This document shows positions 1 to 64,000 of a stretch of 64,000 nucleotides of DNA, piece after piece. A program made the translations under genes and the position numbers. Under the pieces are notes generated by a model. It was given only the letters and a program-made list of their open reading frames with translations. It had not been told where the DNA came from and searched no databases. Origin of the DNA: an uncultured Methanosarcinales archaeon. GTDB lineage: Archaea > Nanobdellota > Nanobdellia > Woesearchaeales > CAYSVS01. Position 1 is the stretch's first letter; each line of letters begins with the position of its first letter. The stretch is taken from the NCBI GenBank assembly GCA_964589485.1, contig CAZPRK010000001.1, positions 48,369-112,368 of the forward strand, in the 5' to 3' direction.

Positions 1-3000
1 TATCTAAGTCAGTAAATATTTTACTATAGAATGAATCACTAAAAGATAAACTATCTCCATCTATTCTTAATTTACTAATTTTATATCCTGGATCAGGTTG
101 AATAATTAAATCATAACTTAATCCTTCAACACCTTCATAGTAATTCCCAACTAAATTAGTATCTCCTATGATAAAAACTTTCCCACCTGTTCCGCTATTA
201 ACTTCAAATCCAGGTTTAGTACGTTTAAAAGTTGCAGAAATTTTCTTATTAGATTTAATATTATTAAAAGTATGTTTATAATTATTACCAATAGCAGTTG
301 GAAGTTTAACATCATCAGCTTTAACTTCACTTATTTCATAACCAACATTTGATTTTACATCAACAGATAAACTTGATTTTTCTTTTACTGAAGTTGAAGC
401 AGGAGTAATTGTTCCTCCTTTCCCTGCTGAAATTTCAACTGAAAAAGTTTCTAAATTTTCATGAACACATAAAGTTTTAGCTTTTTTATTAGTTCTTGAA
501 CCAATAAAAAGTTTTTTATCAGTTGTCAAATTATATTTAGATGAAAACTCTTTTTTAGAATAAGTAGAAAAATATTCATCTTTTAACCAAACTTCATCTA
601 AATCAGATATTTTGAACAACTCATTATTAGTATATTCTATGGTTTTTATTTTTTTAGCTTCATCCAAAGTAGGTAATCTCCAATCAGTTAATTCTCCAAT
701 ATTTAAATCATTACAATACGTTTCAAAATTTCTTACACACATATCAGTTCTTCCATTCACGTTTTTAAAATCACTACATTCTTTTTCTTTGTCTTGAGTT
801 GACCATTTTAAATTATTTTCAAAATCATTTAAAACATTCTGAGTATTTCCCATAGTATAACTATTTTGATTATTTCCTAAACTTAAATCATTTCCATCTC
901 TTACACAAACACTTATTGCATTTCCACCTGATTTTTTACTACTTGATATATCAACATTTACAGGGTAACGTTTATTATTTCTAAAATTTTTTTGTAACCC
1001 CTTAGTCCAAATTCTATCTTGTCCATTAATTCCAAATAAAGAATTATCTTTTACATATAAATCAAATATTTCTCTTACTTCCCCATCATTAGGGTTACGC
1101 CAATCAGTAAATCCACCTAAAGTTGAATCTCCGCAATAGTTTCGTTTAGTACAACCATAAAAATTTGAAGTAGAAGTTCCACATTTATTTTCTTCTCTTT
1201 TTGTAGTAAACATATTATTAGTATGTTCATTTACAACAATACTACCTTTATTATTTAATTTTACTTTTTGTAAATATAATTCAGTTGGAGTTATTGCTCC
1301 CTCTCTTACACATACTGTTTGTCCATATTCTCTAGAGAATCTATCATTAGTTACCCAATAATTTAAATTCCTCTTTAAATCAAATTTATAAGGATATTTG
1401 TAAGTTTTCCCACTCGTTGTTTTACTTTTAACTCCAGATGTCCAAACGTAGTCTCTATTTCTACGACTAAACTTTATATCTAATAAAGAATTATCTGTAT
1501 TTTCTATACCAATCAAAGTTTTAGCTTGATCTATCGTAGGAATTTTCCAATCTGTAAATCCGCCTAATTTCAAATAATAACAATAATTTACAAACCTTCT
1601 ATAACATCCAAATCCACCATATTTATATTTAAAATCGCATGTTTTTTCTTCTTTTGCTACAGTCCAAGTTAAATCATGTTTCTTATCTACTAAAACTCCA
1701 TCTTCTTTAGTCAATTTACTTAACCTTTCTCTCCTTGCTTTCTCTTCAGGAGTTAATCCACAATGTACAACTGCACCTAAGTTAGGGTATTGTGTAAGGG
1801 CATTACTTTTTGTCAATAAATCAGTAGTTCCTAATCTAAAAGGTGGATTATGAGAACTAGAATAACCATCAAAAGCAGTATATGCTTTAAAAACATCATT
1901 TCTACAAACATTTTGATTTAATTCATCAACATTCATTAAACTTCTTAATGGTACAAATTGCCATCCATCATTTAAATTTTTAATTTCCAATTTCCCACTA
2001 TCAACCACATATGCACAATTATTTGAAGTTTTAACAACAAATCCTTGCCCAGATTTTAACGAATTAAGAGTTTTCTTTTCATTATTTTCATATGTATAAA
2101 TAGAAATTGTACCACAATTTACAAATTTATTACTTACTTCAAAATTTTCACTTGTAGTTAATAAATGATACTTATCTTGTTTCAAATGTATTACATCCTG
2201 ATTTGATTTACATTTATAGTTTTGAGATTCATGTTTAACTATACTACCAACACTATCACAAGGTTTACCTGTTAACTCTTCACCCAATTTACAAAAAATA
2301 TTCAAACCATTACATGTATTTTGAGTACTAGCAGTAGTTACATCCCAAACATTTCTCCCAATATTTTCTCCAGGAACATAATCACTAACAACATTTACAT
2401 TATAAGATGCTGAAGCTTCTGCATCATCATCATCAGTAACAGTTAAAGTAACTTTATACGTCTTAGGTATTAAGTATTTATGTCTAAAGAAAGGTTCGCT
2501 ACGAATTCGATTATCTCCAAAATCCCATTTATATGATTTTATTTTCCCATCAACGTCATATGAAGAACTACCGTCATTAAATACATAAGTTCCTAATTTA
2601 ACAGTTATATCTCCTCCAACAATAGGAACAGGTTTTTTATTCAAAGGAGGTAAAATTCTTACTTTACTAGTCTTTATAGTTTTAGCTCTTTTATCATCTG
2701 TTACTTTTAAGGATACTTCAACTTCCTCAGGTAAGTTAAATGAATAATCTTCAACTTTAAACTGGTCTTCACCAGAATATTTAATTGATTGAACATCCCA
2801 ATCATAATTTTTAATAATACCATCTGGATCATTTGAATTACTTCCATCAATGTCAGTAAATTCTTCTGCATGAATTTCGTCTTCAAAAGTTATTTCTGCA
2901 ACTGGAGGTCTATTTATTATATTTAAAGTAGGCAAACGTTTAGTTTCACTTAATAATCCATCTTCATCTCTTACAGTAAGTTTAGGATAATAGTAATTAG

Positions 3001-6000
3001 CAGTAGGATATGAACGTTTAATTTTTGGATTTTCAGTTTCAACCAAAGGTCCATTACCAAAATTCCAAATATATGTTAAACTATCTCCATTTGGATCAAA
3101 AGATTCAGTAGCGTCAAATTCTATTTCTTCATTTGTTAAAGTGCTTACAGGTTTAACAATAACTTTTGCCTCAGGTGGTTCATTAAATATTTTTACATCA
3201 AATGGTTCATTAGATGTATCATATTTATCACGTACAGATAAAATAGCATGATAATCTTCATTTTTATATTCTGAATAAGAATGTTTAGCTACAGGGTCGC
3301 TTGAGAAATCTTTAATAGTATCATCTCCAAAATCCCATCTATATTCTAAGTCACTTTTATCTCCATCAGGGTCATAAGAACCAGAAGCATCAAAAGTAAT
3401 GTCAACATTTTTCTTATTAGTATTTACAAACTCTTTAAGTACTGCTACAGGTTTAATATTTTTCAAATCCAAAGATTTAGAATAAAAAGAAGTTGTATAC
3501 CTGTCATCTAATGTCAATTTAATTATATAATCTCCTTCAACACTAAAAGTCTTTTTCATAATATTAGTTGTAGAAGATTGTTTTACATCATTTATTTTCC
3601 ATTCATAAGTAATACTATCTCCATCAGAATCATAAGAACTAGAAGCATCAAAAATAATTTCATTATTTAATTTTTGTTCGCCATTAATTTCAAAATTAAC
3701 TGTAGGTTCTCTATTATTTATTCTTACAGTTTCAGTAAACGGTATTTCTGCATAATCATCAGCCACTGTTAAAGTTACTAAATAATCTTTGTTAAATTCA
3801 GGGAAAATATATGTATATTGTGAATCTTCAGAATAAGAAGTTTCTACATTACTTCCTATTTTCCATTTATAGTTTAAAGTATCTCCATCGCCATCAGAAG
3901 AACTAGAGGCATCAAAAGTAAGTTTATTCTTTTGATTAATATCAGGTGAATAAGTAAATTTAGGTATTGGGTTTTCATTTGTAAAAGATAAAGTTTGAGT
4001 TGTAGTTGAAGTAACATAACCATCATATACTGTTAATTTAACAGGATAACTACCAAATTCAGTAAAAGTATATTTATATTCTGAATTCTCAGAATAAGAA
4101 GTTTCTGCATTATTTCCAATTTTCCATTTATATTTTAAAGTATCCCCATCACTATCAGAAGAACTAGAAGCATCAAAAGTAATTTCCTGATTAAGTTTTT
4201 TATTACTTCTATCATGATTAAAGGAAGCAACAGGTTCTGTATTAGCTACATTTATTGTAAATGTTTTTGTTACTTCATCCCAATCATCTGAAACAGTTAA
4301 AACAACATTTTTTGATCCAGTGGTACTGAAACTATAACTTTTAATTGAATTACCTGGTTCATTATTCCAAGAGTAATATAAAGTATGACCATCAGAATCT
4401 GAAGACCTAGAAGCATCAAAAGTAATTTCTTCATCAGGCCTAACTGTAGTTGGAATATTATTAGTTTCTATAATTGGTGCAGTATTAGTAACAGTAACAA
4501 CAAAATTATCAGTATGCTCTCCACCTCTATCATCGGTTACAGTTAATGAAGCAGAATATTCACCTAAATCCAAATATGTATATGATACTTTTTTACCTTG
4601 CATATTTGGTTTATCTCCTTCTAACTCAGTATCGAACACCCACTTATATGTTTTAATTTCTCCATCTGAATCAGTTGAACTTCCGCCATCAAATTCAAAT
4701 GGTTTTCCAACAATTATATTTTTATCTCCGCCAGTATTTGCAACAGGCATAACATTAGGACGTAAAATTACTTGAACATTAAGTGTTTTAGAATTACTTC
4801 CTTCTCTATCATCAGTAACAGTTAATGTTACTGGGTACGTTCCAACTTCATTAAAAGTAAATGTAGGTTTTGATGTAGTTAAAATAACATCCCCAGGGAA
4901 ATTCCAATTATAAGCAACTATATTTCCATCATCATTATCGTAAGAACTTGTTCCATCAAATTCTATTGGGTTATTAATAAAAACTACTTTATCTCCAGTA
5001 ACTACAATTCCTTCACTAATAATATCACTTTGACTTACTAAGTCGCTTGATTTAATTGAAAATACAGCAGTAGGTAAAACATTAGGTTTTCTATCAACAG
5101 TAACTTTAATTATATCTGTCGAAGATAATCCTTCTTTATCAGTTACAGTTAATTCAATTTCTTTAACTCCCAATGTATTAAAAATATACTCAGGGTTAAC
5201 TCCTTCCATAATTTGTTCACCATTAAGTTTCCAAGTATAACTTAACTCATCATCTTCATCTGGATCTGTTGATGCTCCACCATTAAATTCAGCTTTATTT
5301 CCTAGATATACATTAAAATCTAAACCTGCTATTGCAGTTGGTGCCCTATTAGGATGGTTTACTATAACTTCATCTCCAAAACTAGACACTGCTCCTTTAC
5401 TATCAATTACATTCAAAAATACAGAATATATTCCAGCGTTATCATAAGCATGCACATTATTAACATCATTAGACTCAACATTATCTCCAAAGTTCCATGC
5501 ATGGATTAATTGATCACCATCAGTGTCTGTTGAAGTTGATGTAAATGTAACATCTTGTCCAATTAAAACTTCTCTTGGTTCAATTGTAAATTCTGATTTA
5601 GGAAATGCATTTATGCCTAACGATCTTTTTGATGGAACAAATTGTAAAGTACGTGTTCCCGTACCAACATCTGCAATTTCATCAAAAATTTCTTTAACAT
5701 CTGCATCATAATCTACTAACAATTTAATATGTTCCCATGCACCAGTGCTTGAATCTCTTGAATTATCTCCTTGATATTGATTATCCTCTGTTTTACACAA
5801 TACAGAATAAGATAACTCAGGAGAAATAGTTGGACAATATAATAAACATCTTGCATTATATTCATTTACATAACCCAAACAATCTTGTTTTTCATTTAAC
5901 CCAGGTTGAACAGAATGAAAAATAATTCTTTGATTTCCAATAACATCTTTTTCTAAAATAGGAGAAATTGTTAATTTAGTTAACTTATTCCTATCTTCAT

Positions 6001-9000
6001 CTTCAAAAACTAAAGTAGATTCAATTCTATATTGATCAGTATGTCCAATAATTTCAATAAACCCTATAAAGTTAGGATTTGAACCAGAAAGAAATATTTC
6101 ATTATTCCCGGCAAGTGAATCCCTCTCGCTTGCAATATTTGCTTCAACTGCTTCGTCTTCTAATTCATTACATAAATCCTCATTGCCTGAAGTAATGGCA
6201 TCAAATAAAACACAATCATTAGAACTAATTAATTTATTATCAGCTGAATCTATATGCTCTTGTGTACAAAATGAATCATCATTAATATATCCTGTACATT
6301 TATCTTTATAATCATCTAAAGTTAAATCTTTACATTGATCAACTTTATTATTTCTAATTGCTCTTAACAATAAACATTGATTTTGTTCTCCTTCTCCATC
6401 TAATGCCAAACAATCTTCTTTTTCTCCTAAATACATAGAAACGCATTCTTTAAATGGTTGATCTAATTCTTTTGGACAATATGCCTGAACATTAGCTTGT
6501 AACAATTCAGTAAAATCAATATTAGTATTTAGATTTTTACCAACGCCATTAAAAAGCTTAGCATAAGTAGAATCATATTCAAAATCAGTAAAATCATGTT
6601 GACATGTAACTTCTTTATTTGCAGTAACTTGAACATTTGTTGATAAAGTAGATAATTTAAATTCTCCAGGACTCACACTATATTCTAAAGACTCACCAAG
6701 ATTACATATTCCATCATTATCATCATCTTGTCCATCATTTGAAACATCTTTTTTACCTGCTACGCTACAATCGTCACAAGTATCTAAGTCAAAATCTCCG
6801 CAAACAAATTTATTTAATGGATCTATATCGTTTTCATCATCCACACCATCATTATCATCGTCATTATCAGGATAAATAGGATTAAAATAATCTAGAGGTT
6901 CATCACATAATCCATCTCCATCAGTATCCGGATGATATTCATGTTCAGAAGAAACTTTTCCATCTGTTATTGAAAATCCAATTCCTTTTCCACAATCATC
7001 ACAACCATCGTTATCAAAATCACCACAAATTGTATAATCATCGTCATTTTCATCAAAATAAGTATCATATTCACAATCAGTAATATTAGTTCCTCGCTTT
7101 CCTAATCCATCTCCATCTACATTTACACAACTTTTTCCGCTAGAATCACAGTTTCCATCTCCATCAAAATCAACTCCATCTTGATCAGGATCAAATCTTC
7201 CTAAAAAAGAACAATCATCACAACTATCTTCATCAGAATCTCCACAGAAATAAATATCTTTACTATAATCTACACCATCTTTATTTTTATCATTAATATC
7301 TAATACACCATCATTATCATCATCTTTATCAGTATTAGTAGCTGAAGGATAATCTTCAGGATCATCACATAACCCATCCCTATCAGTATCAGGCCAAGCT
7401 TCACTTCCACCATCTAATTCATTTGCCACTAAATTATTTTTATTTACAACTCTTATTACTCCAGCTCCACAATCATCACAACCATCATTATCTATATCAC
7501 TACACACTAAAGGATTTGTATCATCTTTATCTAAATCTTCATCTACTCCATCATTATCTCCATCATCATCACATACGTCACCTTTTAAAGTTACTCCAGG
7601 AACTCCATCTTCAGGTTCAAAGTCTTCATCAGAATTAGTTTGATCAAAATTCTTAGTACGCGGACAATTATCTGGACCTGCATTACATTTACATCCACCA
7701 TCTTTAATTAATATTTCTTGTTTACTTAAATCAGGACATTCTTTCAAATATCCATCATTTTCACCATCACAAATCCCATCTCTATCAGAGTCAGGCGTAC
7801 AAACATTTTCATCATTATTATCTCCAAAAATACATATTCTAGATGTAGTTTTTTTATGTTCCCCTAAATCTGTGATAGTTAATAAAGTTACATCTACATA
7901 TCCATCTTGATCACCATACACATTACTTGCAGTTAAAGAAAACTTTCTTCCTTTTTGTTCTCCCTTAACTTTTTCCTTTGTATCAAAATCCCAATAATAA
8001 CTTTGAATATTAGGATCTTCTTCAGCTTCAAAATAAATTTCAGCATCTTTAGCAAAAGAAACGCCATCAATTGGTGAAGTTATTACAGCTTTGGGTTCTT
8101 CTCCTGATTCCTCTATAGAATTTAATCTTAATTTAGCAGTCATATCTAACCAATTTTCAAAAGCATCCATATCATAACTAAAAACATTATAATTTAATTT
8201 TAAATTTTTTTCTTGCGGCAAACATAAAAAATCTACATTATCATTTTGTAAATCATATTTTAATACAGCATCACAAACATCAGCATTAAATCCAGAATAT
8301 TCAACTGTTAAAAATTCACCAATTTCATTTTCATTTTTTTGCACACTTTGTTCTAAAGCTGCAAAAACTTTATTTTTATCATTCCCAGCGGAATAAAATC
8401 TTACAAAATTTTTAATTTCGTTAACAAAACTAATATCTTCTTCACCAAAATTTATAGGTCTTACAAATAATCTAATAAAATTTACAGCAGCATCTGCTGG
8501 GCTTTTAAAAAAAGAAGTAAATAAAGTAGCTAAATTAGTTGATTGTAATTTAATTTCAGAATGTTGTGAAAAAATTAATGTTTTTAATTCTGCATCATAC
8601 CACACTTTTTTATTATTATTACATATTTTAAACCCATTATTTTTAACATTTGAACATAATTCTTCATCTAAATTTAGTTTAGTCAATATTTGACCATCTG
8701 TATCAATATCATCGTTTAAAGAAACCCCTGCAGCAACATCAAAAATTCCATTATCATTTTTATCATATTTTAAAACACAAACATTATTCATTGGTTTATC
8801 TACAGAATTATAATAATCTTCTAAACCAGGAACATCTTCTAAACTATTTACAACTTTATTTAATTCATCACAATGAATGGAGTATTTTGTTCCTGCTAAA
8901 TCAAGTAACTGGTTTGCTACAACTTTAGTTCTAGTAGTCCATTTTCCTTTTTCACAAAAATGATCTCCATCTAAATTATTTATTGATCCACTATTTTTAT

Positions 9001-11857
9001 CAGTATACCAACCATCATTTACACAAGAAATACCATTCCAACATTGAGTATCTTCTAAACAATATCCTCTTGGTTCATAATCTGTAGAATTATCCCACCT
9101 TTCTTTGTAATAAGTTGGTTTCCAAGATGCTTCAAAGTCAAGTGATCCCGTACTTCCAATTTCTTCTTTAACACAAACATATTGACTAAAATCGTTTGAT
9201 TCATTATTATACCCAAAATATTTACTAAACGCATCTGAATGTTTTCCATTAAAATTTAACGGAACACTTGAATAAGATTCATCATATTTAGCATAATCTA
9301 AAGGTTCAGAAATTCCTTCAACACAATAAACTCCATTCCAACAAGATTCTTTAGGACAACATCCTTTATCTCTTGATTGTGCTTCATCTAAATCAAAATA
9401 AATTTTATCTAAAGATGATAAATCATTCTTAGTATTTCTATCAATAGCTATAGCAGTTCCACTACTATCATCACTCCATTGACTTGCAGCATCAATTGTT
9501 TTATTTTTATCATCTCCATATGAACAAAAATAATCTCCTTTAACTGAACAAAAATCTTCTCCAGTATTTGGAGCACCACATTCTTTAAATTGTTTATCAG
9601 TATAGATTTTATTCAAAGGAAAATATTCAAATTTAATCAATTCATTAGGATTAGTAGTTTCAATTCCATTTTCAATTTCAATCGATTCTTTATATACAGA
9701 ACTAATTTTCATAGTACTTGCACCAGTAATTTGTATAGGTGTAACTTTTCCTTCAGAATCTAATGTAACATATTCTTCAGGAATAGAAACATAACAAGTT
9801 TCTCTTAAACAAATATCAGAAAATTCATCGCCATTTATTTTATACAACAAAGTATTATATCTAGCATTATCTAAAATAGGAACTCCATTTTGACATCCTG
9901 CATACGTTCCACCAGCAAAACTTTCTCCTTTTTCATTTCCACAACATGCATTTGTAATTTGATCTTCAGGTGAAGCAGTCCACATATACCCCGGAGTATC
10001 TAAACAAGCTGTTTTTCCAGAAACAGGATTATCCAAGTCATCAAACCATTTATAATCTGCACCACAATATGAATTTTTATTATTACTTAAAAACAATCTA
10101 TCTACAAAATATACATTTGCAAATTTTGAATTTTTCGATTTAAGTTTAACAGAATTTAATTCTTCTTCATTAAAATCATCATTTACTTTAAAAATGATCT
10201 CATTGATTGTGAATTCTTTATCGGTTGTTAATAATTCTTGTAAATTTCCATTTTCTCCAACAAAGTTAATTAAAGGAATTTTTATATGGTGCCAAGTCAT
10301 TGGTTGTTGGCCATTCTCTGAGAAACTTATTACATGATTAGGTACTTCAAAAGTTAATATTTCATTATCAATAGTTTTTCCTTTAAGTTCTAATCTTAAT
10401 TTAGAACTTCTTGCAAAAGCTAAATAAAATTCTAAATGTTCATACCCTCTCCAATCTTGAATATTAAAATTAACTTGAGAATCCGTGTGTCTTAATGGAG
10501 CAGTTCTATAATTATCTGAAAACATAAACACTCCTATTTGATTTCTTCCAGTTCCTGTTGGATCATAATTAAAATCAAATATTGTTGATAACAACTCACC
10601 TTGTCTTCTTGTTCTTTCACAAGGTAAATCTCCATTACAATCATTAACGCAATTAGCTAAATCATGCCCACAACATTCAATAAATTTACTCCCATTATTT
10701 TGTTTACTACACATAAACGAGTCTGATTTTTTATTTTCTACAGAATCTCCAACTTTAACATACTTATCAGCAACTATACCTAATTCTTGTAATTTTTTAT
10801 AATTTTGATCAATAGAAAGACCAAGTTCATCATTTTCAAAATTAATACTTTCTAAATCCAATAATTCAACTTGTTCAAATTCTTGTTTATATGGAATTAA
10901 AAAAATATCAGTACTTACTTTATTTCTATTTTCAATATTTAAAGTAGTTTCAGGTAAAAAAGTAAATCCTTCATTAACATATTCAATTACTGGTTCTTCA
11001 GTTGCAGAACTTGGTTGTTCAAAGTTAGATAATGTAGATGACACTGCAATTCCCGAAGGAACATTATCTCCATTAGATGTACATAAAAACCACTCTTCTC
11101 CATTAGAAATTATATCATTTTTAAAATTATTTACGCTATAAATATGATATTTGTTGTTAGTTGCACTACTCCATAACCATTCTTCACCATCATACCTTTC
11201 AGGATCTGGCAAAGAGTCAAAATTCCTATCAGGTAATAAACAAGCTTCATTTGAAGAAATTAAACCCAAATCACTTGCATTATCGTTCCCACAACAAATA
11301 TTATCTTTCCAAACATCAAGAATTGCACTTTCCATGTCACCAATGTCACCAGTTCCAGCTTTAGTTGGTTTTACTACTCCTGCACATTTTTGATTAAAAG
11401 TTTCAGCAGTATCTCCTGAAAATGAAGGTGGTAATGTACATTTATGTATTCCGAAATCATCCCCTTGAGCAGTACATCCAGGTAAATCAAACCTTGGATC
11501 ATGCCAAAAAGCATTATCCTTAGTACTAGGTAAAACCATTAAAGAATAATATTCATTTTCAGGAAAACATAAACGATGTAATAATCCTTTCCCATCACTT
11601 AAAAGCTTAGAATCATCAAAACAACTTACAGAACAAGTACTTTCTCCAACAGAAGCTGCACTCAAAATTCGACCAAATCTCGTTTCTTGAATCTCACTTC
11701 TTGGTTCAACATTTTCGGTACTTAATGTTCCGTTTCCATAAATCATACATTTTATACCATTTGCAGAAAAAGGATCTCCAAGTTCAGGTTCATCAGCAAA
11801 AACAAAGGTACTTAAAATAAGAAATAACACTAAATAAGTCCAAGATTTCCTCAACAC
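1..11857 (-). CDS. Giant secreted multidomain surface protein (adhesin-like), partial; more than 3,950 aa within the window, C-terminus lies beyond the window start. Not in the supplied ORF track.
   Basis: Reverse-strand translation opens with GTG at 11855..11857 and has an in-frame TAA just upstream at 11861..11863. Frame continuity was spot-checked at plus positions about 10294, 9049, 5497, 1573, 1138 and 718; all share the same frame with no stop encountered. The N-terminus MLRKSWTYLVLFLILSTFVFA-DEPEL is signal-peptide-like. Recognisable repeats: DxDxDGxxD Ca-binding, PKD (WNFGD, FDASSSSDSDGD..Y.W), DUF1566-like GGFTDWRxPT. Confidence 0.8.
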   Translation of the reverse strand, partial: MLRKSWTYLVLFLILSTFVFADEPELGDPFSANGIKCMIYGNGTLSTENVEPRSEIQETRFGRILSAASVGESTCSVSCFDDSKLLSDGKGLLHRLCFPENEYYSLMVLPSTKDNAFWHDPRFDLPGCTAQGDDFGIHKCTLPPSFSGDTAETFNQKCAGVVKPTKAGTGDIGDMESAILDVWKDNICCGNDNASDLGLISSNEACLLPDRNFDSLPDPERYDGEEWLWSSATNNKYHIYSVNNFKNDIISNGEEWFLCTSNGDNVPSGIAVSSTLSNFEQPSSATEEPVIEYVNEGFTFLPETTLNIENRNKVSTDIFLIPYKQEFEQVELLDLESINFENDELGLSIDQNYKKLQELGIVADKYVKVGDSVENKKSDSFMCSKQNNGSKFIECCGHDLANCVNDCNGDLPCERTRRQGELLSTIFDFNYDPTGTGRNQIGVFMFSDNYRTAPLRHTDSQVNFNIQDWRGYEHLEFYLAFARSSKLRLELKGKTIDNEILTFEVPNHVISFSENGQQPMTWHHIKIPLINFVGENGNLQELLTTDKEFTINEIIFKVNDDFNEEELNSVKLKSKNSKFANVYFVDRLFLSNNKNSYCGADYKWFDDLDNPVSGKTACLDTPGYMWTASPEDQITNACCGNEKGESFAGGTYAGCQNGVPILDNARYNTLLYKINGDEFSDICLRETCYVSIPEEYVTLDSEGKVTPIQITGASTMKISSVYKESIEIENGIETTNPNELIKFEYFPLNKIYTDKQFKECGAPNTGEDFCSVKGDYFCSYGDDKNKTIDAASQWSDDSSGTAIAIDRNTKNDLSSLDKIYFDLDEAQSRDKGCCPKESCWNGVYCVEGISEPLDYAKYDESYSSVPLNFNGKHSDAFSKYFGYNNESNDFSQYVCVKEEIGSTGSLDFEASWKPTYYKERWDNSTDYEPRGYCLEDTQCWNGISCVNDGWYTDKNSGSINNLDGDHFCEKGKWTTRTKVVANQLLDLAGTKYSIHCDELNKVVNSLEDVPGLEDYYNSVDKPMNNVCVLKYDKNDNGIFDVAAGVSLNDDIDTDGQILTKLNLDEELCSNVKNNGFKICNNNKKVWYDAELKTLIFSQHSEIKLQSTNLATLFTSFFKSPADAAVNFIRLFVRPINFGEEDISFVNEIKNFVRFYSAGNDKNKVFAALEQSVQKNENEIGEFLTVEYSGFNADVCDAVLKYDLQNDNVDFLCLPQEKNLKLNYNVFSYDMDAFENWLDMTAKLRLNSIEESGEEPKAVITSPIDGVSFAKDAEIYFEAEEDPNIQSYYWDFDTKEKVKGEQKGRKFSLTASNVYGDQDGYVDVTLLTITDLGEHKKTTSRICIFGDNNDENVCTPDSDRDGICDGENDGYLKECPDLSKQEILIKDGGCKCNAGPDNCPRTKNFDQTNSDEDFEPEDGVPGVTLKGDVCDDDGDNDGVDEDLDKDDTNPLVCSDIDNDGCDDCGAGVIRVVNKNNLVANELDGGSEAWPDTDRDGLCDDPEDYPSATNTDKDDDNDGVLDINDKNKDGVDYSKDIYFCGDSDEDSCDDCSFLGRFDPDQDGVDFDGDGNCDSSGKSCVNVDGDGLGKRGTNITDCEYDTYFDENDDDYTICGDFDNDGCDDCGKGIGFSITDGKVSSEHEYHPDTDGDGLCDEPLDYFNPIYPDNDDDNDGVDDENDIDPLNKFVCGDFDLDTCDDCSVAGKKDVSNDGQDDDNDGICNLGESLEYSVSPGEFKLSTLSTNVQVTANKEVTCQHDFTDFEYDSTYAKLFNGVGKNLNTNIDFTELLQANVQAYCPKELDQPFKECVSMYLGEKEDCLALDGEGEQNQCLLLRAIRNNKVDQCKDLTLDDYKDKCTGYINDDSFCTQEHIDSADNKLISSNDCVLFDAITSGNEDLCNELEDEAVEANIASERDSLAGNNEIFLSGSNPNFIGFIEIIGHTDQYRIESTLVFEDEDRNKLTKLTISPILEKDVIGNQRIIFHSVQPGLNEKQDCLGYVNEYNARCLLYCPTISPELSYSVLCKTEDNQYQGDNSRDSSTGAWEHIKLLVDYDADVKEIFDEIADVGTGTRTLQFVPSKRSLGINAFPKSEFTIEPREVLIGQDVTFTSTSTDTDGDQLIHAWNFGDNVESNDVNNVHAYDNAGIYSVFLNVIDSKGAVSSFGDEVIVNHPNRAPTAIAGLDFNVYLGNKAEFNGGASTDPDEDDELSYTWKLNGEQIMEGVNPEYIFNTLGVKEIELTVTDKEGLSSTDIIKVTVDRKPNVLPTAVFSIKSSDLVSQSDIISEGIVVTGDKVVFINNPIEFDGTSSYDNDDGNIVAYNWNFPGDVILTTSKPTFTFNEVGTYPVTLTVTDDREGSNSKTLNVQVILRPNVMPVANTGGDKNIIVGKPFEFDGGSSTDSDGEIKTYKWVFDTELEGDKPNMQGKKVSYTYLDLGEYSASLTVTDDRGGEHTDNFVVTVTNTAPIIETNNIPTTVRPDEEITFDASRSSDSDGHTLYYSWNNEPGNSIKSYSFSTTGSKNVVLTVSDDWDEVTKTFTINVANTEPVASFNHDRSNKKLNQEITFDASSSSDSDGDTLKYKWKIGNNAETSYSENSEYKYTFTEFGSYPVKLTVYDGYVTSTTTQTLSFTNENPIPKFTYSPDINQKNKLTFDASSSSDGDGDTLNYKWKIGSNVETSYSEDSQYTYIFPEFNKDYLVTLTVADDYAEIPFTETVRINNREPTVNFEINGEQKLNNEIIFDASSSYDSDGDSITYEWKINDVKQSSTTNIMKKTFSVEGDYIIKLTLDDRYTTSFYSKSLDLKNIKPVAVLKEFVNTNKKNVDITFDASGSYDPDGDKSDLEYRWDFGDDTIKDFSSDPVAKHSYSEYKNEDYHAILSVRDKYDTSNEPFDVKIFNEPPEAKVIVKPVSTLTNEEIEFDATESFDPNGDSLTYIWNFGNGPLVETENPKIKRSYPTANYYYPKLTVRDEDGLLSETKRLPTLNIINRPPVAEITFEDEIHAEEFTDIDGSNSNDPDGIIKNYDWDVQSIKYSGEDQFKVEDYSFNLPEEVEVSLKVTDDKRAKTIKTSKVRILPPLNKKPVPIVGGDITVKLGTYVFNDGSSSYDVDGKIKSYKWDFGDNRIRSEPFFRHKYLIPKTYKVTLTVTDDDDAEASASYNVNVVSDYVPGENIGRNVWDVTTASTQNTCNGLNIFCKLGEELTGKPCDSVGSIVKHESQNYKCKSNQDVIHLKQDKYHLLTTSENFEVSNKFVNCGTISIYTYENNEKKTLNSLKSGQGFVVKTSNNCAYVVDSGKLEIKNLNDGWQFVPLRSLMNVDELNQNVCRNDVFKAYTAFDGYSSSHNPPFRLGTTDLLTKSNALTQYPNLGAVVHCGLTPEEKARRERLSKLTKEDGVLVDKKHDLTWTVAKEEKTCDFKYKYGGFGCYRRFVNYCYYLKLGGFTDWKIPTIDQAKTLIGIENTDNSLLDIKFSRRNRDYVWTSGVKSKTTSGKTYKYPYKFDLKRNLNYWVTNDRFSREYGQTVCVREGAITPTELYLQKVKLNNKGSIVVNEHTNNMFTTKREENKCGTSTSNFYGCTKRNYCGDSTLGGFTDWRNPNDGEVREIFDLYVKDNSLFGINGQDRIWTKGLQKNFRNNKRYPVNVDISSSKKSGGNAISVCVRDGNDLSLGNNQNSYTMGNTQNVLNDFENNLKWSTQDKEKECSDFKNVNGRTDMCVRNFETYCNDLNIGELTDWRLPTLDEAKKIKTIEYTNNELFKISDLDEVWLKDEYFSTYSKKEFSSKYNLTTDKKLFIGSRTNKKAKTLCVHENLETFSVEISAGKGGTITPASTSVKEKSSLSVDVKSNVGYEISEVKADDVKLPTAIGNNYKHTFNNIKSNKKISATFKRTKPGFEVNSGTGGKVFIIGDTNLVGNYYEGVEGLSYDLIIQPDPGYKISKLRIDGDSLSFSDSFYSKIFTDLD
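640..1760 (-). repeat. Three DUF1566/Lcl-C-terminal-like modules inside the giant CDS
   Basis: Three copies of Cys-flanked modules with motif GGFTDW(K/R)xPT: LKLGGFTDWKIPTIDQ (about 1550), STLGGFTDWRNPNDGE (about 1100), IGELTDWRLPTLDE (about 690). Each was confirmed by direct reverse-complement translation. Confidence 0.55.
2400..5600 (-). repeat. Array of about 12 PKD domains inside the giant CDS
   Basis: Recurrent units of about 85-90 aa carrying FDAS.S.D.DGD.L.Y.W and WNFGD/WDFGD motifs. Several adjacent units are near-identical (TFDASSSSDSDGDTLKYKWKIG / TFDASSSSDGDGDTLNYKWKIG). Confidence 0.65.
6680..7810 (-). repeat. Thrombospondin-type-3-like Ca-binding Asp-rich repeats inside the giant CDS
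   Basis: Repeated DxDxDGxxDxxD with paired Cys, e.g. DTDRDGLCDDPED, DNDDDNDGVDDEND, CGDFDNDGCDDCG. The antisense strand gives a spurious His-rich ORF at 7423..7638. Confidence 0.55.
11795..11857 (-). other. Predicted N-terminal signal peptide of the giant protein
   Basis: Basic N-terminus (LRK), hydrophobic core YLVLFLILSTFVF, then A-DEPE. Confidence 0.5.
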
Positions 11858-11967
11858 CCTTTATAACCTCTTTTATATGATATATTATATTTTAATAATT
11901 AATTTATATATAAACCTTGTGATTTAAAATATAATTATTTATATAGAAATTATTTATCCTTTATCGA

Positions 11968-12654
11968 ATGAAAAGTATGTTTATAGAATTAATCAAAAAA
12001 CTGTTAAATAAAGATATTATTTCAAAAGAAGATTTAAGAGCATTAACTGAAACTAAAGATTTAACTGAAGAATTTGTAAAATGGTACAAAGATTTAGGTT
12101 TTGAAACTCTTTTTCAAAGACAAATGACATTAACCAAATGTCCATTTACAAATGAAGAAATAGAAATTGCAAAAAATAACCAAGAATTTATAATTGCAAT
12201 CCCAAAAAATATTACAGCTAAACAATTTTCTGAATTATTTAGAATTGAATCAGTTCACAATTTAGATGATAAATTAATTCAATTTACTAAAGAAACAGAA
12301 GATACTTGGGTTAAAGTTTCAAGTAAAGACATTCCTGATTTACTTAATCATTCGTTTACCCAAATTAGAAATAAATTTGAAGAAGAAAATAAAGTTGGAA
12401 TGAATCTTCCAAGATATTTAGTTTTTGTTGCTTGGTTTTATAAAAAAAACAATACATACCCTGACATGAATTATTGGAATTACTTAATCGGAAGTAAATA
12501 TGATAAATCAGGAGTAATGATAGCTGGTTTTGACGATAAAAACAAAAAACTAAATTTACATGGTTGGAAAAAAAATCATCCAAATGAAACCTGGCTTGGT
12601 GCAAGATATGCTAAACATCCAAGTAGAATTGAAGTAAGAAAAGAAACTATCTAA
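11968..12654 (+). CDS. Hypothetical protein, 228 aa
   Basis: Complete ORF diverging from the giant gene; no motif recognised. Confidence 0.45.
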   Translation: MKSMFIELIKKLLNKDIISKEDLRALTETKDLTEEFVKWYKDLGFETLFQRQMTLTKCPFTNEEIEIAKNNQEFIIAIPKNITAKQFSELFRIESVHNLDDKLIQFTKETEDTWVKVSSKDIPDLLNHSFTQIRNKFEEENKVGMNLPRYLVFVAWFYKKNNTYPDMNYWNYLIGSKYDKSGVMIAGFDDKNKKLNLHGWKKNHPNETWLGARYAKHPSRIEVRKETI

Positions 12655-13714
12655 GATCTTTAAAATAAACATTTTTACCATCTAATTTAATTTGTTCATG
12701 TGAAATTTTCACTTTCAAATCCATTTTTTTAAAATAATTATTTAACTCAAATTCATTATTTTTTTCATTTAAAAATAAATATAATTTATCTTCATAATTT
12801 ACATCTTTTTTTATTACAAATAAAAAAGGACAATTTACAATATTTCCTACATTATTAATTAATTCTTGTTTACTATACAAATCTCCAAATAATTTAATTA
12901 AATCTCCTTTCCGTTTAATAAAAGTAAAATATCCTTTTTCTAACTTAACATAATCTCCTGTAATGTATCTAACCAAATAAGTTGATTGATTAAATGGATC
13001 TGTAATAACTAAGTCACCTTCTCCTTCAAAAGATGAATTACCATCAATATCTACAACTTCATAAATTAAATTTGAAACTAATTTAAACTTATTAGAACCT
13101 GAAATTTCTTCAATTCCTATGGCTCCGAATTCACTCATCCCGAAACCATTATACACTTTAACATTAAATGTTTTTTCTAATTTTTCACGAAACCAAGAAT
13201 GCAAATATTCCCCGCCAACTATAACTTTTTCCAAAGAGTTTAATTTTAATTTATTCAAAATATTAAATGCTGTTTCAGTTGTTAAAATTGCCATTTTAGG
13301 ATTTAAACCCTTAATAAAAGCTAAATCTAACCAAGTTTTTTCAAAATCATTTCCTAATGGCAATAAAGTACAATTAAAAAATTTAGATGCATATTCAACA
13401 TCTATTCCGGCTTGCCCAAAAGAATAACTGAAATGATTCAAAAAAACACCAGATAACCCAAATATTTTAAAAATTTCAACATACCGTTTAATTATAGCTT
13501 CTTTTCCTTTTTCATCAACATAAACTAAAGATGAAGTTCCAGTTGTCCCACTTGACATTTGAATATATTTTGGAGCTAATAAACAAGTTTCAAATGACCA
13601 TTGTCTTAGATCTTGTTTTGTCATTAAAGGAAGATTTTTAAGTTCATTTAGACTAAATAATTCTTTCTTACCATACAATTTTAAAATATTATTTAATGAA
13701 TTTAAATTATCCAT
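12647..13714 (-). CDS. Adenylate-forming enzyme, phenylacetate-CoA ligase (PaaK) / coenzyme F390 synthetase-like
   Basis: MSSGTTG phosphate-binding motif (S/TSGTTG) and PaaK-like size. Confidence 0.55.
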   Translation of the reverse strand: MDNLNSLNNILKLYGKKELFSLNELKNLPLMTKQDLRQWSFETCLLAPKYIQMSSGTTGTSSLVYVDEKGKEAIIKRYVEIFKIFGLSGVFLNHFSYSFGQAGIDVEYASKFFNCTLLPLGNDFEKTWLDLAFIKGLNPKMAILTTETAFNILNKLKLNSLEKVIVGGEYLHSWFREKLEKTFNVKVYNGFGMSEFGAIGIEEISGSNKFKLVSNLIYEVVDIDGNSSFEGEGDLVITDPFNQSTYLVRYITGDYVKLEKGYFTFIKRKGDLIKLFGDLYSKQELINNVGNIVNCPFLFVIKKDVNYEDKLYLFLNEKNNEFELNNYFKKMDLKVKISHEQIKLDGKNVYFKDLR

Positions 13715-13750
13715 AAACTAAGAAAAAGTTCATATTTATAAAAATATAAC

Positions 13751-14671
13751 TTAAATATTTAATAAATCTTGACCAATAAAATCTTCTTGAAATGTTCTTG
13801 GAACCGCCTTAGCAGTATTACAAGTTTGTTTTAATCCTTCATTTTCCACAACTGAACATACTGATTTTGTTTTCATAGTACTAGCAAAAAATGCATACGA
13901 TAAATCATCTACCCATAGTTTATACATAGATTCATAATTATCTCCACTAAAAACCCTACACATATAATGTGCACCACCATCAAGCTGATCACATAATTTT
14001 TCATTATTTAACAAATAATTAACCCATGCTGCATAAGATTTACAACCTACGTCTTTACAAACACTCAAATCTCTTGAAGTTATAGCTTTACATAAATCAG
14101 TTGTACATTCTGAACTTAACTCAAAACAAGTTTGTTTTATTTCAGAAGATTCTATATTATCACAATTTAAAGAAACTAAATTATTTACATCTTGTTTAAT
14201 TTCTTCAGCTTCTTCACATTCATGTTCATTATGGTGTAAATCATTAGTTTTTAAACAAGAAATATATTCATTACTTCCTTCTTTACACTCTTCACTATAC
14301 AAATCTTCATGAGAAACTTCTACAGGAGTAACTGAATCATGTAAATAAAAGTCATCACCTAAATATTCTCTAGAAACATAGTATTCTTTTATAATGTTTC
14401 CACAATTTTCTGATGTAGAAAAAACTTTTGCCCTTAAATCAAATTCAGAATTTAACAAAACAGTTCTTTGAATTTCTTCTTTAGAATCATGAAGAATTTT
14501 TAATCCTACTGCTGCATCAGTAGTCCCACTTTCACTAAGATATAATTCTACTGCCTTTTTCTCTTTAGCATCAGCATAATTTAATTCAATAGATGATGAA
14601 GGTAAGTAAATTCCAATAAAAACTATAATTAACAGTAACCCTAAAAGAATGTAAATATTTTTTTGTTTCAC
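13751..14671 (-). CDS. Membrane-anchored, Cys-rich (about 16 Cys) acidic extracellular protein
   Basis: N-terminal hydrophobic anchor IYILLGLLLIIVFIGIY followed by an acidic, Cys-rich domain. Confidence 0.5.
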   Translation of the reverse strand: MKQKNIYILLGLLLIIVFIGIYLPSSSIELNYADAKEKKAVELYLSESGTTDAAVGLKILHDSKEEIQRTVLLNSEFDLRAKVFSTSENCGNIIKEYYVSREYLGDDFYLHDSVTPVEVSHEDLYSEECKEGSNEYISCLKTNDLHHNEHECEEAEEIKQDVNNLVSLNCDNIESSEIKQTCFELSSECTTDLCKAITSRDLSVCKDVGCKSYAAWVNYLLNNEKLCDQLDGGAHYMCRVFSGDNYESMYKLWVDDLSYAFFASTMKTKSVCSVVENEGLKQTCNTAKAVPRTFQEDFIGQDLLNI

Positions 14672-14709
14672 TTAATAATTTAATACTTTAAAACTTATAA
14701 AAGTTTCGA

Positions 14710-15663
14710 TTAGATAAAAGAAAATAATATTATCAAAACCATAGAAAATCCAAAATAAGGAGCAAGAGGTAATTCTTGAGATATTTTTAACTTTTTTATG
14801 CCCCATTCTTTTATTTCTTTTATTTCGTTATAATCTAAACCTTCACTTCCTTCAACATATAAAAGTTCATATCCAGAAGCTTGTTCTTTATTATTAAAAA
14901 AAAATATTTTATTATTCTTTCTAGCAATAATATCATGAACCATCATTCCTGGCTTTAAATCAATACTATTAACTTCATAAAAATCAGAAGTTAATAAAGT
15001 TTTAAAATAATCAAACAATAAATAAAATATGAAAGGATAAATTACCCCTCTAAATAAATAAGCACTATAATCATTCACAATTATCAAATTTATTATCACT
15101 AAAATAAAAGTAAATTTACGATAAGATAAAAATTTTCTCAAAAAAGAATTTGTAAAAAAAATGAGAGATAAAAAAAGACTAAATGCTAAATACATATAAT
15201 TATTTAACTCAAAAAAATAATTAAACCCAAAAAATATTAAAAAAATAAGCTGAAAAAAACTAAAATAAAGTAACAATATGGGTAATGAAAAAGTATTTTT
15301 TAATTCAGATATTTTATTATTATAAATTAATTTAATAAGAACTAATAAAGACGGAATTATTAGCCCTATTAATATAACTAATAACATAGGAAAGTTATTA
15401 TTAACTAAAAAAGAAGGAATTCCTAATGCATAAACCATCAATAATTTTGAATCCCCTGCTGGAATTAACCCAGACATCCATAAAAGTATTGCAAAAACAA
15501 ATGTAAAAATAAAATTAAATAAATATTGTGGTGTATATTCTGCTAAAATTAAAAATAATATAGCAAAAATAACCAAATGAACATTTTTTACTTTATGTTC
15601 CTTAATATCAGTATAAGAAGTTAATATAATAAACAACAATAAAGTTAAAATATTTAATATCAT
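14710..15663 (-). CDS. A24-family aspartic prepilin/preflagellin peptidase-like polytopic membrane protein with C-terminal soluble extension
   Basis: Polytopic membrane protein. SYTDIKEHKVKN fits the first catalytic Asp motif (D...R/H..PN) and IPAGDSKLL fits the second (GxGDxKL) of PibD/FlaK/PilD peptidases. Confidence 0.55.
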   Translation of the reverse strand: MILNILTLLLFIILTSYTDIKEHKVKNVHLVIFAILFLILAEYTPQYLFNFIFTFVFAILLWMSGLIPAGDSKLLMVYALGIPSFLVNNNFPMLLVILIGLIIPSLLVLIKLIYNNKISELKNTFSLPILLLYFSFFQLIFLIFFGFNYFFELNNYMYLAFSLFLSLIFFTNSFLRKFLSYRKFTFILVIINLIIVNDYSAYLFRGVIYPFIFYLLFDYFKTLLTSDFYEVNSIDLKPGMMVHDIIARKNNKIFFFNNKEQASGYELLYVEGSEGLDYNEIKEIKEWGIKKLKISQELPLAPYFGFSMVLIILFSFI

Positions 15664-15697
15664 AAAAAAAAGAACTTACTTAATAATTTAAAGTTTA

Positions 15698-15928
15698 CTA
15701 ATAACTGCTATGATTTGCATGATTAACATGGTGACTATGAGATGTAGAAATAGAATTATCACCAGGAGTTACTGCTACACTATTTTGATGACTAGTAGTT
15801 CCAGCAGACGCTTCTTGCGAAAGTACAAAAACTAACCCAGTTGCTATGGCTGCATCTAATAATCCTTTCTTGGATACACTTGCTTTTTCACTTTTTAAAA
15901 AAGAACTTACTTTTCTTACTAATTTCAT
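15698..15928 (-). CDS. Small pilin-like protein with putative class III signal peptide and His/Ser-rich C-terminus (76 aa)
   Basis: Basic N-terminus ...SKKG followed by hydrophobic LLDAAIATGLVFVLS. C-terminus is TSHQNS..SHSHHVNHANHSSY. Lies immediately upstream of the A24 peptidase and diverges from a radical SAM/SPASM gene. Confidence 0.45.
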   Translation of the reverse strand: MKLVRKVSSFLKSEKASVSKKGLLDAAIATGLVFVLSQEASAGTTSHQNSVAVTPGDNSISTSHSHHVNHANHSSY

Positions 15929-16015
15929 TAATTAAAAATAACAAAATCTAATTTATAAATTTTTCTATTAGTTACAACACAAAACTTAATATATACAACT
16001 AAAAGCCTAAATTAG

Positions 16016-16981
16016 ATGAATAAACCTTTAGATTTAACTCTCGAAATCAACAATAAATGTAATTTAAAGTGTAAACATTGTCAAATTTGGAAAGAACGTC
16101 CATTTTATGAATTAAATATCAACGAAATTAAAGATACAATAACTAAACTAAAAAATAAATATTCAGAAATAACTAATATTTCATTAACAGGTGGAGAATG
16201 TTTCTTAAATAAAGATATTGAAAAAATCATAGTATTATTAGCTAAATTACAAACTAACAATATCATTAAAGAATTTGATTTAGTTTCGAATGGATTTTTT
16301 TATGATAAAATTAAAGACATTTTCATCAGAAATAAAGAATTAATAACCAAATCTAAATTTTCAATAGCATTTAGTGTTGACGGTTTAAAAGAAAATCATA
16401 ATAAACAAAGAGGAAATCCAAAAAGTTTTCAAGAATTAGAAAAAAGTATTGATTTTTTTATAACTAATTTCCCTAACATTAACACTTCGGTTAAATTTAC
16501 TGCAACTAACATAAATTATAAAGATACATATAATCTATTTCTTTGGTGTAAAAATAAAAACATTAATTTTGCACCAAAAATAGTAGAATTTGGAACTAAT
16601 AATTATTACCATAGAAATGGAACTTCTGAGTTAAATGAAAACACTCAAGAAATGATAGAATATATGAAAAAAGTTTTTCAAAATTTATTAACTGAACCAT
16701 TAGTAGAAAAAAAAGGGATTAAACTTCATTTAGATTACTTAAATACGAATAAATTTTGTAAAAATAGTTGTTATACTCCTTGGCAAAGTTTATTTATTGA
16801 TTCTAGAGGTAAAATTTTTCCTTGTATTTATTATGACCCTATTACTAACATCCATGAAAATAACTGGGAATTTAAAATTAACAATCAAGAACATAAACAA
16901 TTAATTGCAATGGGTCTTAAGAAAACATGTAAAGGATGTCTTGCATATCATGGGTTCTTAAAACCATATAATTTAAAATGA
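16016..16981 (+). CDS. Radical SAM enzyme with C-terminal SPASM-like Cys cluster
   Basis: CNLKCKHCQ (CxxxCxxC); C-terminal cysteines CKNSCYTPW...PCIYY...CKGC. Confidence 0.75.
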   Translation: MNKPLDLTLEINNKCNLKCKHCQIWKERPFYELNINEIKDTITKLKNKYSEITNISLTGGECFLNKDIEKIIVLLAKLQTNNIIKEFDLVSNGFFYDKIKDIFIRNKELITKSKFSIAFSVDGLKENHNKQRGNPKSFQELEKSIDFFITNFPNINTSVKFTATNINYKDTYNLFLWCKNKNINFAPKIVEFGTNNYYHRNGTSELNENTQEMIEYMKKVFQNLLTEPLVEKKGIKLHLDYLNTNKFCKNSCYTPWQSLFIDSRGKIFPCIYYDPITNIHENNWEFKINNQEHKQLIAMGLKKTCKGCLAYHGFLKPYNLK

Positions 16982-17652
16982 TAATTATACGAAATGACGA
17001 TGTTGGATTAGAAAATAAAACTTTTATTAAATTTAATAATTGGATTAATGAATTAAACATTCCATGTACTTACGCAATCATACCATATTATATCAATAAT
17101 GAATTAAAAAATAAAATAAGTAAAAATATAGAAATAGTTATGCATGGATATAAACACAAAAATTATAGTAACAATGAAATTAAATACGAATTTGGAGATT
17201 CAAGAAATTATGAACAACAATTACATGACTTAACTGAAGCAAATAACATTTTTGAACATCATTTTCCGAATCAAGAAAAAATATTCATTCCTCCTTGGCA
17301 TAAAATAAATCAAGATACAATTAAAGCGTTAAATAAACTAAATTATAATAAAATTAGTCTATCTTATTTAGAAAAAAAACAAAAAACTCCTTTTCAAATT
17401 AGTTGGATTCATATTATTTTTCATCCAAAATTAACTAAAAAGAAAGACCTTCCTGAATTAATAAAAAAAATTATAGCTTTATGTCAAAATCAATGGTATG
17501 TGGGGATTAATATGCATCATCATTTTATGACTAATAGGGAAGAAGAAGAAACGACTAAATTATTCTTAGAATTAATTAAACAAATTTCAATAAAATATAA
17601 CATAAAATTAGGAAAAGTTACTGATTCATACAATAATCACGAACAGAATTAA
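16978..17652 (+). CDS. CE4 (NodB)-like polysaccharide deacetylase family protein, divergent
   Basis: RNDDVG (motif 1, DD), HGYKH (motif 2, HxxxH), IPPW (motif-3-like). Confidence 0.4.
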   Translation: MIIIRNDDVGLENKTFIKFNNWINELNIPCTYAIIPYYINNELKNKISKNIEIVMHGYKHKNYSNNEIKYEFGDSRNYEQQLHDLTEANNIFEHHFPNQEKIFIPPWHKINQDTIKALNKLNYNKISLSYLEKKQKTPFQISWIHIIFHPKLTKKKDLPELIKKIIALCQNQWYVGINMHHHFMTNREEEETTKLFLELIKQISIKYNIKLGKVTDSYNNHEQN

Positions 17653-18703
17653 CAACTAAATTTAATTCTTCATCAGGTAAAAAAGGAGATAATGGAAGAT
17701 GCACACCTTTTTTTTCATATTGCAAAGCTACATCTAATCCTTGAACATCTTGCTTAAATAAATTTAATGAAGTTAAACATTTATAAGACGGATCTAAATC
17801 AATATCTTTTCCTCTTAAATAAGTTCTTAATTTTTCTCTTTCATCTAACTCAATAACATAATGCTGCCTGATAGACTCAGCATACGTGGGATCTTTTGTT
17901 ACTTTAACAACGTCACCTAATTCTTTTTCATAAAAATTTTGCATTTTTAATTTAGATTTTCTAAGTAAATCAAAAACTTTAATTTTTACATTAATATTTG
18001 CCAACTCCAATAAACTTAACCTTGCAGCTGCACGTCCAAAATCCAAAACTGATAAATTATCATTTTCAATATCTAGCATTCCCGGAACTTGTGATGCAAT
18101 TTCATCATCATCATAAACAATACATCCTCCAGTATATCCTGGAACATTTTTATGCATAGTAAAACTAAATGCAGCTACATCGCTAAATTGACCAGTTAAT
18201 TTACCATTGTAAGTACTTCCGTGACTTTGGCAACAATCTTCTACTATTTTCAATCCATGTTTATTTGCAATTTCTTGAATTGCATCCATGTCACAAACAT
18301 GTCCAAACATGTGAACTGGAAGAATTGCTTTTGTTTTAGAAGTAATTTTACTTTCAATTTTAGTATGATCTATAACATAATATTCATTTGCATCTATAAA
18401 TATTGGTTTAGCTCCCAATTCTAATATTGGTAAAGCTGTTGCATAATATGTTAATGCTGGAACAATTATTTCATCTCCAGGTTTAATCCCAATTAATGTT
18501 AATGCTAACTTTAAGGCAGTTGTACCTGAATCTACAAATTTACAATGTCTTCTTCCAATAAAGTTACTCATATTTTTTCCAACTTGAACTTCATATGCTT
18601 CATGATCATGTAAACTCATTAAATCTAATACTTTATCAAACTCAGAAATCAAATGTTTCTTAATTAATTTATTTATCCTTAAATCTGTCGTGTATAAAGT
18701 CAT
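17618..18703 (-). CDS. DegT/DnrJ/EryC1/StrS-family PLP-dependent sugar aminotransferase
   Basis: FSFTMHKNVPGYTGG (SF..K PLP-lysine region), DSGTTAL, and overall architecture. Confidence 0.8.
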   Translation of the reverse strand: MTLYTTDLRINKLIKKHLISEFDKVLDLMSLHDHEAYEVQVGKNMSNFIGRRHCKFVDSGTTALKLALTLIGIKPGDEIIVPALTYYATALPILELGAKPIFIDANEYYVIDHTKIESKITSKTKAILPVHMFGHVCDMDAIQEIANKHGLKIVEDCCQSHGSTYNGKLTGQFSDVAAFSFTMHKNVPGYTGGCIVYDDDEIASQVPGMLDIENDNLSVLDFGRAAARLSLLELANINVKIKVFDLLRKSKLKMQNFYEKELGDVVKVTKDPTYAESIRQHYVIELDEREKLRTYLRGKDIDLDPSYKCLTSLNLFKQDVQGLDVALQYEKKGVHLPLSPFLPDEELNLVVNSVRDYCMNQ

Positions 18704-19814
18704 TTAATAATTCCTCAGTTTTTTCTAATCCCATAAACCATTCAAAGTTTATTGTAGTTTCTTTATTTCTAAGTAAATCTAATTCTGCTTTTATAATTTC
18801 TGGTTCAATTTCGGCAAATTCTATAACTCTAGACCCAAGTATATCTTTTAACATATTGCATCTGTAATACTGTTCTTGATCTATATTTTTTGGTTTAGGA
18901 ATAAGTAAACTTTTAGTTTTATTTGTATATAATAATTGGACTCCTGTACCATACCCACACATACTTACTGAAAATTCAGATTCTGATAAAGTTCCAGTAA
19001 ATTCTTTTTGATTTAAATGTGTATGAAGTACTAACTGTCCATTTTTAATTTGATCTAAATATTTTAAATTTATTTTATTAAACAATTCATCTTCAGATGA
19101 AATTCCTAAAACTAAAACTATTTTTAAATTTGTCAACAAACATCCATCTATAAGTTTAAAAATATATTCATCTCCAACAATTCCACTTCCCCTTGTAATC
19201 ATTATTTGATTAATAACATTATTACTCAAAGTAGAACCTATTGGTAAAATATAATTTGTAAAATATACATTTTTTCTGTTAGATAAATAATCCAAAGTTG
19301 CAGACTTTCCAAAATATTGTCTAATATATTTAGGATCTAAATCTTCAGGACAATGAATTAATATTGCATCATAAAATTCATCAACAATTTTATTTTTATC
19401 TTCTCCGTAAAACCCTAAAGGATATCCTAAACTACAAACAATTTTAGTATTGTTTGACTTCAATTTTTTTAATAAAGGAATCAATTCATATTTTAATTCT
19501 ACATATTGAAAAGGAAAAGATAATATAATAACAATATCTGGATTAAAGTTAATAACTTCTTTAAATAATGTTAAAACTCTAAGTTTCATTACTTTTGTAT
19601 TTACAGTCTTATACAAAAAATCATGTAAAGTTGCTTTATTATGTAAAGGAAAAGGCATATTAATTAAATTATATTCAGATAAATCTAAATTAAATTTAGG
19701 ACCAGCATTAATTATTTTAACTTCATTTTCTTTAGAAAGATGTTTAGCAATACTTAATACTCTTTGAGTTTCACCCAAAGTTTCTGCATGGGTAAAATAA
19801 ATTAAACATTTCAT
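18669..19814 (-). CDS. GT-B fold protein, PseG/MurG (GT28 C-terminal)-like
   Basis: C-terminal SMCGYGTGVQLLYTNKTKSLLIPK resembles the GT28 C-terminal domain; N-terminal ETLGETQRVLSIAKHL resembles PseG/MurG. Confidence 0.4.
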   Translation of the reverse strand: MKCLIYFTHAETLGETQRVLSIAKHLSKENEVKIINAGPKFNLDLSEYNLINMPFPLHNKATLHDFLYKTVNTKVMKLRVLTLFKEVINFNPDIVIILSFPFQYVELKYELIPLLKKLKSNNTKIVCSLGYPLGFYGEDKNKIVDEFYDAILIHCPEDLDPKYIRQYFGKSATLDYLSNRKNVYFTNYILPIGSTLSNNVINQIMITRGSGIVGDEYIFKLIDGCLLTNLKIVLVLGISSEDELFNKINLKYLDQIKNGQLVLHTHLNQKEFTGTLSESEFSVSMCGYGTGVQLLYTNKTKSLLIPKPKNIDQEQYYRCNMLKDILGSRVIEFAEIEPEIIKAELDLLRNKETTINFEWFMGLEKTEELLNDFIHDRFKDK

Positions 19815-19815
19815 T

Positions 19816-21201
19816 TTAAACCCAATTATTTTTTAACCAATGAGAATATGATTGTTCTAATGCTATTTTTTCAAATAAATATGTATATTGAAAAGAATGA
19901 ACTTTATGTGTAAATGTTTCTGTAATTGAAGGAATAGGATTTTTAAATTGTTGATATACTGAAACTTGATCTATACCCATATAAGCTCTAAATGGAGAAT
20001 AATAATAAAATAAATCAGTAAAACTAGACATCCAAAATGCAAGTAAATCGTCATTAGTAAAAACTTCTTTGGCATCCATATCTACTGTTCCAATCTTAAA
20101 AGTGTCATCAGTATACATCCTTCCTTCATCTGAAAAATATAACCCACCATCAAAATTATAAACCATAACTGTCCTCCCGCCAGATGAAAAGTTAGTTAAA
20201 TCAACATATAAAGGATCTTTTTCTGCAATTAATTTACGTAATTTAATATGAGCACCACGTTCATTTACTTCAATCCCTTTAGCATTTAATTCAGAAATAT
20301 AATCCATTGCTTCTTTCCAAAATAAATTAAAATCATCTGCAGAATAAGATAAATTATCCCAAGTTGTTAATGCATCTCCTAAACTATTTAATGGTCTTAG
20401 GTGAATTGACTGTATACCCAATCTTACATATTCATCTATTATTTCTTTTGGATATTTTAAAGAATTTTTAGAAATTGTTGCCAATACTCCAACAAAAGGA
20501 TTAATTCCTCTTTTTTTTTGTTCTTCTTTCACCATTTCTATTTTTTGAATTACTTCATCATAACTTCCTTCTCCAGTTGCAGTTTTTCTATGGAAATTAT
20601 GAACTTCTTTAGGACCATCTAAAGATGTACAAATAGATACATCATTATCTAAAAAAAAATCTAATTTTTCTTTATCTAAAAGTCCTAGATTTGAAACAAT
20701 AGTAATAACCATATTTTTTTTAATGGTTTGATTTAATTTTCGTAAATGAGTAATTATTAATTTAACAGTATTCCAGGCAATTAAACATTCTCCCCCTTGA
20801 AACTCAATTGTTGGAGAATCATTACTATTTTCCATTATCCATTTAACTACTTTCATCGCTACATCTTCTTTCATTAAACTTCTTCCACGACTAACTCCAG
20901 CATGACAATATGTACATCTTTGATTACAAGTATCAGTTACATTAATAATATGTAAACTTGGTTTAAAAAATAAATTTTTATTCAAACTACGATAAGTATT
21001 AACTATATTTTTAGTATTATTTTCATCAATAATAATTCCGCTTTTAATTAGTTTAGTTTGTAAATCTAAATCATAAGAAAAAGTTTTTAATTTTCTCAAC
21101 TCTTCTTTATCTAAAATAGTCCAACCACCAAAATATCCATTTACTACAAATTTATCTTTACTTACTTCTTTTTGAGTGTAAGGTAAAATACGTTCATTCA
21201 T
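19816..21201 (-). CDS. Radical SAM enzyme (single CxxxCxxC, no obvious SPASM), anSME/AslB-like
   Basis: VTDTCNQRCTYCHAG; GGECL motif. Confidence 0.75.
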   Translation of the reverse strand: MNERILPYTQKEVSKDKFVVNGYFGGWTILDKEELRKLKTFSYDLDLQTKLIKSGIIIDENNTKNIVNTYRSLNKNLFFKPSLHIINVTDTCNQRCTYCHAGVSRGRSLMKEDVAMKVVKWIMENSNDSPTIEFQGGECLIAWNTVKLIITHLRKLNQTIKKNMVITIVSNLGLLDKEKLDFFLDNDVSICTSLDGPKEVHNFHRKTATGEGSYDEVIQKIEMVKEEQKKRGINPFVGVLATISKNSLKYPKEIIDEYVRLGIQSIHLRPLNSLGDALTTWDNLSYSADDFNLFWKEAMDYISELNAKGIEVNERGAHIKLRKLIAEKDPLYVDLTNFSSGGRTVMVYNFDGGLYFSDEGRMYTDDTFKIGTVDMDAKEVFTNDDLLAFWMSSFTDLFYYYSPFRAYMGIDQVSVYQQFKNPIPSITETFTHKVHSFQYTYLFEKIALEQSYSHWLKNNWV

Positions 21202-21400
21202 TTTCTCTCACCTTAGCCAAAACATAATTAGCAAATTCAAACGGTAAAATTGAATCATCTTTAAATTCTATAATAACAAAAGAATCTTCTTCAACTAAAC
21301 TTACTTCATATTCTTTTTTAAACTCAAGCATAGTTTCCAAAATATATTTTTTTGGATAAAATTCTAAAGAAAGTTTAATTTTGTGAGACATCTTTCTCAA
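21194..21400 (-). CDS. Small hypothetical protein, 68 aa
   Basis: ORF overlapping the start of the downstream radical SAM gene by 8 nt (translational-coupling arrangement). Confidence 0.3.
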   Translation of the reverse strand: MRKMSHKIKLSLEFYPKKYILETMLEFKKEYEVSLVEEDSFVIIEFKDDSILPFEFANYVLAKVRENE

Positions 21401-21758
21401 CTTCTTCTAATAATTTATTTATTTCTTGTTCTTCGGCATCTTCAACTAATTTTGGTGAAGCTGAAAATAAAGCTCTTTGTAAAACTGCATTTATTACATC
21501 TTTATTTTGTTCAAATTGATTAAAATAATTAGTTATTGAAATTAAGTCATTAAAAAATCGTTGAGCAGTTTGATCTAGATTTACGTCTTTTTTTGGTTTA
21601 ATTTTCACAATAACTTCATCATTTAAATTTCCATCTAATAAAACATAAAAATCATCCAAATAAACATAAGTAGTAGCATATATATTTTTCAAAGAATACA
21701 TTTTTGGATTTAATGTGATTATTAAAGCATTATTTTCAATTTTATAGTCTGTTGTCAT
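21375..21758 (-). CDS. Hypothetical protein, 127 aa
   Basis: ORF in operon position upstream of the 68-aa ORF and the radical SAM gene. Confidence 0.4.
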   Translation of the reverse strand: MTTDYKIENNALIITLNPKMYSLKNIYATTYVYLDDFYVLLDGNLNDEVIVKIKPKKDVNLDQTAQRFFNDLISITNYFNQFEQNKDVINAVLQRALFSASPKLVEDAEEQEINKLLEEVEKDVSQN

Positions 21759-21780
21759 AAAAATAAAAGATAAAATTTCG

Positions 21781-22551
21781 TTATATATAGTTTTCGCTTT
21801 TCGAAACTATCTTTATATATTCTTTATTCTTATTAAGTAATTCATTAAGTAACTCATTCTTCATTAATTCATTTAATAATGATATATCTTTTTCAAGGCA
21901 CCCTTTAGTAACTCCATTTAAAGCTTCTTTTAATTCAACATTCCATTTAGAATTTACACAATTTCGTAATTCTTCAAAATTAATACTTTCTTTTTTAGAT
22001 AATAAAGAAATTTCTTGTGCAAATATAATATCCATATATCTTTGAGAATTTTCTACTAACTTAGATAAAACTGCAATTTTAGGATTTGTCCATATTAAAT
22101 TATTAAAATCCATAAAATTATCCAAAAATTCAATAGTTTTTTCTTTTGATTTTACATCTATAGGTCCAATTACCCTTTTCAAATTAAATATTTGGTGTTG
22201 ATTATCATTTTCACTAAACCTATGTGGAAAAAATGATAAAAAACTATCATTAGAATTAACTTTTTTTATTATATAATCTACATCTTTCAATGAAATAGTT
22301 GATTCAACTAAAATTAAAGGTTTATTTTCAAAATTAATAGAATTAATAATATCTAAAACTTGATTTGAAGTGTATACTGTAATAAAATAATAATCTGCAT
22401 TTATTTCAGAAACAGAATTAAAACAACTAATACCTTGTATAAATTTGTTTGAATCAATATCAACACCAATAACTTCAAAATTATCACAAGGTAACAAATC
22501 CTTTACTAAAGTATTTCCAATCTTACCCAATCCCACTACTGCAATTTTCAT
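21781..22551 (-). CDS. UDP-glucose/GDP-mannose dehydrogenase family protein, C-terminally truncated (no UDP-sugar-binding domain)
   Basis: MKIAVVGLGKIGN Rossmann motif; KLVENSQRYMDIIFAQEISLL matches the central domain; GCLEKD matches the catalytic GGxCxxKD; only 256 aa. Confidence 0.5.
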   Translation of the reverse strand: MKIAVVGLGKIGNTLVKDLLPCDNFEVIGVDIDSNKFIQGISCFNSVSEINADYYFITVYTSNQVLDIINSINFENKPLILVESTISLKDVDYIIKKVNSNDSFLSFFPHRFSENDNQHQIFNLKRVIGPIDVKSKEKTIEFLDNFMDFNNLIWTNPKIAVLSKLVENSQRYMDIIFAQEISLLSKKESINFEELRNCVNSKWNVELKEALNGVTKGCLEKDISLLNELMKNELLNELLNKNKEYIKIVSKSENYI

Positions 22552-23129
22552 TCTAATACTCTAAGAAAAGCTTGTAAATCTTTTCGGTTTCTCATTTCAT
22601 AAGGATCTTTAGCAAAAGAATATATTTGGTTTTTTAATTTATATTTTTTACATAACTTTAAATTTTGAATTATTCTTCCTATAAATTTAACTCTATTTCC
22701 TTTTAATATTTCATTAAAATTAAATCCAATAATTATATCTTTTTTCTTGGCTAAAACACTTAAAACTTGATTTAATCCACTTTCTCTATGATGTACAGAA
22801 TCACTTATTGGACTTAATTCTAAATCATAAACTAAATTGATCTTTTTTTCAAAAAAAGTCCTAGTAGGATTTTTTACAATAATAAAATCAGTTTTTTTCT
22901 TTGCTTTTACCATTTCTTCAATTTTATCTATTTGAATAGCTAATTTAACTTTTATTTTATCGGATTTAAAGTTTACAAAATCCTCTAAACTGTAACAAAA
23001 GTATATTTCATTATATCCTAACTGTAATGCTATTTCTATAAATTCATTTTCATTTCCTTTAGGAAACACAATATCTCCATTCATAATAGGTAGTAACAAG
23101 ATATTGAATTTAAAAGTATTTATTTTCAA
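22548..23129 (-). CDS. rnp3: RNase P protein component 3 (Rpp30/Rnp3)-like
   Basis: C-terminal region KKKDIIIGFNFNEIL...KKYKLKN...SFAKDPYEMRNRKDL parallels archaeal Rpp30 (ValgFsl...kkykv...SSA...d.R.prDL), as judged from memory. Confidence 0.5.
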   Translation of the reverse strand: MKINTFKFNILLLPIMNGDIVFPKGNENEFIEIALQLGYNEIYFCYSLEDFVNFKSDKIKVKLAIQIDKIEEMVKAKKKTDFIIVKNPTRTFFEKKINLVYDLELSPISDSVHHRESGLNQVLSVLAKKKDIIIGFNFNEILKGNRVKFIGRIIQNLKLCKKYKLKNQIYSFAKDPYEMRNRKDLQAFLRVLE

Positions 23130-23141
23130 TATAGAAATAAA

Positions 23142-24017
23142 TTAAACCAATTCATACAATTCGCAAGCCTTACAAATTTCTCCACGCGAAGGTTGATCGC
23201 ATTTCATACACAAGTTAGGTTCCTCAGAAGTTGCAAATTTTTTCTTTAATTTTGGTAAAATATTAATAAAATTATTAATAATATTTTCTTTAGTTCCTTT
23301 GTGATTGTTTTCATATTCATTTAATAAATCTCTTACTGTTGCACGATAACTTAATCCTGTATATTTACATTCAGTATATTTGATTTTAAATTTTTTTATC
23401 AAAGTATACACTAAAACTTCTTTTTCTCTCATAAAATATAAAGGTTTGACACGTTGTGTGAAAAAATGCCTATATTTTTTTAAGCCTGATTTTGGACCAA
23501 GTCTTGCCAATAATTCAACATTTCCTCTAAATAAATTTACTAAAACGCTTTGACATTCATCATCTAAATTATGCCCTGTAATTATTTTATCATACCCTTT
23601 TGAATGTTTATTTAACAAATATCTTCTAAATGTTCCACAAATATGACAAGGTTTAAATTTAGTTTTTTTAATCATTTTATCTAAAGGAGAACCAAATTCT
23701 TTTTCAAAAGCTACAATTTTTAATGGAATTTTATATTCATTACAAAATAATTTTAAATCTTTAAGTGTATGTTCTCTATAATATTTTATTCCTTCATCAA
23801 TAGCTAATGCTGTCACATTTCCAAAAAATTTATTGACTAAATATAAAACAGTTAAACTATCTTTCCCTCCAGAAACTGCAATCATAGTTTTATCTTTTTT
23901 TTCAATTAAGTCAAACTTTTTTATAGTGTTAAATACTTTTTTTTCAAAATATTTAACAAAATGTTCACTACAATATTTAGGATATATTGCTTTTTTTACA
24001 CACTTTGAACATTTCAT
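23142..24017 (-). CDS. ncsA: tRNA 2-thiolation PP-loop ATPase, NcsA/TtuA (Ncs6/Ctu1) family
   Basis: N-terminal CxxC zinc finger, SGGKDS PP-loop, internal CHICG and Cys for an Fe-S cluster, C-terminal CMKCDQ...CKAC zinc finger. Confidence 0.75.
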   Translation of the reverse strand: MKCSKCVKKAIYPKYCSEHFVKYFEKKVFNTIKKFDLIEKKDKTMIAVSGGKDSLTVLYLVNKFFGNVTALAIDEGIKYYREHTLKDLKLFCNEYKIPLKIVAFEKEFGSPLDKMIKKTKFKPCHICGTFRRYLLNKHSKGYDKIITGHNLDDECQSVLVNLFRGNVELLARLGPKSGLKKYRHFFTQRVKPLYFMREKEVLVYTLIKKFKIKYTECKYTGLSYRATVRDLLNEYENNHKGTKENIINNFINILPKLKKKFATSEEPNLCMKCDQPSRGEICKACELYELV

Positions 24018-24212
24018 TTATCCACCACTTACAACTGAAAGTAATTTAATTTCATCTTTATTATCTAACATTTCATCTTCTAAAATCAATTCATTATTTC
24101 TAATTGGTAAAACTTCTTCAGGATTAATCTTAATTTTTTCAAATAATCCTTTTAATTTTCCACTATAATTTATATTAATTGTTTTATTTTTATGTTCAAT
24201 ATATACTTTCAT
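24018..24212 (-). CDS. Small archaeal ubiquitin-like modifier / sulfur carrier (SAMP/TtuB, MoaD-ThiS fold) with C-terminal Gly-Gly
   Basis: 64 aa ending ...DEIKLLSVVSGG-stop; abuts the ncsA start with no gap. Confidence 0.65.
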   Translation of the reverse strand: MKVYIEHKNKTININYSGKLKGLFEKIKINPEEVLPIRNNELILEDEMLDNKDEIKLLSVVSGG

Positions 24213-25054
24213 TTTAATTCCTCAATCTTATTCTTAATTTCTTTATCAGATAATGCAATTAAAGGTCTTAATTCGATCAATTCATCACCTAATACTTTAA
24301 AGTTACTTACATTTTGTCCAAGGACTATAACTTTACTTAATTCCTTTATTTCATTTAATGAATTTATTTTAATTGATTTTAATTTATAATATTTATCAAG
24401 CCATGTTTCGCCTATTTCTTTTTTAGAAATAAGAATTACTTTACTTCCTCTTCTCATCATAAAAAAAGCTGCCAAATAATCTTGATCTTTTTCAATGTAA
24501 CAATATAAAATTTTACTACTACTTATAGGCATTCCTCCGATAGCTTTAATTTTTTTACAATAAATTAAACTAAATTTAGGATAAATTTCAACCCCGATTT
24601 CTTCTTGAAAATCTTTCAAAGAAACTTTTGCGGAAGTATTTTCTAAAACATATTCACCTATTTTTTTTTCTAATTCATTGGATTTAATTTTAAATTTTTT
24701 ATCTATTCGTTTTACACTTACTCTAAATGTAGTTTTATCACCAAAATCAATAACTTCAAGTACTTTTTTATTAATATCTTCTAAATTAGATTGGGTAATT
24801 AAAGCATGACTAAAACCAACTACACCAAAAACCTTACTTAAGTCATATTTTTCATCTGTATGAATAAAAATTCTTCCTCTTCTTTTAGATATTTTATCAT
24901 AACTTAAGTTATTTTCATTTAAATAAAGTTTAATATTATTTACCAATATCTGTTCAAAAGTACTTCTATTTCTACCTTTTAAAGCAATCTCCCCATATCT
25001 AATAATTATCATAATAAACACCAAAAAATCATAATCGTAATTTCTCCACAACAT
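24209..25054 (-). CDS. ThiI-like THUMP-domain protein with degenerate, truncated PP-loop domain
   Basis: N-terminal RYGEIALKGRNR (ThiI NFLD/THUMP signature). The PP-loop position reads YCYIEKDQDYLAAFFMMRRG where canonical ThiI has LLSGGIDSPVAA..MMKRG. Only 281 aa. Confidence 0.55.
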   Translation of the reverse strand: MLWRNYDYDFLVFIMIIIRYGEIALKGRNRSTFEQILVNNIKLYLNENNLSYDKISKRRGRIFIHTDEKYDLSKVFGVVGFSHALITQSNLEDINKKVLEVIDFGDKTTFRVSVKRIDKKFKIKSNELEKKIGEYVLENTSAKVSLKDFQEEIGVEIYPKFSLIYCKKIKAIGGMPISSSKILYCYIEKDQDYLAAFFMMRRGSKVILISKKEIGETWLDKYYKLKSIKINSLNEIKELSKVIVLGQNVSNFKVLGDELIELRPLIALSDKEIKNKIEELK

Positions 25055-26129
25055 ACTTTACTTTTGAAATAACATAATCTAACTCTTTTTTAGTATTATA
25101 TTTACTTAAACTAAACCTTATACTACTCAATGCTTCTTTTCTAGACTTACCTATTGCTGTTAAAACTTTACTTGGTTCAATTTTTTTACTTGTACATGCA
25201 CTACCAGAACTAACTGCAATACCAAAATGATCTAAATGCATTAACAAACTTTCTGCTTCACACCCAATAAATGAAATATTAATATTATTATATAACCTAT
25301 CCAAAGGACCATTTAATTTAGTGTTTGGTATTTTTAATAATTCATTTAATAAATACTTATTTAGCTTTAAAATTTGATCTTTTTGTTGATCCAACGTAAC
25401 AGCAAGAGAAAACCCAAAAATCCCTTGAACATTTTCAGTTCCTGGACGTAACCCTTGCTCTTGATCACCTCCTGACATTAAAGGTTTAAGTTTTATTCCA
25501 TTTCGAATATATAATCCTGCAACACCTTTAGGACCATGAATTTTATGACTTGAAAAACTCAATAAATCAATATTATTTTTATTTACATTAATATCTAATT
25601 TACAAAAACTTTGAACTGCATCTACATGAAATAAAATTTTATTTTCATGACAAATTTTTCCAATTTTTTCAATATCTTGTATAGTCCCTATTTCATTATT
25701 TGCATGAATAATTGAAATTAAAGAAGTATTTTTATCTATTAATTCAAGTAGATGTTTAATATCAACATATCCTTCCTTATCTACTTTAACATATTTTATT
25801 TTTTTTCCAGAATTAATACATGAATTTAAAATAGAAGGATGTTCAATACGAGTTGTAATTATATTTTCTCCATCACTTCCAAAAATAGCTAGGTTATTTG
25901 ACTCTGTGCCAGAGGAAGTAAATATAATTTCTTTACTTTGAGCATTAATTTTTTTTGCAATTATTTCTCTAGATTGTTCTAAAACTTTTCTTGCATCTAG
26001 TCCAAAACTATGTATACTTGAAGCATTACCATATAATTGAAAAGAATTTAATTTTTTTTGTACACTTTTATCAATTTGCGTAGTAGCTGCATTATCTAAA
26101 TATATTTTCATTCGAAACACACCTTGCAA
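25029..26129 (-). CDS. iscS: Cysteine desulfurase (IscS/NifS, class V aminotransferase)
   Basis: SFSSHKIHGPKGVAGLYIR PLP-lysine motif; SSGSACTS active-site Cys loop. Confidence 0.85.
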   Translation of the reverse strand: MQGVFRMKIYLDNAATTQIDKSVQKKLNSFQLYGNASSIHSFGLDARKVLEQSREIIAKKINAQSKEIIFTSSGTESNNLAIFGSDGENIITTRIEHPSILNSCINSGKKIKYVKVDKEGYVDIKHLLELIDKNTSLISIIHANNEIGTIQDIEKIGKICHENKILFHVDAVQSFCKLDINVNKNNIDLLSFSSHKIHGPKGVAGLYIRNGIKLKPLMSGGDQEQGLRPGTENVQGIFGFSLAVTLDQQKDQILKLNKYLLNELLKIPNTKLNGPLDRLYNNINISFIGCEAESLLMHLDHFGIAVSSGSACTSKKIEPSKVLTAIGKSRKEALSSIRFSLSKYNTKKELDYVISKVKYVVEKLRL

Positions 26130-26464
26130 TCATCTTTAATTTCCTCAACTTTTTGATGATAACAACATATTTTTCTTTCAGATTTTATATAATCACATAC
26201 TTGTTGAATTTCTTTCATTATTGAAGAATTTTCTTTAACAATTCGTTTAGCTGCATCTTCAATTTTAGATTTAACATCACTATCTAAAACTATAGCATTT
26301 GCACGTTTTGCTTTTACATATTGATTTACTGCAGCTCTTGAAATTCCTAATTTTTCAGCAATTTTAACTTGACTTAAACCTAAATCTAACATTTTCTTAC
26401 TTAATTCTGATCTAACTGCAGGTAAAATATACCAAACTTCAATTTCTTGTGGCATTAATGTCAT
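26108..26464 (-). CDS. HTH DNA-binding protein with C-terminal Cys cluster (probable regulator of the sulfur-relay operon)
   Basis: MLDLGLSQVKIAEKLGISRAAVNQYV helix-turn-helix; C-terminal CDY..CCYH..CKVC. Confidence 0.5.
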   Translation of the reverse strand: MTLMPQEIEVWYILPAVRSELSKKMLDLGLSQVKIAEKLGISRAAVNQYVKAKRANAIVLDSDVKSKIEDAAKRIVKENSSIMKEIQQVCDYIKSERKICCYHQKVEEIKDDCKVCFE

Positions 26465-26547
26465 TTTAAATATATATTTTGCAGAGTTATTTAAATATTA
26501 TGGGATATATCACAAAATTTAAATAAAAAACAATTTAAATATATTAT

Positions 26548-27396
26548 ATGGTTTTAGAATCATTAACTAATCCTTTTAAGGTAAAGGAAAAACCTTGGCA
26601 TTTATTCTATTATGGTTTTATAATTAGCACAATTGCATTATTTTTTTCAGTATGGATTTTCGAAAAAGAAGCTAGTTTAATCATGGTTTTTTTAACAGTT
26701 TTTGCATGTATTCCTTTTGTAATTAAAGTAATCAAAAACGAAGAAATAAAAACAATTACTATTGAAAAGGAAAGTACTATATTGAAAGAACATTGTAAGG
26801 CATTAATTGGACTCACTATTTTATTTTTAGGAATAACAATTTCATTTTCAATTTGGTATACTCTTTTACCTAAAGAAATGGTAAATAATATTTTTGCAGT
26901 TCAAATTGAAACAATAGCTAGTATAAATTCTAATTTATCCGGAAATTTTTTTAGTAATTCTAGTTTCGGAATAATTTTTATGAATAATATCAAAGTTTTA
27001 AGTTTTTGTATATTATTTTCATTTCTCTATGGAGCAGGTGCAATTTTTATTTTAACTTGGAATGCTTCTGTTATCGGTACAGCTATTGGAAGTTTTGCAA
27101 GGGATTTATTAGTAAACACTTCTACATCATTAGGATTTAATTCTATTGCGAATTATTTCAGTGCCCTTTCGTTAGGTTTATTAAGATATTTATTACATGG
27201 AATTCCAGAAATTTTTGCTTATTTCGTAGGTGGGCTCGCAGGTGGAATAATATCATATGCAATTATTAATCATAATTTTCAAACAAAAAAATTCGAAAAA
27301 GTATTATTAGATTCATCGGAATTAATAATAGCTTCAATACTATTATTAGTTTTTGCAGGATTAGTTGAAGTTTATATTACACCCGCTTTATTCTAA
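26548..27396 (+). CDS. Polytopic membrane protein, SpoIIM/DUF95-like
   Basis: Multiple TM segments; family assignment from general resemblance only. Confidence 0.4.
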   Translation: MVLESLTNPFKVKEKPWHLFYYGFIISTIALFFSVWIFEKEASLIMVFLTVFACIPFVIKVIKNEEIKTITIEKESTILKEHCKALIGLTILFLGITISFSIWYTLLPKEMVNNIFAVQIETIASINSNLSGNFFSNSSFGIIFMNNIKVLSFCILFSFLYGAGAIFILTWNASVIGTAIGSFARDLLVNTSTSLGFNSIANYFSALSLGLLRYLLHGIPEIFAYFVGGLAGGIISYAIINHNFQTKKFEKVLLDSSELIIASILLLVFAGLVEVYITPALF

Positions 27397-27981
27397 AATT
27401 TTTATTTTACCTGGAGATATTTCGAAAATTTCTCCATTTTCTAATAATTTATTTATTAATTTTTCTTCAATTCCTTGAGAAATAAGTTCTTCAATTTTTG
27501 CCCCATCACCAGAATCTTTTTCTTTTATTATTTTAATTACATCGTCGTAATTATTTACAACAACTACATCTTCCACTATTACTTCTTCATGTATTTTTTC
27601 ATAATCTAATTTACTTAATTCTTTTTGTCTTACTTTTAACCACTCAGAATTAATTTTTTTAATTATTTCTATAGCAAAATATTTTTCTTGTTCAAATTCT
27701 CTTGGTCTTCCTATAACTTGTACAATATCCCCTACTTCAAACTCAGAGAAATTTATTACTACATCGAAACTTCTAGTTGCAATAGAAGCACTTCCATCAT
27801 CAATAACTAAATTATCTTCATTTTTAGTTACAATTGTTCCCATAACATTAGCTCTTGAAATTTTTACATTATTATCTGTTAAAATATAATTCGGTTCCCA
27901 CCCTTCTTGTTTAATATACTTACCCAAATTTAAATCTTTAATACTAACTTTTATTGCAACTTGCCTTTTTTTATCTTCCAT
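27388..27981 (-). CDS. RPA32-like OB-fold protein with C-terminal winged-helix-like tail
   Basis: OB-fold-like core (ANVMGTIV...DDGSASIA...VGDIVQVIGRP); immediately downstream of mcm with a 2-nt gap. Confidence 0.45.
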   Translation of the reverse strand: MEDKKRQVAIKVSIKDLNLGKYIKQEGWEPNYILTDNNVKISRANVMGTIVTKNEDNLVIDDGSASIATRSFDVVINFSEFEVGDIVQVIGRPREFEQEKYFAIEIIKKINSEWLKVRQKELSKLDYEKIHEEVIVEDVVVVNNYDDVIKIIKEKDSGDGAKIEELISQGIEEKLINKLLENGEIFEISPGKIKILE

Positions 27982-27983
27982 AA

Positions 27984-30900
27984 TTATAACCTCTGTATTA
28001 AACCTCTTCTTGGTTCAAAAATATCACCACCTCTTTTTAGCTTGTCTACAATTTCTTCTACTTCATTTTCATTTAATCCCTTTTCTTTTGCAGAATTAAC
28101 AATTTCTTCAAGCGGAATAGCTTTTCCATATTGATTTTCTAATTCATTAAGAATTTCTTTTATAATTGAAATTTTATTTCTTGCACTAGATGTAATCCCT
28201 GAAGTAATTCTATCAATATCTATTTTACCAGTATCTGGATCTAATCCAACTTCAGTTAAACAAAAATTCAATAAATCAATTGATTTTTTTGTATCTTCTT
28301 TTAAAACTTCATCGCCTAACCTTAATTTACAAGCAGCTTCAGCCAACCTTATAATTGCTTCAAGCTGTCTTGTTGTAATAGGAACAGCTTTAACTCCTGC
28401 TTCTTCTGAAGAAGAACTATTTCTCATTTGAACATAATATTTTTGAATATCTTCAATTGCTTCATCGGATAATGTAGGAGAAACAAATCTTCTAGCATAT
28501 GCTATATATTTTCTTAATATATCAGTACTTATTTCTGTTTCATCAACATCTGGCGTTTTATGTGATTCTAAAATAAAAGAAGCCATTTTTGCATCTTTTT
28601 TTTCATCTGGAAGATCTTTAATTGGAAATATTAAATCAAATCTTGAAATTAAAGCAGGAGGTAAATTAATTTGTTTTCCTATTATGTCATAAGGGTCAAA
28701 CCTTCCAAATTTCGGATTAGCTGCAGCTAATACTGTTGTTTCACATCTTAATGTTGCTTGTATATTTGCTTTAGAAATTGTAATAGTTTGTCCTTCAAGT
28801 GCTTCATGCATTGCACTTCTATCTTCAGGTGACATTTTATCTAATTCATCTATACATACTAATCCTTTATTAGCTAAAACTAAAGCTCCTGCTTCCAAAC
28901 TCCATCCTCCCAAAAATTCATCCTTAACTACAGCTGCAGTTAATCCTGCACCTGATGCACCCTTTCCACTAACAAATCTTGCTTTAGTTGATATTTTTGA
29001 AGCTCGTTTAAGTAACTGAGAATTGTGTACAACAACTCCATTTGCAATATAATTATGGGTTGATTCTATTTCTAAGTCATAAACAAAATCATCACATAAT
29101 TCTTCTTTAATACTTAAAATTTCATCCCAAAAAACATCAGCATGGGATATTTGATTTAATTTTTTAACATCATTTAAATCTATATTTGATAAATATTGAG
29201 ATATTTTTTTTGTAATACTTACACTAGGTAATCTATTATTTTGTTCATAATGAGCATATGAACTTCTTATAATACCCATTTCCGATTGTTTAAGCTTTAA
29301 ATCAATTCTTATTTTTTTTAATAAATCATTTATATTAGGTATCAAATCTATATTAGTATTATATAATTTTGTATTTTGTATTAATAAATTAATTTCATTT
29401 TTTTTCCTTTTAGACAAAAACCCAATTTTATTGATAAAAGGTTTAACAAATTCTCCACCAATAATAATTTCATAACTTTTTACTTTTCTTTTATTAACTG
29501 TATTTGTAGCAAATTTAATTTTTTCTTTAAATAAACTTATTACACCAAACCTAAGTAAACATAACTGGATATTTTCTGCTAAATTTTTACTAATAGATGA
29601 AAATTCAATTTGTCTCTTTTTTACATTAATATTAGCATCACACTCAAACAAAGCAGAAATAAAATTACTTAATATTTCATCAGAAGATTTCAAGATTAAA
29701 TTAGGTATACTTTTATTTAAAGATCCTTCCATAAGTTCTTTAAAATTTAAATTTAAATAATCTACTAAATTTTTAGATAAAGTATAAATTTCTTTAGTTT
29801 TATTTAATCCATCTCTTTCAGTAACGTTTACATCAAATAAAGATTTTATTAACTTTGAAAAATCATTTAAAACGCAATTATCTTCATTAGTTAAACTAAC
29901 CCATGCGCTAGTTTTTGAATATGCAACATATCCATCTCCACATAAATAGCCTAATAATCTAGATAAATCCAATGATACAAATTCAGGATATTTTAATTTC
30001 TTAGAATTTTTTGCATATTTTGGAATAAAATTACTAATAGTTTGAATTTCATTTTTAATTTTTACACTTCTAGGTGCAGCTATCCGTTCTCCAACCTTAA
30101 AACTTTGAGCATCCTTTGCAATAATTAAACCATTATGTACTTGAAATAAAGGATGGTTTTTAGTGAGTTTTAAAGTTACACCTCTTCTTGTTTTTATCAC
30201 TAATAGTTTTTCATTAATTTTTCTCTTCCAAACTCTAACTCCTTTTCCATTTTTAATTTTACCATCAAAAAATAAACTAGGAAGAGTTAAACTTTCTATT
30301 TCAACATTATCATTAATAATATTATATTCATCAACTAAATCTTTTATTCTTTTTATTTCTCCATTTGATAATAGAATTTTTGTATCTCCATGTAAACATT
30401 TTCCCGCACCAGGGTCCCCTATTAATAATATATGTATATCTCCTCTTGTTGAAGCTCCATCGGTTCTAATTTTTTTTACTCCCCCAATTAAAGAATATAA
30501 TATAGCTTCTTTTATTTTATCATATCCATAAATACTAGGTGCACAAGCTTCAACCATTTTTAAATATATTTTAGGATCTTTCGCCAAAGTTTTTATTGCA
30601 TCAATATCTTCTTTACTAATTTGTATCTCACTATAATCTTCTTCCACAGGATCTATATGATTTGCTTCAATAATTAAATCAAATCTTGTACTTTGTCCAC
30701 CAGATCTCATTATAATTGGAACTTCTTTCACAAACCCAGTAACTTTAATTTTAGTTCCAGGGTTAGTTCTTTTATCAGAAATTGGACTTACTAAATCTTC
30801 TTTAAGTAAAAGATTCATTCTTTTAGGTTGTTCTCCTCCTTCTAAATCATCTGTATTTTCTTCTAAAACAATTCCTTGCGCATCAATTAATTCTTTATTT

Positions 30901-31382
30901 AGTAATCTAAATTTCCCTTTCCTACCACATCCACATTTACTTGGTTCCTTAAATTTTTGATCTAATTGTAAAACATTCAATACATTACCACAAACAGGAC
31001 ATTCAAACTTAGCAGAAGTAACTTGTGGACGTACATCTGATTTTTGCCTAACTACTCCATCAAGAGAAATAAACTTACCAATATGAGCGCTCCTTATTTC
31101 TCTAATTAAAATATCTTGACTATCTGGTAAATTCTTAAAACGAATTCTAAAATTAACAGTTTCTTGAGGTGTATCAAACTGTTCAACTGCTATTTCAGCA
31201 GCTTTAATAGACTCTTCTGGAGTTTCAAGTAACTCGTTAGCTATTTCTATATCAAATTTAGATAAATCTAAAAAATCAATTACAAAGTAATTATTTCCCT
31301 TTCTAATTGATTCCATTAAATCAGTATTACAATTAGTTTCCAAATACTCTTGAAACTTCTTAATCTGCTCTGCAGCGTCCAT
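27984..31382 (-). CDS. mcm: MCM replicative helicase containing a 459-aa intein
   Basis: N-terminal zinc finger CPVCG..CGCG; Walker A GDPGAGK|...|SQLLK split by the intein; Walker B and arginine finger region (DELDKM, SRFDLIF); extein about 673 aa. Confidence 0.95.
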   Translation of the reverse strand: MDAAEQIKKFQEYLETNCNTDLMESIRKGNNYFVIDFLDLSKFDIEIANELLETPEESIKAAEIAVEQFDTPQETVNFRIRFKNLPDSQDILIREIRSAHIGKFISLDGVVRQKSDVRPQVTSAKFECPVCGNVLNVLQLDQKFKEPSKCGCGRKGKFRLLNKELIDAQGIVLEENTDDLEGGEQPKRMNLLLKEDLVSPISDKRTNPGTKIKVTGFVKEVPIIMRSGGQSTRFDLIIEANHIDPVEEDYSEIQISKEDIDAIKTLAKDPKIYLKMVEACAPSIYGYDKIKEAILYSLIGGVKKIRTDGASTRGDIHILLIGDPGAGKCLHGDTKILLSNGEIKRIKDLVDEYNIINDNVEIESLTLPSLFFDGKIKNGKGVRVWKRKINEKLLVIKTRRGVTLKLTKNHPLFQVHNGLIIAKDAQSFKVGERIAAPRSVKIKNEIQTISNFIPKYAKNSKKLKYPEFVSLDLSRLLGYLCGDGYVAYSKTSAWVSLTNEDNCVLNDFSKLIKSLFDVNVTERDGLNKTKEIYTLSKNLVDYLNLNFKELMEGSLNKSIPNLILKSSDEILSNFISALFECDANINVKKRQIEFSSISKNLAENIQLCLLRFGVISLFKEKIKFATNTVNKRKVKSYEIIIGGEFVKPFINKIGFLSKRKKNEINLLIQNTKLYNTNIDLIPNINDLLKKIRIDLKLKQSEMGIIRSSYAHYEQNNRLPSVSITKKISQYLSNIDLNDVKKLNQISHADVFWDEILSIKEELCDDFVYDLEIESTHNYIANGVVVHNSQLLKRASKISTKARFVSGKGASGAGLTAAVVKDEFLGGWSLEAGALVLANKGLVCIDELDKMSPEDRSAMHEALEGQTITISKANIQATLRCETTVLAAANPKFGRFDPYDIIGKQINLPPALISRFDLIFPIKDLPDEKKDAKMASFILESHKTPDVDETEISTDILRKYIAYARRFVSPTLSDEAIEDIQKYYVQMRNSSSSEEAGVKAVPITTRQLEAIIRLAEAACKLRLGDEVLKEDTKKSIDLLNFCLTEVGLDPDTGKIDIDRITSGITSSARNKISIIKEILNELENQYGKAIPLEEIVNSAKEKGLNENEVEEIVDKLKRGGDIFEPRRGLIQRL
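29022..30398 (-). mobile_element. Intein with LAGLIDADG homing endonuclease, inserted in the MCM P-loop between Lys and Ser
   Basis: Starts CLHGDTKILL just after GDPGAGK; ends VVHN followed by +1 Ser (SQLLK); LAGLIDADG-like blocks LLGYLCGDGYV and FISALFECDANI. Confidence 0.85.
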
Positions 31383-31395
31383 TTTCTAAATAAAG

Positions 31396-31989
31396 TTACT
31401 TAACTTTTTTTAAATTAGCCACAAGCATATCTAAAGCTTTATGTACTGCGTCTACACTTTTAGTTCCAGTACAAACAACTTTTCCATTACTAAATAATAA
31501 AAATGTTGCTTTTGCTTCATTCAATTTATAGACTAAACCCGGAAATTGTTCTGGTTCATATTCAGTATTAGGTAACTTCATTGCTAAAGTGTTTAAATTT
31601 AAATCCATACCAACACTTCCACTTGCTACCATATTTTGAATTTTTACTTCAGGTTCAATTTTAATATCGACATTTATTTTTTTTAAACTTTTAATTATTT
31701 TTTTTATCGATTCATGAACTTTTTCCATTGATCTTGCCCCAGTACAAACAACTTTTCCTGAACTGAAAATCAAAGCACTTGTTTTTGGTTCTTTTATTCT
31801 AATTACTAATCCTGGAAACTGTTCAGGGTTATATTCCGTATTACTTAAAGTTGCAGCCATTTTTTCCAATGGAATATCATGTTCCAAAGAAGTACTTACA
31901 ACAATATTTACAATTTCCATACTTGTTTTTTCTTCTTTTTTAGCCATTTTAAATTTACCCCCAAATTCCTTTATAAGCTTTATAAACAC
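31396..31989 (-). CDS. tbp: TATA-box binding protein (TBP); probable true start at ATG 31945..31947 (MAKKEEK)
   Basis: Two TBP repeats (NIVVSTSL..PGLVIRIKEPKTSALIFSSGKVVCTGA and NMVASGSV..PGLVYKLNEAKATFLLFSNGKVVCTGT). The listed ORF starts at GTG. The internal ATG is preceded by GGGGG and TATA-like motifs. Confidence 0.9.
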   Translation of the reverse strand: MFIKLIKEFGGKFKMAKKEEKTSMEIVNIVVSTSLEHDIPLEKMAATLSNTEYNPEQFPGLVIRIKEPKTSALIFSSGKVVCTGARSMEKVHESIKKIIKSLKKINVDIKIEPEVKIQNMVASGSVGMDLNLNTLAMKLPNTEYEPEQFPGLVYKLNEAKATFLLFSNGKVVCTGTKSVDAVHKALDMLVANLKKVK

Positions 31990-32000
31990 ATTTATAAAAG
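31968..32000 (-). promoter_or_regulatory. Candidate TATA/BRE promoter for the tbp-mcm operon
   Basis: Minus strand reads CTTTTATAAATGTGTTTATAAAGCTTATAAAGG, 20-50 nt upstream of ATG 31947, followed by a GGGGG SD-like motif. Confidence 0.4.
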
Positions 32001-32067
32001 ACAGTTAGTATTTAAATACTTTCATTTTTAAATGGTTTTTTCAGATAATATATATTCTTGTTCCTAT

Positions 32068-32089
32068 AACCCCTTTGTTTCTTATGGAG
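32068..32089 (-). promoter_or_regulatory. ORB-like (origin recognition box) candidate
   Basis: Plus strand AACCCCTTTGTTTCTTATGGAG resembles the reverse complement of ORB cores (ACCCCTTTCGTTTCCACTGGAG). Confidence 0.3.
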
Positions 32090-32189
32090 AAAAGAAGAAA
32101 TATGGCTTAATTTACTAAATTAAGCCCAAATTAAGTTCCATTTCATTATAAAGTTTAAAATAAGATTTGTTTTCAATATAGAAATTAAA

Positions 32190-33116
32190 TTAAAGAAAGT
32201 AAATTAAATTACTTATTTTTTTAATTTCATTTAAACCAATATTTTTTTTAAATTCAATTTCTCCATATTTATGCACTATTATTTCAGAATTATTATAATT
32301 TATAATTAAAACAATATTAGCATCTAATTTTATTTTAAATTTTTTCCTTAATTCTTTAAAATTTAAACTAGTTTTCTTTAATGGTTTTGTTTTATATGTA
32401 TTTTTAGATAAGCATTTTTCAATTTTATAATTTTCATCACTTATAATTTCACTATGATTACATTTTTTTTCTTTTTTAACCTTAATTTCCGTTATCCCAT
32501 TATTCCATATATTAATGTGAATTAAATTTTGAGAATATTCTTTATTATTCAAAAATTTTAATGCTTGGGTTATTTGAACAGAAGAAACTATTGCTATTAA
32601 AGAGTTTAAAACACCTTCATTGTCACAATTTTTATTTATATTACTTTTATATACACAATCAAAACAAATATTCGAATCAACAAAAAGAACATTTCCAATA
32701 ACCCCTGTTGCAGCTGCATGAATCCAAGAAATATTAGTTTTTTTTGAATATCTATTTATTACTCTTCTAGTTTCGAAATTATCAGTACAATCTAAAATTA
32801 AATCTGACTTAAGTATTTTTGAATTATTATCATCTAAATGTGTTGCATGTGATTTAATAGTTATATTAGAATTTATTTTTTTTAACTTTTTAATAGCCAC
32901 TTTAGCCTTTAATTCATTAATATCTTTTTCATCATAAAGAATTTGTCTTTGTAAATTATCTAACTGTACTATATCTTGATCAATTAATATTAAATTTACA
33001 CCAGCTCTTGCAAGTAAACTAGAAGCAAAAGTCCCTAATGCTCCAACTCCAACAATTGTAACTGTTTTTTTTTGTGAAGTTTTACCTAATATTGATTCTT
33101 GTCTTACATATCTCAT
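32190..33116 (-). CDS. ubaA: E1-like ubiquitin-activating enzyme homolog (UbaA/ThiF/MoeB family) with about 100-aa C-terminal extension
   Basis: IVGVGALGTFASSLLARAGV Rossmann motif, NLQRQ, CFDC CxxC. Confidence 0.75.
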   Translation of the reverse strand: MRYVRQESILGKTSQKKTVTIVGVGALGTFASSLLARAGVNLILIDQDIVQLDNLQRQILYDEKDINELKAKVAIKKLKKINSNITIKSHATHLDDNNSKILKSDLILDCTDNFETRRVINRYSKKTNISWIHAAATGVIGNVLFVDSNICFDCVYKSNINKNCDNEGVLNSLIAIVSSVQITQALKFLNNKEYSQNLIHINIWNNGITEIKVKKEKKCNHSEIISDENYKIEKCLSKNTYKTKPLKKTSLNFKELRKKFKIKLDANIVLIINYNNSEIIVHKYGEIEFKKNIGLNEIKKISNLIYFL

Positions 33117-33210
33117 TTAAATGCCTAATTGATAAGTATTTTTAAAAGTAACCATTCCAAATCAACATAATTGAATAGATAAATTTGTATTTAGAAAACT
33201 ATTTAAACCT

Positions 33211-33240
33211 CCGCTTCTGATGGAAATTCTCGTAGGGGGT
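33211..33240 (+). promoter_or_regulatory. ORB-like element abutting the cdc6 start (also carries the GGGGG SD)
   Basis: CCGCTTCTGATGGAAATTCTCGTAGGGGGT resembles the euryarchaeal ORB pattern (TTCCAGTGGAAAT...GGGGG) recalled from memory. It lies 4 nt upstream of the cdc6 ATG. Confidence 0.35.
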
Positions 33241-33244
33241 AAAG

Positions 33245-34453
33245 ATGAGCAAAGAATTAAATAATTTTTTTGAAAAATTTCTAACAAGGCAACCATTGTT
33301 CTTAAATAAAACAGTAATACAATCAAATTATTCACCAGAAAAAATTGAACATAGAGATGATCAAATCCAAAAAATTGCAGATATTCTTGCTCCTTCGCTT
33401 AGACTTGAAAAACCTAGTAATTTATTCATTTATGGTAAAACTGGTACAGGAAAAACTCTTAGTGTAAAATATACAACTGATAAAATTTTAGAAGTTGCAG
33501 AAAAAAAAGGAACTCCAATTAAAATTTTTTATTTAAATTGTAAATTAAAAAAAGTAGCTGATACTGAATATAGATTAATTGCACAATTAGCAAGAGAATT
33601 AGGTAAAACTATCCCTGCTACAGGTTTACCAACAGATGAAGTTTATAAAATTTTTTTTGAAGCTTTAGATAAAGATAAAAAATTATTTTTAGTTATTTTA
33701 GATGAAATAGATCAATTAATTAAAAAAGCAGGAGACGAAATATTATATAATTTAACTAGAATTAATACTGAATTAAAAAATTCACAAATTGCTATAATTG
33801 GTATTTCAAACGATTTAGTATTTGCAGATTCGTTAGATCCTAGAGTTAAAAGTTCACTTTCAGAAGAAGAAATTGTTTTTCCTCCATATAATGCAATTCA
33901 AATCCAAGATATCTTAAAACAAAGAGCAAAAATAGGATTTAAAGATGGTGTTATAGAACCAGGTGTAATTGAAAAATGTGCAGCTTATGCGGCAAGGGAA
34001 CATGGAGATGCTAGAAGAGCAATTGAATTATTGAGAGTTTCTGGAGAAATAGCAGAAAGATCAGGTAAAACAATTTTAGAAATAAAAGATTTAGATGAGG
34101 CTGAAGATAAAATTGAAAGGGATAGAATTTTAGATGTAATTATTACTCAACCTAAACAACATCAAGCTACATTATATTCAATATTAGCTGTTAAAGATAA
34201 TAAAAAAAGCACAATATTTACTGGTGAAGTATATGAAGTATACAAAGAAATTTGTCAAAAAGTTAATTTACAATTTCTAACTCAAAGAAGAATATCAGAT
34301 GTTCTTGCAGAATTAGATATGTTGGGCATAATTAACGCTAAAGTTATTTCTAAAGGTCGATATGGTAGAACTAGAGAAATTTCATTATCCCTTCCTGAAG
34401 CATCAGTAAATAAAATTAAAAATTTACTTGAGGAAGGTTTAGACTTATGTTAG
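33245..34453 (+). CDS. cdc6: Cdc6/Orc1 replication initiator
   Basis: Walker A IYGKTGTGKT, AAA+ core, C-terminal winged helix; about 400 aa. Confidence 0.95.
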   Translation: MSKELNNFFEKFLTRQPLFLNKTVIQSNYSPEKIEHRDDQIQKIADILAPSLRLEKPSNLFIYGKTGTGKTLSVKYTTDKILEVAEKKGTPIKIFYLNCKLKKVADTEYRLIAQLARELGKTIPATGLPTDEVYKIFFEALDKDKKLFLVILDEIDQLIKKAGDEILYNLTRINTELKNSQIAIIGISNDLVFADSLDPRVKSSLSEEEIVFPPYNAIQIQDILKQRAKIGFKDGVIEPGVIEKCAAYAAREHGDARRAIELLRVSGEIAERSGKTILEIKDLDEAEDKIERDRILDVIITQPKQHQATLYSILAVKDNKKSTIFTGEVYEVYKEICQKVNLQFLTQRRISDVLAELDMLGIINAKVISKGRYGRTREISLSLPEASVNKIKNLLEEGLDLC

Positions 34454-35988
34454 AATTAAAAAAAAAAAAAGAAGTTATAACAAACAGTTTAAATGAAGGT
34501 TTTTTAGTAGGGAAAACTTTTTTTGAAGAAGAACAGGAATTAAATCTCAAAGAATTAGATAAAAACTGTTTAATTTTAGATGATAGTATTGAAAAATTAA
34601 CTAAAATAGAAAAGCATAATTGGATTGATTTCGACAAAGCTAAAGTTCTTGCCGAAAAAAAAAAAAATAATAAAATTCTAAAAAGTTTTAATGAAGTAAT
34701 AGAAAATGGAGTTGAAGTAGTTAAAGAAAATGAAAATATTCAAATAATTTCATCATATAATAAAGAAATTTGTAAAAAAAGAGAAGTTGAAGATTTTGTT
34801 ATGTATTTTAACAAAAGATTTACTGCACTTGAAAAAATTCTTAGAAATAGACATGAATTATCTGGAAGTATTTCTATTTCTAGAGTATTAAGTAGAAATG
34901 AAAAAGATTCAGTTTCAATTATTGGTATAGTTCAAGATAAAAGATTAACTAAAAATGGACATCTTTTTATTACATTGGAAGATAAAACAGGCATAATTAG
35001 AGTTTTAGTAAGTAAAGATAAACCTGAATTATTCCAACTAGCTCAAGATATTGTATTCGATGAAGTTATAGGTGTAGTTGGAGCAAATGGAGATAAAATT
35101 ATTTTTGCAAACAATATAATTCAACCAGATATTCCTCTTAATAAAGAATTAAAAAAAAGTCCAGATGAAGCTTATGCTTTATTTATGTCAGATGTCCATG
35201 TTGGAAGTTATAATTTTTTAGAAGAAGAATTTAATAAATTTTTAAATTGGATAAATGGTAAATCTGGGGATGAGAAACAAAAATTAATATCCAGTAAAGT
35301 TAAATATATTTTTTTTGCAGGTGATTTAGTAGATGGCGTAGGTATTTATCCTGGACAAGAAAAAGATTTATCAATTCCAGATATATATAAACAATATGAA
35401 AAATGCGCAGAGCTTTTATCTAAAATTCCTGCTAACATCAATATTATAATAGCACCAGGAAATCATGATGCTATGAGAATTGCTGAACCTCAACCAAGGT
35501 TATATGAAGATTTTGCGGGCCCTATACTAAACCTACCTAATGTAACTGTAGTTAGTAACCCTGGTATGGTCAATGTTCATGGTAATGAAGATTTTCCTGG
35601 ATTTGATGTAATGTTATACCATGGTTATTCTTATGATTATTATGTAGCAAATGTTGATAGTTTAAGAAATAAAGGGGGTTATAATAGAGCAGATTTAATT
35701 ATTAAATTTTTACTACAAAGAAGACATTTAGCTCCATCCCATTCATCAACATTATATCTTCCTGAAACAGAATATGATCCTTTAGTGATTGATCATGTTC
35801 CTGATATTTTTGTCTCTGGACATATTCATAAAGCCGTTGTTTCAAATTATAGAAACATTACAATGATTAGTAGTAGTTGTTGGCAAGCTAAAACTGAGTT
35901 TGAAGAAAAAATGGGACATGAGCCTGAACCTGCAAGAATCCCTATGGTTAATTTACAAACAAGGGAAGTTAAAATATTGAGGTTCTAA
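34447..35988 (+). CDS. DNA polymerase II (PolD) small subunit DP1
   Basis: N-terminal OB region and C-terminal calcineurin-like phosphoesterase motifs (DVHVG, GNHD); overlaps the cdc6 stop. Confidence 0.9.
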   Translation: MLELKKKKEVITNSLNEGFLVGKTFFEEEQELNLKELDKNCLILDDSIEKLTKIEKHNWIDFDKAKVLAEKKKNNKILKSFNEVIENGVEVVKENENIQIISSYNKEICKKREVEDFVMYFNKRFTALEKILRNRHELSGSISISRVLSRNEKDSVSIIGIVQDKRLTKNGHLFITLEDKTGIIRVLVSKDKPELFQLAQDIVFDEVIGVVGANGDKIIFANNIIQPDIPLNKELKKSPDEAYALFMSDVHVGSYNFLEEEFNKFLNWINGKSGDEKQKLISSKVKYIFFAGDLVDGVGIYPGQEKDLSIPDIYKQYEKCAELLSKIPANINIIIAPGNHDAMRIAEPQPRLYEDFAGPILNLPNVTVVSNPGMVNVHGNEDFPGFDVMLYHGYSYDYYVANVDSLRNKGGYNRADLIIKFLLQRRHLAPSHSSTLYLPETEYDPLVIDHVPDIFVSGHIHKAVVSNYRNITMISSSCWQAKTEFEEKMGHEPEPARIPMVNLQTREVKILRF

Positions 35989-35989
35989 A

Positions 35990-38900
35990 ATGGTAACTGC
36001 AAGCGAAAATATGCAAAAATATTTTAATAAAATTGAAGAAGATGTGAGTATAGCCTTTACAAAAGCTCAAGAAGCAAAAAAATTAGGTTTTGATTATGAA
36101 AAAGAAGTGGAAATTACTTTAGCTAAAAACATGGCTGAAAGGGTAATTGGTATTATTTCAGTTGTAGCACCCCAAATGAAAAACTCAGGTGCAGCAGAAA
36201 GAATTATTGAATTAGAAAAAAAATATGGAATTTTAGATTGGAAAGTTGCACTTGAAATTGCTTTAGAAATTTCTGAAGAAAAATTTTGTAAATTTAAAGA
36301 TAAAAAAGAAGCTATTGAAATTGGAATTAGGGCGGGATTTGCATATGGGACGGTAGGTGTTGTAAGTAGTCCATTAGAAGGTTTTGTTAGTTTAGATATA
36401 AAACCAAGAAGAGATGGTCAAGGTGAATATTTTTGTATGAATTTTTCCGGACCTATTAGAAATGCAGGAGGAACTGCTGCAAGTTTAAGTGTAATTATTG
36501 CTGATTATGTTAGAGTAAAGTTAGGTTATCAAAAATATGATCCTTCAGAAGAAGAAATTAAAAGAACTTTTGTTGAAATTACAGAATATCATGAACGTGT
36601 TACTAATTTACAATATTTCCCAAGTCAAGAAGAAGTTAATTTTATGACAAAAAATTGTCCTGTTGAAATTAGTGGAGATCCAACTGAAAAATTTGATGTT
36701 CCAACTTATAAAGATTTACCAAGAGTAAACACAAATAAATTAAGAGGTGGATTTTGTTTAATTCATTCTAGTTGTATTCCATTAAAAGCAGAAAAACTTT
36801 GGAAACAATTATCAATATGGGGAAGTAGTTTTAATTTAGAACATTGGTCTTTTTTGGAAGAATTTATTAAAATTAAAAAAAATGCTCACGCTGAAGGATC
36901 TAACGATGAAGAAAAAGAATCAGGAAAAGTTTTACCTGACTTTACATTTATTAAAGATATAGTTGCCGGTAGACCCGTATTAAGTCACCCGTTAGCAAAA
37001 GGAGGGTTTAGATTAAGATATGGAAGAAGTCGATTTTCAGGATATAGTGGCCAAAGTATCCACCCCGCAACTATGTATGTTATGAGAAGTTATATTGCTA
37101 CAGGAACTCAATTAAAAGTTGAACGTCCTGGTAAAGGAGCTGCATTTACTCCATGTGATAAATTACAAGGTCCTATTATTAGATTAAAAAATGGAAGTGT
37201 TGTACAACTAAATAAGGAATCTGAAGCTAAAGAATATGTTAAAGAAATGGAAGAAGTTTTATTTTTAGGGGATGTTTTAATTAATTATGGTGATTTTTTT
37301 GATAGGGCTCACCCTTTAGTTCCAGCAGGTTATTGTGAAGAATGGTGGATTCAAGAACTTGAAAAAGCTACAGTTGATTTATTTGGAAATTTAGATATTG
37401 AAAAATTATCAGATTTAACTTCTATTAATGCAAATATTTTTGAAACTTTATTTGAAGACCCCATAAATGAAGAAATTTCAGCTAAAAATGCAATTAATAT
37501 ATCTAAAAAATTAAAAATACCTTTACATCCTTTTTATACTTATTATTGGGATGATATTTCTATTGAAGATTTTAAAAAATTATACGACTGGCTTTCAAAA
37601 GGAAATATTCAAAAAGAATCTGAAGTAAATAAAATTATTTTAAAAATTAAAGATGAAAAAAAAATCTTAGAATTTATTGGTATGCCTCATTTAGTGGTTA
37701 ATAATGAATTTATTGTAATTGAAAAACAACATGCACAAGCATTATTAGGTACATTAAGTAATTTTGAAAAAAAACTTGAAGATCATAAATCTACATTAGA
37801 GTTAATTAATTCTATTTCTGAAATAAAAATTAGAGATAAATCTGGAACTTATATTGGAGCAAGAATGGGACGTCCAGAAAAAGCTAAAATGAGAAAAATG
37901 AATGGTTCTCCACATTCTTTATTTCCTGTAGGTGAAGAAGGGGGTAGATTAAGAAGTTTTCAAGCTGCAATGGAAGTCGGTAAAATTAAAGCAGAATTAC
38001 CTAATTATAAATGTAAAAAATGTAATAAAAACACAATTTATACTGTTTGTGAAGTTTGTCATGTTACAACTACGCAACTTTTTTTTTGTCAATCATGTGG
38101 ATTAATAGAAACAGAAATATGTAAAACTCATGGCAATACTAAGCCTTATAGTGAACAAGAGATAGATATTCAACATTATTTTAAAAAAGCATCAAGAAAA
38201 TCAAATGGCGCCATTTCAAAATTAATTAAAGGAGTAAAAGGAACTAATAATAAAAACCATAGACCTGAAAATTTAATTAAAGGAATAATTAGATCCAGAT
38301 ATAATTTATTTGTAAATAAAGATGGAACTATTAGATATGATGCTTCTGAATTAACTTGTACTCATTTTAAACCTAAAGAAGTTAATGTTGAAATTGATAA
38401 ATTAATAGAGTTAGGTTATACTAAAGATTACTTAGGTAAAGAATTAACTGACAAAAACCAAATTTTAGAAATTAAACCACAAGATGTAATTTTACCTGCT
38501 TGTCCTATATCCCCAGATGAAAAAAGTGATGATGTTTTATTAAACATAACCAAATATATTGATGACCTTTTAGTAAACTTCTATGGTTTACCTCCTTTTT
38601 ATAAATCAAAATCAAAAAAAGATTTAATAGGCCAATATATTCTTGGACTTGCTCCTCATACTTCAGCTGCAATGGTTGGACGTATTATTGGATTTAGTCA
38701 AACCCAAGCATTTTTAGCGCACCCTTATTTCCATGCTGCAGAAAGAAGAGATACTGATGGGGATGAACTTGGTTTTATTCTTTTAATGGACGCTTTCCTT
38801 AATTTTTCTAAATCATTTCTCCCAGAACATAGAGGAAGTACAATGGATGCTCCTTTAGTAATGACTTCAATTTTAAATCCCTCTGAAGTTGATGATATGG

Positions 38901-39502
38901 CATTTAATGTAGATATTGTTAATAAATATCCTTTAGAGTTATATGAAGCGGCTTTGGAACATAAAATGCCTTGGGAAGTTAAAATTAAATTAATTAAAGA
39001 TGTTCTAGATACAGAAAACCAATATGAAAATATGAAATTTACACATGATACTGATAATGTAAATACAGGAATTCTTTGTTCTGCTTATAAAACACTCCCA
39101 TCAATGGAGGATAAATTAAAAGGTCAAATGTTAATTGCTGAAACTTTACGTAGTGTTGAACCTATGGATGTAGCAAGGTTAGTAATTGAAAAACATTTTT
39201 TAAAAGATACAAAAGGTAATTTAAGAAAATTTTCAATGCAACAATTTAGATGTGTAAAATGTAATGAAAAATTTAGACGTCCACCTTTAATAGGAAAATG
39301 TACTAGTTGTAGTGGTAAAATTTTATTTACAATTGCACATGGTAGTGTAATAAAATATTTAGAACCAAGTATTAGTTTAGCTAATAAATATAATGTTCCT
39401 GCTTATTTAAAACAAACTTTAACCTTATTACAAAGAAGAGTAGATGGAGTTTTTGGAAAAGAAAAAGATAAACAAGAGGGGTTAGGGAAATGGTTTGGTT
39501 AA
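35990..39502 (+). CDS. DNA polymerase II (PolD) large subunit DP2, no intein
   Basis: 1170 aa with characteristic DP2 blocks and zinc-finger Cys clusters (CKKCNK..CEVCH, CVKCNEKF..CTSCSG). Confidence 0.95.
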   Translation: MVTASENMQKYFNKIEEDVSIAFTKAQEAKKLGFDYEKEVEITLAKNMAERVIGIISVVAPQMKNSGAAERIIELEKKYGILDWKVALEIALEISEEKFCKFKDKKEAIEIGIRAGFAYGTVGVVSSPLEGFVSLDIKPRRDGQGEYFCMNFSGPIRNAGGTAASLSVIIADYVRVKLGYQKYDPSEEEIKRTFVEITEYHERVTNLQYFPSQEEVNFMTKNCPVEISGDPTEKFDVPTYKDLPRVNTNKLRGGFCLIHSSCIPLKAEKLWKQLSIWGSSFNLEHWSFLEEFIKIKKNAHAEGSNDEEKESGKVLPDFTFIKDIVAGRPVLSHPLAKGGFRLRYGRSRFSGYSGQSIHPATMYVMRSYIATGTQLKVERPGKGAAFTPCDKLQGPIIRLKNGSVVQLNKESEAKEYVKEMEEVLFLGDVLINYGDFFDRAHPLVPAGYCEEWWIQELEKATVDLFGNLDIEKLSDLTSINANIFETLFEDPINEEISAKNAINISKKLKIPLHPFYTYYWDDISIEDFKKLYDWLSKGNIQKESEVNKIILKIKDEKKILEFIGMPHLVVNNEFIVIEKQHAQALLGTLSNFEKKLEDHKSTLELINSISEIKIRDKSGTYIGARMGRPEKAKMRKMNGSPHSLFPVGEEGGRLRSFQAAMEVGKIKAELPNYKCKKCNKNTIYTVCEVCHVTTTQLFFCQSCGLIETEICKTHGNTKPYSEQEIDIQHYFKKASRKSNGAISKLIKGVKGTNNKNHRPENLIKGIIRSRYNLFVNKDGTIRYDASELTCTHFKPKEVNVEIDKLIELGYTKDYLGKELTDKNQILEIKPQDVILPACPISPDEKSDDVLLNITKYIDDLLVNFYGLPPFYKSKSKKDLIGQYILGLAPHTSAAMVGRIIGFSQTQAFLAHPYFHAAERRDTDGDELGFILLMDAFLNFSKSFLPEHRGSTMDAPLVMTSILNPSEVDDMAFNVDIVNKYPLELYEAALEHKMPWEVKIKLIKDVLDTENQYENMKFTHDTDNVNTGILCSAYKTLPSMEDKLKGQMLIAETLRSVEPMDVARLVIEKHFLKDTKGNLRKFSMQQFRCVKCNEKFRRPPLIGKCTSCSGKILFTIAHGSVIKYLEPSISLANKYNVPAYLKQTLTLLQRRVDGVFGKEKDKQEGLGKWFG

Positions 39503-39507
39503 AAAAA

Positions 39508-39804
39508 TTATGTATCATCACTTAAAATAACCTGAGCATGTTCAATTCCTTGAATTTTAATTGTTTCTTGTATTAAACCTAAATTTCTAAAAAATTCAAT
39601 TGATTTATTACCCACTATATTTAAAATATGAACTTCTTTAATAATTTCTTTAATTTCTTCTTCTGGTTTTTCTTCACCTTTATAAAAATTTGAAGTTAAA
39701 TCTAATTGTAAATTTTTTTCTTCAAATTTCTTTCCTAATACATCACTATCACAAATAGCCAAAATAACTTGTCCTTCTAAATTTATATGTTTTTTAATTA
39801 TCAT
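39508..39804 (-). CDS. Conserved hypothetical protein, 98 aa
   Basis: ORF overlapping aIF2-beta stop/start by 4 nt. Confidence 0.4.
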   Translation of the reverse strand: MIIKKHINLEGQVILAICDSDVLGKKFEEKNLQLDLTSNFYKGEEKPEEEIKEIIKEVHILNIVGNKSIEFFRNLGLIQETIKIQGIEHAQVILSDDT

Positions 39805-40208
39805 ATTTTACTTTTCACAGGATGTCTTGCTCCACAAGCCATACATTTAATATTAGAAAAACCAGATTCTTTTGTTATTTTAGTATCAGGTTTACCACAA
39901 TCTGGACATAAAACAAAATCTTGTGCATATTTTTTTATCTTATCATTAATTCTTAATGCAGGTATTTTAGCTCCAAGTATTAATCCTGTTTTTTTAAGAT
40001 CACCCGGTGTAGCTAACTCTTTTAATATATATTTCAATAAATGTTCTTCTTCTCTTGCTAAAGTTTGAGAAATTTGTTTAAAATTACTAATAATAGTTTT
40101 ATTTCCTTGAATATGTCCTTTAACTGTTGGTATTTCGAATCTTGCTGATTCAAACACCGATTTAGGTAACTTATCCCTTCCTTCTTTTAGCATCTTTTTA
40201 TAATCCAT
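39801..40208 (-). CDS. eif2b: Translation initiation factor aIF2 beta subunit
   Basis: C-terminal C4 zinc ribbon CPDCGKPDT...CMACGA; about 135 aa. Confidence 0.85.
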   Translation of the reverse strand: MDYKKMLKEGRDKLPKSVFESARFEIPTVKGHIQGNKTIISNFKQISQTLAREEEHLLKYILKELATPGDLKKTGLILGAKIPALRINDKIKKYAQDFVLCPDCGKPDTKITKESGFSNIKCMACGARHPVKSKI

Positions 40209-40432
40209 AATTTTTAGTTAAAATCTCTTATATTTAAATCTGATGTTTAACTCCTACCCCTTAATTTCCTTTAGAACTCTATATTATAATAATAAATATT
40301 AATATATTTCTTTATTTTCTATATTGTAAATAAATAAAATAATAATAAATATAAATAATAAAATATATGTTTCCATAAGAAATAAAGGGGTAAGTGTAGG
40401 TAAAATATAGTAAATGTTTAAATACAACTAAG

Positions 40433-40447
40433 AACTACCTGGTAGTT
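40433..40447. promoter_or_regulatory. Perfect 7-bp inverted repeat (AACTACC-t-GGTAGTT) 17 nt upstream of the TrmB-family regulator gene; candidate operator
   Basis: Palindrome read directly from sequence. Confidence 0.35.
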
Positions 40448-40463
40448 GTAACAGGTACTAAAT

Positions 40464-41228
40464 ATGATTATTGAAAAAGAAATATTATCTAAACTTAAAG
40501 ATTTTGGTTTAAATTCTTATGAATCAAAACTTTGGACAGCATTATTGTCTAGAGGAAGTAGTACATCTAGTGAATTAAGTGATATAGCCAATGTTCCAAG
40601 AAGTAGGAGTTATGATGTTTTAGAAAGTTTGGAAAGAAAAGGATTCGTTATACTTAAGTTGGGTAAACCAATAAAATATGTAGCAGTTCCACCATCTCAA
40701 GTACTTAATTTAATTAAAAATAATGCAGATAAAGAAGCTCAAGAAAAAATAAATCAATTAGAAAAATTAAAAAATAGTGATATTATCAAAGAATTAAACT
40801 CTTTACATCAAGAGGGAAAAAATACTATTGATAAAATAGATTTAAGTGGAAGCATTAAAGGACAACCAAATATTCATAATCATTTAGAACAAATGATAAA
40901 AAAAGCAAAAAATTCTATTTTAATGGTAGCTCCTAGTGCATCATTAAAAGGAAATAAAAGTTTTATTTTAGAAAAATTAGAAGAATCTAAAAAAACAGGT
41001 ATAAAAACAAAATTAATTCTTAATGGAAAAAAAGAAGACGATATTATTAAAAAAGTTGATTATTATAAAAAAGATATGGATGGTATGTTTTGTGTTGTAG
41101 ATAATAGTGAAGTATTATTTATGTTAACTGATGAAAAAACACATCCAACTTATGAAGCTGCTGTTTGGTTAAATTCAGACTTTTTTGCAAATTCTCTTAG
41201 TTCAATTGTTGATGAATTTACTAAATAA
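40464..41228 (+). CDS. TrmB-family winged-helix transcriptional regulator
   Basis: N-terminal YESKLWTALLSRGSSTSSELSDIANVPRSRSYDVLESLERKGFV matches the TrmB HTH signature. Confidence 0.75.
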   Translation: MIIEKEILSKLKDFGLNSYESKLWTALLSRGSSTSSELSDIANVPRSRSYDVLESLERKGFVILKLGKPIKYVAVPPSQVLNLIKNNADKEAQEKINQLEKLKNSDIIKELNSLHQEGKNTIDKIDLSGSIKGQPNIHNHLEQMIKKAKNSILMVAPSASLKGNKSFILEKLEESKKTGIKTKLILNGKKEDDIIKKVDYYKKDMDGMFCVVDNSEVLFMLTDEKTHPTYEAAVWLNSDFFANSLSSIVDEFTK

Positions 41229-41267
41229 TACAAATAATTTTAAATAAATTCATTTTTTAGTTTCTTA

Positions 41268-42584
41268 ATGCAAAATATATTATTAATAGGTAATGGCGCT
41301 AGGGAACATGTTATTGCTGAAGTTTTAAAAAGAAATGAATGTAAACTTTTTTCTTATTTAGCTTCTAATAATCCAGGAATAATTTCTTTATCTGAAGATT
41401 ATATTATAGGTAATTTAACAAATTTAGAAAAAATAACAGAATTCGCATTAAAACATAATATTAATTTTGCTATTATTGGTCCAGAAGCGCCATTAGAAAA
41501 CGGAATTGTAGATAAATTAAAAGAAAATAATATTCAAAGTATAGGACCTACTCAATCTTTAGCAAGATTAGAAACAAGTAAATCTTTTACTAGAAATTTA
41601 TTATTTAAATATAATATAAAAGGAAACCCAAAATTTAAAACTTTTACTTCATTGGAAGGAATAGAGAAGTTTATGAATGAATTAAATGGAAACTATGTAG
41701 TTAAAGCAGATGGTTTATGCGGGGGAAAAGGAGTAAAACTTAGCGGTGAACATTTACTTAATATTAAAGAAGGTTTAAATTTTTGTAATGAATCAATTGA
41801 AAAGTTTGGAAAGGTAGTTGTTGAAGAAAAATTTATTGGAGAAGAATTTTCATTAATGAGTTTTGTTGATGGTGAAACTATAATTGATTTTCCAACGGTT
41901 CAGGATCATAAACGAGCTTTTGAAAATGATGTAGGTCCAAATACAGGGGGTATGGGTAGTTATTCTGACAAAAATTATTTACCTTTCTTAGATCAAAATA
42001 GTTTAGACGAAGCTCATAAAATAACTGAACAAACCATGCATGCTTTGTTTAAAGAAACCAATGAAAAATATAAAGGTATAATGTATGGTGGATTTATAAG
42101 AACACAAACTGGTGTAAAGTTAATTGAATATAATGCTAGATTTGGAGACCCTGAAGTTTTAAATGTATTACCTTTATTAAATACAAATTTTGTAGAAATA
42201 TGTCAAGCTATTATAAATGGTACATTAAATACTTTTAATATTTCTTTTTTAAATAAAGCAACAGTTTGTAAATATGTAGTTCCTGAAGGATATCCAATTA
42301 ATGCAGTTAAAGGTGAAAAAATTAGCTTTGAGAATGATAAAAATATTTCAATTTATTATGCAAGTATTAATAAAGTAAATGAAGATTTAATTATGTTGGG
42401 TTCTAGAGCTTTAGCATTTGTTTCTCAAGCTGATTCTATTATTGAAGCAGAAAATAATGTAGAAAATGCGATAAGTAAAGTAAAAGGAAGAGTGTTTCAT
42501 AGAAAGGATATAGGAACAAAAGAATTAATTCAAAAAAAATTAAATAGAATGAATTTAATTTTACAAAATGAAAAATCAACTTAG
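41268..42584 (+). CDS. purD: Phosphoribosylamine-glycine ligase (GAR synthetase)
   Basis: ATP-grasp architecture with PurD-like N-terminal ILLIGNGAREH. Confidence 0.9.
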   Translation: MQNILLIGNGAREHVIAEVLKRNECKLFSYLASNNPGIISLSEDYIIGNLTNLEKITEFALKHNINFAIIGPEAPLENGIVDKLKENNIQSIGPTQSLARLETSKSFTRNLLFKYNIKGNPKFKTFTSLEGIEKFMNELNGNYVVKADGLCGGKGVKLSGEHLLNIKEGLNFCNESIEKFGKVVVEEKFIGEEFSLMSFVDGETIIDFPTVQDHKRAFENDVGPNTGGMGSYSDKNYLPFLDQNSLDEAHKITEQTMHALFKETNEKYKGIMYGGFIRTQTGVKLIEYNARFGDPEVLNVLPLLNTNFVEICQAIINGTLNTFNISFLNKATVCKYVVPEGYPINAVKGEKISFENDKNISIYYASINKVNEDLIMLGSRALAFVSQADSIIEAENNVENAISKVKGRVFHRKDIGTKELIQKKLNRMNLILQNEKST

Positions 42585-43113
42585 ATTAGATTTTATAAAT
42601 AAAAGAAAAAATTTATCAAATATAGAAATAGCTTCAAAAAGTAATAAAATAATAATTAATTTAAAAAATTTAGACTTAATTAAAAAAGCAAAAAACATTT
42701 TTATTTATGCTTCAAATAAATATGAAGTACAAACTTTAAATTTTATAAAAGATAATTTAATTAAAAAAAACATATTTTTACCTTTTAAAGATGAATTAGA
42801 GAATGTATACCAAGTACAAAATATAAATGAATTAATTTTTGATTCTAGGGGAATATTACAACCAATAAAAAATCAACCATTATCTTTAAGTAATATTGAC
42901 ATTTTTGTTATTCCAGGAGTTGTTTTTGATAAAAAATTCAATAGAATAGGACACGGGAGTGGTTTTTTTGATAAGTTATTAAAAATAATAAATAAACCTA
43001 AAGTTGCTTTAGCTTATAAATTTCAAATTATTAATGAAATTCCAAATGAAAAACATGATATTGAAATGAATTACATTGTTAATGAAGAAGGTGTGTTAAA
43101 AAATGATAATTGA
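42568..43113 (+). CDS. 5-formyltetrahydrofolate cyclo-ligase (MTHFS)
   Basis: About 180 aa with GHGSGFFD-type motif. Confidence 0.65.
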   Translation: MKNQLRLDFINKRKNLSNIEIASKSNKIIINLKNLDLIKKAKNIFIYASNKYEVQTLNFIKDNLIKKNIFLPFKDELENVYQVQNINELIFDSRGILQPIKNQPLSLSNIDIFVIPGVVFDKKFNRIGHGSGFFDKLLKIINKPKVALAYKFQIINEIPNEKHDIEMNYIVNEEGVLKNDN

Positions 43114-43930
43114 TGGGAAAAATATTGCTTTACAAATAAGAGAAAAAATTAAACAAGAAGTTTTAAAATTAGAAAAAAAGCCAGGATTAGCTGTAGTTTT
43201 AGTTGGAGAAAATTCTGCTTCAAAAGTATATGTAAATATGAAAAGTGTAGCATGTGATGATGTTGGGTTTTATTCTGAAAAACATCAATTATCTGAAAAT
43301 GTAAGTGAAACTGAATTAATAAATTTAGTTCAAAAATTAAATAATGATGAAAATATACACGGAATACTTGTTCAATTACCCTTACCAAACCATATTAATG
43401 AAATAAATGTATTGAATACAGTTACTCCAAAAAAAGATGTAGATGGTTTTCATCCTTTAAATGTTGGTGAATTTCATACAAACCAAGGAACAATTGTTCC
43501 TTGTACACCTTTAGGAGTATTAAGGTTGTTACAGGCAACTAATACTGAAATAGTAGGAAAAAATGTAGTAGTTGTTGGAAGAAGTAATATTGTAGGAAAA
43601 CCTGCTGCTATGTTAATGTTAAACGAAGGAGCAACAGTTTCTATATGTCATTCAAAAACTAAAAATTTAAGTGAATATACAAAAATAGCTGATATTTTAA
43701 TTGTTGCAGTTGGTAAATCTAAATTAATTAAAGCTGATATGGTTAAAGAAAATTCTATTATTATTGATGTTGGAGTTAATAGAGTTGATGGAAAGTTATG
43801 CGGAGATGTTGATTTTGAAAATGTTTCAAAAATTGCAAGTCATATTACTCCAGTCCCAGGTGGAGTAGGACCTATGACTATTGCAATGTTGTTGGAAAAT
43901 ACTTTGAAATGTTATAGGGGATTAAACTGA
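43103..43930 (+). CDS. folD: Bifunctional methylene-THF dehydrogenase / methenyl-THF cyclohydrolase
   Basis: IIDGK..; VGxNxAS; PVPGGVGPMT. Confidence 0.9.
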   Translation: MIIDGKNIALQIREKIKQEVLKLEKKPGLAVVLVGENSASKVYVNMKSVACDDVGFYSEKHQLSENVSETELINLVQKLNNDENIHGILVQLPLPNHINEINVLNTVTPKKDVDGFHPLNVGEFHTNQGTIVPCTPLGVLRLLQATNTEIVGKNVVVVGRSNIVGKPAAMLMLNEGATVSICHSKTKNLSEYTKIADILIVAVGKSKLIKADMVKENSIIIDVGVNRVDGKLCGDVDFENVSKIASHITPVPGGVGPMTIAMLLENTLKCYRGLN

Positions 43931-44517
43931 ACATTGCAGTTTTAGGATCAACCAAAGGGACTGATTTACAAGCTATAATAGATAGTAAATATAAACAAAA
44001 TATAAAATTAGTTTTAAGTAATAAAAAAGATGCTTATATTTTAGAAAGGTCTAAAAAAGTTAATTTAAATTCAATATTTCTTGATTCAGAAGGAAAATCA
44101 AGAGAAGAATATGATTTAGAATTACATAATTTATTTATAAAACATGAAATAGATATAGTTCTTCTTATTGGTTATATGAAGTTACTATCTGAAGATTTAG
44201 TTAACAAATGGAAAATTTTCAATATTCATCCTTCTTTACTTCCTGCTTTTGCAGGACAAATAAATTTAAATGTACACCAAGCAGTATTAGATAGAGGGTG
44301 TAAAGTAACAGGATGTACTTTAATTTTAGTAGATGAAGGTGCAGATACAGGTCCAATCATTATACAGAAGAGTACAAAAATTGATAAAGAAGACACAATT
44401 TTCTCATTAAAAGAAAAAGTTCAAAAATTAGAACAAGAAACTCTACTTGAATTTTTAAGTCTATATCAAGATGAAAAAATTAAGCTAATAAATAATAAGG
44501 TCGAAATTCATGGATAA
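43927..44517 (+). CDS. purN: Phosphoribosylglycinamide formyltransferase (GAR Tfase); start is non-canonical (CTG at 43927 or ATT at 43921/43933)
   Basis: Conserved N-terminus LNIAVLGSTKGTDLQAIID aligns with E. coli MNIVVLISGNGSNLQAIID. It lies upstream of the first in-frame ATG (44176) and after an in-frame TAG at 43915. GGGG lies 6 nt before the CTG. NIHPSLLP motif present. Confidence 0.75.
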   Translation: MNIAVLGSTKGTDLQAIIDSKYKQNIKLVLSNKKDAYILERSKKVNLNSIFLDSEGKSREEYDLELHNLFIKHEIDIVLLIGYMKLLSEDLVNKWKIFNIHPSLLPAFAGQINLNVHQAVLDRGCKVTGCTLILVDEGADTGPIIIQKSTKIDKEDTIFSLKEKVQKLEQETLLEFLSLYQDEKIKLINNKVEIHG

Positions 44518-45895
44518 ATTTGATAACATAAGCCCTATAGATTTTAGATATTATGGAAATAATAAAATATTATATGATAAATCTAACTTATATCTTTCAG
44601 AAAAAGCATTTATTAATTATTTTATTAAAGTAGAATTAGCTTTAGTAAGGGTTCTTTATAGAAGAAATTTAATTAGTCTAAATATTTTAGAGGAAATAGA
44701 AAAAGCTTGTCATGAAGTTACTTCAAATGAAGTATACGAAGAAGAATTAAGAATAAAACATAATGTAAGAGCTTTAGTAAATTGTATAAGGAGTAAAGTT
44801 TCAGATGAAGCTAAACCTTTTATTCATTTAACAGCTACTTCTCATGATATAATCTGTACAGCTGAAGCATTAAGGCTAAAAGAATTTACTTTTGACATAA
44901 TTTTACCTGAATTATTAAATTTTCATAAAATTCTTTCAGATTTAGCCATACGTGAAAAACATACTTTACAAACAGGAAGAACTCATGGACAACATGCTGT
45001 TCCAATTACTTTTGGGTTTACTATTTCAGAATATGTTGCAAGGTTAGGTGAACAAATTTTAAAAATTAAAGAAAACGCATATGATCTAAGAGGAAAATTA
45101 TCTGGTGCAGTTGGAGCATATAATGCATCTACTTTATTATTTGAAGATTCAATTGAATTTGAGAAAGAAGTTTTATTAGAATTAAAATTAAAACCATCAA
45201 CTCACTCAACTCAAATTCTACCCCCTGAATTTATTTTAAATTTAACACATTCAATTGTCACATGTTATGGAGTGTTGGCAAATTTAAGTGATGATATGAG
45301 ACATTTACAAAGAAGTGAAATTTTGGAAATTGCAGAAGAGTTTGATAAAAATCAAGTCGGAAGTTCTACTATGCCTCATAAAAGAAATCCAATTAATTTT
45401 GAAAATGTAAAAAGTATGTGGAAAGTTATAATGCCTAGAATGATTACAATGTATTCAGATCAAATCTCCGAACATCAGCGAGATTTAACTAACTCAGCTT
45501 CTTCTAGATTTATTCCTGAAATATATGTTTGTTTTTTAGAATCAGTATTAAGGTTAAGTAAACAAATGTTAAAATTAATTGTAGATAAAAAAAACATTCA
45601 AAAAAATTTTGATCTTAATAAAAATATGATTATTGCAGAACCTTTGTATATTTTATTAGCATATTATAAACATCCTAATGCTCATGAAGTTATAAGAAAA
45701 TTGACTTTACAAAGTCAAACTGAAGATATTTCATTATCTGAATTAGTATTTAAAAGTGAAGAATTGAAATTTTATTTAGATAAGATGACAGATACTCAAA
45801 AGGAAATAATATCTTTCCCTGAAAAATATATTGGCAAATCAATTAAAAAAGTTGATTTAGTAGTTGATTATTGGAGGGAAAAATTAAATGAGTAA
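44510..45895 (+). CDS. purB: Adenylosuccinate lyase
   Basis: Fumarate-lyase family SSTMPHKRNP signature. Confidence 0.9.
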   Translation: MDKFDNISPIDFRYYGNNKILYDKSNLYLSEKAFINYFIKVELALVRVLYRRNLISLNILEEIEKACHEVTSNEVYEEELRIKHNVRALVNCIRSKVSDEAKPFIHLTATSHDIICTAEALRLKEFTFDIILPELLNFHKILSDLAIREKHTLQTGRTHGQHAVPITFGFTISEYVARLGEQILKIKENAYDLRGKLSGAVGAYNASTLLFEDSIEFEKEVLLELKLKPSTHSTQILPPEFILNLTHSIVTCYGVLANLSDDMRHLQRSEILEIAEEFDKNQVGSSTMPHKRNPINFENVKSMWKVIMPRMITMYSDQISEHQRDLTNSASSRFIPEIYVCFLESVLRLSKQMLKLIVDKKNIQKNFDLNKNMIIAEPLYILLAYYKHPNAHEVIRKLTLQSQTEDISLSELVFKSEELKFYLDKMTDTQKEIISFPEKYIGKSIKKVDLVVDYWREKLNE

Positions 45896-47165
45896 TGCTA
45901 TAGTTTTAGGAAGTCAATTTGGAGATGAAGGAAAAGGAAAAATTGTAGATTATTTAGCAGACAAATTTAATTATATTATACGTTTTCAAGGTGGAAATAA
46001 TGCAGGTCATACTGTTGTTGTGGGTAATAAAACATATAAATTTCATTTAATTCCATCAGGAGTAATAAAAGGTATTCCTTCCATTTTGGGAAATGGTGTT
46101 GTTATTGATGTTGATGTTTTATTACAAGAAATGTCTCAATTAGAAAATATTAATTCTGAAAACTTTCTTATAAGTGAAAAAGCTCATGTGATTTTATTTT
46201 ATCATAAACTATTAGATTCATTACAAGAAATGATTAGAGAAAATAAAATAGGAACAACAGGAAGAGGAATAGGTCCATGTTATACTGATAAAATATCTCG
46301 ATCTGGAGTTCGTATAATGGATTTAGAAAATATAGATTTAACTTCTAAAGTTCAAGAAATATTAAAACATTCAATTTCCATTGTTGGGGAAGAAAAAGTT
46401 AAAGAATATATAAAATCAACTGATTTTTATTCTGAAGAAAATATTATAGATATAGATAAAGTTAATTTACATTATAATGAATTGTTTACTAAGATAAAAC
46501 CATTTGTAAAAGATATAACTTTATTTTTATCAAAATCAGAAAACATACTTTTTGAAGGAGCTCAAGGTACAATGTTAGATGTAGACCATGGAACATATCC
46601 TTTTGTTACTAGTAGTAGTCCAAGTATAGGTGGAGCATTTACTGGAACTGGTGTTTACAAAAATATTTCTCAAAGAATAGGAATAGTTAAAGCATATTTA
46701 ACAAGAGTTGGTGCAGGTGTAATGCCTACTGAATTAAATGATGATATTGGAAAACAAATTCAAACTAAAGGTCATGAATTTGGTACAACAACCGGAAGAA
46801 CAAGAAGATGTGGATGGCTTGACTTGATTCAATTAAAATACTCTTGTATAATTAATGGGTTTACTGAGTTTGTTTTAACAAAACTAGATGTATTGGATAC
46901 TTTGGATGTAATTAAAATTTGTGTGGGGTATGAGTATAACGGGGAAGTATTACAAAATTATCCAACAGATGTTAAAATTTTAGAAAAATGTACTCCTGTT
47001 TTTATTGAATTAAAAGGTTGGAATCAAGATATAACCAATATTAAAAATTATTCAGATTTACCAAAGAATGCTAAATTATATATCTCTAAAATTGAAGAAT
47101 TAAGTAATGTTCGGGTTAGTATAGTTTCAGTTGGTCCTGAAAGAGAACAAAGTATCATGAAGTAA
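45888..47165 (+). CDS. purA: Adenylosuccinate synthetase
   Basis: GSQFGDEGKGK P-loop; GNNAGHT. Confidence 0.9.
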   Translation: MSNAIVLGSQFGDEGKGKIVDYLADKFNYIIRFQGGNNAGHTVVVGNKTYKFHLIPSGVIKGIPSILGNGVVIDVDVLLQEMSQLENINSENFLISEKAHVILFYHKLLDSLQEMIRENKIGTTGRGIGPCYTDKISRSGVRIMDLENIDLTSKVQEILKHSISIVGEEKVKEYIKSTDFYSEENIIDIDKVNLHYNELFTKIKPFVKDITLFLSKSENILFEGAQGTMLDVDHGTYPFVTSSSPSIGGAFTGTGVYKNISQRIGIVKAYLTRVGAGVMPTELNDDIGKQIQTKGHEFGTTTGRTRRCGWLDLIQLKYSCIINGFTEFVLTKLDVLDTLDVIKICVGYEYNGEVLQNYPTDVKILEKCTPVFIELKGWNQDITNIKNYSDLPKNAKLYISKIEELSNVRVSIVSVGPEREQSIMK

Positions 47166-48255
47166 TTTTATCCAATGTATTTTTCTCAATAGCTTCTTTA
47201 ATATCCGTAGCTATTCTTTCACCATAACTAATACTTTCTCCATATAAATACCCAGAATAAGGTGTAAACATTGTCCCAGGAGATCCAGGTATTCTCATAC
47301 TTACGTCAAAAATTACAATAACTTCTTTTCCATCTTCAGTAGAAACTGCTCCTTGTAGAGCAAATGGACCAATTATTCCAGGTGAACATTCTTCTTGAGT
47401 TGTTTTAACAAATTTTTCACCAATTTCGAAAGCTTTTTCCAAGATACTTTCTTTTATTGTAACTCCGTAATGTCCGCTTTCTATTATTTTAGGTTTTACA
47501 TATTCTAAAACCTTTAACTGTTCATCTGCTGGCAAACGTAACAATCCATCTAAATTAGTTTGTCTTCTTGTATCAGTCCCCATTAATTCTAATTCATTTG
47601 AATAAAAATAATTAAAATTTACATGCGCGCCTAAAATATACTCTTCTATTATGGCTTTATTTAAAGCTTCTTTGGTTATGGTTCCTTCATTTATCATTTT
47701 TTGACTTTTATCTAAATAATCCTCATAAGATATAGCAAAAAAGAAAGCTCTTTCATACCCTCTTGCAGCTTCATTTACTTTAACAATAACTAATTTATTT
47801 ATTTCTTTTGGCGAAATAAATATTTTAGGAAATCTTATTCCTGCTTTTTCTAATAAATAGTATTGATTTTTTTCAACATCTCTTTCTTCTAATTTTAACA
47901 TTTCTCTACTCCCGTATATTGGTACTTTAAAGTCATTTTCAATTTCATTAAAATTACAATAAACCCAAAAATATCTATTATGGATAAAAATAGTATTCCT
48001 GGATATTAATTCATCTTGAATGTTAATTATATCTTTAAAATTATCAACTAAAATAACTTCATCTATTATTCCTTTTCCATCTCTAGTTTTATAATATTGA
48101 GAATAAGTTTTATCTCTTCCTTTTTGACATATAGCTAATGTCTTAAATCCTAACTTTTTAGCTCCATGGCATACATCTAATGCACTATGCCCTCCTAATA
48201 CGCCTATTGTAACATTATTTTTATCATATTTAGATAAAATTTCAGAAACATCCAT
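47155..48255 (-). CDS. purP: FAICAR synthetase PurP (ATP-grasp, archaeal)
   Basis: PurP-family N-terminus IGVLGGHSALDV.GAKKLGFKT and ATP-grasp layout. Confidence 0.8.
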   Translation of the reverse strand: MDVSEILSKYDKNNVTIGVLGGHSALDVCHGAKKLGFKTLAICQKGRDKTYSQYYKTRDGKGIIDEVILVDNFKDIINIQDELISRNTIFIHNRYFWVYCNFNEIENDFKVPIYGSREMLKLEERDVEKNQYYLLEKAGIRFPKIFISPKEINKLVIVKVNEAARGYERAFFFAISYEDYLDKSQKMINEGTITKEALNKAIIEEYILGAHVNFNYFYSNELELMGTDTRRQTNLDGLLRLPADEQLKVLEYVKPKIIESGHYGVTIKESILEKAFEIGEKFVKTTQEECSPGIIGPFALQGAVSTEDGKEVIVIFDVSMRIPGSPGTMFTPYSGYLYGESISYGERIATDIKEAIEKNTLDKITS

Positions 48256-49278
48256 TTAATGTAACACCTTATTTAATTCGTTTTTTTCAATTGCTTGTTT
48301 AATATCTAACGCTATCCTTCTTCCTGTACTCATCGGAACATCATATTTTAAATCAGTATATGGAGATCCATTAATGTAAGGATTTGTTCCTGCCACAATT
48401 CTTGCACTTATTTCAAAGACAAAAAACTCTTGTTCAGGGGTTAATATAGCTTCTAAGCAAAAAGGTCCAAACAATCCTGGAGAACAAATTTCTTGAGATA
48501 CTTTAACTACTTTTTCTCCCATTTCAATAACTATTGGAAGTAAACTTTCCCGTAAAACTAATGGAATGTTTCCTACAATGACATAAGATGGATCTACTTT
48601 TTTTAATGCTATTTGATCTCTTGCTGATATTCTTCCTAGGCTATCAACATTACTTTCATACCTTTTATCAAAACTCATAATTTCAAGTTCATTAGTTAAT
48701 GGAGAATAAAAAAAATGTACATATATAGGAACTCCAATTATATATTCTTGTATAACTAACTTTTTTTTTTCTTTTTCACTATAAGTTTTAGTTTTTGCAA
48801 CAAAGTCATTATATGAATTTGCAATAAAATATCCTTCTCCCCCTTTTGCTCCATGATGTTTAACAATAACTGGACAATCTATTTTTTCAGGTGAATCAAA
48901 AATTCTAGGTAATTTAAGTCCGGCTTTACTTAACCATTCCCTTTCTTTATTTCTATCACTTTCCCATTTTAAAATTTTTTTATTTCCATAATACATTCCT
49001 TGTAAATTTTCACACCTTTCATGACCTAAGTAAGCAACAAAACTACCATGCGGAATCATTATAACATTTTTTTCTAATAATTCTTTATCTATTTTTTCAT
49101 AATCATCAAAATTATCAACTTCAATAATTTCATCTGCAACGTTAAACATTTTATAAACTTTAGATTTATTTTTTTGACAAATTACAACAGTTTTAAAACC
49201 TTCATCTTTAGCTCCTTTTAGAATTTGTAAAGCACTGTGACTTCCAATTGTTCCAATAGTATAATCTTGAAAACCCAT
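48256..49278 (-). CDS. PurP-family paralog (ATP-grasp)
   Basis: IGTIGSHSALQILKGAKDEGFKT, paralogous to the adjacent PurP. Confidence 0.75.
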   Translation of the reverse strand: MGFQDYTIGTIGSHSALQILKGAKDEGFKTVVICQKNKSKVYKMFNVADEIIEVDNFDDYEKIDKELLEKNVIMIPHGSFVAYLGHERCENLQGMYYGNKKILKWESDRNKEREWLSKAGLKLPRIFDSPEKIDCPVIVKHHGAKGGEGYFIANSYNDFVAKTKTYSEKEKKKLVIQEYIIGVPIYVHFFYSPLTNELEIMSFDKRYESNVDSLGRISARDQIALKKVDPSYVIVGNIPLVLRESLLPIVIEMGEKVVKVSQEICSPGLFGPFCLEAILTPEQEFFVFEISARIVAGTNPYINGSPYTDLKYDVPMSTGRRIALDIKQAIEKNELNKVLH

Positions 49279-49375
49279 AATTAAAGAAATAGTTGACTTT
49301 ATTTAAACTTTTCTCATGTAAAATAAACAAAAGGATATATAGGACGTTTATAATATATGAATAAAAAAGTAGTAT

Positions 49376-51214
49376 TTGAGTCTAGAAATCCTTATAAACG
49401 CATTGTTAAGTTTTTATTTCATGTCTGTTGCTATAATGGATTTTGGTGCTCAATATGCAAAAGTTATTGATAGGAGAGTTAGAGAATTAAATATATATTC
49501 TGAAATAATTGATCCAAAATCATCATTAGATAAGTTAAAAGAATATGATGCAATTATTTTATCTGGTGGACCTAATAGTGTATATAAAAACAAAATTAAA
49601 TATAATAAAAATTTATTTAAATTAAAAAAACCAATTTTAGGAATATGTTATGGGATGCAGTTAATTAATTTTCATTTTAAAGGAAAAGTTAATTCTTCAA
49701 ATGTTAAAGAATATGGAGAAACTATTATTTCAACTCAACCTTGTAAATTATTTAAAAATTTAGATGAAAATCAAGAAGTCTTAATGAGTCATGGTGATAG
49801 TATAAGTAAGTTAGGAACTGGGTTTGAAGCAATTGCAAAATCAAATGACATTATAGCTGGAATTGCTAATGAAAAAAATAAAATATATGGTTTACAATTC
49901 CATCCTGAAGTAGATCTAACAAAAAATGGAAAAAAAATGTTAGAAAACTTTTTATTTGAAATTTCAGATTTAAAATCAAATTATACTTTAACAAATAGAA
50001 TTTCTTCTACATTAAATGAAATAAAAACTATTGTTAAAGATAATAAAATTTTAGTTTTAGTTTCAGGGGGAGTTGATTCTGCTGTAACTGCGGCCTTATT
50101 AATTAGAGCTTTAAATGAAGATCAAGTTTATGCTTTACACATTGATCATGGTTTTATGAGAAAAAATGAAAGTAAATCTGTATGTGTGGCTTTAAAAGAT
50201 ATAGGGTTAAAAAATTTGGTACATGTTAATGCTAAAGATAAATTTTTTGATGAATTACACAAAGTAACTGATCCTGAAAAAAAGAGACAAAAAATAGGAG
50301 ACTTATTTATGAAAATTGTAGATGAAGAAGTTGAAAAATTAAACTTACCTATTAATACATTTATTGCTCAAGGTACATTGAGACCTGATTTGATAGAGAG
50401 TGCAAGTTCTTTGGTAACGACTAAAGCTAATAAAATTAAAACTCATCACAATGATTCCAAATTAGTTAGAGAAAAACGAAAGTTAGGGTTAGTTTTAGAA
50501 ACAAATAAAGATTTACATAAAGATGAAGTAAGAAAAGTTGGTCAATTATTAGGCTTACCTGAATATATTGTTAACAGGCACCCTTTTCCAGGTCCAGGTT
50601 TGGCGATAAGAATTATATGTGCGGATAAACCATATGATAAAAACTATGATAAAATATCTAAACAAATAGAAAATATTGTTAAACCATATAACTTAAAATC
50701 AAAATTAATTCCTGTAAGATCGGTTGGTGTTCAGGGAGACCATAGAAGTTATAGTTATGTTGTAGGAATAATAGGAAAAGGCCATTACCCTAATTTAAGG
50801 GAATTAGCATTAAAAATTCCCAAAAAAGTTCATGAAGTTAACAGGGTAATATATTTTTTCGAAGAAAATTCATTAGATTTTAAATTTCATAAAACAGAAT
50901 TAAATAATGAAAATGTAAATCAATTACAAGAAGCTGATTTTATTGTTAGGCAAAAATTTAAAAAACATAACCTTATGCATAAAATTAGTCAAGCAGTAAT
51001 TGTATCTTTACCAATTGGTATTTCAGGAAAAACCATTGTTATTAGACCATTCGTTACTAATGATTTTATGACTGGTAGACCGGCTAACTGGGGGGAAGAG
51101 GTTACAATTAAGTGTTTAAAAGAAATAGTAAAAGAATTAAAAAATTTAAAAGGAATATCTAATGTGGCATATGATTTAACAAGTAAACCGCCAGGAACTA
51201 CGGAGTGGGAATAA
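49376..51214 (+). CDS. guaA: GMP synthase, fused GATase plus ATP-pyrophosphatase (probable true start at internal Met about 49421-49436)
   Basis: FGAQY...GICYGMQ class-I GATase; SGGVDS PP-loop; C-terminal dimerisation domain. Confidence 0.9.
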   Translation: MSLEILINALLSFYFMSVAIMDFGAQYAKVIDRRVRELNIYSEIIDPKSSLDKLKEYDAIILSGGPNSVYKNKIKYNKNLFKLKKPILGICYGMQLINFHFKGKVNSSNVKEYGETIISTQPCKLFKNLDENQEVLMSHGDSISKLGTGFEAIAKSNDIIAGIANEKNKIYGLQFHPEVDLTKNGKKMLENFLFEISDLKSNYTLTNRISSTLNEIKTIVKDNKILVLVSGGVDSAVTAALLIRALNEDQVYALHIDHGFMRKNESKSVCVALKDIGLKNLVHVNAKDKFFDELHKVTDPEKKRQKIGDLFMKIVDEEVEKLNLPINTFIAQGTLRPDLIESASSLVTTKANKIKTHHNDSKLVREKRKLGLVLETNKDLHKDEVRKVGQLLGLPEYIVNRHPFPGPGLAIRIICADKPYDKNYDKISKQIENIVKPYNLKSKLIPVRSVGVQGDHRSYSYVVGIIGKGHYPNLRELALKIPKKVHEVNRVIYFFEENSLDFKFHKTELNNENVNQLQEADFIVRQKFKKHNLMHKISQAVIVSLPIGISGKTIVIRPFVTNDFMTGRPANWGEEVTIKCLKEIVKELKNLKGISNVAYDLTSKPPGTTEWE

Positions 51215-52782
51215 TGAAAGTTTTAATAAGCGTATTTGATAAAAAAAATGTTGTTTCTTTTGCTAGAAGTTTGATTAATTTGAATTATGAAATATTATCT
51301 ACAGGTGGAACAGCTACTTTACTTAGAGAAAATGGAATTCAAGTAACTGAAGTTTCTGATGTAACTGAACATCCTGAAATTTTAAATGGAAGAGTAAAAA
51401 CAATGCATCCTAAAATTCTAGGAGGTATTTTAGCTTTAAATAATGATATTCATTTAAAAGACTTGAATGATAATAATATTTCACGTATAAATTTAGTTGT
51501 AGTTAATTTATATCCATTTGAAGAAACTATTTCAAAAGAAGGAATAAATTTAAGTGAAGTTTTAGAAAACATTGATATTGGTGGCCCAAGTTTATTAAGA
51601 AGTGCAGCTAAAAATTTTCATAACTGTCTTCCAGTTTGTAGTCCTGATGATTACGATTTAGTAATATCAAACCTGAAAAATGAAAATTTAACAACAGAGT
51701 TTAAAGAATATTTAGCTGTAAAAGCTTTTGAAAAAACAGCTGATTATGATGCAAAAATTCATAGTTATTTAAGTGAAAAATTATTATCTAAAAAAATATT
51801 AAGTTTAAAATATGGAGAAGGTAAAAATCTAAGATATGGTGAAAATTCACATCAAAATGCAGCATTTTTTAAAACTAAATCAAAAGAACCAAGTGTTTCC
51901 AATGCAAAAAAATTAAACGGAAAAGAATTATCTTACAATAATATAATTGATATAAATTCTGCATTAGAAGTTATAAAAGAACTAAATACAAAAAATACTG
52001 TATCTGTTGTAAAACATAATAATCCTTGTGGTTTAGCTACAGGTGAAACTTTAAAAGAAGCATTAGAAGCAGCTTGGAGCGGAGATACAGTTTCAGCTTT
52101 CGGAAGTATAATTGCTATGTCATCAGAAGTTGATATAGAGACTGCAAAGTTTTTTGAAGGAAAGTTTGTTGAAGTTATTATAGCTCCTTCTTATGCTTTA
52201 GATGCTTTAGAATATTTAAAACAAAAAAGTAAAAATTTAAGACTTTTAGAAACAGGTGAATTAACAAGTAGTAAAAGTAAAAAAAGTTATAAATCTGTAA
52301 CTGGTGGAATATTAGAACAGGATTCGAATGTATTAAATTATGAAACATGGAACTGCGTTACAAATGAACCTTTTCCAAATAATAAAAATGAATTAGCAAA
52401 ATTTACTAACATTGCTGCAAAAAATACTAAATCTAATGCTGTTGTTTTAGGTTATGAATACAAACCTGGTTTTTATAAAGTATTAGGTATGGGTGCAGGT
52501 CAACCTAATAGAGTAGATGCATTACGAAAATTATCTATTCCTAAAGCTATAGAAAATTTAAAATCAAAAGATGAAACTTATATTAAATCACAATTAAATG
52601 AATGCGTATTAGCTTCAGATGCTTTTTTCCCTTTTGATGATACTGTTAGGGAAGCTTTTACTTACGGAATAAAATACATTGTCCAACCAGGTGGAAGTAT
52701 ACGAGATGAAGAAGTTATTAATGCTTGTAATGAATTAAAACAAGCAATGGTTTTTACTAACACTAGGCATTTTTTACATTAA
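51205..52782 (+). CDS. purH: Bifunctional AICAR transformylase / IMP cyclohydrolase
   Basis: MGS-like domain ILSTGGTATLL...KTMHPKILGGIL followed by AICARFT domain. Confidence 0.85.
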   Translation: MGIMKVLISVFDKKNVVSFARSLINLNYEILSTGGTATLLRENGIQVTEVSDVTEHPEILNGRVKTMHPKILGGILALNNDIHLKDLNDNNISRINLVVVNLYPFEETISKEGINLSEVLENIDIGGPSLLRSAAKNFHNCLPVCSPDDYDLVISNLKNENLTTEFKEYLAVKAFEKTADYDAKIHSYLSEKLLSKKILSLKYGEGKNLRYGENSHQNAAFFKTKSKEPSVSNAKKLNGKELSYNNIIDINSALEVIKELNTKNTVSVVKHNNPCGLATGETLKEALEAAWSGDTVSAFGSIIAMSSEVDIETAKFFEGKFVEVIIAPSYALDALEYLKQKSKNLRLLETGELTSSKSKKSYKSVTGGILEQDSNVLNYETWNCVTNEPFPNNKNELAKFTNIAAKNTKSNAVVLGYEYKPGFYKVLGMGAGQPNRVDALRKLSIPKAIENLKSKDETYIKSQLNECVLASDAFFPFDDTVREAFTYGIKYIVQPGGSIRDEEVINACNELKQAMVFTNTRHFLH

Positions 52783-54170
52783 TCTTTTCTGGAAAGAACT
52801 CTACTCATTGCCATTTCATTTTTTTGTTTATCTGATATAGATAATGGATATTTTCCATTCAAACACGCCATACATAAATCTATTTTTTTTGTAGCCTCAA
52901 TAATATTTTCAATTTTTTGATAAGTTAAAGAATCAGCATCAATATAATTTCTAATTTCTTCAATTTCTTGATTATTTGCAATTAATTCTTCTTTTGTCGG
53001 CATATCTATTCCATAATGGCATGGATATTTTATTGGTGGACATGTTGAAATAAAATGTACTTCTTTTGCTCCAGCGTTTCTTAACAATTTAATGATTTTT
53101 TTAGATGTAGTTCCTCTAACAATACTATCGTCAATTACAGCAACTCTTTTTCCATTAACTACAGCCTTAATTGGATTTAATTTAACTCTTACTGCATTTT
53201 CTCTTTTTTTTTGAGTTGGCATAATAAAAGTTCTACCTAAATATCTATTCTTAACCAGCCCTTCTCTATATTTTATACCCAAAACTTCTGCAAATTTTAT
53301 GGCGGCAGCTCTTGCAGTATCTGGAACAGGAATTACTACATCTATTTCTTTTTTCCAATCTCTTGCTAACAGTTCTCCTAGTTTTAATCTAGCATTATAT
53401 ACAGATCTATCATCGATGAATGATTCTGGTCTAGCAAAATAAACCCATTCAAACATACAATGTGCTCTTTTTGTTTGTTTAATTATTTTAGATGTAATGT
53501 TTAAATTTTTATCAATAACAACTGCTTCACCTGGTTGAACATCTTTTATTCGTTTAAATCCTAATGTTTGAAATACAACACTTTCAGATGCAACACAAAT
53601 TTCACCTTCTTTTTCCCCAATTACTAATGGCCTAAACCCGTTTGGGTCACGGAAAGCTATAATACTTTTATTACCAACTGCTGCAACAACGCTATAACTT
53701 CCTTCAATTCTCCCCATTAAAGTCTCAATAGCCTCAAAATAACTTTGTTTAGTTTCAATTTCATAAGCAAGAATTTTATTTATTATTTCAGCATCTGAAG
53801 ATGAATCAAGAAAAATTCCTTTTTTTAATAATAATTGTTTAATTTCTTCATAATTTGTTAAATTTCCATTATGCGCTGTAGCAATTTTATGGGACGCATT
53901 TGCAAGAAAAGGTTGAGTTTCATTATCTGAATCAGTTCCTGCTGTTGGATATCTTGTATGTCCAATTCCTAAATTTCCTTGAACATTTTCAACAACGTTG
54001 CTTTCAAAAATATCATTTATAAGCCCTTTACTTTTTTTAATAAAGTGAGAATTTTCGTTAAATACTGCAACACCTGCAGCATCTTGTCCTCTATGTTGTA
54101 GCGCTGTCATTCCAAAAATCAAATTATGAATTACTGGTTTATCACCTATAAGCCCAATCACACCACACAT
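52779..54170 (-). CDS. purF: Amidophosphoribosyltransferase
   Basis: MCGVIGL N-terminal Cys nucleophile and PRTase domain. Confidence 0.9.
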   Translation of the reverse strand: MCGVIGLIGDKPVIHNLIFGMTALQHRGQDAAGVAVFNENSHFIKKSKGLINDIFESNVVENVQGNLGIGHTRYPTAGTDSDNETQPFLANASHKIATAHNGNLTNYEEIKQLLLKKGIFLDSSSDAEIINKILAYEIETKQSYFEAIETLMGRIEGSYSVVAAVGNKSIIAFRDPNGFRPLVIGEKEGEICVASESVVFQTLGFKRIKDVQPGEAVVIDKNLNITSKIIKQTKRAHCMFEWVYFARPESFIDDRSVYNARLKLGELLARDWKKEIDVVIPVPDTARAAAIKFAEVLGIKYREGLVKNRYLGRTFIMPTQKKRENAVRVKLNPIKAVVNGKRVAVIDDSIVRGTTSKKIIKLLRNAGAKEVHFISTCPPIKYPCHYGIDMPTKEELIANNQEIEEIRNYIDADSLTYQKIENIIEATKKIDLCMACLNGKYPLSISDKQKNEMAMSRVLSRKD

Positions 54171-54184
54171 TATAATTTCCTCTA

Positions 54185-56449
54185 TTATTCCATCATATAA
54201 GAACTTTGCGTTCCTGCATTTTGAAGTTTTTCTATTTTTTCAATATTTTTCTGTAATAAGTAATTTTTAGCTTTATCATTCACTAAACTTAACATTTGTG
54301 CTATATGTCTTACTACATTTTTTATATTTAAAATTAATGAATTTGAACTACCGGGGGGGTTATTTATACAGGAAGAATATTCTTTTGAATCTGGCGGACA
54401 ACTTATTACAGGATGTATTGAATGAAAAGAAACTACTCCACTTAATGCATCTGTGCCACCAGCTATTGTAACAAAAACAATAGGTTCTAACGAATTATTA
54501 AATTTTTTAATAAATTCTTCACTTTCTGCAGGTTGTTTATGAGCTGAACAAATTTTAGTTTGATATGCTATTCCGTAATTTTTAAGCTCAAGTACAATTT
54601 TATCAATATGTTCTTGGTCACTATCACTTCCTGCCATTATAACTACCGTACTTCCACTTATATATTGTGATTCTTTTAAGTTATGTATTAAATTATTTCT
54701 AACATTTCCTTCAGGGAACTTAAACACTTCTCCAGTTAATTGTTCATAAAGTTTAATATATCTATATGAGCATTCAATAATATCTTCATCTGCTAATTTA
54801 GGGATTTCTCCTGAGCTATCGTAACTAAATCCTTTTTCTGTTAAAACATCCCTAATGAATTGTTTAGATAGTTCTTTAATTTTTAAATTAGGATTTTGTT
54901 TTAATACTTCATTAACATCATTCCCTAAAGAAGAAATTTCTTTAAACTTTTCATATTCTTCAATGGTACAATATCTTGAAGAGTCTGGTGTATTAGCTTC
55001 ATCAATTAAACATAACTCGTTATTTTCATCTAATCCAAATTCATACTTAGTGTCAATAAAAACTAATCCTGATTTTTGAGCTAATTCTTCTCCTCTTTTG
55101 TACAATTTAAGTGAAATTTCTTTTACTTTAAGAGCTAATTCTTTTCCTATTTTATTTTCAACTTCTTCAAACGTCATAGGTTCATCGTGTTCAGATTTGG
55201 TTGTGGGAGTAAATATAGGTTCATTTAATTTCTGGTATCTTTTTAATCCATCTTTTAAAATGTTACCACAAAAATTTCTATCACCTTTTTCATAAGCTTT
55301 AGCCATACTTCCCCAAACATATCCTCTTACAACACATTCAACCATTATATTTTTACAATATTTTTGTATAAGTACATTTTTATCTGGACTTTTAATATTA
55401 GCGTTTTTAACAATATCAACTGTTTGATTCATAGACCAATCATTTATCTGGTTAAGAACCATTCCTTTAAATGGAATTTGTCTATCTAAAACATGATCAA
55501 ATGCACTAACTCTGTCACTTGCAATCATAAAATTTTTTTCTCCAATTTGTTTTTTTCCTAGATGCACATGTCGCACTTTACCTTTAATTTCTTCTCCTAA
55601 TTCAGGAACATATGCATAATTTAATGTATTGTTTAAATTCAATTTTATAATTTCTTTGTAATCCATTTTATTTTCCTCCTTGAAATAATTAACAGCATTT
55701 TGAAAAATTTGTAAATTATTTTTAAAAAAACCATTTTCTTTTTTATGATAAAAATCAGGTGAATTTATTTTATAAATTGCTCTTTCAGGATGAGGCATCA
55801 TTCCCATAATTCTTCCAGAGAAGTCACATATTCCTGCTATATCTTCCATAGAACCGTTAGGGTTAAATGGATATTCTCCATTAGCAAATGTAGAGTTATT
55901 CATATATTTGAAAACAATTTGATTTTTTTCTTTTAATAAATTTAATATATTTTTATTACAATAAAATTTACCTTCTCCATGTGCAATAGGCATTTTAATA
56001 ACTTTTATGTTTTTTGTAAAAACGCAATTGGTTTCTAAAGTTTGTAATTTTACCCATCTACATTCATATCTTTCTTGATTATTTGGAATTAATGCTACAT
56101 TTCTTTCACCGTATTCTTTTTCATTTAATGCAAATAGTCCTAAGTTAACCATTACTTGAAAACCATTACATATTCCAAGAATAAGTTTTTTATCTTGAAT
56201 AAACGTTATTAATTTATCCCATAAATTATTTTTTATTTTATTAGCTAATGCATTTCCACTTCCTGTGTCGTCTCCATATGAAAATCCCCCGGGGAACATA
56301 AGAATATCGTAATTAGTTAGATTAACTTTATTGGAAATTAAATCATTTACATGAACTATTTCAGAAGTAGCTCCAACTAATTCGAATGCATGTGCACTTT
56401 CTTTTTCACAATTAATCCCATACCCTGATAATATTAAAACTTTTACCAT
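54185..56449 (-). CDS. Trifunctional fusion: FGAM synthase glutaminase (PurQ) - SAICAR synthetase (PurC) - AIR carboxylase (PurE)
   Basis: Residues about 1-260 are PurQ-like (GICNGFQ, HGEG, MPHPER). Residues about 265-610 are PurC (ASDRVSAFD). Residues about 615-754 are PurE (VVIMAGSDSD, AGGTDALSG). Confidence 0.8.
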   Translation of the reverse strand: MVKVLILSGYGINCEKESAHAFELVGATSEIVHVNDLISNKVNLTNYDILMFPGGFSYGDDTGSGNALANKIKNNLWDKLITFIQDKKLILGICNGFQVMVNLGLFALNEKEYGERNVALIPNNQERYECRWVKLQTLETNCVFTKNIKVIKMPIAHGEGKFYCNKNILNLLKEKNQIVFKYMNNSTFANGEYPFNPNGSMEDIAGICDFSGRIMGMMPHPERAIYKINSPDFYHKKENGFFKNNLQIFQNAVNYFKEENKMDYKEIIKLNLNNTLNYAYVPELGEEIKGKVRHVHLGKKQIGEKNFMIASDRVSAFDHVLDRQIPFKGMVLNQINDWSMNQTVDIVKNANIKSPDKNVLIQKYCKNIMVECVVRGYVWGSMAKAYEKGDRNFCGNILKDGLKRYQKLNEPIFTPTTKSEHDEPMTFEEVENKIGKELALKVKEISLKLYKRGEELAQKSGLVFIDTKYEFGLDENNELCLIDEANTPDSSRYCTIEEYEKFKEISSLGNDVNEVLKQNPNLKIKELSKQFIRDVLTEKGFSYDSSGEIPKLADEDIIECSYRYIKLYEQLTGEVFKFPEGNVRNNLIHNLKESQYISGSTVVIMAGSDSDQEHIDKIVLELKNYGIAYQTKICSAHKQPAESEEFIKKFNNSLEPIVFVTIAGGTDALSGVVSFHSIHPVISCPPDSKEYSSCINNPPGSSNSLILNIKNVVRHIAQMLSLVNDKAKNYLLQKNIEKIEKLQNAGTQSSYMME

Positions 56450-59283
56450 TCTTTAAACCTTTCACGATATATTTTATCTAATTCATTAACTTTAATATTG
56501 AGAACTTCTTTATTATCTTTTATTACAAAATCTTGACCTTCAACTACACCTATGTGAAATAAATTAAATTCTTTAAGTTCTTCTTCTATAATATTTTTAT
56601 GTTTTTTATTTATTGTAACAACAAATCGAGATTGAGATTCAGAATATGATTTAGTAAACGTGTTAATAGAGGGTATTGCTTTAATGTCAACATTAACACC
56701 AAGTTGTCCTGCGATTGACATTTTTGCTAAACATGTTATCAATCCCCCTCTTTCAATTGATGCACAGGAATTAAAAATTTCTTTTTGATGTATTTCATAC
56801 ATTTTTTCATATAATTGCCTAGCTTTTTTCGCATTAACTTTTGGAGACTTAAAGCTCTTTTTACCTAATATGTAAAATACTTCACTGCCTCCCATTTCAT
56901 CAAAAGTATCCCCTATTAAATAAATTAAATCTCCTTCTTTTTTTATATCCATTGAACAAGTTTTGTTTACATCTTCAATTACACCTATGCTGGAAATTAA
57001 TAAAGTTGGATTTATGGAAATGTTTATTTCTTCATTTTTATCATTAAATCCTTTAAAGTCATTAAACATACTATCTTTCCCAGAAATAAAAGGAGTCATA
57101 AATTCAGTAGCATAGTTATAACATCCTCTGGCTGCAGCTTCCAATTGAAATAATTTTTTAGAATCATTAGAACTACACCAACAAAAATTATCAAGTAATG
57201 CTAAATGATTAATATTTCCTCCAACAGCTACACAATTTCTGATAGCAGTATCTATCGCATTTGCAGCCATATCGTAACAATTTATTTCACTTAACCTTGG
57301 ATTTAAATGTTGGGATAAAACAACACCTTTATTAGAATTAAAAAGTGGTTTAATTATGGATGTATTTCCGTTAACTCTTCCTTTCCCTTGCAACGGTTTT
57401 AATATTGAATTACTTTGAACTTCATGATCATATTGTTTAGAAATAAATTCAGTACTACAAATATTATGACTTCCAATAACTTTTTTAAATAAAGCTAATT
57501 GATCAATTTCTTCAATTTCATCTTCATAATCAATATAATTATATTTTTCAGTTTTTAATATTTTAACTGGGTTTCCATTATGCAAAAATTCCATATCCAA
57601 ATTTAAAATCTCTTTTCCATAAAAATTCACAATAGCTTTTTCACTTGAATTAAATTTTCCTATTATTGTTGTTTCTACATCTCTACTTTCCATTAAATTA
57701 ATAAATTCTTGTAATTTATTATCTGAAATTGACAAAGTCATTCTTTCTTGAGATTCAGAAATCCAAATTTCCCATGGATCAAGTCCAGGATATTTTAGTT
57801 TAACTTTTTCTAAGTCTACAATAAATCCACCGCATTCTTTAGCCATTTCCGCAACACTACAACTTAATCCGCCTGCGCCATTATCAGTTATACTGTTAAA
57901 TAAATTTAAATCTCTTGCTTCTTTTATTACTGCATCTGATAATTTTTTTTGTGTTATAGGATCTCCAATTTGAACCGCTGTAGCTGGACTTTTTTCATCT
58001 AATGTTTCCGATGAAAAAGTTGCTCCATGTATACCATCTTTTCCAACTCTTCCTCCTATAATAACAATATTGTCATTAGGAAGTGCCTTTTTTTCATAAT
58101 AAATTCTATTTTTTTTTTTTCTTGGAATTAAACCAATTGTTCCAACAAAAACTAAAGGCTTTCCTTTATAACTTTCATCAAAATTAACAAACCCTGTAGG
58201 TGTAGGAATGCCTGAACAATTACCTCCAACATTTACACCTTCAATTATTCCTTTTAATATTCTAGACGGAGGTAACATGGCATTATTTTGATTTTTTCCT
58301 CTAAATAATAATGAATTATCTTCAGGTTTTGCAACACAAAATCCATACCTGTTTGCGATTGGTAATGCTCCAATACCAAAACCAATAATATCTCTATTAA
58401 CTCCAACTATGCCTGTTATAGCGCCTCCAAATGGGTCTAAGGCACTTGGGCTATTATGAGTTTCTACTTTATCTGCGATAATATATTCATCATTAAATAT
58501 TATTCCGCCAGCATTATCATGAAATACACTTAAACAAAAATCATTTTTTTTTCTAATTTTTTCAGTTGCACCTTTAATATATTTTTTATATAATCCTTCT
58601 TTAACTTCTCCTAAAGGTGAGGCAAAAATAGTATGTTTACAATGTTCACTCCAAGTTTGAGCAATACTTTCAATTTCAATATCTCTAGGCTTCCTATTTT
58701 TAAAATATTCTTTTATTTTTTTCATATCTAATTCATCTAATGCTAATGTTCCTCTCCTAACATTATTAGAATCTAGAATACCTTTTTTTCCTAATTCAAT
58801 TAAATCAGCAGTTTCTAAATCTATTTCTAAAATTTCACCTTTAGAGTTAATTGAAACTTTTGGAATAATTAAATCCATATCTTTATCTTTTAAATATTGT
58901 TCATATGTTTTAATATGATATCTTTCAATTAATGGATTTATTTTTTTTAAAGCTATTTTTTCAACTTCATCTTTATTTAATTTTTCTGAAATAAAAATAG
59001 TATTAGAACTATATACAAAACTATTATCTTTTAATTTAAACATATCTTTAATTATTTCACTTGCAGTTTTTCCAACATTATCAGTAACCCCTGGAAGAAA
59101 GCCTAATTCTAAAACCCAATGACATTCAACTTTCTTTGGTTCATTAATCCTTATTTCTTCTATTACTGGGTTGTGTAGGGCATTAGCAATTCGATTAATT
59201 TCAGTTTCTGAGAAATTTCGATCTATAGTGTAAACTTTACTAAATAACTTAGAATTAATTTTAGAATCGATTGAAATCCTCAT
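56443..59283 (-). CDS. purL: FGAM synthase PurL with about 200-aa N-terminal PurS-like / lgPurL-N-like extension
   Basis: 946 aa. The conserved SEHCKHTIF sits about 215 residues in. The N-terminus LGFLPGVTDNVGKTASEII resembles PurS. Confidence 0.85.
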   Translation of the reverse strand: MRISIDSKINSKLFSKVYTIDRNFSETEINRIANALHNPVIEEIRINEPKKVECHWVLELGFLPGVTDNVGKTASEIIKDMFKLKDNSFVYSSNTIFISEKLNKDEVEKIALKKINPLIERYHIKTYEQYLKDKDMDLIIPKVSINSKGEILEIDLETADLIELGKKGILDSNNVRRGTLALDELDMKKIKEYFKNRKPRDIEIESIAQTWSEHCKHTIFASPLGEVKEGLYKKYIKGATEKIRKKNDFCLSVFHDNAGGIIFNDEYIIADKVETHNSPSALDPFGGAITGIVGVNRDIIGFGIGALPIANRYGFCVAKPEDNSLLFRGKNQNNAMLPPSRILKGIIEGVNVGGNCSGIPTPTGFVNFDESYKGKPLVFVGTIGLIPRKKKNRIYYEKKALPNDNIVIIGGRVGKDGIHGATFSSETLDEKSPATAVQIGDPITQKKLSDAVIKEARDLNLFNSITDNGAGGLSCSVAEMAKECGGFIVDLEKVKLKYPGLDPWEIWISESQERMTLSISDNKLQEFINLMESRDVETTIIGKFNSSEKAIVNFYGKEILNLDMEFLHNGNPVKILKTEKYNYIDYEDEIEEIDQLALFKKVIGSHNICSTEFISKQYDHEVQSNSILKPLQGKGRVNGNTSIIKPLFNSNKGVVLSQHLNPRLSEINCYDMAANAIDTAIRNCVAVGGNINHLALLDNFCWCSSNDSKKLFQLEAAARGCYNYATEFMTPFISGKDSMFNDFKGFNDKNEEINISINPTLLISSIGVIEDVNKTCSMDIKKEGDLIYLIGDTFDEMGGSEVFYILGKKSFKSPKVNAKKARQLYEKMYEIHQKEIFNSCASIERGGLITCLAKMSIAGQLGVNVDIKAIPSINTFTKSYSESQSRFVVTINKKHKNIIEEELKEFNLFHIGVVEGQDFVIKDNKEVLNIKVNELDKIYRERFKEW

Positions 59284-59346
59284 AAAAACACCTTACTTTA
59301 GGCTTTAAACTTCTTTATTTAAAGATTATTCTTGTTGAGAATATAG

Positions 59347-60018
59347 TTATTGACTTACCATCAATAAAGAACCATTTCCATCTAAAAATACTGGTTTAAC
59401 GTATGCTATTTGAGTAAAGTTTAATTTTTTTGAATATATTATTGTACTTGGACTTCCTTCCATAGCTTCTACAATTATTTGTTTACCTTTTAACCTTTTA
59501 ATTCTTTCATTTACAAGTTTCATTGCAATTCCTTTTCCTTGATATTTTGGTATAACTCCTAAATCAGTAAGGTGAGCTAATTTATTTGGCTTTAAGATAA
59601 CTTTATTTCTAGCAAAAAGAATATTTACTTTAGGTTCGCCTGGTTGCTCATAACTAGTTTCAAAATGCTCAAACCCTTCAGCAGCATCATAAAATCCAAT
59701 ATTGACCCCATATTTACTTTTCCAAGGATCATGTTTTATTTTCTCAAGACTTAATCTAATTAAGTGTTCATTTGGTTTTTTAAAATTAAGGTGTTTTAAT
59801 AACATCAAACCTTCTATTCTTTCATTAGTTAAATCATCTGTTGTTTCAGTATACATACCATAACCTATAACTTTATCATCAATTTCTGCTACAATAGTTT
59901 TAGTATTTTTATCATTTAAATTACAAAATAACTCTTCTTCATTAAGCGTTGGAAAACAAAGTTTAATAACTTCTTCAATATTATCTTTTTTCTCTAATTC
60001 TCTGATAGTTGTTTCCAT
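59347..60018 (-). CDS. GNAT-family N-acetyltransferase
   Basis: LGVIPKYQGKGIAMKL (motif A, Q/RxxGxG/A). Confidence 0.55.
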   Translation of the reverse strand: METTIRELEKKDNIEEVIKLCFPTLNEEELFCNLNDKNTKTIVAEIDDKVIGYGMYTETTDDLTNERIEGLMLLKHLNFKKPNEHLIRLSLEKIKHDPWKSKYGVNIGFYDAAEGFEHFETSYEQPGEPKVNILFARNKVILKPNKLAHLTDLGVIPKYQGKGIAMKLVNERIKRLKGKQIIVEAMEGSPSTIIYSKKLNFTQIAYVKPVFLDGNGSLLMVSQ

Positions 60019-60042
60019 AAACTTATACTTTGTTTAGTATAC

Positions 60043-61134
60043 TTAAAAAACTAACTCTCCACCATTAAAACCTTTACTTTTAATTTTAATATCTGGGTTT
60101 TCAGTTACTTTCCCACAAACTTTAGCATTAATATTATATTTTAAAGCAATTTCAATTACTTTTTCAGGTTCAGGAGAAATTATCAATAACCCTTGCCCCA
60201 TACACCATGTTTTATACGCTTCAGAATCAGATATATTACCAATTTCTTGACAATGTAACATTAAAGAACATGGGTTAAATAAATTATCTAAAATAGCACC
60301 ATACCCATTAGTTTCTAAAACTCTTCTTAATTTTCCTACAACTCCTCCACCTGTAACATGTACAACTCCATTTAATTTAACTTTAGCTTCATTTTCAATT
60401 CCGCCAAACATATCACATACAGCTTTAGAGTAAATTTTACTAGGAAATAATGCAATATTACCAATTTTTTCTCCATTTAATTCAGAATTATGCCATTCGT
60501 CTCCATATTTCTCTGAAAGAACTTTTCTTAATAACGAAAACCCATTACTTCTAAACCCTTTTTCTTCTAAAGCGATAATAGAATCCCCGACTGAAATATT
60601 TTTTCCAGTAATAATTTTATTTTTATTTACAAACCATACAACTGTTGAACCCCAGTTATAGTTAAATTTACCAAATCCATTAACTCTTTTTCCAATTTCA
60701 GCAATTTCTCCGTTTACAACTACAACATTAGCTTCCTCAGCAGCTTTAATATATCCTTGAGCTAATTCTTTCATTAAATTAACATTTATACTATTTACGT
60801 CTAATATACTTCCAATTATAACTGGTTCAGCTCCTCTAACGATGGCATCATCACAAACCATTGCAAATAAATCAAATGCTATTGTATTATGTTTATTCAT
60901 TCTTTCGGCTATTTCAATTTTAGTTCCAACTCCATCAAATCCGATGTTCATTAAAGTACCTTGTGGCAAAGAAGAAATATCAATAACTCTTAATCCTGAA
61001 AAATCATCCGTTGGCGTAATAACTTTTCCTAATCCTTGTCTATTTTTCCAAGTTTCTTTAGCAGCATTATAAAAAATTTTACTAACTTCATCACCTAATT
61101 CAGTATTAACGCCAGATTCAGCATAATTAGTCAT
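60043..61134 (-). CDS. purM: AIR synthetase
   Basis: DGVGTK motif and overall match to E. coli PurM. Confidence 0.9.
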   Translation of the reverse strand: MTNYAESGVNTELGDEVSKIFYNAAKETWKNRQGLGKVITPTDDFSGLRVIDISSLPQGTLMNIGFDGVGTKIEIAERMNKHNTIAFDLFAMVCDDAIVRGAEPVIIGSILDVNSINVNLMKELAQGYIKAAEEANVVVVNGEIAEIGKRVNGFGKFNYNWGSTVVWFVNKNKIITGKNISVGDSIIALEEKGFRSNGFSLLRKVLSEKYGDEWHNSELNGEKIGNIALFPSKIYSKAVCDMFGGIENEAKVKLNGVVHVTGGGVVGKLRRVLETNGYGAILDNLFNPCSLMLHCQEIGNISDSEAYKTWCMGQGLLIISPEPEKVIEIALKYNINAKVCGKVTENPDIKIKSKGFNGGELVF

Positions 61135-61234
61135 ATTTTTTACAATAATATAATCTCATATATATTCATTTTGGAAAGCTTTAAATATTAATTATATATA
61201 TTAAGAAGTATAAGTTAAAAGAGAGGTGTAGCTT

Positions 61235-61423
61235 ATGGCTTTTGGTATGGCTGAAGTAACTTTAGCAATTATTGTTGGAACTTTACTTTCAATTGTATAT
61301 AGTTTAAGAGTTTTAGTTTTAATGGACAGAAGGATTGAAAGAATAGAAGAACATATAGAATCTGTAGTAGAAAGAATTTTGCGTGAAGAACTTTCTATTA
61401 AAAAGAAAAGAAAAAGAAAGTAA
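61235..61423 (+). CDS. Small membrane protein with basic C-terminal tail (62 aa)
   Basis: GAGAGGTG SD 7 nt upstream; one TM helix then a charged helix. Preferred over the antisense ORF 61201..61431. Confidence 0.4.
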   Translation: MAFGMAEVTLAIIVGTLLSIVYSLRVLVLMDRRIERIEEHIESVVERILREELSIKKKRKRK

Positions 61424-61425
61424 AA

Positions 61426-62280
61426 ATGCAAAATTTTAATTTTCTTTTAAAGAAGCTAAATAATTTAAAAACTTCTGAAATGAAAGTTAATACTGGCTTA
61501 GATTTTATAAGAGGTTCTTTAAATAAAAAGAATGTTTCTAATTTTTTACATTCATGTAAAAATAAATTAGATAATAGTAATCAAACTTTAATTAATTCGT
61601 TTAATTATTTATTACATAACTCACATCAGTTAGATAAAACTGAAGATTTGCAAGATTTAGTTAATGGACGAATTCTTAGACTTAAAAAACATTTTCATGT
61701 TTCTCAAGATAAAATTGCAGAATATACTTCAAATAAAATAACAAATAAAATGATAGTTTTTGTTCACGGAAATTGTAATCTTATATCCAATTCTTTAATA
61801 TTGGCTGGTAAGAATAAAAAATTTGAAGTTCATTTAACTGAAGGAAAGCCATTTAATCATGGTAAAGAATTTATTAAAAAACTAAATAAATCTAAACTTC
61901 CACTTAAATTTTATTATGATGCTGCTGTTAGACAAGCATTAAAAAAAACAGATTTAATTCTATTAAGTGCAAATTCTATAACGAGCGAAGGTAAAATTAT
62001 GTCTCCTATTGGATCTGAGGTTATTGCTGAATTGGCAAGAAACTATGATATTCCTGTTTATTGTTGTGTTAATTCTCTTAATTTTAATCCTGAATCTATT
62101 AAGGGAGTTGAAGAATTTGAAGATGTTCATGTAAAAAAATCAAAATATTTAACTCAAGATCAAACATCATACGAAATAATTTCTCCTGATTTAATTACTG
62201 GGGTTATTTCTGAGTTAGGTGTATTTAAGCCTGAAGTTTATGTTGAAGAAATTAAACAAAATTATCATTGGATGTTTTAA
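61426..62280 (+). CDS. eIF-2B alpha/beta/delta family protein (aIF-2B / sugar-phosphate isomerase-like)
   Basis: IVFVHGNCNLISNSL...LLSANSITSEGKIMSPIGSEVIAELARNYDIPVYCC matches the family core. Confidence 0.7.
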   Translation: MQNFNFLLKKLNNLKTSEMKVNTGLDFIRGSLNKKNVSNFLHSCKNKLDNSNQTLINSFNYLLHNSHQLDKTEDLQDLVNGRILRLKKHFHVSQDKIAEYTSNKITNKMIVFVHGNCNLISNSLILAGKNKKFEVHLTEGKPFNHGKEFIKKLNKSKLPLKFYYDAAVRQALKKTDLILLSANSITSEGKIMSPIGSEVIAELARNYDIPVYCCVNSLNFNPESIKGVEEFEDVHVKKSKYLTQDQTSYEIISPDLITGVISELGVFKPEVYVEEIKQNYHWMF

Positions 62281-62460
62281 CGTTTTTTAACTTTTTTTTT
62301 AATTACTTTTTTCTTGACTACTTTTTTTGATTTTACAGTTTTCTTTTTTACTGTTTTTTTAACAACCTTTTTTTTGGTTGGTTTTTTTAGTTTTGTAACT
62401 TTTTTCTTAATAACTTTCTTTTTTACTACTTTTTTCTTATTTTCTTTAGGTTGTTCTGGT
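62277..62460 (-). repeat. Tandem lysine-codon repeat encoding the TFE tail (poly-T rich on plus strand)
   Basis: Plus strand is T-rich with a roughly 21-24 nt periodicity; protein KKKVVKKKVIKKKVTKLKK... Confidence 0.6.
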
Positions 62461-62990
62461 TCAGTAGCTACTTGTTTTATTATTTTCTTATTGGCTAATT
62501 CTTTTTCAAGATTTTTAATTTGTTTTTCAATTTCGTTTATAACTTTACTATTATCTTTTTGATTCATTAAATCTCCACATTCAGGACATTTAAATTCAAA
62601 GTTCATAGCTTGTTCAAAATTAAGTCTCATACATTCGCTTGCGCATATAAAAAATTGTCCAGAACTTTCTCTTTTTAATCTTTCTTTTAGATTTTCAAGC
62701 CTTTCGCTTTTAACTTTTGCAGCTAAATGTAAAATTTTCTTTTTATCAAATGTCCAATAGTATATGTACCAACCTTTTCTTTTATCTTTTCTTCTAATAA
62801 AACTTACAAGATTGGCATCATAAAGCCTATAAAGCATATTTCTAGTTAAATTTACTTCTGCTTTAATTTCTTCAGCTAATTTAAATTCTGAAACATTATT
62901 TTTAGTTTTTAGTATTTGAATTAACGGAACAACATCTTCGCCAGCTACATCTGCTACTATTTCATCAATTAATTTACTAGTTATTTTCAT
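62277..62990 (-). CDS. tfe: Transcription factor E alpha (TFIIE-alpha homolog) with lysine-rich C-terminal tail
   Basis: N-terminal winged helix, zinc ribbon CASEC...CPECG, then a roughly 55-aa KKKV(V/I)KK tail. Confidence 0.75.
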   Translation of the reverse strand: MKITSKLIDEIVADVAGEDVVPLIQILKTKNNVSEFKLAEEIKAEVNLTRNMLYRLYDANLVSFIRRKDKRKGWYIYYWTFDKKKILHLAAKVKSERLENLKERLKRESSGQFFICASECMRLNFEQAMNFEFKCPECGDLMNQKDNSKVINEIEKQIKNLEKELANKKIIKQVATEPEQPKENKKKVVKKKVIKKKVTKLKKPTKKKVVKKTVKKKTVKSKKVVKKKVIKKKVKKR

Positions 62991-63098
62991 TAATAATCTC
63001 TATTGTTTTCTTGGGAAGTAATTTTATAAATCTTTCTGATTTAGTAGTATTCTTGTTTTATTTTTTGTCAAAATAATAACTAAATCTTAATAATGCTA

Positions 63099-63494
63099 TC
63101 AATTAGATAATTCTATTAATTCTTCAAAAGTAAGGCCTTTTAGCTTTGCATCATTATTATTAATGCTAAGATTAAAACTTTTAGTCTGTTTTAAGTCTTC
63201 TGGGCTAATAAAATACCATTCTTTGTTAAATTTTATAGCAATCCATGGTTCTGCTCCAAAAATTGCTGCAAATTCTTTAAGGTGTTCAATTTCTAATTCT
63301 GGAAAATATTTAGAATCTTCTTTTGTAATTTTGGCTTCTATTGCTATTTTTCTAATATTATTTCCGGCAATAAGGTCTGGACAAGGATATTTATTGCTTC
63401 CACTCCCTGCGACTCTAATGCAAGCCCAGTTATGTTTCCAAAATAAATGAACAAGTTCTCTTTCGCCATCAATTCCTTTTGATTTTCTTGACAT
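63099..63494 (-). CDS. hjc: Holliday junction resolvase Hjc
   Basis: GERELVHLFWKHNWACIRVAGSG...DLIAGNN.RKIAIEAK aligns with Pyrococcus Hjc. Confidence 0.85.
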   Translation of the reverse strand: MSRKSKGIDGERELVHLFWKHNWACIRVAGSGSNKYPCPDLIAGNNIRKIAIEAKITKEDSKYFPELEIEHLKEFAAIFGAEPWIAIKFNKEWYFISPEDLKQTKSFNLSINNNDAKLKGLTFEELIELSN

Positions 63495-64000
63495 TTAAAC
63501 TTTTATTTTTAAAAAATCGTGAGCAATAATTACATTTTGATATGTATTTTTAGCATCCTCTAAAATAACATTATAATCTTTATATCTTTGACTAAAATGA
63601 TATAATACTAATTTTTTAACATTACTTTGATTAGCAATATTAGCTGCTTCCTCTGCTGTTAAATGTTTATATTGAATTGCTTTTTCTTGCTCATTACTAG
63701 TATATGTAGCTTCGCTAATTAACATATCACAATCTTCAGCAATTTTTAAACAATTAGAACAATATGCAGTATCTGCAATGTGTCCCACTATTTTACCTTT
63801 AATAGTGTACGTAACATCCTTGGAATTTATAATTTTATCATTAAATTTAACATTTTTTCCTGATTGAAGTTTTCCAAGTAAAGGGCCGTCAGGAATTTTT
63901 AATTTTTTTATTTTAGCTACATTAATTCTTTTTTTATCTTTTTCAATAAATTTAAATCCAAAACATAACATTTTATGATCTAATTTATAAGCTTCTAATG
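63495..64000 (-). CDS. rnz: Ribonuclease Z (tRNase Z), partial: N-terminus beyond window end
   Basis: Metallo-beta-lactamase C-terminal motifs (HIADTAY, LISEATY, LYHFSQRY). The reading frame stays open upstream of the listed ATG to the window edge. Confidence 0.6.
   Translation of the reverse strand, partial: LEAYKLDHKMLCFGFKFIEKDKKRINVAKIKKLKIPDGPLLGKLQSGKNVKFNDKIINSKDVTYTIKGKIVGHIADTAYCSNCLKIAEDCDMLISEATYTSNEQEKAIQYKHLTAEEAANIANQSNVKKLVLYHFSQRYKDYNVILEDAKNTYQNVIIAHDFLKIKV

Follow-up and report, generated by a model that had tools for sequence, protein, structure and literature searches.

A 64,000-nt stretch of DNA (the window) carries, on the minus strand of its first 11,857 nt, most of a single intact gene encoding a secreted protein of 4,211 aa, which we regard as probably being a calcium-stiffened, glycan-binding attachment fiber of a Woesearchaeota-like DPANN archaeon. 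The domain content of the protein fits the surface or attachment role put forward in the original prediction; the surface location in that claim is an assumption, the protein having no anchor, and the role is read from the domains.

Reverse-complement translation from position 11857 to position 2 yields 3,952 codons with no stop, as had been predicted, whereas a six-frame scan of positions 1..11857 finds 147-792 stops in each of the other five frames, where the longest open stretch spans 128 codons. At the base composition of the window (26.4% G+C), a random frame is expected by our own arithmetic to stop about once in 12 codons, and a chance origin of the 3,952-codon frame is therefore excluded. 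The frame was missing from the list of open reading frames for the sole reason that it runs off the window. The sequence also bears out the predicted GTG start (11855-11857), which is preceded by the codons TTA-TAA-AGG, with the in-frame TAA (11861-11863) lying two codons ahead of it, and a GAGGT motif is a plausible ribosome-binding site.

Extension past the window, suggested earlier as the way to find the C-terminus, located the stop codon 778 nt beyond window position 1 in the source scaffold (ENA SUTE22-1_SAMN10231923_METAG-scaffold_26, 305,963 bp), from which the complete gene was taken. Residues 2-3952 of the full-length protein (P0003) are identical to the window translation; the mature protein has a mass of ~470 kDa and a pI of 4.5, and its C-terminus reads ...NSHLGTWVLCG. 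Identical copies of the gene occur in three independent assemblies: a JGI contig shows 0 mismatches over the 11,857 nt of the window part and is complete downstream (a 4,202-aa call), and a Logan contig, also with 0 mismatches, covers aa 1-3197. Internal repeats have diverged (best pair 88% over 131 nt), making repeat collapse or mis-joining unlikely. An N-gap is present in the source scaffold just downstream of the gene. The features of the gene and protein are collected in Table 1.

Table 1. Features of the giant gene and its protein, with positions in the window.
Feature	Residues (aa)	Window position	Strand	Basis or remark
Giant gene	codons 1-3952 of 4,211	2..11857	-	last 259 codons and stop past window position 1
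GAGGT Shine-Dalgarno-like motif		11866..11870	-	8 nt upstream of GTG; read from sequence
Sec-type signal peptide	1-21	11795..11857	-	MLRKSWTYLVLFLILSTFVFA, followed by DEP; hydropathy scan; predicted cleavage
Conserved Cys-rich core	22-1259	8081..11794	-	no Pfam match; Woesearchaeota/Nanoarchaeota secreted family
CBM-type beta-jelly-roll in core	~465-600	10058..10465	-	limits estimated from high-confidence beta region of model
M4	~910-1245	8123..9130	-	commonest module of family; protein end in most relatives
Isolated PKD-like domain	1260-1341	7835..8080	-	self-built HMM, E 7e-17
Asp/Cys-rich region	1342-1735	6653..7834	-	TSP3/MopE-like by motif only
Breakpoint	1387/1388	7685..7697	-	contigs from two other samples diverge there
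Cys-rich region, 14 Cys	1736-2083	5609..6652	-	no family or PDB match
Twelve tandem PKD domains	2084-3154	2396..5608	-	Pfam and self-built HMM
Region with partial copy (aa ~3220-3327) of C-terminal 'GW...GFWV..C' module	3155-3387	1697..2395	-	
Three Lcl_C (DUF1566) modules	3388-3482, 3540-3627, 3675-3765	563..1696	-	Pfam and self-built HMM
InlB-type B-repeat (Flg_new_2)	3803-3880	2..451	-	Pfam; probable second copy leaving window

The N-terminus (MLRKS-WTYLVLFLILSTFVFA, followed by DEP) is by inspection a Sec-type signal peptide, in line with the signal peptide originally predicted, and N-termini of the same type are found in the relatives described below. A class-III (pilin-type) signal was considered in view of a nearby prepilin peptidase gene; a Sec/SPase I signal with cleavage between VFA and DE fits better. 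A hydropathy scan identifies the signal peptide as the sole hydrophobic segment of the protein, with no hydrophobic window outside aa 1-21, and neither a membrane anchor nor a PGF-CTERM/archaeosortase or other sorting signal was found. Family profile searches likewise detected no catalytic or ATPase domain anywhere in the protein.

The predicted Cys-rich character of the N-terminal part is well founded, with 42 Cys in aa 22-1260, many of them invariant across relatives. This core of ~1,250 aa matches no Pfam family and comprises modules M1 (aa ~180-265), M2 (~375-665), M3 (~765-900) and M4. Fold comparison assigns CBM-like character to a modeled jelly-roll domain of the core, which has CBMs of cellulosomal and other glycanases as its best structural matches and may belong with beta-jelly-roll CBMs such as CBM11/CBM30; sugar binding by this domain may be expected from that similarity. 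A weak Pfam match to PLAT (E 0.004) was superseded by the fold result. M4 adopts an alpha/beta fold, for which the comparison returned no informative relative among solved structures.

An exhaustive HMMER search of 1.84 billion proteins with the core returned 304 relatives with E values of 1e-3 or lower, 129 of them at E<=1e-10; the best match is P0006 (E 2.5e-113). Every named member comes from Woesearchaeota or Nanoarchaeota, and this unnamed secreted family, for which Pfam, NCBIfam and PDB sequences offer no match, appears to be specific to that lineage. The relatives are collinear with the giant protein over ~1,250 aa and share conserved Cys, CCGDD-type motifs and N-terminal signal peptides; in their alignment 36 columns are invariant, most of them Cys or Trp. 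The giant protein displays all of the M1-M4 characteristics that define the family, including the M4 end motif W.DLT.K.R, present as WLDMTAKLR at aa 1236-1244. Word-indexed searches with aa 1-1250, a 15-sequence family alignment and the C-terminal 259 aa returned nothing, the query itself included; since the exhaustive search found 304 relatives, the index seems blind and these negatives are uninformative on rarity. A GTDB genome scan with the core revealed no close relative.

Relatives are between about 900 and 2,800 aa long, and most end after the core, so that the remaining ~2,950 aa of the giant protein constitute a lineage-specific extension, absent in its exact form from all 150 relatives listed. 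Three relatives of 2,000-2,060 aa, namely MBI4441335.1 (P0012, a Woesearchaeota 'thrombospondin type 3 repeat-containing protein'), P0006 and P0008, share the signal peptide and the homologous collinear core, which in P0006 and P0008 leads into the same PKD and Asp-rich continuation. In contrast to the giant protein, none of the three has the 12-PKD array, Lcl_C modules, B-repeats or C-terminal cassette, and they reach or approach the Pfam TSP_3 threshold, which the giant does not.

This last difference bears on the Asp-rich region, which contains 25% Asp, 26 Cys and 10 DxDxDG motifs in three ~105-aa modules, and for which the earlier label of TSP3-like repeats was not confirmed. TSP_3 (PF02412) gave no match in the giant protein at E<=1 (501-aa piece) or E<=10 (85-175-aa pieces), and the MopE-type motif (PF11617) gave none either. 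What speaks for the label are the DxDxDG motifs themselves and weak TSP_3 scores in relatives aligned over the region (22.9, 21.2 and 28.6 bits against a cut-off of 25); PF11617 is present in 4 of 15 relatives. The motifs are nonetheless suggestive of Ca2+ binding.

The PKD domains, originally counted as about 12, comprise 12 tandem copies and an isolated one. Pfam PKD_4 (PF18911) scores 467 bits against a cut-off of 27 (E 2e-143) in 12 stretches, and PKD (PF00801) scores 247.5 bits; the array contains neither Cys nor an N-x-S/T sequon, and its domains are 12-52% identical in pairwise comparison. Matches to Pfam Sde0182_C, Big_9 and PKD_3 fall inside the array and were taken as the same domains, and a match to the NCBIfam 'myxosortase-dependent M36 metallopeptidase' model covers only its PKD-like part (219 bits against a cut-off of 1,500). 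The three predicted DUF1566/Lcl modules were also recovered, as three stretches above the Pfam cut-off (PF07603, 81.1 bits against 34.9). No other part of the protein is basic: their region has a pI of 9.0, whereas the core and the Asp-rich, mid and PKD regions have values of 4.1-4.5. A collagenase PKD domain is the only PDB sequence match of the PKD array; PDB searches with the Asp-rich, Lcl and mid regions and with the family profile yielded nothing significant.

As for the predicted C-terminal beta-sandwich repeats, one copy is secure (PF18998 Flg_new_2, aa ~3806-3880, 32.4 and 30.4 bits against 23.6), and a second, recognized by eye, is probable. The last ~240 aa form a cassette that also occurs in the product of the next, overlapping gene. 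Altogether ~2,600 aa carry no functional assignment, namely the core minus its jelly-roll, the C-terminal cassette and the regions at aa 1736-2083 and 3155-3387.

The genomic setting agrees with the archaeal host originally proposed. Neighboring genes encode Orc1/Cdc6, an intein-containing MCM and PolD DP1/DP2. DP2 shares 55-62% identity with Woesearchaeota/Nanoarchaeota MAGs, and 69% in one match of partial length; judged by these genes, the host is a DPANN, Woesearchaeota-like archaeon. The window also encodes a near-complete purine pathway, and the organism may therefore depend less on a host than DPANN typically do. Searches of the window for tRNA genes and Rfam features found none. The giant gene lies in an island of surface-protein genes. 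The start of the next gene overlaps the giant's stop, and this translationally coupled gene encodes a secreted 720-aa protein with a MopE motif (PF11617), whose copy of the C-terminal cassette is 37% identical to that of the giant (E 5e-46). The island further includes a 1,029-aa protein downstream with a pilin-type signal and a second giant of 4,269 aa.

Contigs of two other samples encode a 1,423-aa short form of the protein and continue into unrelated sequence past the breakpoint; metagenome DNA scans for the short-allele flank and junction found nothing. In the giant protein, N-glycosylation sequons are strongly depleted (8 versus 53 expected), and across the secreted island the depletion is about 6-fold, whereas cytoplasmic proteins are not depleted. 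A broader reading, which we offer as speculative and unlikely to hold in full, is that the core with its CBM-like domain and M4 is a lineage-specific host- or surface-recognition device of Woesearchaeota, encoded at a modular, length-polymorphic locus, and that the secreted island is selected against N-glycosylation. The short allele (1,423 aa) would end exactly where the extension starts, and the long allele (4,211 aa) would extend the core by the PKD stalk, the three lectin modules of Lcl type and a cassette that docks to the envelope. If true, this would make it possible to test directly how uncultured DPANN archaea select and retain their partners, and it would reveal a glycan-free surface strategy, unusual for archaea.

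Taken together, these data suggest how an attachment fiber of this kind could work. The protein would be exported by Sec through its N-terminal signal peptide, probably with cleavage at the site given above, and its disulfide-rich core of ~1,250 aa would present the CBM-type jelly-roll, which by family and fold similarity may bind sugar. The Asp-rich DxDxDG region is predicted from its motif to bind Ca2+ and to stiffen the chain. The thirteen PKD domains could then form an extended stalk of some tens of nanometers, as estimated from the ~4 nm that an Ig-like domain usually spans. The three Lcl_C modules, whose counterpart in Legionella Lcl is C-type-lectin-like, are basic and may recognize anionic glycans, either of a partner cell or of a surface. 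Finally, the ~240-aa cassette found in both the giant and the 720-aa protein would attach the two to one shared structure, which is probably the envelope of the cell itself.

Several of these features could also be expected of a structural part of the cell's own envelope or extracellular matrix (an S-layer-associated fiber, a sheath or a biofilm matrix), in which the protein would join like cells or shape the envelope with no host recognition. Several very large secreted proteins with a common C-terminal cassette share the island, and the giant protein has no anchor of its own. Cys-rich and Ca-binding modules, of which thrombospondin-type repeats are an example, are typical of matrix proteins, and PKD arrays occur in archaeal surface-layer proteins. 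Against this, the short allele dispenses with two thirds of the protein and the relatives vary widely in length, a variability more in keeping with a fast-changing recognition protein than with a core structural component, and the lectin-type modules (CBM-like and Lcl_C) point to ligand binding. We consider an envelope or matrix role possible but unlikely.

Less probable still, though arguable from the glycanase CBMs that best match the core domain, is substrate capture for feeding. The protein would then tether either the cell or enzymes that it secretes to particulate polysaccharide, much as CBM/PKD-rich scaffolds do in organisms that degrade polysaccharides. The PKD array and its profile matches to Sde0182_C, a family named for a cellulose-binding protein, would suit such a role, but those matches, like that to the M36 family, cover PKD-like segments only, and no glycoside hydrolase, lyase, dockerin or cohesin domain was found in the giant or in the neighbors examined. 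An artefact, whether a chimera assembled through repeats or a decaying pseudogene open by chance, is highly improbable and already largely refuted, for despite the N-gap and the break of two contigs at aa 1387, the length of the frame, the identical JGI and Logan contigs, repeats too diverged to mislead an assembler and detectable domains that are all intact and above threshold argue against it.

Woesearchaeota are abundant, uncultured and presumed to live attached to other cells, and we know of no attachment molecule shown for them. The gene described here supplies a concrete, intact candidate for an attachment protein with separable modules (the CBM-like core, the Ca-binding region, the PKD stalk, the Lcl_C modules and the cassette), and its core now defines the large family described above.

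In its overall logic, the attachment protein proposed here resembles bacterial giant repeat adhesins of the RTX/Bap/LapA type, which are very long, acidic and Ca2+-binding and combine Ig-like extenders with lectin-type modules. It differs from them in its domain families and in being an archaeal Sec substrate without RTX nonapeptides, a type I signal or a LapA-type retention module. The Lcl_C modules recall Legionella Lcl, whose DUF1566 C-terminal domain is lectin-like, trimerizes and binds sulfated glycosaminoglycans through a positive surface (PMC11162425). Both proteins combine basic Lcl_C domains with a design of lectin-like head and long stalk; Legionella Lcl is, however, a trimer of ~40 kDa in which a collagen triple helix serves as the stalk and each chain has a single C-terminal Lcl_C (PMC11162425), whereas the giant protein has three tandem internal Lcl_C modules in one chain and a PKD stalk, and no collagen repeat or family match was found in it.

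Secreted giants that combine multiple domains, Ig-like or PKD among them, and are proposed to bind hosts have been documented in DPANN (PMC10266531), and the original description of this domain combination as unusual for an archaeon was thus overstated. Among them are surface proteins from nanohaloarchaea in culture, namely SVXNc_0300 (9,409 aa), BNXNv_0298 and the 'SPEARE' proteins (PMC10266531). Like the present protein, the nanohaloarchaeal SPEARE giants belong to DPANN, extend over thousands of residues, are acidic (pI ~4), and carry an N-terminal Sec signal and Ig-like arrays; for both, contact with the host cell has been proposed, and both are strain-specific and variable between relatives. 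SPEARE giants are, however, described as membrane-anchored and contain a VirB4/TraG-like ATPase domain, with a VirB4-type ATPase gene adjoining (PMC10266531), whereas no AAA/VirB4 ATPase domain, transmembrane segment or such neighbor was found for the present giant. The protein lies outside the SPEARE family, and its core family is limited among named members to Woesearchaeota/Nanoarchaeota. By itself, a further adhesin-like giant encoded by a DPANN archaeon is to be expected, and the protein described here is a further example of DPANN giant attachment proteins rather than a new kind of system.

We analyzed the minus-strand frame running from 11857 towards the window start with a six-frame stop scan. 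As the original prediction had proposed, this frame is continuous, spanning 3,952 codons (11857-2) with no in-frame stop, whereas the remaining five frames of the same 11.8 kb carry 147-792 stops and a longest open stretch of 128 codons. With a window G+C content of 26.4%, simple arithmetic places a stop about every dozen codons in a random frame, thus excluding chance as the origin of the open frame. The gene starts with the GTG at 11855-11857, preceded by an in-frame TAA two codons earlier and by GAGGT 8 nt upstream, and it is missing from the ORF list only because its frame runs off the window. Its C-terminus was located on a 305,963-bp ENA scaffold, reached through the neighboring 228-aa gene, where the annotated product has 4,211 aa, with 259 residues outside the window and a terminal sequence of ...SHLGTWVLCG. 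A cluster look-up retrieved this full-length protein (P0003), together with its JGI counterpart P0002, whose later start gives 4,202 aa. Residues 1-3952 of P0003 match the window translation exactly, the first codon being GTG (translated as V, and given as M in P0003). Furthermore, the JGI contig shows no mismatch to the window over all 11,857 nucleotides, a Logan contig matches residues 1-3197, and the DNA repeats inside the gene are diverged (best pair, 88% over 131 nt). These identical independent copies and diverged repeats indicate that the long ORF is not a product of assembly.

The mature giant protein (~470 kDa, pI 4.5) displays most of the anticipated architecture, including the signal peptide, the Cys-rich N-terminal modules, the PKD domains identified by profile search and the three DUF1566/Lcl-like modules, which form the only basic region of the protein (pI 9.0). 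The predicted C-terminal beta-sandwich repeats were recovered in part, as one B-repeat above cut-off and a probable second copy.

Features of the giant protein (residues of the full-length protein) and of its locus
Feature	Position	Observation
Sec-type signal peptide	residues 1-21	MLRKS / WTYLVLFLILSTFVF / A↓DEP (putative cleavage); sole hydrophobic segment
Cys-rich core	residues 22-1259	42 Cys; no Pfam or NCBIfam match
Core modules M1, M2, M3, M4	residues ~180-265, ~375-665, ~765-900, ~910-1245	delimited by relatives' coverage of the core
Isolated PKD-like domain	residues 1260-1341	
Asp/Cys-rich region	residues 1342-1735	25% Asp, 26 Cys, 10 DxDxDG motifs, three ~105-aa modules
Short-form junction	residues 1387/1388; window ~7685-7697	L003 1-240, L004 1-96
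Cys-rich region	residues 1736-2083	no family or PDB match
Twelve tandem PKD domains	residues 2084-3154	PKD_4, E 2e-143
Region with partial module copy	residues 3155-3387	GW...GFWV..C
Three Lcl_C/DUF1566 modules	residues 3388-3765	81 bits (cut-off 34.9)
InlB-type B-repeat	residues 3803-3880	32 bits (cut-off 23.6); probable second copy after
Cys-rich knot and two GW modules	residues 3966-4211	
720-aa secreted protein	L088 16606-18768	just beyond window position 1; MopE-type motifs
1,029-aa protein	L087 24507-27596	archaeal pilin-type (class III) signal KRA↓QITAFILLG
Second giant gene (4,269 aa)	L087 27683-32636	Cys-rich; CarboxypepD_reg
Prepilin peptidase gene (Peptidase_A24)	window 14710-15663	3 kb upstream of the giant gene
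Putative modification cassette	window 16016-21758	two radical-SAM genes (one with SPASM domain), HxsD-family gene, DegT-type aminotransferase, polysaccharide deacetylase
MCM helicase gene	window 27984-31382 (-)	split by intein with LAGLIDADG homing-endonuclease domain; Intein_splicing aa 336-787
Purine genes	window 41268-61134	PurD, PurB, PurA, two PurP-like DUF1246/DUF1297, GuaA, PurH, PurF, PurL, PurM
754-aa ORF	window 54185-56449	fused GATase_5 (PurQ-like), SAICAR synthetase and AIR carboxylase domains

The proposed TSP3-like, putatively Ca-binding repeats found indirect support at the level of motif likeness, through the DxDxDG motifs and the matches of relatives, and not as membership in the TSP_3 profile. 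Pfam TSP_3 and the MopE motif gave no match in the giant protein, whether a 501-aa piece was searched at E≤1 or pieces of 85-175 aa at E≤10, and a PDB sequence search with the Asp-rich region returned no match. Two relatives that align beyond the core with residues 1262-1703 score 22.9 and 21.2 bits with TSP_3 against a threshold of 25, at the position equivalent to GPDNCPRTKNFDQTNSD, and a third, named by NCBI as a TSP3-repeat protein, exceeds the threshold at 28.6 bits. "TSP3-like" is hence a fair description of the motif, rather than a demonstrated family assignment.

A word-indexed search with the N-terminal core returned nothing. The same type of search was empty for the giant protein, the family alignment and the C-terminus alike, missing even the identical database entry, and because this entry exists by exact look-up and exhaustive HMMER, such negatives are uninformative for this locus. 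Exhaustive HMMER against 1.84 billion representatives identified 304 core relatives at E≤1e-3 (129 at E≤1e-10; best 2.5e-113), named "hypothetical protein", "MopE-related protein" or "thrombospondin type 3 repeat-containing protein" and, wherever an organism name is available, assigned to Woesearchaeota or Nanoarchaeota, so that the family appears to be lineage-specific. About 140 of the 150 matches listed contain M4. Fifteen long relatives are collinear, with 36 invariant columns (mostly Cys and Trp) and recurrent CCGDD-type motifs. The relatives carry ordinary signal peptides at the N-terminus and no anchors at the C-terminus, and in many of them the M4 motif W.DLT.K.R closes the sequence. 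No more than 100 residues follow M4 in 114 of 136 relatives, and only two of the 150 listed match past residue 1260. Since most relatives stop soon after M4, sequence comparison identifies the giant protein as an ordinary family member whose core is extended by ~2,950 residues of adhesin-type modules. AlphaFold2 with family alignments produced usable models of the core, in which a predicted CBM-like fold provides fold-level evidence for a lectin-type domain, as distinct from proof of sugar binding.

Two contigs (L003 and L004) from other samples in two different studies (SAMN10231922, SAMN11854482) are identical to window 7685-15472 and switch to unrelated sequence at the same point, shortly ahead of the TSP3-like motif. 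They encode a 1,423-aa product that stops at the onset of the Asp-rich region and the extension, and they end soon after the junction; their flank carries a small ORF (MKKILLIDAYNMIHRARFGW...). Scans of metagenome DNA for the far side of the junction found nothing. Given that the junction is reproduced independently, this short form is more likely a real allele than a chimera.

The mature giant protein contains about 6-fold fewer N-x-S/T sequons than expected (8 observed versus 52.6 ± 6.3 expected, z = -7.1), and the 12 PKD domains contain none. Most control motifs agree with expectation (S/T-x-N, 57 versus 52; N-x-A/G, 44 versus 37; D-x-S/T, 52 versus 61; Q-x-S/T, 11 versus 14), with adjacent N-S/T pairs moderately low (34 versus 54, z = -3.0). 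The other 45 window ORFs show no depletion, with 116 sequons for 125 expected. The three neighboring secreted proteins (L087 22640-32636) do show it, the counts being 0 for 9.6 in the 720-aa neighbor, 3 for 9.2 in the 1,029-aa neighbor and 2 for 16.5 in the N-terminal 1,651 aa of the second giant. Among family relatives, observed/expected quartiles of 0.37, 0.71 and 1.1 reveal a variable, lineage-dependent depletion. This pattern points to putative selection against N-glycosylation of this organism's secreted proteins.

The giant gene appears to belong to an island of surface-protein genes, its neighbors resembling a surface-structure island. Its TGA stop overlaps the ATG (ATGA) of the gene for the 720-aa secreted protein; this gene is interrupted by a stretch of N in the ENA scaffold, and its product presents a Pfam MopE match. 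The last ~246 residues of that protein share 37% identity with residues 3972-4210 of the giant protein (E 5e-46), suggesting that the C-terminal cassette shared by these two co-transcribed secreted proteins may be a common docking or sorting module. In the locus outside the window, covered by L087 and L088, the genes for the 1,029-aa protein and then the second giant follow further downstream. The cluster at 16016-21758, which adjoins the island, resembles a cassette for peptide or sugar modification.

Genes near the giant gene encode an intein-containing MCM, Orc1/Cdc6, PolD DP1 and DP2, and purine-synthesis enzymes. DP2 shows 55-62% identity to full-length matches in Woesearchaeota, Nanoarchaeota and Nanobdellota MAGs, and 69% to one partial match; the host is a DPANN archaeon without a close species representative in GTDB. 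DPANN genomes are usually thought to lack nucleotide synthesis, and the near-complete de novo purine pathway in the window is therefore notable.

Our favored reading, which we hold as reasonably probable, is that the giant protein is a secreted, Ca2+-stiffened, glycan-binding attachment fiber. It builds on what we count as established: an intact gene, a signal peptide, identified domains and a core family, along with a CBM-like fold, a basic Lcl region and a C-terminal cassette shared with the neighboring gene. The signal peptide would be cleaved, and the mature protein would bind Ca2+ and its ligands and be retained on the cell, with one end distal. A structural role in the envelope or matrix is unlikely, capture of polysaccharide particles is more doubtful still, and an artefact is scarcely credible.

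The attachment-fiber reading can be compared with known systems. The combination of domains was originally regarded as unusual for an archaeal protein, yet a gene of this type is one that a specialist would expect in a DPANN genome. Part of its content is undescribed, namely the core family of Woesearchaeota, the fold of M4 and the C-terminal cassette. Usable leads are offered by the sequon depletion, by the apparent existence of a long and a short allele, and by the clean modular architecture. Legionella Lcl_C is a C-type-lectin-like domain that trimerizes and binds sulphated glycosaminoglycans via a positive face (PMC11162425); by analogy, the three tandem copies could form an intramolecular pseudo-trimer. 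Legionella Lcl has a collagen stalk that the giant protein lacks, so the latter is not an Lcl orthologue. In cultivated nanohaloarchaea, secreted giants that carry Ig-like or PKD domains are documented and have been proposed as host binders (PMC10266531). The protein described here resembles them in the outline of its working, but it has neither their VirB4-like ATPase nor their membrane anchor, and hence falls outside their family.

Follow-up and report, generated by a model that had tools for sequence, protein, structure and literature searches.

A PKD-stalked giant protein of a Woesearchaeota-type archaeon with three tandem Lcl_C/DUF1566 modules and cationic putative ligand faces

Introduction

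The minus strand of the 64 kb stretch of DNA analysed here (the window) encodes, at positions 458–1717, three modules of the DUF1566/Lcl_C family that stand in tandem and, as judged from their sequences, are divergent paralogues of one another. The modules most likely serve to stick to negatively charged sugars, since they are predicted to carry an unusually positive patch where related proteins bind their ligands. The reading that fits the data best, and one that we consider probable, is that a fibrillar adhesin on a PKD stalk binds anionic glycans in a multivalent, charge-assisted manner. The domain family itself is known; what is newly noted is the net +6 segment charge found in every module on a very acidic protein.

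A life attached to other cells is presumed for DPANN archaea such as the Woesearchaeota. To our knowledge, the attachment molecules of uncultured DPANN lineages are essentially unknown. The giant protein described here would provide a concrete, expressible candidate for such attachment, being predicted to be Sec-exported, stalked by PKD domains and equipped with three DUF1566/Lcl_C modules. It also extends to the Archaea a domain of which only one member, the Legionella Lcl protein, has been characterised by experiment.

The Lcl_C modules

Module 1 (M1; 1301..1717, minus strand; 139 aa, pI 9.4, net charge +10), with boundaries taken from a local HMM, module 2 (M2; 896..1270, minus strand; 125 aa, pI 9.1, net charge +5) and module 3 (M3; 458..865, minus strand; 136 aa, pI 5.9) correspond to about residues 3381–3800 of a 4,211-residue protein. 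The three DWRxPT-type motifs reported in a preliminary description of this DNA are all present, on the minus strand and in one reading frame. The M1 motif is LKLGGFTDWKIPT (GGFTDWKIPT, with TDWKIPT at 1535-1555), the M2 motif is TLGGFTDWRNPN (GGFTDWRNPN, at 1088-1108) and the M3 motif is IGELTDWRLPT (at 668-688). A plus-strand reading was discarded because all three of its frames are closed. The span given in that description, 640-1760, cuts the third module, which extends down to 458.

The six-frame translation of the 64 kb has no further match to the pattern TDW[KR].P[TN], which was found neither in 200 nucleotide shuffles of the window nor in 2000 residue shuffles of the protein. The modules proved related when aligned with each other, as had been proposed. 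BLASTP comparisons give 27-36 % identity, with E values of 4.6e-18 for M3 against M1 and of 3e-15 and 4.5e-12 for M2 against M1 and M3, and the Smith-Waterman scores have z = 17-23 relative to shuffled sequences, none of 500 shuffles scoring as high. Each module also has four Cys residues at equivalent positions.

The proposed DUF1566 assignment is borne out by the Pfam family PF07603 (Lcl_C), which matches the whole protein in three stretches with 68.7 bits against a gathering score of 34.9 (E 6.9e-19). M1 is the sole module above the gathering score by itself (38.9 bits, E 1.2e-9), while M3 (31.2 bits, E 2.9e-7) and M2 (20.1 bits, E 8e-4, a partial match) fall under it yet are significant. 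The core motifs of the family (YC; G-[FY]-x-DWRLP-x-x-x-EL; W-[ST]-[ST]; V-R-C-V-R) are present, with deviations in M2 (NPN for LPN/T) and M3 (CVH for CVR). In a family alignment of 70 sequences (A3), the columns C47, D57, W58, P61, W93 and C137 are invariant, M1-M3 included.

At E<=1e-3, the module profile finds 2,293 proteins in a set of 1.84 billion representatives, and all 120 of the 120 matches listed in a word-indexed search carry a precomputed PF07603 assignment. Every named homologue recovered is bacterial, in keeping with the earlier view of the domain as mainly bacterial, and no bacterial sequence is more than about 35 % identical to a module. The giant protein itself is absent from the results of both protein database searches. 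Peptide-pattern scans of genome and metagenome contigs returned no relative, and an exact 50-nt DNA pattern had no match in metagenome contigs.

Origin of the giant gene

The window also encodes PolD DP1/DP2, Orc1/Cdc6 and an MCM with an archaeal winged-helix domain, and PolD is 55-72 % identical to that of Woesearchaeota MAGs. These neighbours and the PolD identity place the giant gene, on sequence grounds, in a Woesearchaeota-type DPANN archaeon, and the archaeal host of the preliminary description stands. Scans of the window for tRNA genes and Rfam families were empty.

The exclusively bacterial names among the homologues could suggest that the motif arose by chance or that bacterial DNA was mis-assembled into an archaeal contig. 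This explanation is refuted for practical purposes. Independent ENA, JGI and Logan assemblies carry exactly the same sequence (100 % identity) over the shared region, and this includes the junction between the giant gene and its neighbours (13-21 kb), the ENA scaffold being 306 kb long. The GC content of the giant gene (27-31 %) matches that of its surroundings (23-30 %). A chance motif is opposed by its absence from the shuffles and by the significant HMM and pairwise scores, and a bacterial source by the low identity of the modules to any bacterial sequence.

Architecture of the giant protein

The minus strand from 2 to 11860 is a single open frame, and the gene leaves the window at its left edge. 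The in-window part (2..11857, minus strand) comprises 3,952 codons from a GTG start at 11857, with GAGGT upstream. In the gene call on the identical ENA scaffold, the same GTG opens a gene of 4,211 aa, with a 3' end outside the window on the left side, about 778 nt away (259 aa and the stop codon). The protein is strongly acidic (pI 4.45, net charge -7.4 per 100 aa). Its N-terminus, (M)LRKSWTYLVLFLILSTFVFA followed by DEPE, is a predicted Sec signal peptide (11795..11857, minus strand), read from the sequence by eye from a basic n-region, a hydrophobic core and a VFA cleavage-like site.

The following ~1,250 aa are Cys-rich and without a recognised domain. They are followed by a region of 391 aa with Asp/Cys-rich DxDxDG-type repeats and a net charge of -92 (6671..7843, minus strand; sequence inspection and charge). 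These repeats resemble Ca2+-binding repeats of the thrombospondin-3 type, but the assignment goes no further than resemblance, with no Pfam match at E<=0.1. The stalk is an array of PKD domains (2366..5593, minus strand, boundaries by eye), matched by PF18911 PKD_4 in 12 stretches (E 2e-143) and by PF00801 PKD in 11 stretches, and it contains no Cys. The collagen family is absent among the Pfam matches on the whole giant protein, and NCBIfam gave only a PKD-driven similarity to a myxosortase-dependent M36 peptidase, far under its cutoff.

N-glycosylation sequons are ~6-fold depleted in the giant protein, and in this protein only. In the PKD array, 0 sequons are observed where 14.9 are expected. 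Such a purge would independently indicate that the archaeal glycosylation machinery has access to the protein and that the protein is under selection to stay unglycosylated.

The modules had been described as fused after the PKD array. The array does lie upstream of them, but a Cys-rich region of 216 aa with 8 Cys (1718..2365, minus strand) intervenes between the array and M1. It has no family match in Pfam and no PDB match by sequence, and it is conserved in an orthologue fragment (P0007), which is collinear with it at 37 % identity. The possibility that this region is a fourth, degenerate module was rejected, with an hhalign probability of 0.1 % against A3.

The modules had also been placed at the C-terminal end of the protein, as a terminal head. 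This placement does not hold, since the frame stays open across 2..457 and past the edge of the window. M3 is followed by a divergent InlB B-repeat (Flg_new_2; 218..442, minus strand), which matches PF18998 with 32.7 bits against a cutoff of 23.6 (E 7.5e-8). A probable second copy (2..217, minus strand) is cut by the window edge. It has no Pfam stretch of its own and its similarity to the first copy is weak (Smith-Waterman z = 2.9, with 11 of 500 shuffles reaching the score), and the two segments have in common the pattern E-x-x-x-G-x-GG ... GY-x-IS.

From N- to C-terminus, the predicted architecture would therefore be a Sec signal peptide, the ~1,250 aa without a recognised domain, the Asp-rich repeats, a 12-unit PKD stalk, the Cys-rich domain, the three Lcl_C modules, at least one InlB-type B-repeat and the ~259 aa beyond the window. 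By its sequence, this layout is that of a fibrillar adhesin, with a signal-peptide-like N-terminus and 12 PKD stretches, and with Lcl_C as the candidate adhesive domain. If the protein has a C-terminal membrane anchor, the modules, being internal and near the C-terminus, would sit close to the cell and not at the distal tip.

This position gives some weight to a self-anchoring explanation, which we regard as a minority possibility that deserves attention. Here, the Lcl_C triplet and the B-repeats would bind acidic polymers of the archaeon's own envelope and hold the fibre non-covalently, and the adhesive tip would be the Cys-rich N-terminal ~1,250 aa, on the distal side of the PKD stalk. A possible analogy is Listeria InlB, whose C-terminal GW modules bind lipoteichoic acid. 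The modules do lie in the last 20 % of the chain, past the stalk and before InlB-type B-repeats, and the N-terminal 1,250 aa might represent an adhesive region of a new type. The adhesive region of fibrillar adhesins is normally distal to the anchor (PMC9210967), and Lcl itself is a peripheral surface-associated protein (PMC11162425). The biochemistry would be the same as in the binding of anionic glycans that we favour, and the target alone would differ.

Fold of the modules

The DUF1566/Lcl_C family has one solved structure, the C-terminal domain of Legionella Lcl, which has a C-type-lectin-like fold. AlphaFold2 models have been obtained for M1 (pLDDT 73.9, pTM 0.71) and M2 (pLDDT 72.7, pTM 0.71). 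The M1 model has three short N-terminal strands, two helices and C-terminal strands, an order of elements that fits the C-type-lectin-like fold class. In the M2 model, these strands and helices recur, and the C-terminal half is nearly without regular structure. Foldseek searches with both models against the PDB, and with M1 also against BFVD, gave no significant match; the best match is a phage collagen-repeat protein (E 0.049), and a C-type lectin appears at E 3.2, which is noise.

By sequence profile, A3 (headed by M1) matches the Lcl structure 8q4e_A, and the match (E 9.2e-6) covers the C-terminal 76 positions of the profile. When the profile is built from the three archaeal modules alone, 8q4e is not detected, so the link to the solved structure is transitive, via the wider family. 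When the triplet was aligned as a whole with MAFFT, nearly all homologues were placed on M2, and M3 was covered by 0-1 sequences.

The preliminary description had proposed a lectin-like binding function. Such a function can only be inferred, with two models lacking a significant fold match and with no canonical C-type-lectin Ca2+/sugar motif, [EQ]P[ND] or WND, found in any module by a regular-expression search.

The cationic variable segment

The segment between the conserved W of the W(T/S) motif and the Cys of CVR is rich in Lys/Arg and Ser/Thr/Asn/Tyr in M1-M3, while the protein is otherwise very acidic. It measures 45 aa with 9 K+R in M1 (1310..1444, minus strand), 35 aa with 7 K+R in M2 (905..1009, minus strand) and 41 aa with 10 K+R in M3 (467..589, minus strand), and its net charge is +6 in each. 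Across 67 homologues, the same segment has a mean net charge of +0.46 (maximum +4) and a mean of 3.2 K+R (maximum 6), and the three modules surpass all of them in both measures. The acidity of the rest of the same protein argues against a pure composition bias, in which Lys would be favoured by a 26 % GC genome. In the orthologue fragment P0007 (37 % identity), the sequence differs and the cationic character is kept.

In Lcl, K369, K380, K385 and K391 are required for GAG binding, which has been attributed to a general electrostatic attraction (PMC11162425). By our own residue mapping, the cationic segment of M1 occupies the alignment columns of these four lysines. In the DGR targets of 'category d', the surface-exposed hypervariable region overlaps the DUF1566 motif (PMC5758913), which independently marks this end of the domain as a ligand face. 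The cationic variable face, of which the preliminary description made no mention, is circumstantial evidence and the best indirect support for a binding function.

A different explanation would treat the DUF1566 units as structural, that is, as rigid spacers or devices for chain assembly with no ligand of their own. It draws on the Lcl C-terminal domain being a trimerisation unit, with a generic DUF1566 role described as unclear but as one that could 'promote trimer formation' (PMC11162425), and on bacterial relatives in which up to 14-16 module stretches run stalk-like along 3,400-5,900 aa. We consider it unlikely. The giant protein already has a dedicated 12-unit PKD stalk, and a +6 charge kept on the variable face of three modules, together with a cationic orthologue, is not expected of a spacer. 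As for oligomerisation, the trimer-interface residue R342 of Lcl is not conserved by our own mapping, with I, D and L in its place.

The variable segment could also be the target of a DGR, with one or more modules, or a C-terminal lectin domain beyond the window, as hypervariable regions of the kind known from Legionella LdtA and many DPANN/CPR proteins. DUF1566 is a recognised target class, accounting for 14 % of surveyed DGRs, and DGRs are diverse in DPANN archaea (PMC5758913). The cassette usually lies at or just past the 3' end of the target gene, which here is outside the window. A DGR is nevertheless very improbable. The 64 kb hold no copy of a module that resembles a template repeat (best match 34 nt, 85 % identity, E 0.003), and no reverse transcriptase has been found among the scanned ORFs of the window or among the genes called upstream of the giant gene. 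A near-identical, independent M3 fragment from another assembly (P0004) is identical to M3 across the part of the variable segment that it covers and, ends aside, differs in one residue outside that segment. Three other assemblies agree with the window at 100 % identity over the region that they share with it.

Proposed function

In the binding of anionic glycans that we favour, the variable C-terminal segment of each module, from W(T/S) to CVR, would be presented as the ligand-binding face. With Lys/Arg-rich faces on a protein that is otherwise acidic, the modules would have polyanionic glycans as their ligands, for instance sulfated or acidic polysaccharides and the acidic glycans of cell envelopes, and would bind them through electrostatic attraction and low-specificity hydrogen bonding, as Lcl does with glycosaminoglycans. 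The presence of three copies in a single chain would give the multivalency that Lcl achieves through trimer formation. Each module may be stabilised outside the cell by two predicted disulfides, one being the family-wide YC...CVR pair and the other a pair that occurs only in this archaeal lineage. The target could be either the surface of a host or partner cell, leading to attachment, or the archaeon's own envelope, leading to non-covalent anchoring of the fibre. The logic of a stalk plus an adhesive domain is taken from the fibrillar-adhesin literature (PMC9210967). The uniformly cationic predicted ligand faces point to anionic glycans as the target, and a charge-assisted, 'fuzzy' glycan binding of low specificity is possibly general in a family with thousands of uncharacterised members.

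A more elaborate version seems doubtful to us. It takes the triplet as a single-chain pseudo-trimer that mimics the homotrimer of the Lcl C-terminal domain and forms a composite cationic platform for the recognition of sulfated or acidic glycans on a host cell, purged of sequons against self-masking or self-engagement, in a marine Woesearchaeota episymbiont. If true, covalent triplication would replace oligomerisation, and DPANN archaea would have their first described host-attachment lectin of the CTLD type.

Comparison with known systems

The closest characterised counterpart is the C-terminal domain of Legionella pneumophila Lcl (PDB 8Q4E/8QK8), which belongs to the same Pfam family and has the core motifs D-W-R-x-P ... 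E-L ... W-S/T ... V-R in common with the modules. In both, the basic cluster lies in the segment that holds the GAG-binding lysines of Lcl, canonical Ca2+/sugar motifs are lacking, and three binding units act together, as is presumed for the modules. The similarity is remote at the sequence level and the organisation differs. Lcl is a homotrimer on a collagen-like stalk and its C-terminal domain has no disulfides, whereas here the copies stand in tandem in one chain on a PKD stalk and each module has four conserved Cys; the R342 interface residue also differs, as described above. Lcl is bacterial and exported by the T2SS, while the giant protein is archaeal and has a Sec-type signal.

Bacterial giant DUF1566 proteins are likewise very large and extracellular, with several Lcl_C modules and the same partner domains, namely Asp-rich Ca-type repeats, Ig-like/PKD-type repeats and Flg_new_2. 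Examples are P0003 (5,569 aa with 16 stretches), P0009 (TSP_3, Lcl_C and CLIPPER, with PF02412 TSP_3 adjoining Lcl_C) and P0014 (Lcl_C and Flg_new_2). Their context is bacterial where it can be judged, with P0003 beside T2SS genes and Lgt, P0014 beside FecR, and P0006 and P0010 carrying Myxococcaceae names. They differ from the giant protein in that the modules match them mainly via a 30-residue core motif, and none of them has the Cys-rich region ahead of the modules or the extra Cys pair specific to this lineage.

The variable proteins of DGRs (DUF1566/DUF823/Fib_succ_major, including Legionella LdtA) use the same family as an exposed ligand-binding scaffold and concentrate their variability in the C-terminal part of the domain (PMC5758913). 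In contrast, the window has no template repeat or reverse transcriptase, and the modules are internal and not C-terminal. The fibrillar adhesins, whose surveys covered bacteria, also combine a signal peptide and a long stalk of repeats with an adhesive domain, which in the giant protein is putative (PMC9210967). In cultivated DPANN archaea, lectin-like extracellular proteins have been proposed for host recognition (bioRxiv 10.1101/2023.10.27.564410). Those of Nanobdella aerobiophila and Nanohalobium constans are lectin-type extracellular proteins proposed for host attachment, and in this the giant protein would resemble them, but the DPANN lectin-like proteins described so far are beta-sandwiches of the concanavalin-A/legume-lectin type and in this respect differ from DUF1566 (bioRxiv 10.1101/2023.10.27.564410).

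Three tandem Lcl_C modules in one minus-strand frame

On the plus strand, positions 1-2100 contain no open frame in any of the three frames. A single minus-strand open frame of 3,953 codons runs from 11860 down to 2 and continues past the left window edge. The three DWRxPT-type motifs reported in the preliminary description, LKLGGFTDWKIPT, TLGGFTDWRNPN and IGELTDWRLPT, all lie within this frame, which encodes the giant protein. A pattern search locates their TDW[KR]xP[TN] cores at 1535-1555, 1088-1108 and 668-688 (minus strand). No further match to the pattern exists in the six-frame translation of the window, and none arose in 200 window shuffles or 2,000 protein shuffles. The modules, as delimited by a local HMM on the minus strand, are M1 (1301-1717, codons 3382-3520), M2 (896-1270, codons 3531-3655), and M3 (458-865, codons 3666-3801). 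Aligning them to each other shows that they are homologous, with pairwise BLASTP identities of 27-36% (E 4.5e-12 to 4.6e-18), Smith-Waterman scores 17-23 SD over residue shuffles, and 19 invariant columns in the three-module alignment, including four Cys per module. The observation of three modules is thereby confirmed.

The proposed DUF1566 assignment holds as well. PF07603 (Lcl_C, formerly DUF1566) scores 68.7 bits on the whole protein in three stretches, against a gathering score of 34.9; scored alone, M1, M3, and M2 reach 38.9, 31.2, and 20.1 bits, respectively. A three-module profile retrieves 2,293 proteins at E<=1e-3 from 1.84 billion cluster representatives, while a slightly broader profile retrieves 2,116 at E<=1e-5 in a word-indexed search, and PF07603 is carried by 120/120 of the matches listed from the latter. 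The only solved relative by sequence is the C-terminal domain of the Legionella pneumophila collagen-like adhesin, Lcl (8Q4E/8QK8). A family profile of 70 sequences headed by M1 matches this domain at E 9.2e-6, whereas a profile of the archaeal modules only does not match it. Judged by these profiles, M1-M3 are therefore genuine yet divergent PF07603 members.

The AlphaFold2 models of M1 (pLDDT 73.9, pTM 0.71) and M2 (pLDDT 72.7, pTM 0.71) both open at the N-terminus with three short strands, after which come two helices. The C-terminal part of the M1 model has long strands, an order of elements consistent with the C-type-lectin-like fold class; the C-terminal half of the M2 model is almost without regular structure. 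Each module would contain two disulfides. The Cys pair of the YC...CVR motif is invariant throughout the family alignment, including M1-M3, but is absent from Lcl itself. The second pair (C28-C39 by the numbering of M1) belongs to an insertion present in M1, M2, M3, and the homologue P0007 and absent from the bacterial sequences.

Architecture of the giant protein

A 355-aa neighbour protein is found residue-for-residue on ENA, JGI, and Logan contigs, which are 100% identical to the window across 13-21 kb. On the 306-kb ENA scaffold, the called giant gene starts at a GTG at 11857 and encodes 4,211 aa, so ~259 aa lie outside the window. The N-terminal sequence (M)LRKSWTYLVLFLILSTFVFA|DEPE looks like a Sec signal peptide, and GAGGT lies upstream of the start. 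Pfam detects twelve PKD stretches and three Lcl_C modules, in agreement with the PKD array described ahead of the modules, although a 216-aa Cys-rich region lies in between. Directly after M3, Pfam places a Flg_new_2/InlB-B-repeat domain (218-442, minus), which is followed by a probable second, weakly similar B-repeat copy continuing past the window edge. The modules had been described as a binding head at the C-terminal end; both terms are inaccurate, since the modules are internal and are followed by the Flg_new_2 domain and the ~259 out-of-window residues.

The first 1,250 aa, an Asp-rich region, and the 216-aa Cys-rich region have no Pfam match. The ~1,250-residue region that follows the signal peptide (8108-11794, minus) contains 42 Cys, and neither it nor codons 1731-2090 (5594-6670, minus) match any family at E<=0.1. 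With a C-terminal anchor, this N-terminal region would be the distal fibre tip and could be the true adhesive or enzymatic end. The Asp-rich region (6671-7843, minus) is extremely acidic, with 98 Asp in 391 aa, 26 Cys, and DxDxDG/CxDxD-type repeats. These repeats resemble thrombospondin-type-3 Ca2+-binding repeats but are undetected by Pfam, unlike the true TSP_3 matches beside Lcl_C in the related giant P0009. The Cys-rich region that separates the PKD array from M1 (1718-2365, minus) has 8 Cys and no Pfam, PDB-sequence, or hhalign match. It is kept at ~37% identity in P0007, a TARA Oceans fragment of 419 aa (mesopelagic, station 039), which is collinear with this pre-module region, M1, and M2 (identity 37%) and is the only sequence found to share the region. 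It is probably a lineage-specific domain travelling with the Lcl_C modules.

Host organism and gene neighbourhood

The archaeal host named in the preliminary description is supported by PolD DP1 and DP2, Orc1/Cdc6, TBP, and an MCM with an archaeal winged-helix domain, all encoded in the same window. In its PolD large subunit, the window shares 55-72% identity with Woesearchaeota/Nanoarchaeota MAGs but just 35-41% with Asgard archaea and methanogens. The GC content is uniform (27-31% in the giant gene, 23-30% elsewhere). By these sequence criteria, the host is a DPANN archaeon, and the giant gene derives from neither contamination nor recent import.

The upstream neighbours of the giant gene are co-directional with it (13751-21207; 1957-9964 on contig L001). 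They encode a 306-aa Cys-rich protein with an N-terminal hydrophobic segment, a prepilin-peptidase-like Peptidase_A24 membrane protein, an AMP-binding enzyme, a DegT aminotransferase, and a polysaccharide deacetylase; an HxsD-family gene lies between two radical-SAM genes, one of them SPASM-type. These genes may form a surface-modification or peptide-maturation cluster. Elsewhere, the MCM gene (27987-31385, minus) is interrupted within the P-loop domain by an intein that has a LAGLIDADG homing-endonuclease domain. The cumulative GC-skew minimum near 32-34 kb lies beside the Orc1/Cdc6 gene (33236-34450) and at a gene-orientation switch, consistent with a replication origin there (33116-33236). 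Many purine-biosynthesis genes are found in 41244-61155 (purD, purB, guaA, purH, FGAM synthase, and purM-like); one of them encodes a 755-aa protein (54188-56452) in which a PurQ-type amidotransferase is fused to SAICAR synthetase and AIR carboxylase domains. This gene set is unexpected in a DPANN genome because many DPANN archaea lack purine synthesis.

Cationic variable segments and proposed binding

The in-window giant protein has a pI of 4.45 and a net charge of -294, from which M1 (pI 9.4) and M2 (pI 9.1) stand out. The positive charge is concentrated in a variable segment bounded by the conserved W(T/S) and the CVR Cys. In M1, M2, and M3, this segment has a net charge of +6 each and 7-10 Lys/Arg, compared with a mean net charge of +0.46 (SD 2.1, maximum +4) and a mean of 3.2 Lys/Arg (maximum 6) in 67 single-module homologues. 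The M1-equivalent segment of P0007, KYKRRTKRVKFRNWR, keeps the charge despite its differing sequence, and the TDW motif of this fragment has decayed to NQW.

Lcl residue numbers were mapped from PMC11162425 onto the HMMER alignment of the family profile with the Lcl domain (anchors D336-W-R338, T-R342-F343-E344, I-E368-K369, S-K380, I-K385, and S-K391). All four Lcl lysines whose mutation cuts GAG binding map into the variable segment. According to PMC11162425, these lysines of Lcl act through general electrostatic attraction, and Ser/Thr/Asn residues probe the glycan in a "fuzzy" way. The archaeal variable segments are likewise rich in K/R and S/T/N/Y. That the ligand face lies at this end of the domain has independent support from DUF1566-class targets of diversity-generating retroelements (DGRs), in which the hypervariable, surface-exposed region overlaps the DUF1566 motif (PMC5758913).

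DUF1566 domains are one of the known classes of DGR targets, and DPANN archaea have diverse DGRs (PMC5758913), so a DGR was searched for here. The window contains no other copy of the module DNA (best match 34 nt at 85% identity). No reverse transcriptase was found among the scanned ORFs of the window, which ends short of the giant gene's 3' flank, the normal place of a DGR cassette. An independent M3 fragment, P0004, is identical over the variable segment it covers.

A binding function of M1-M3 is plausible on this sequence evidence. The Sec-type leader, the PKD stalk, the three Lcl_C modules, and their cationic variable segments are shown by the sequence; in the proposed mechanism, the modules would act as ligand-binding units for polyanionic glycans, with three copies per chain providing multivalency. 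The putative target would be either the surface of a host or partner cell or the envelope of the archaeon itself. Self-anchoring to the latter is a serious rival because the modules come after the stalk, near the C-terminus, and the GW modules of InlB are an analogue of this arrangement.

Depletion of N-glycosylation sequons

The giant protein has 8 N-x-S/T sequons (x not P) in 3,953 residues, while its residue shuffles have 49.5 +/- 6.4 (minimum 33 in 500 shuffles). This ~6-fold depletion of the giant ORF (2-11857, minus) is strongest in 2366-5593 and 458-2365, and sequons are absent between residues 1593 and 3776. The mirror and shifted control motifs are not depleted ([ST]-x-N 56, N-x-x-[ST] 46, and D-x-[ST] 51), and the other 41 window ORFs together are at expectation (113 sequons observed vs 122 expected). 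P0007 has 0 sequons vs 5-8 control-motif occurrences. The depletion looks like selection against N-glycosylation of this predicted exported protein. Two features exceed routine annotation, namely the uniformly positive charge of the predicted ligand face and the purge of sequons.

Comparison with bacterial relatives

Among the matches listed, the named homologues are all bacterial (Bacteroidota, Nitrospinota, Campylobacterota, and Myxococcaceae), and the representatives with the best scores are giant proteins with multiple modules. The relative that scores highest, P0003 (5,569 aa, 16 Lcl_C stretches), adjoins T2SS genes and Lgt; it lies ~4.4 kb downstream of the T2SS secretin, GspE, and GspF, with three small genes between (contig L085, 82-26710). 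As Legionella Lcl is a T2SS substrate (PMC11162425), export by the T2SS may be common among the giant DUF1566 proteins of bacteria. In P0009, Lcl_C occurs together with TSP_3 and CLIPPER, and the bacterial relative P0014 combines Lcl_C with Flg_new_2 and has FecR nearby. The domain content of P0003, P0009, and P0014 indicates a domain toolkit common to the archaeal giant and bacterial surface giants. The archaeal protein adds a divergent member to a known domain family, and its architecture is of an already known type.

Follow-up and report, generated by a model that had tools for sequence, protein, structure and literature searches.

A locus of approximately 9 kb, located at roughly 12.6-21.8 kb of the 64,000 nucleotide stretch of DNA analysed here (the window), probably encodes a His-Xaa-Ser (HXS) system for peptide maturation in an archaeal form, with a dedicated prepilin-type peptidase that removes the leader of the substrate peptide. 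The host is an archaeon, with MCM, TBP, Cdc6 and PolD encoded in the window. At one end of the locus lie the three genes on which a preliminary description of this DNA had centred, coding for a 76-aa peptide (15698..15928, minus strand), a 317-aa peptidase (14710..15663, minus strand) and a 321-aa radical SAM enzyme (16016..16981, plus strand). All three open reading frames were confirmed, as were the divergent gap of 87 bp between the peptide and radical SAM genes and the quoted strings SYTDIKEHKVKN, IPAGDSKLL and SHSHHVNHANHSSY. The suggested link to the families HxsA-D is borne out by the presence of HxsD, HxsD-like (HxsD_rel) and HxsB-like genes at 19816-21758, 4-6 kb from the peptide gene and beyond the region previously described, and by a weak HxsA3 match for the peptide itself.

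HXS is an anti-phage system of E. coli and Klebsiella, comprising HxsD-HxsB-HxsC-HxsA; when it was characterised in 2026, no other defence had been reported to act by keeping phage DNA out of the cell (Li et al., Nat Commun 2026, PMC13128918). The His-Xaa-Ser system is attributed to Haft and Basu. [quoted passage not shown] The window resembles this system in that it encodes an enzyme matching HxsB over its full length, HxsD, and a substrate that combines an export signal at its N-terminus with a His-x-Ser-type tail at its C-terminus, the E. coli substrate likewise being N-terminally processed and acting outside the cytoplasm. It differs in lacking HxsC, in encoding an extra small HxsD-like protein and a dedicated A24 peptidase where the E. 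coli system comprises four genes, in its different and interrupted gene order, in its archaeal host, in the loss of the HxsB SPASM cysteines and in its substrate, which at only 76 aa cannot accommodate a peptidoglycan-binding domain. PADLOC 2023 models returned only generic viperin-type radical SAM matches in the window, and Rfam and tRNA scans of the window gave no matches.

The 76-aa open reading frame is a genuine gene. Ten nucleotide differences separate it from its counterpart in a diverged strain (L006), all ten synonymous and none non-synonymous, and it is thus under strong purifying selection; the adjoining genes show 43 synonymous and 33 non-synonymous, 47 and 16, and 39 and 19 differences, respectively. 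A family profile built from 152 relatives, with the window peptide left out, scores the peptide at 55.5 bits (E=1.1e-16) in an end-to-end alignment, its sole match among the 353 open reading frames of at least 40 aa in the window. Of the two features by which the preliminary description proposed to judge this gene, conservation is thus present, whereas a ribosome-binding site is not: no Shine-Dalgarno sequence precedes the start codon, and a TATA-box-like element, TTTATAAA (15952..15959, minus strand), instead starts at -31 from the ATG. This element probably serves as an archaeal promoter of the leaderless type. A TTTAWAWA or TTTATA motif that begins at -28 to -32, without a Shine-Dalgarno sequence, is found in 9 of the 37 window genes, the peptide gene and eight other promoter-proximal genes, MCM among them, while internal operon genes carry GAGG/AGGT instead. 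The peptidase gene lacks both a TATA-like element and a Shine-Dalgarno sequence of its own, and a run of eight T (15664..15671, minus strand) directly before its ATG, in the 34-nt spacer that follows the peptide stop codon, is possibly a partial archaeal terminator or attenuator. A sigma-70 promoter scan, whose model is irrelevant to an archaeon, yielded fewer sites than shuffled sequences and was discarded.

The encoded peptide comprises a basic leader (MKLVRKVSSFLKSEKASVSKKG), a short hydrophobic segment (LLDAAIATGLVFVL) of about 14-18 residues, an ASA|G site, an HQN motif and the C-terminal tail (SHSHHVNHANHSSY), and contains one strict H-x-S triplet (HSS) and two H-x-N triplets (HVN and HAN). 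In a word-indexed search for homologues, the 76-aa peptide on its own retrieved nothing but itself; relatives were reached by profile searches started from two members found by eye in loci seeded with the peptidase. Profile comparison places the peptide, as a divergent member, in a family that comprises several hundred small proteins and is related to NCBIfam HxsA3 and HxsA4. An exhaustive profile search gave 329 cluster representatives at E<=1e-10 and 907 at E<=1e-3, the latter an upper bound since one of two long multi-stretch matches (P0029, 2131 aa, the other being P0170) proved on inspection to be a repeat-protein false positive, and the leader and His motifs are both present in 118 of the 144 new representatives listed. 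The family is characterised by a leader with the consensus [IL]PK[IL]KKK..F[LI]..E[ED]GKISK, after which come an h-region, the motif H[TS]N and a tail of the form HxHH..HSS with W or Y as its last residue, an architecture which both the profile and regular-expression motifs recover in the window peptide. Two glycine residues are near-invariant (97% and 94% at columns 20 and 31), the former preceded by acidic residues; the window peptide has alanine at both columns.

The NCBIfam HxsA3 model (NF038309) aligns over the full length of the window peptide at 16.7 bits (E=0.0046; curated cut-off 65), the leader region of the family corresponding to the N-terminal half of the model, while the canonical HxsA model (TIGR03979) gives no match. 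Relatives match HxsA3 at about 29-31 bits, or at E=7e-13 for the best of them, and none of those scanned reaches 65 bits. Of 19 family members, 17 match HxsA3, 12 HxsA4 and five canonical HxsA. Of the catalogued variants HxsA3, HxsA4 (NF038313), HxsD_rel (NF038315) and HxsC4 (NF038332), the window thus shares an HxsA3-like leader and an HxsD_rel protein that passes its cut-off.

The HxsB-like radical SAM enzyme (461 aa; 19816..21201, minus strand) matches TIGR03978 at 329.7 bits (E=2.8e-98; curated cut-off 370) over model positions 2-460 of 466, by far its best family, the next-best NCBIfam matches being radical SAM families of RiPP systems (PapB, SCIFF, CcpM and similar); related enzymes exceed the cut-off at 427 bits (L007) and 454 bits (L010). 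Upstream of it are encoded the 68-aa HxsD-like protein (21194..21400, minus strand), which matches HxsD_rel at 41.8 bits against a cut-off of 41 and has a small open reading frame at the same position between HxsD and HxsB in related loci, and the 127-aa HxsD (21375..21758, minus strand), which matches TIGR03976 at 34 bits (E=2.8e-8; cut-off 50) and whose identical gene in another record (L001) matches Pfam HxsD (PF27806) at E<=1e-5. Neither HxsC nor an HxsC4-like enzyme was detected in the window. The HxsB-like protein retains the CxxxCxxC motif (C92, C96 and C99), while all seven C-terminal SPASM cysteines are lost, being replaced by S, S, Y, S, M, D and H, and it may therefore be catalytically altered or inactive. 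Among 31 HxsB homologues, 21 retain all seven cysteines and three lack the last one alone.

The loss of these cysteines, the lack of HxsC, the scores below the curated cut-offs, the replacement of the invariant glycines in the peptide and the five sugar-type genes that separate it from HxsB could together indicate a degenerate remnant, that is, a decaying HXS-type locus split by an unrelated glycan-biosynthesis insertion and whose three genes no longer cooperate. Such decay is improbable given the purifying selection on the peptide, the intact peptidase, 321-aa radical SAM and Cys-rich protein genes with their excess of synonymous differences, and the full length of all the open reading frames. 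Furthermore, partial SPASM loss is also observed in the HxsB of four of the five closest relatives of the window enzyme (L034, L040, L058 and L062), and one of these, the distant bacterium L040, likewise has Hxs genes interspersed with sugar-type genes of the same kinds.

The 317-aa protein is a GxGD aspartyl peptidase of family A24, belonging to an EppA-like, Arc_PepC-bearing subfamily. The assignment to A24 in the preliminary description is upheld by a Pfam Peptidase_A24 match (PF01478; 28.7 bits against a gathering cut-off of 26.5), in which residues 7-102 align with model positions 2-101 of 104. The predicted catalytic residues are Asp19 (SYTD) and Asp71 (AGD); D19 (S-x-T-D) and G70-D71-x-K-L are invariant in seven homologues and align to the motifs of FlaK, with which the protein also shares a polytopic fold. 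A soluble, beta-rich domain at approximately residues 225-297, with an LKPGM motif, is followed by the last transmembrane helix after P-x-A-P, and the C-terminal domain is alignable across homologues, with LKPGM and PxAP invariant. This domain had been considered unusual; it is indeed present, but corresponds to the known Arc_PepC domain (PF06819) annotated on homologues (P0006-P0008, L070 and L072). The window peptidase itself has no Arc_PepC match at E<=0.1 and no NCBIfam match, EppA (NF053826) included, while two of the seven homologues match EppA; apart from such weak EppA matches, NCBIfam holds no model for an HXS-associated peptidase.

Compared to the known archaeal A24B peptidases FlaK (PDB 3S0X), EppA and PibD, which are linked to pilin or archaellin operons, the subfamily of the window enzyme is linked to radical SAM and Hxs genes. 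Two of its homologues (P0004 and P0006) adjoin HxsD/HxsB. HxsB, HxsD or the leader is encoded within 10 kb of the peptidase in 35 of 50 GTDB loci seeded with the peptidase alignment and in 28 of the 35 loci with strong peptidase matches; of these 35, 20 have HxsD within 500 bp. Reciprocally, an A24/Arc_PepC gene lies within 10 kb in seven of eight loci seeded with the peptide. Two peptidase-Hxs modules (L027 and L057) occur together in a single MAG (BS150m-G66), the peptide-then-peptidase order of the window recurs in L072, and in L010 an HxsC4-like enzyme adjoins the peptidase. Carriers of the system are labelled as Woesearchaeota, Aenigmatarchaeota, Nanoarchaeota, Omnitrophota and Patescibacteria. 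This gene combination had been termed undescribed in the preliminary description; HXS, HxsA3/A4, HxsD_rel and Arc_PepC are already catalogued, but neither a systematic link between HXS and A24 peptidases nor an archaeal/DPANN distribution of HXS was found described in the searchable literature.

An EppA/FlaK-like peptidase adjoining a peptide with a basic N-terminus, a glycine and a hydrophobic stretch also recalls a minimal type IV pilus-like filament, in which a tiny pilin with a class III signal (KKG|LL...) is processed by the A24 enzyme and assembles into a surface fibre, the adjoining radical SAM genes having no part in it. Archaeal pilins can be very small, as in the case of EpdE of M. 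maripaludis. This reading, raised in the preliminary description, appears highly improbable. Neither an assembly ATPase nor a platform protein (PF00437 and PF00482) is encoded among the scanned window open reading frames of at least 100 aa (11968-62280, with a few omitted) or in 11 Pfam-annotated related loci, the tail is low-complexity His/Ser without a globular domain, and the linkage to HxsB/HxsD is conserved across phyla. The KKG motif, followed by approximately 14 hydrophobic residues, is present as had been claimed, but the alignment column of its glycine varies across the family (S 41%, N 16%, K 16% and A 12%); on this alignment, KKG is not a conserved cleavage motif.

Prepilin peptidases cut class III signal peptides at the cytoplasmic face of the membrane, and the candidate A24 cleavage sites predicted in the window peptide are A20|S, G26|L and A31|I. 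The putative substrate differs from those of FlaK, EppA and PibD in its long, strongly conserved 23-residue leader, with acidic residues before the best-conserved glycine, which are unusual for archaeal class III sites (PibD/FlaK substrates). Most family members also have an AxA-like site after the hydrophobic segment, so that signal peptidase I could process the peptide and the A24 enzyme could have another role. The N-terminus would then be the extended n-region of a Sec-type signal, and signal peptidase I would cut at ASA|G, freeing a 33-aa soluble modified peptide; the A24-like protein would be a signal-peptide peptidase for the remnant, an export or scaffold partner, or an enzyme with another substrate. 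The short hydrophobic segment, nearer to the h-region of a signal peptide than to a pilin anchor, is consistent with such a route, as is the placement of A-x-A directly before the conserved H[TS]N motif in many members (EASA|G in the window peptide). AxA occurs 6-30 residues after Gly31 in 94 of 175 members, compared to 75.9 +/- 4.8 in shuffles, none of 200 of which reaches this count, although the shuffle control ignores sequence kinship. Sec-type secretion is nevertheless considered rather unlikely, as it leaves the tight reciprocal linkage of the GxGD peptidase and the peptide unexplained, and the near-invariant glycines lie N-terminal to or inside the h-region, where A24 enzymes cut.

The 321-aa radical SAM enzyme, with a SPASM/twitch-type C-terminus, is matched by the models Radical_SAM (65.9 bits) and SPASM (22.5 bits against a cut-off of 21.5), in agreement with the preliminary description. 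That description's RiPP-like reading, with a His-Xaa-Ser peptide matured by a radical SAM enzyme and processed by the peptidase, is essentially right, but it named the wrong radical SAM partner: the partner that co-occurs with the peptide and peptidase is the HxsB-like enzyme, and a close homologue of the adjacent 321-aa enzyme is found in only one of 50 related loci (L040, 149 bits). The latter is matched best by generic NCBIfam families (PapB, 70 bits), with neither HxsC nor HxsC4 in its top 25, any such match having an E-value above 4e-8; as judged from these matches, it is an accessory enzyme and not an HxsC orthologue. A metagenome scan with this enzyme recovered the same strain and two loci at approximately 25% identity and is silent on its role, since neither of these loci contains Hxs or sugar genes.

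Its gene is translationally coupled, through a 4-nt stop/start overlap, to that of a DUF2334/polysaccharide-deacetylase-family protein (224 aa; 16978..17652, plus strand) with homologues in L040, L034 and L055. Convergent with this pair is the gene for a DegT/DnrJ/EryC1-family sugar aminotransferase (361 aa; 17618..18703, minus strand; Pfam, 243 bits), homologues of which occur in L062, L034, L023 and, in two copies, L040, where DegT is likewise convergent with the homologue of the 321-aa enzyme. A GT-B-like glycosyltransferase (381 aa; 18669..19814, minus strand) is encoded directly downstream of the HxsB-like gene; it has a weak GT28 C-terminal domain (PF04101, E=0.0027, below the cut-off). 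L040 encodes two homologues, scoring 92 and 81 bits, and PF04101 matches one of them at 42 bits. The 381-aa protein was considered as a cryptic HxsC and rejected, as it is GT-B-like and contains no radical SAM motif. One other locus contains the complete block of all four genes. In DesII/DesI and BtrN/BtrS, a radical SAM enzyme and a DegT-family aminotransferase form sugar-tailoring pairs, which the association of the 321-aa enzyme with DegT, the deacetylase and the GT-B-like protein may parallel. These four proteins may constitute an accessory block inserted between HxsB and the peptide, and might make or attach an amino-sugar or otherwise tailor the product.

Downstream of the peptidase are encoded a 306-aa protein (13751..14671, minus strand) with an N-terminal transmembrane helix and a Cys-rich ectodomain, which has no Pfam or NCBIfam match, and a 355-aa PaaK/F390-synthetase-like adenylate-forming enzyme (12647..13714, minus strand; Pfam AMP-binding, NCBIfam PaaK-like). 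Transmembrane, Cys-rich proteins also follow the peptide in L013 and L015, with similarity to the 306-aa protein only at E ~0.01 by BLASTP and no phmmer match; these scores give no statistical support for a conserved component of the system, and the protein is at most a possible, weakly linked accessory. The 355-aa enzyme, with homologues inside the matching clusters of the nearest relatives L008 (68 bits) and L012 (78 bits), is a possible accessory.

In the proposed HXS-type maturation system, the basic conserved leader of the 76-aa substrate would remain cytoplasmic, in keeping with the positive-inside rule, while the hydrophobic segment would span the membrane and the His/Ser/Asn-rich tail would lie outside the cell. 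By homology with the E. coli system, the HxsB-like radical SAM enzyme would act with HxsD and the 68-aa HxsD-like protein to modify the tail before or during export. The EppA-like A24 peptidase would be the dedicated processing enzyme, most likely cutting the leader at the cytoplasmic face, as its fold and conserved gene linkage suggest. By analogy, the matured product may be an envelope-level antiviral factor, for which metal binding by the His-rich tail is an alternative function of like candidacy.

In a bolder and less probable reading, an A24 peptidase has been co-opted to remove the leader of a radical SAM-matured HXS peptide, that RiPP-style leader doubling as a class III signal. The system would then be an envelope module, widespread and shared horizontally among archaea and bacteria that are ultra-small and depend on hosts, and its product a modified, possibly glycosylated His-rich surface peptide with an antiviral or host-interaction role. 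Against the HXS-type maturation system as proposed here stand the lack of HxsC and HxsC4-like enzymes in the window, the scores of HxsB, HxsD and the peptide below the NCBIfam cut-offs, the missing SPASM cysteines and Gly20 and Gly31, and the atypical acidic residues before Gly20; the antiviral analogy also derives from a single E. coli study of an effector with another architecture. The system resembles radical SAM/SPASM RiPP systems such as PapB, SCIFF and CcpM in its small precursor, conserved leader, repetitive core, nearby maturase(s) and leader protease, while its product, unlike theirs, is probably membrane-associated or surface-displayed. Leader removal by a membrane GxGD prepilin-type peptidase was not found described as a RiPP strategy in the literature searched.

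An HXS-related system with a different and much smaller substrate is thus widely found among DPANN archaea, and also in certain Omnitrophota and Patescibacteria, consistently accompanied by its own membrane aspartyl peptidase of the prepilin-peptidase family and able to gain numerous additional enzymes of the radical SAM and sugar-handling kinds. Should the peptidase indeed remove the leader, this would represent a new leader-removal route for radical SAM-modified peptides and a new role for A24 peptidases outside pilus biogenesis, and its recruitment would hint at which type of protease the E. coli HXS model lacks. It would also offer an experimental entry point to defence at the level of the envelope, or to interactions with metals or hosts, in organisms not yet grown alone.

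The three open reading frames (ORFs) singled out in the preliminary description, coding for a 76-aa peptide (15698-15928, minus strand), a 317-aa protein (14710-15663, minus strand) and a 321-aa protein (rSAM321; 16016-16981, plus strand), are present together with the motifs quoted for them. The 317-aa protein is indeed an A24 peptidase (Pfam Peptidase_A24, 28.7 bits; gathering score 26.5), while rSAM321 matches Pfam Radical_SAM and has a SPASM C-terminus. Further genes of the His-Xaa-Ser (HXS) type are located beyond them. A 461-aa HxsB-like radical SAM protein (19816-21201, minus strand) matches the NCBIfam HxsB model over its full length (E=2.8e-98; 329.7 bits against a cut-off of 370), a 127-aa protein (21375-21758, minus strand) matches NCBIfam HxsD, and a 68-aa protein encoded between these two exceeds the NCBIfam HxsD_rel cut-off. 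The three genes therefore constitute one end of a locus spanning at least 14710-21758, which may extend to a PaaK-like ligase at 12647. Four genes, coding for a GT-B-like protein, a DegT aminotransferase, rSAM321 and a DUF2334/polysaccharide-deacetylase, separate the HxsB-like gene from that of the peptide, with the rSAM321 and deacetylase genes, the start of the latter overlapping the stop of the former, on the opposite strand from the GT-B-like and DegT genes. Cys-rich membrane-anchored proteins sharing a D/N-x-S-x-C...I spacing are also encoded behind the peptide or peptidase in three loci, namely the window (13751-14671, minus strand), L013 (10373-11104) and L015 (3018-3665), their similarity being marginal (E about 0.01 to 5e-4).

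A ribosome-binding site and conservation had been named as the marks by which the 76-aa ORF could be recognised as a gene; the former is missing, but the latter is evident. All ten substitutions separating this ORF from its counterpart in a diverged strain are synonymous, in a setting where DNA divergence of the neighbour genes is 6-9%, with 43 synonymous and 33 non-synonymous changes in the peptidase gene and 47/16 and 39/19 in other neighbour genes. The peptide is thus under purifying selection. No Shine-Dalgarno sequence occurs upstream of the ORF, as is usual for first genes in the window. Two classes of signal are discernible window-wide: a promoter-proximal TTTAWAWA (or TTTATA) box whose first base lies 28-32 nt ahead of the ATG, unaccompanied by a Shine-Dalgarno sequence and found in nine of 37 window genes including MCM and the 76-aa ORF, and GAGG/AGGT at -10 to -15 in operon-internal genes. 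The position of the former box implies leaderless mRNAs for the promoter-proximal genes. The peptidase gene follows the peptide after a spacer of 34 nt, the final eight of which are all T, and has neither a TATA-like box nor a Shine-Dalgarno sequence of its own; it is therefore probably co-transcribed with the peptide. The all-synonymous changes, the promoter-type signal normal for first genes and the peptidase gene closely behind it together identify the 76-aa ORF as a gene.

A word-based homologue search with the 76-aa peptide as query recovered only the peptide itself, and its first relatives came from loci seeded with the peptidase. A three-sequence profile yielded 20 further relatives. 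At E<=1e-3, exhaustive profile searching gave 907 cluster representatives, a number that includes at least one false positive (a long repeat protein); 329 of them score at E<=1e-10. Among 144 newly listed representatives (median length 103 aa; W or Y as last residue in 54%), the leader motif is present in 131, the His-repeat motif in 128 and both in 118. The consensus over 175 unique members comprises a leader, [ILF]-P-K-[IL]-K-K-K-[IV]-x-[SA]-F-L-x-x-E-[ED]-G-K-I-S-K-x-x, a hydrophobic segment including a Gly conserved at 94%, in many members an AxA-like site, then in general the motif H-[TS]-N with a variable linker behind it, and a tail of G-x-H-x-H-H-x-[SN]-H-S-S-H... or CHSS repeats. When the 76-aa peptide was left out of the profile, it still scored 55.5 bits, in an alignment spanning leader to tail, and nothing else in the window was matched. 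The NCBIfam models HxsA3, HxsA4 and canonical HxsA match 17, 12 and five of 19 family members, respectively, with none of the scanned members reaching the curated HxsA3 cut-off; the match of the 76-aa peptide to HxsA3 is weak and full-length. By its sequence the peptide is an outlier within the family, with Ala at both near-invariant Gly columns (20 and 31) of the alignment.

The same leader is found in long fusion proteins in L057 (3959-5365), L044 (2504-4174), L059 (5727-7037), L031 (13395-15341) and L033 (19581-20168). In one type the leader and His motif are followed by a (TST)n linker and a C-terminal domain starting GCPF[LV]AVWNG, and in another the leader protein carries a Hint/intein-like domain (CLPGGTKV...VHN), while in L031 and L033 the leader is preceded by a fused HxsD-like region. 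Three HxsA3-like peptide genes (114, 99 and 114 aa) occur in tandem on a single contig in L071 (8304-9580).

Seven relatives of the peptidase were recovered in a word-indexed search, with identities of 25-31% save for one strain variant. Invariant among them are S-x-T-D and G-D-x-K-L, LKPGM in the soluble domain and P-x-A-P ahead of the last helix. Several match Pfam Arc_PepC and two of the seven match NCBIfam EppA, while the top PDB sequence match of the peptidase is FlaK, with both catalytic motifs aligning. The first homologues inspected adjoin HxsD, a small HxsD-like ORF and an HxsB above its cut-off. A scan with the peptidase alignment, restricted to one genome per GTDB species, yielded 50 loci, by record titles mostly from Woesearchaeota, Aenigmatarchaeota or Nanoarchaeota with some from Omnitrophota and Patescibacteria; the titles of L016, L021, L028, L041 and others look inconsistent with their content, making such automated MAG labels unsuitable for judging taxonomic spread. 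Titles such as 'uncultured Cytophagia', 'Methanosarcinales' and 'Saccharibacteria' sit on low-GC contigs bearing the DPANN-type module. Using custom profiles derived from the first loci, HxsB, HxsD or the peptide leader was detected within 10 kb of the peptidase in 35 of the 50 loci; for the 35 loci with a strong peptidase match the figure is 28, and in 20 of these 28 HxsD lies within 500 bp. The most frequent order is peptidase, HxsD, HxsD-like, HxsB, peptide. One MAG contains two such modules (L027 and L057), and L072 shares with the window a peptidase gene directly behind that of the peptide. Reciprocally, an A24/Arc_PepC gene occurs within 10 kb in seven of eight peptide-seeded loci, the remaining one being at a contig end. 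Peptidase, HxsD/HxsD-like/HxsB and peptide are thus linked to one another in a conserved and reciprocal way across phyla. Of the two functions envisaged in the preliminary description, a pilus-like filament locus is unlikely, as the 11 Pfam-annotated related loci encode neither the ATPase nor the platform protein of a pilus or archaellum. The HXS reading is supported by the nearby HxsB-like, HxsD and HxsD_rel genes and by the peptide-peptidase linkage, with corrections that include the part given to the adjacent rSAM321.

A close homologue of rSAM321 is found in only one of the related loci (L040, 149 bits), the other matches being generic radical SAM proteins; it is not the conserved partner of the system, and, L040 aside, the anticipated co-occurrence of three genes holds for the peptide and peptidase only. 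L040 is a bacterial locus (YidC is encoded). Its own peptidase, HxsB, HxsD and a peptide with the C-terminus ...HTNHASY are interspersed with homologues of the DegT, GT-B-like and DUF2334 genes. DegT is shared with L034 and L062 (Omnitrophota) and DUF2334 with L034 and L055, and such Omnitrophota-type loci account for four of the five proteins closest to the window HxsB and four of the seven closest to its HxsD. The sugar-type block thus seems to be no chance neighbour but an accessory gene set belonging to a sub-variant, a view resting mainly on L040. The combination of radical SAM, DegT aminotransferase, deacetylase and glycosyltransferase recalls amino-sugar pathways.

The window HxsB-like protein retains CxxxCxxC, while its SPASM region has other residues in place of all seven cysteines. 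Among 31 homologues all seven are present in 21 and only the last is missing in three, while three are kept in L024, L034, L040, L058, L059 and L062, in a graded loss. No HxsC or HxsC4-like enzyme is encoded in the window. Either the chemistry differs in this locus, or another enzyme compensates, possibly rSAM321 with its SPASM/twitch-type end. Extra radical SAM genes reach a density of five to seven per 20 kb in L010/L016, L013, L015 and L040; they include B12-binding and methyltransferase-fused types and an HxsC4-like enzyme divergent from the peptidase in L010.

In the mechanism proposed here, the basic leader would stay cytoplasmic and the tail would pass to the outside, modification of the tail would fall to the HxsB/HxsD proteins, and the A24 peptidase would cut off the leader on the cytoplasmic side. 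The KKG of the 76-aa peptide, previously suggested as a class III cleavage site, is not upheld, since its glycine column is variable across the family. The near-invariant Gly of columns 20 and 31 would most naturally provide the -1 residue of the cut. The sequence around the former, E-E-G|K-I-S, loosely resembles K-G|Q-[IV]-S, at which EppA substrates are cut. Signal peptidase I may, however, also cut, or cut instead of the A24 peptidase, as AxA sites are enriched after the hydrophobic segment (94/175 versus 75.9 +/- 4.8 in shuffles), which counts against a simple prepilin model.

The window (G+C ~25%) is archaeal DNA, encoding MCM, TBP, Cdc6/Orc1, both PolD subunits and TrmB; a 306-kb scaffold from a marine metagenome carries the identical sequence. 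The MCM gene (27984-31382, minus strand; 1132 aa) includes an intein with a LAGLIDADG endonuclease domain, while the syntenic genes of the relatives L008 and L012 code for 680-685 aa without intein domains. A near-complete de novo purine pathway occupies 41268-61134 (PurD, MTHFS, FolD, PurB, PurA, two PurP-like DUF1246/DUF1297 proteins, GuaA, PurH, PurF, PurL, PurM and a 754-aa fused PurQ-PurC-PurE), which is unexpected if the host is a DPANN archaeon, as suggested by the Nanobdellota label on its nearest labelled relative. A giant ORF with many PKD repeats (2-11860, minus strand; at least 3953 aa, running past the left window end, and 4211 aa in the full scaffold), presumably a surface protein, starts ~110 bp from a 228-aa gene adjoining the locus.

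In E. coli, HxsD-B-C-A blocks phage DNA entry, with HxsA processed N-terminally by a non-canonical route requiring HxsB, HxsC and HxsD and showing a +8 Da change on an SHRSS motif, and 99.7% of HXS systems are reported in Pseudomonadota (Li et al., PMC13128918). The window locus resembles that system in having an HxsB-like enzyme, a probable HxsD and a His-x-Ser-type substrate predicted to be exported, but differs in lacking HxsC and an HxsA-type effector, in gene order and in its sub-threshold scores; it is better placed in an HxsA3/HxsA4-like variant class than with E. coli-type HXS. The gene combination had been considered undescribed. The existence of variants is known, HxsA3, HxsA4, HxsD_rel and HxsC4 being already catalogued in NCBIfam, but in the literature searched no paper was found that connects Hxs genes with an A24 peptidase or that reports the system from DPANN archaea. 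More broadly, His-Xaa-Ser systems with radical SAM enzymes form a large family in ultra-small archaea and bacteria that has a dedicated prepilin-type peptidase, a finding that is directly testable.
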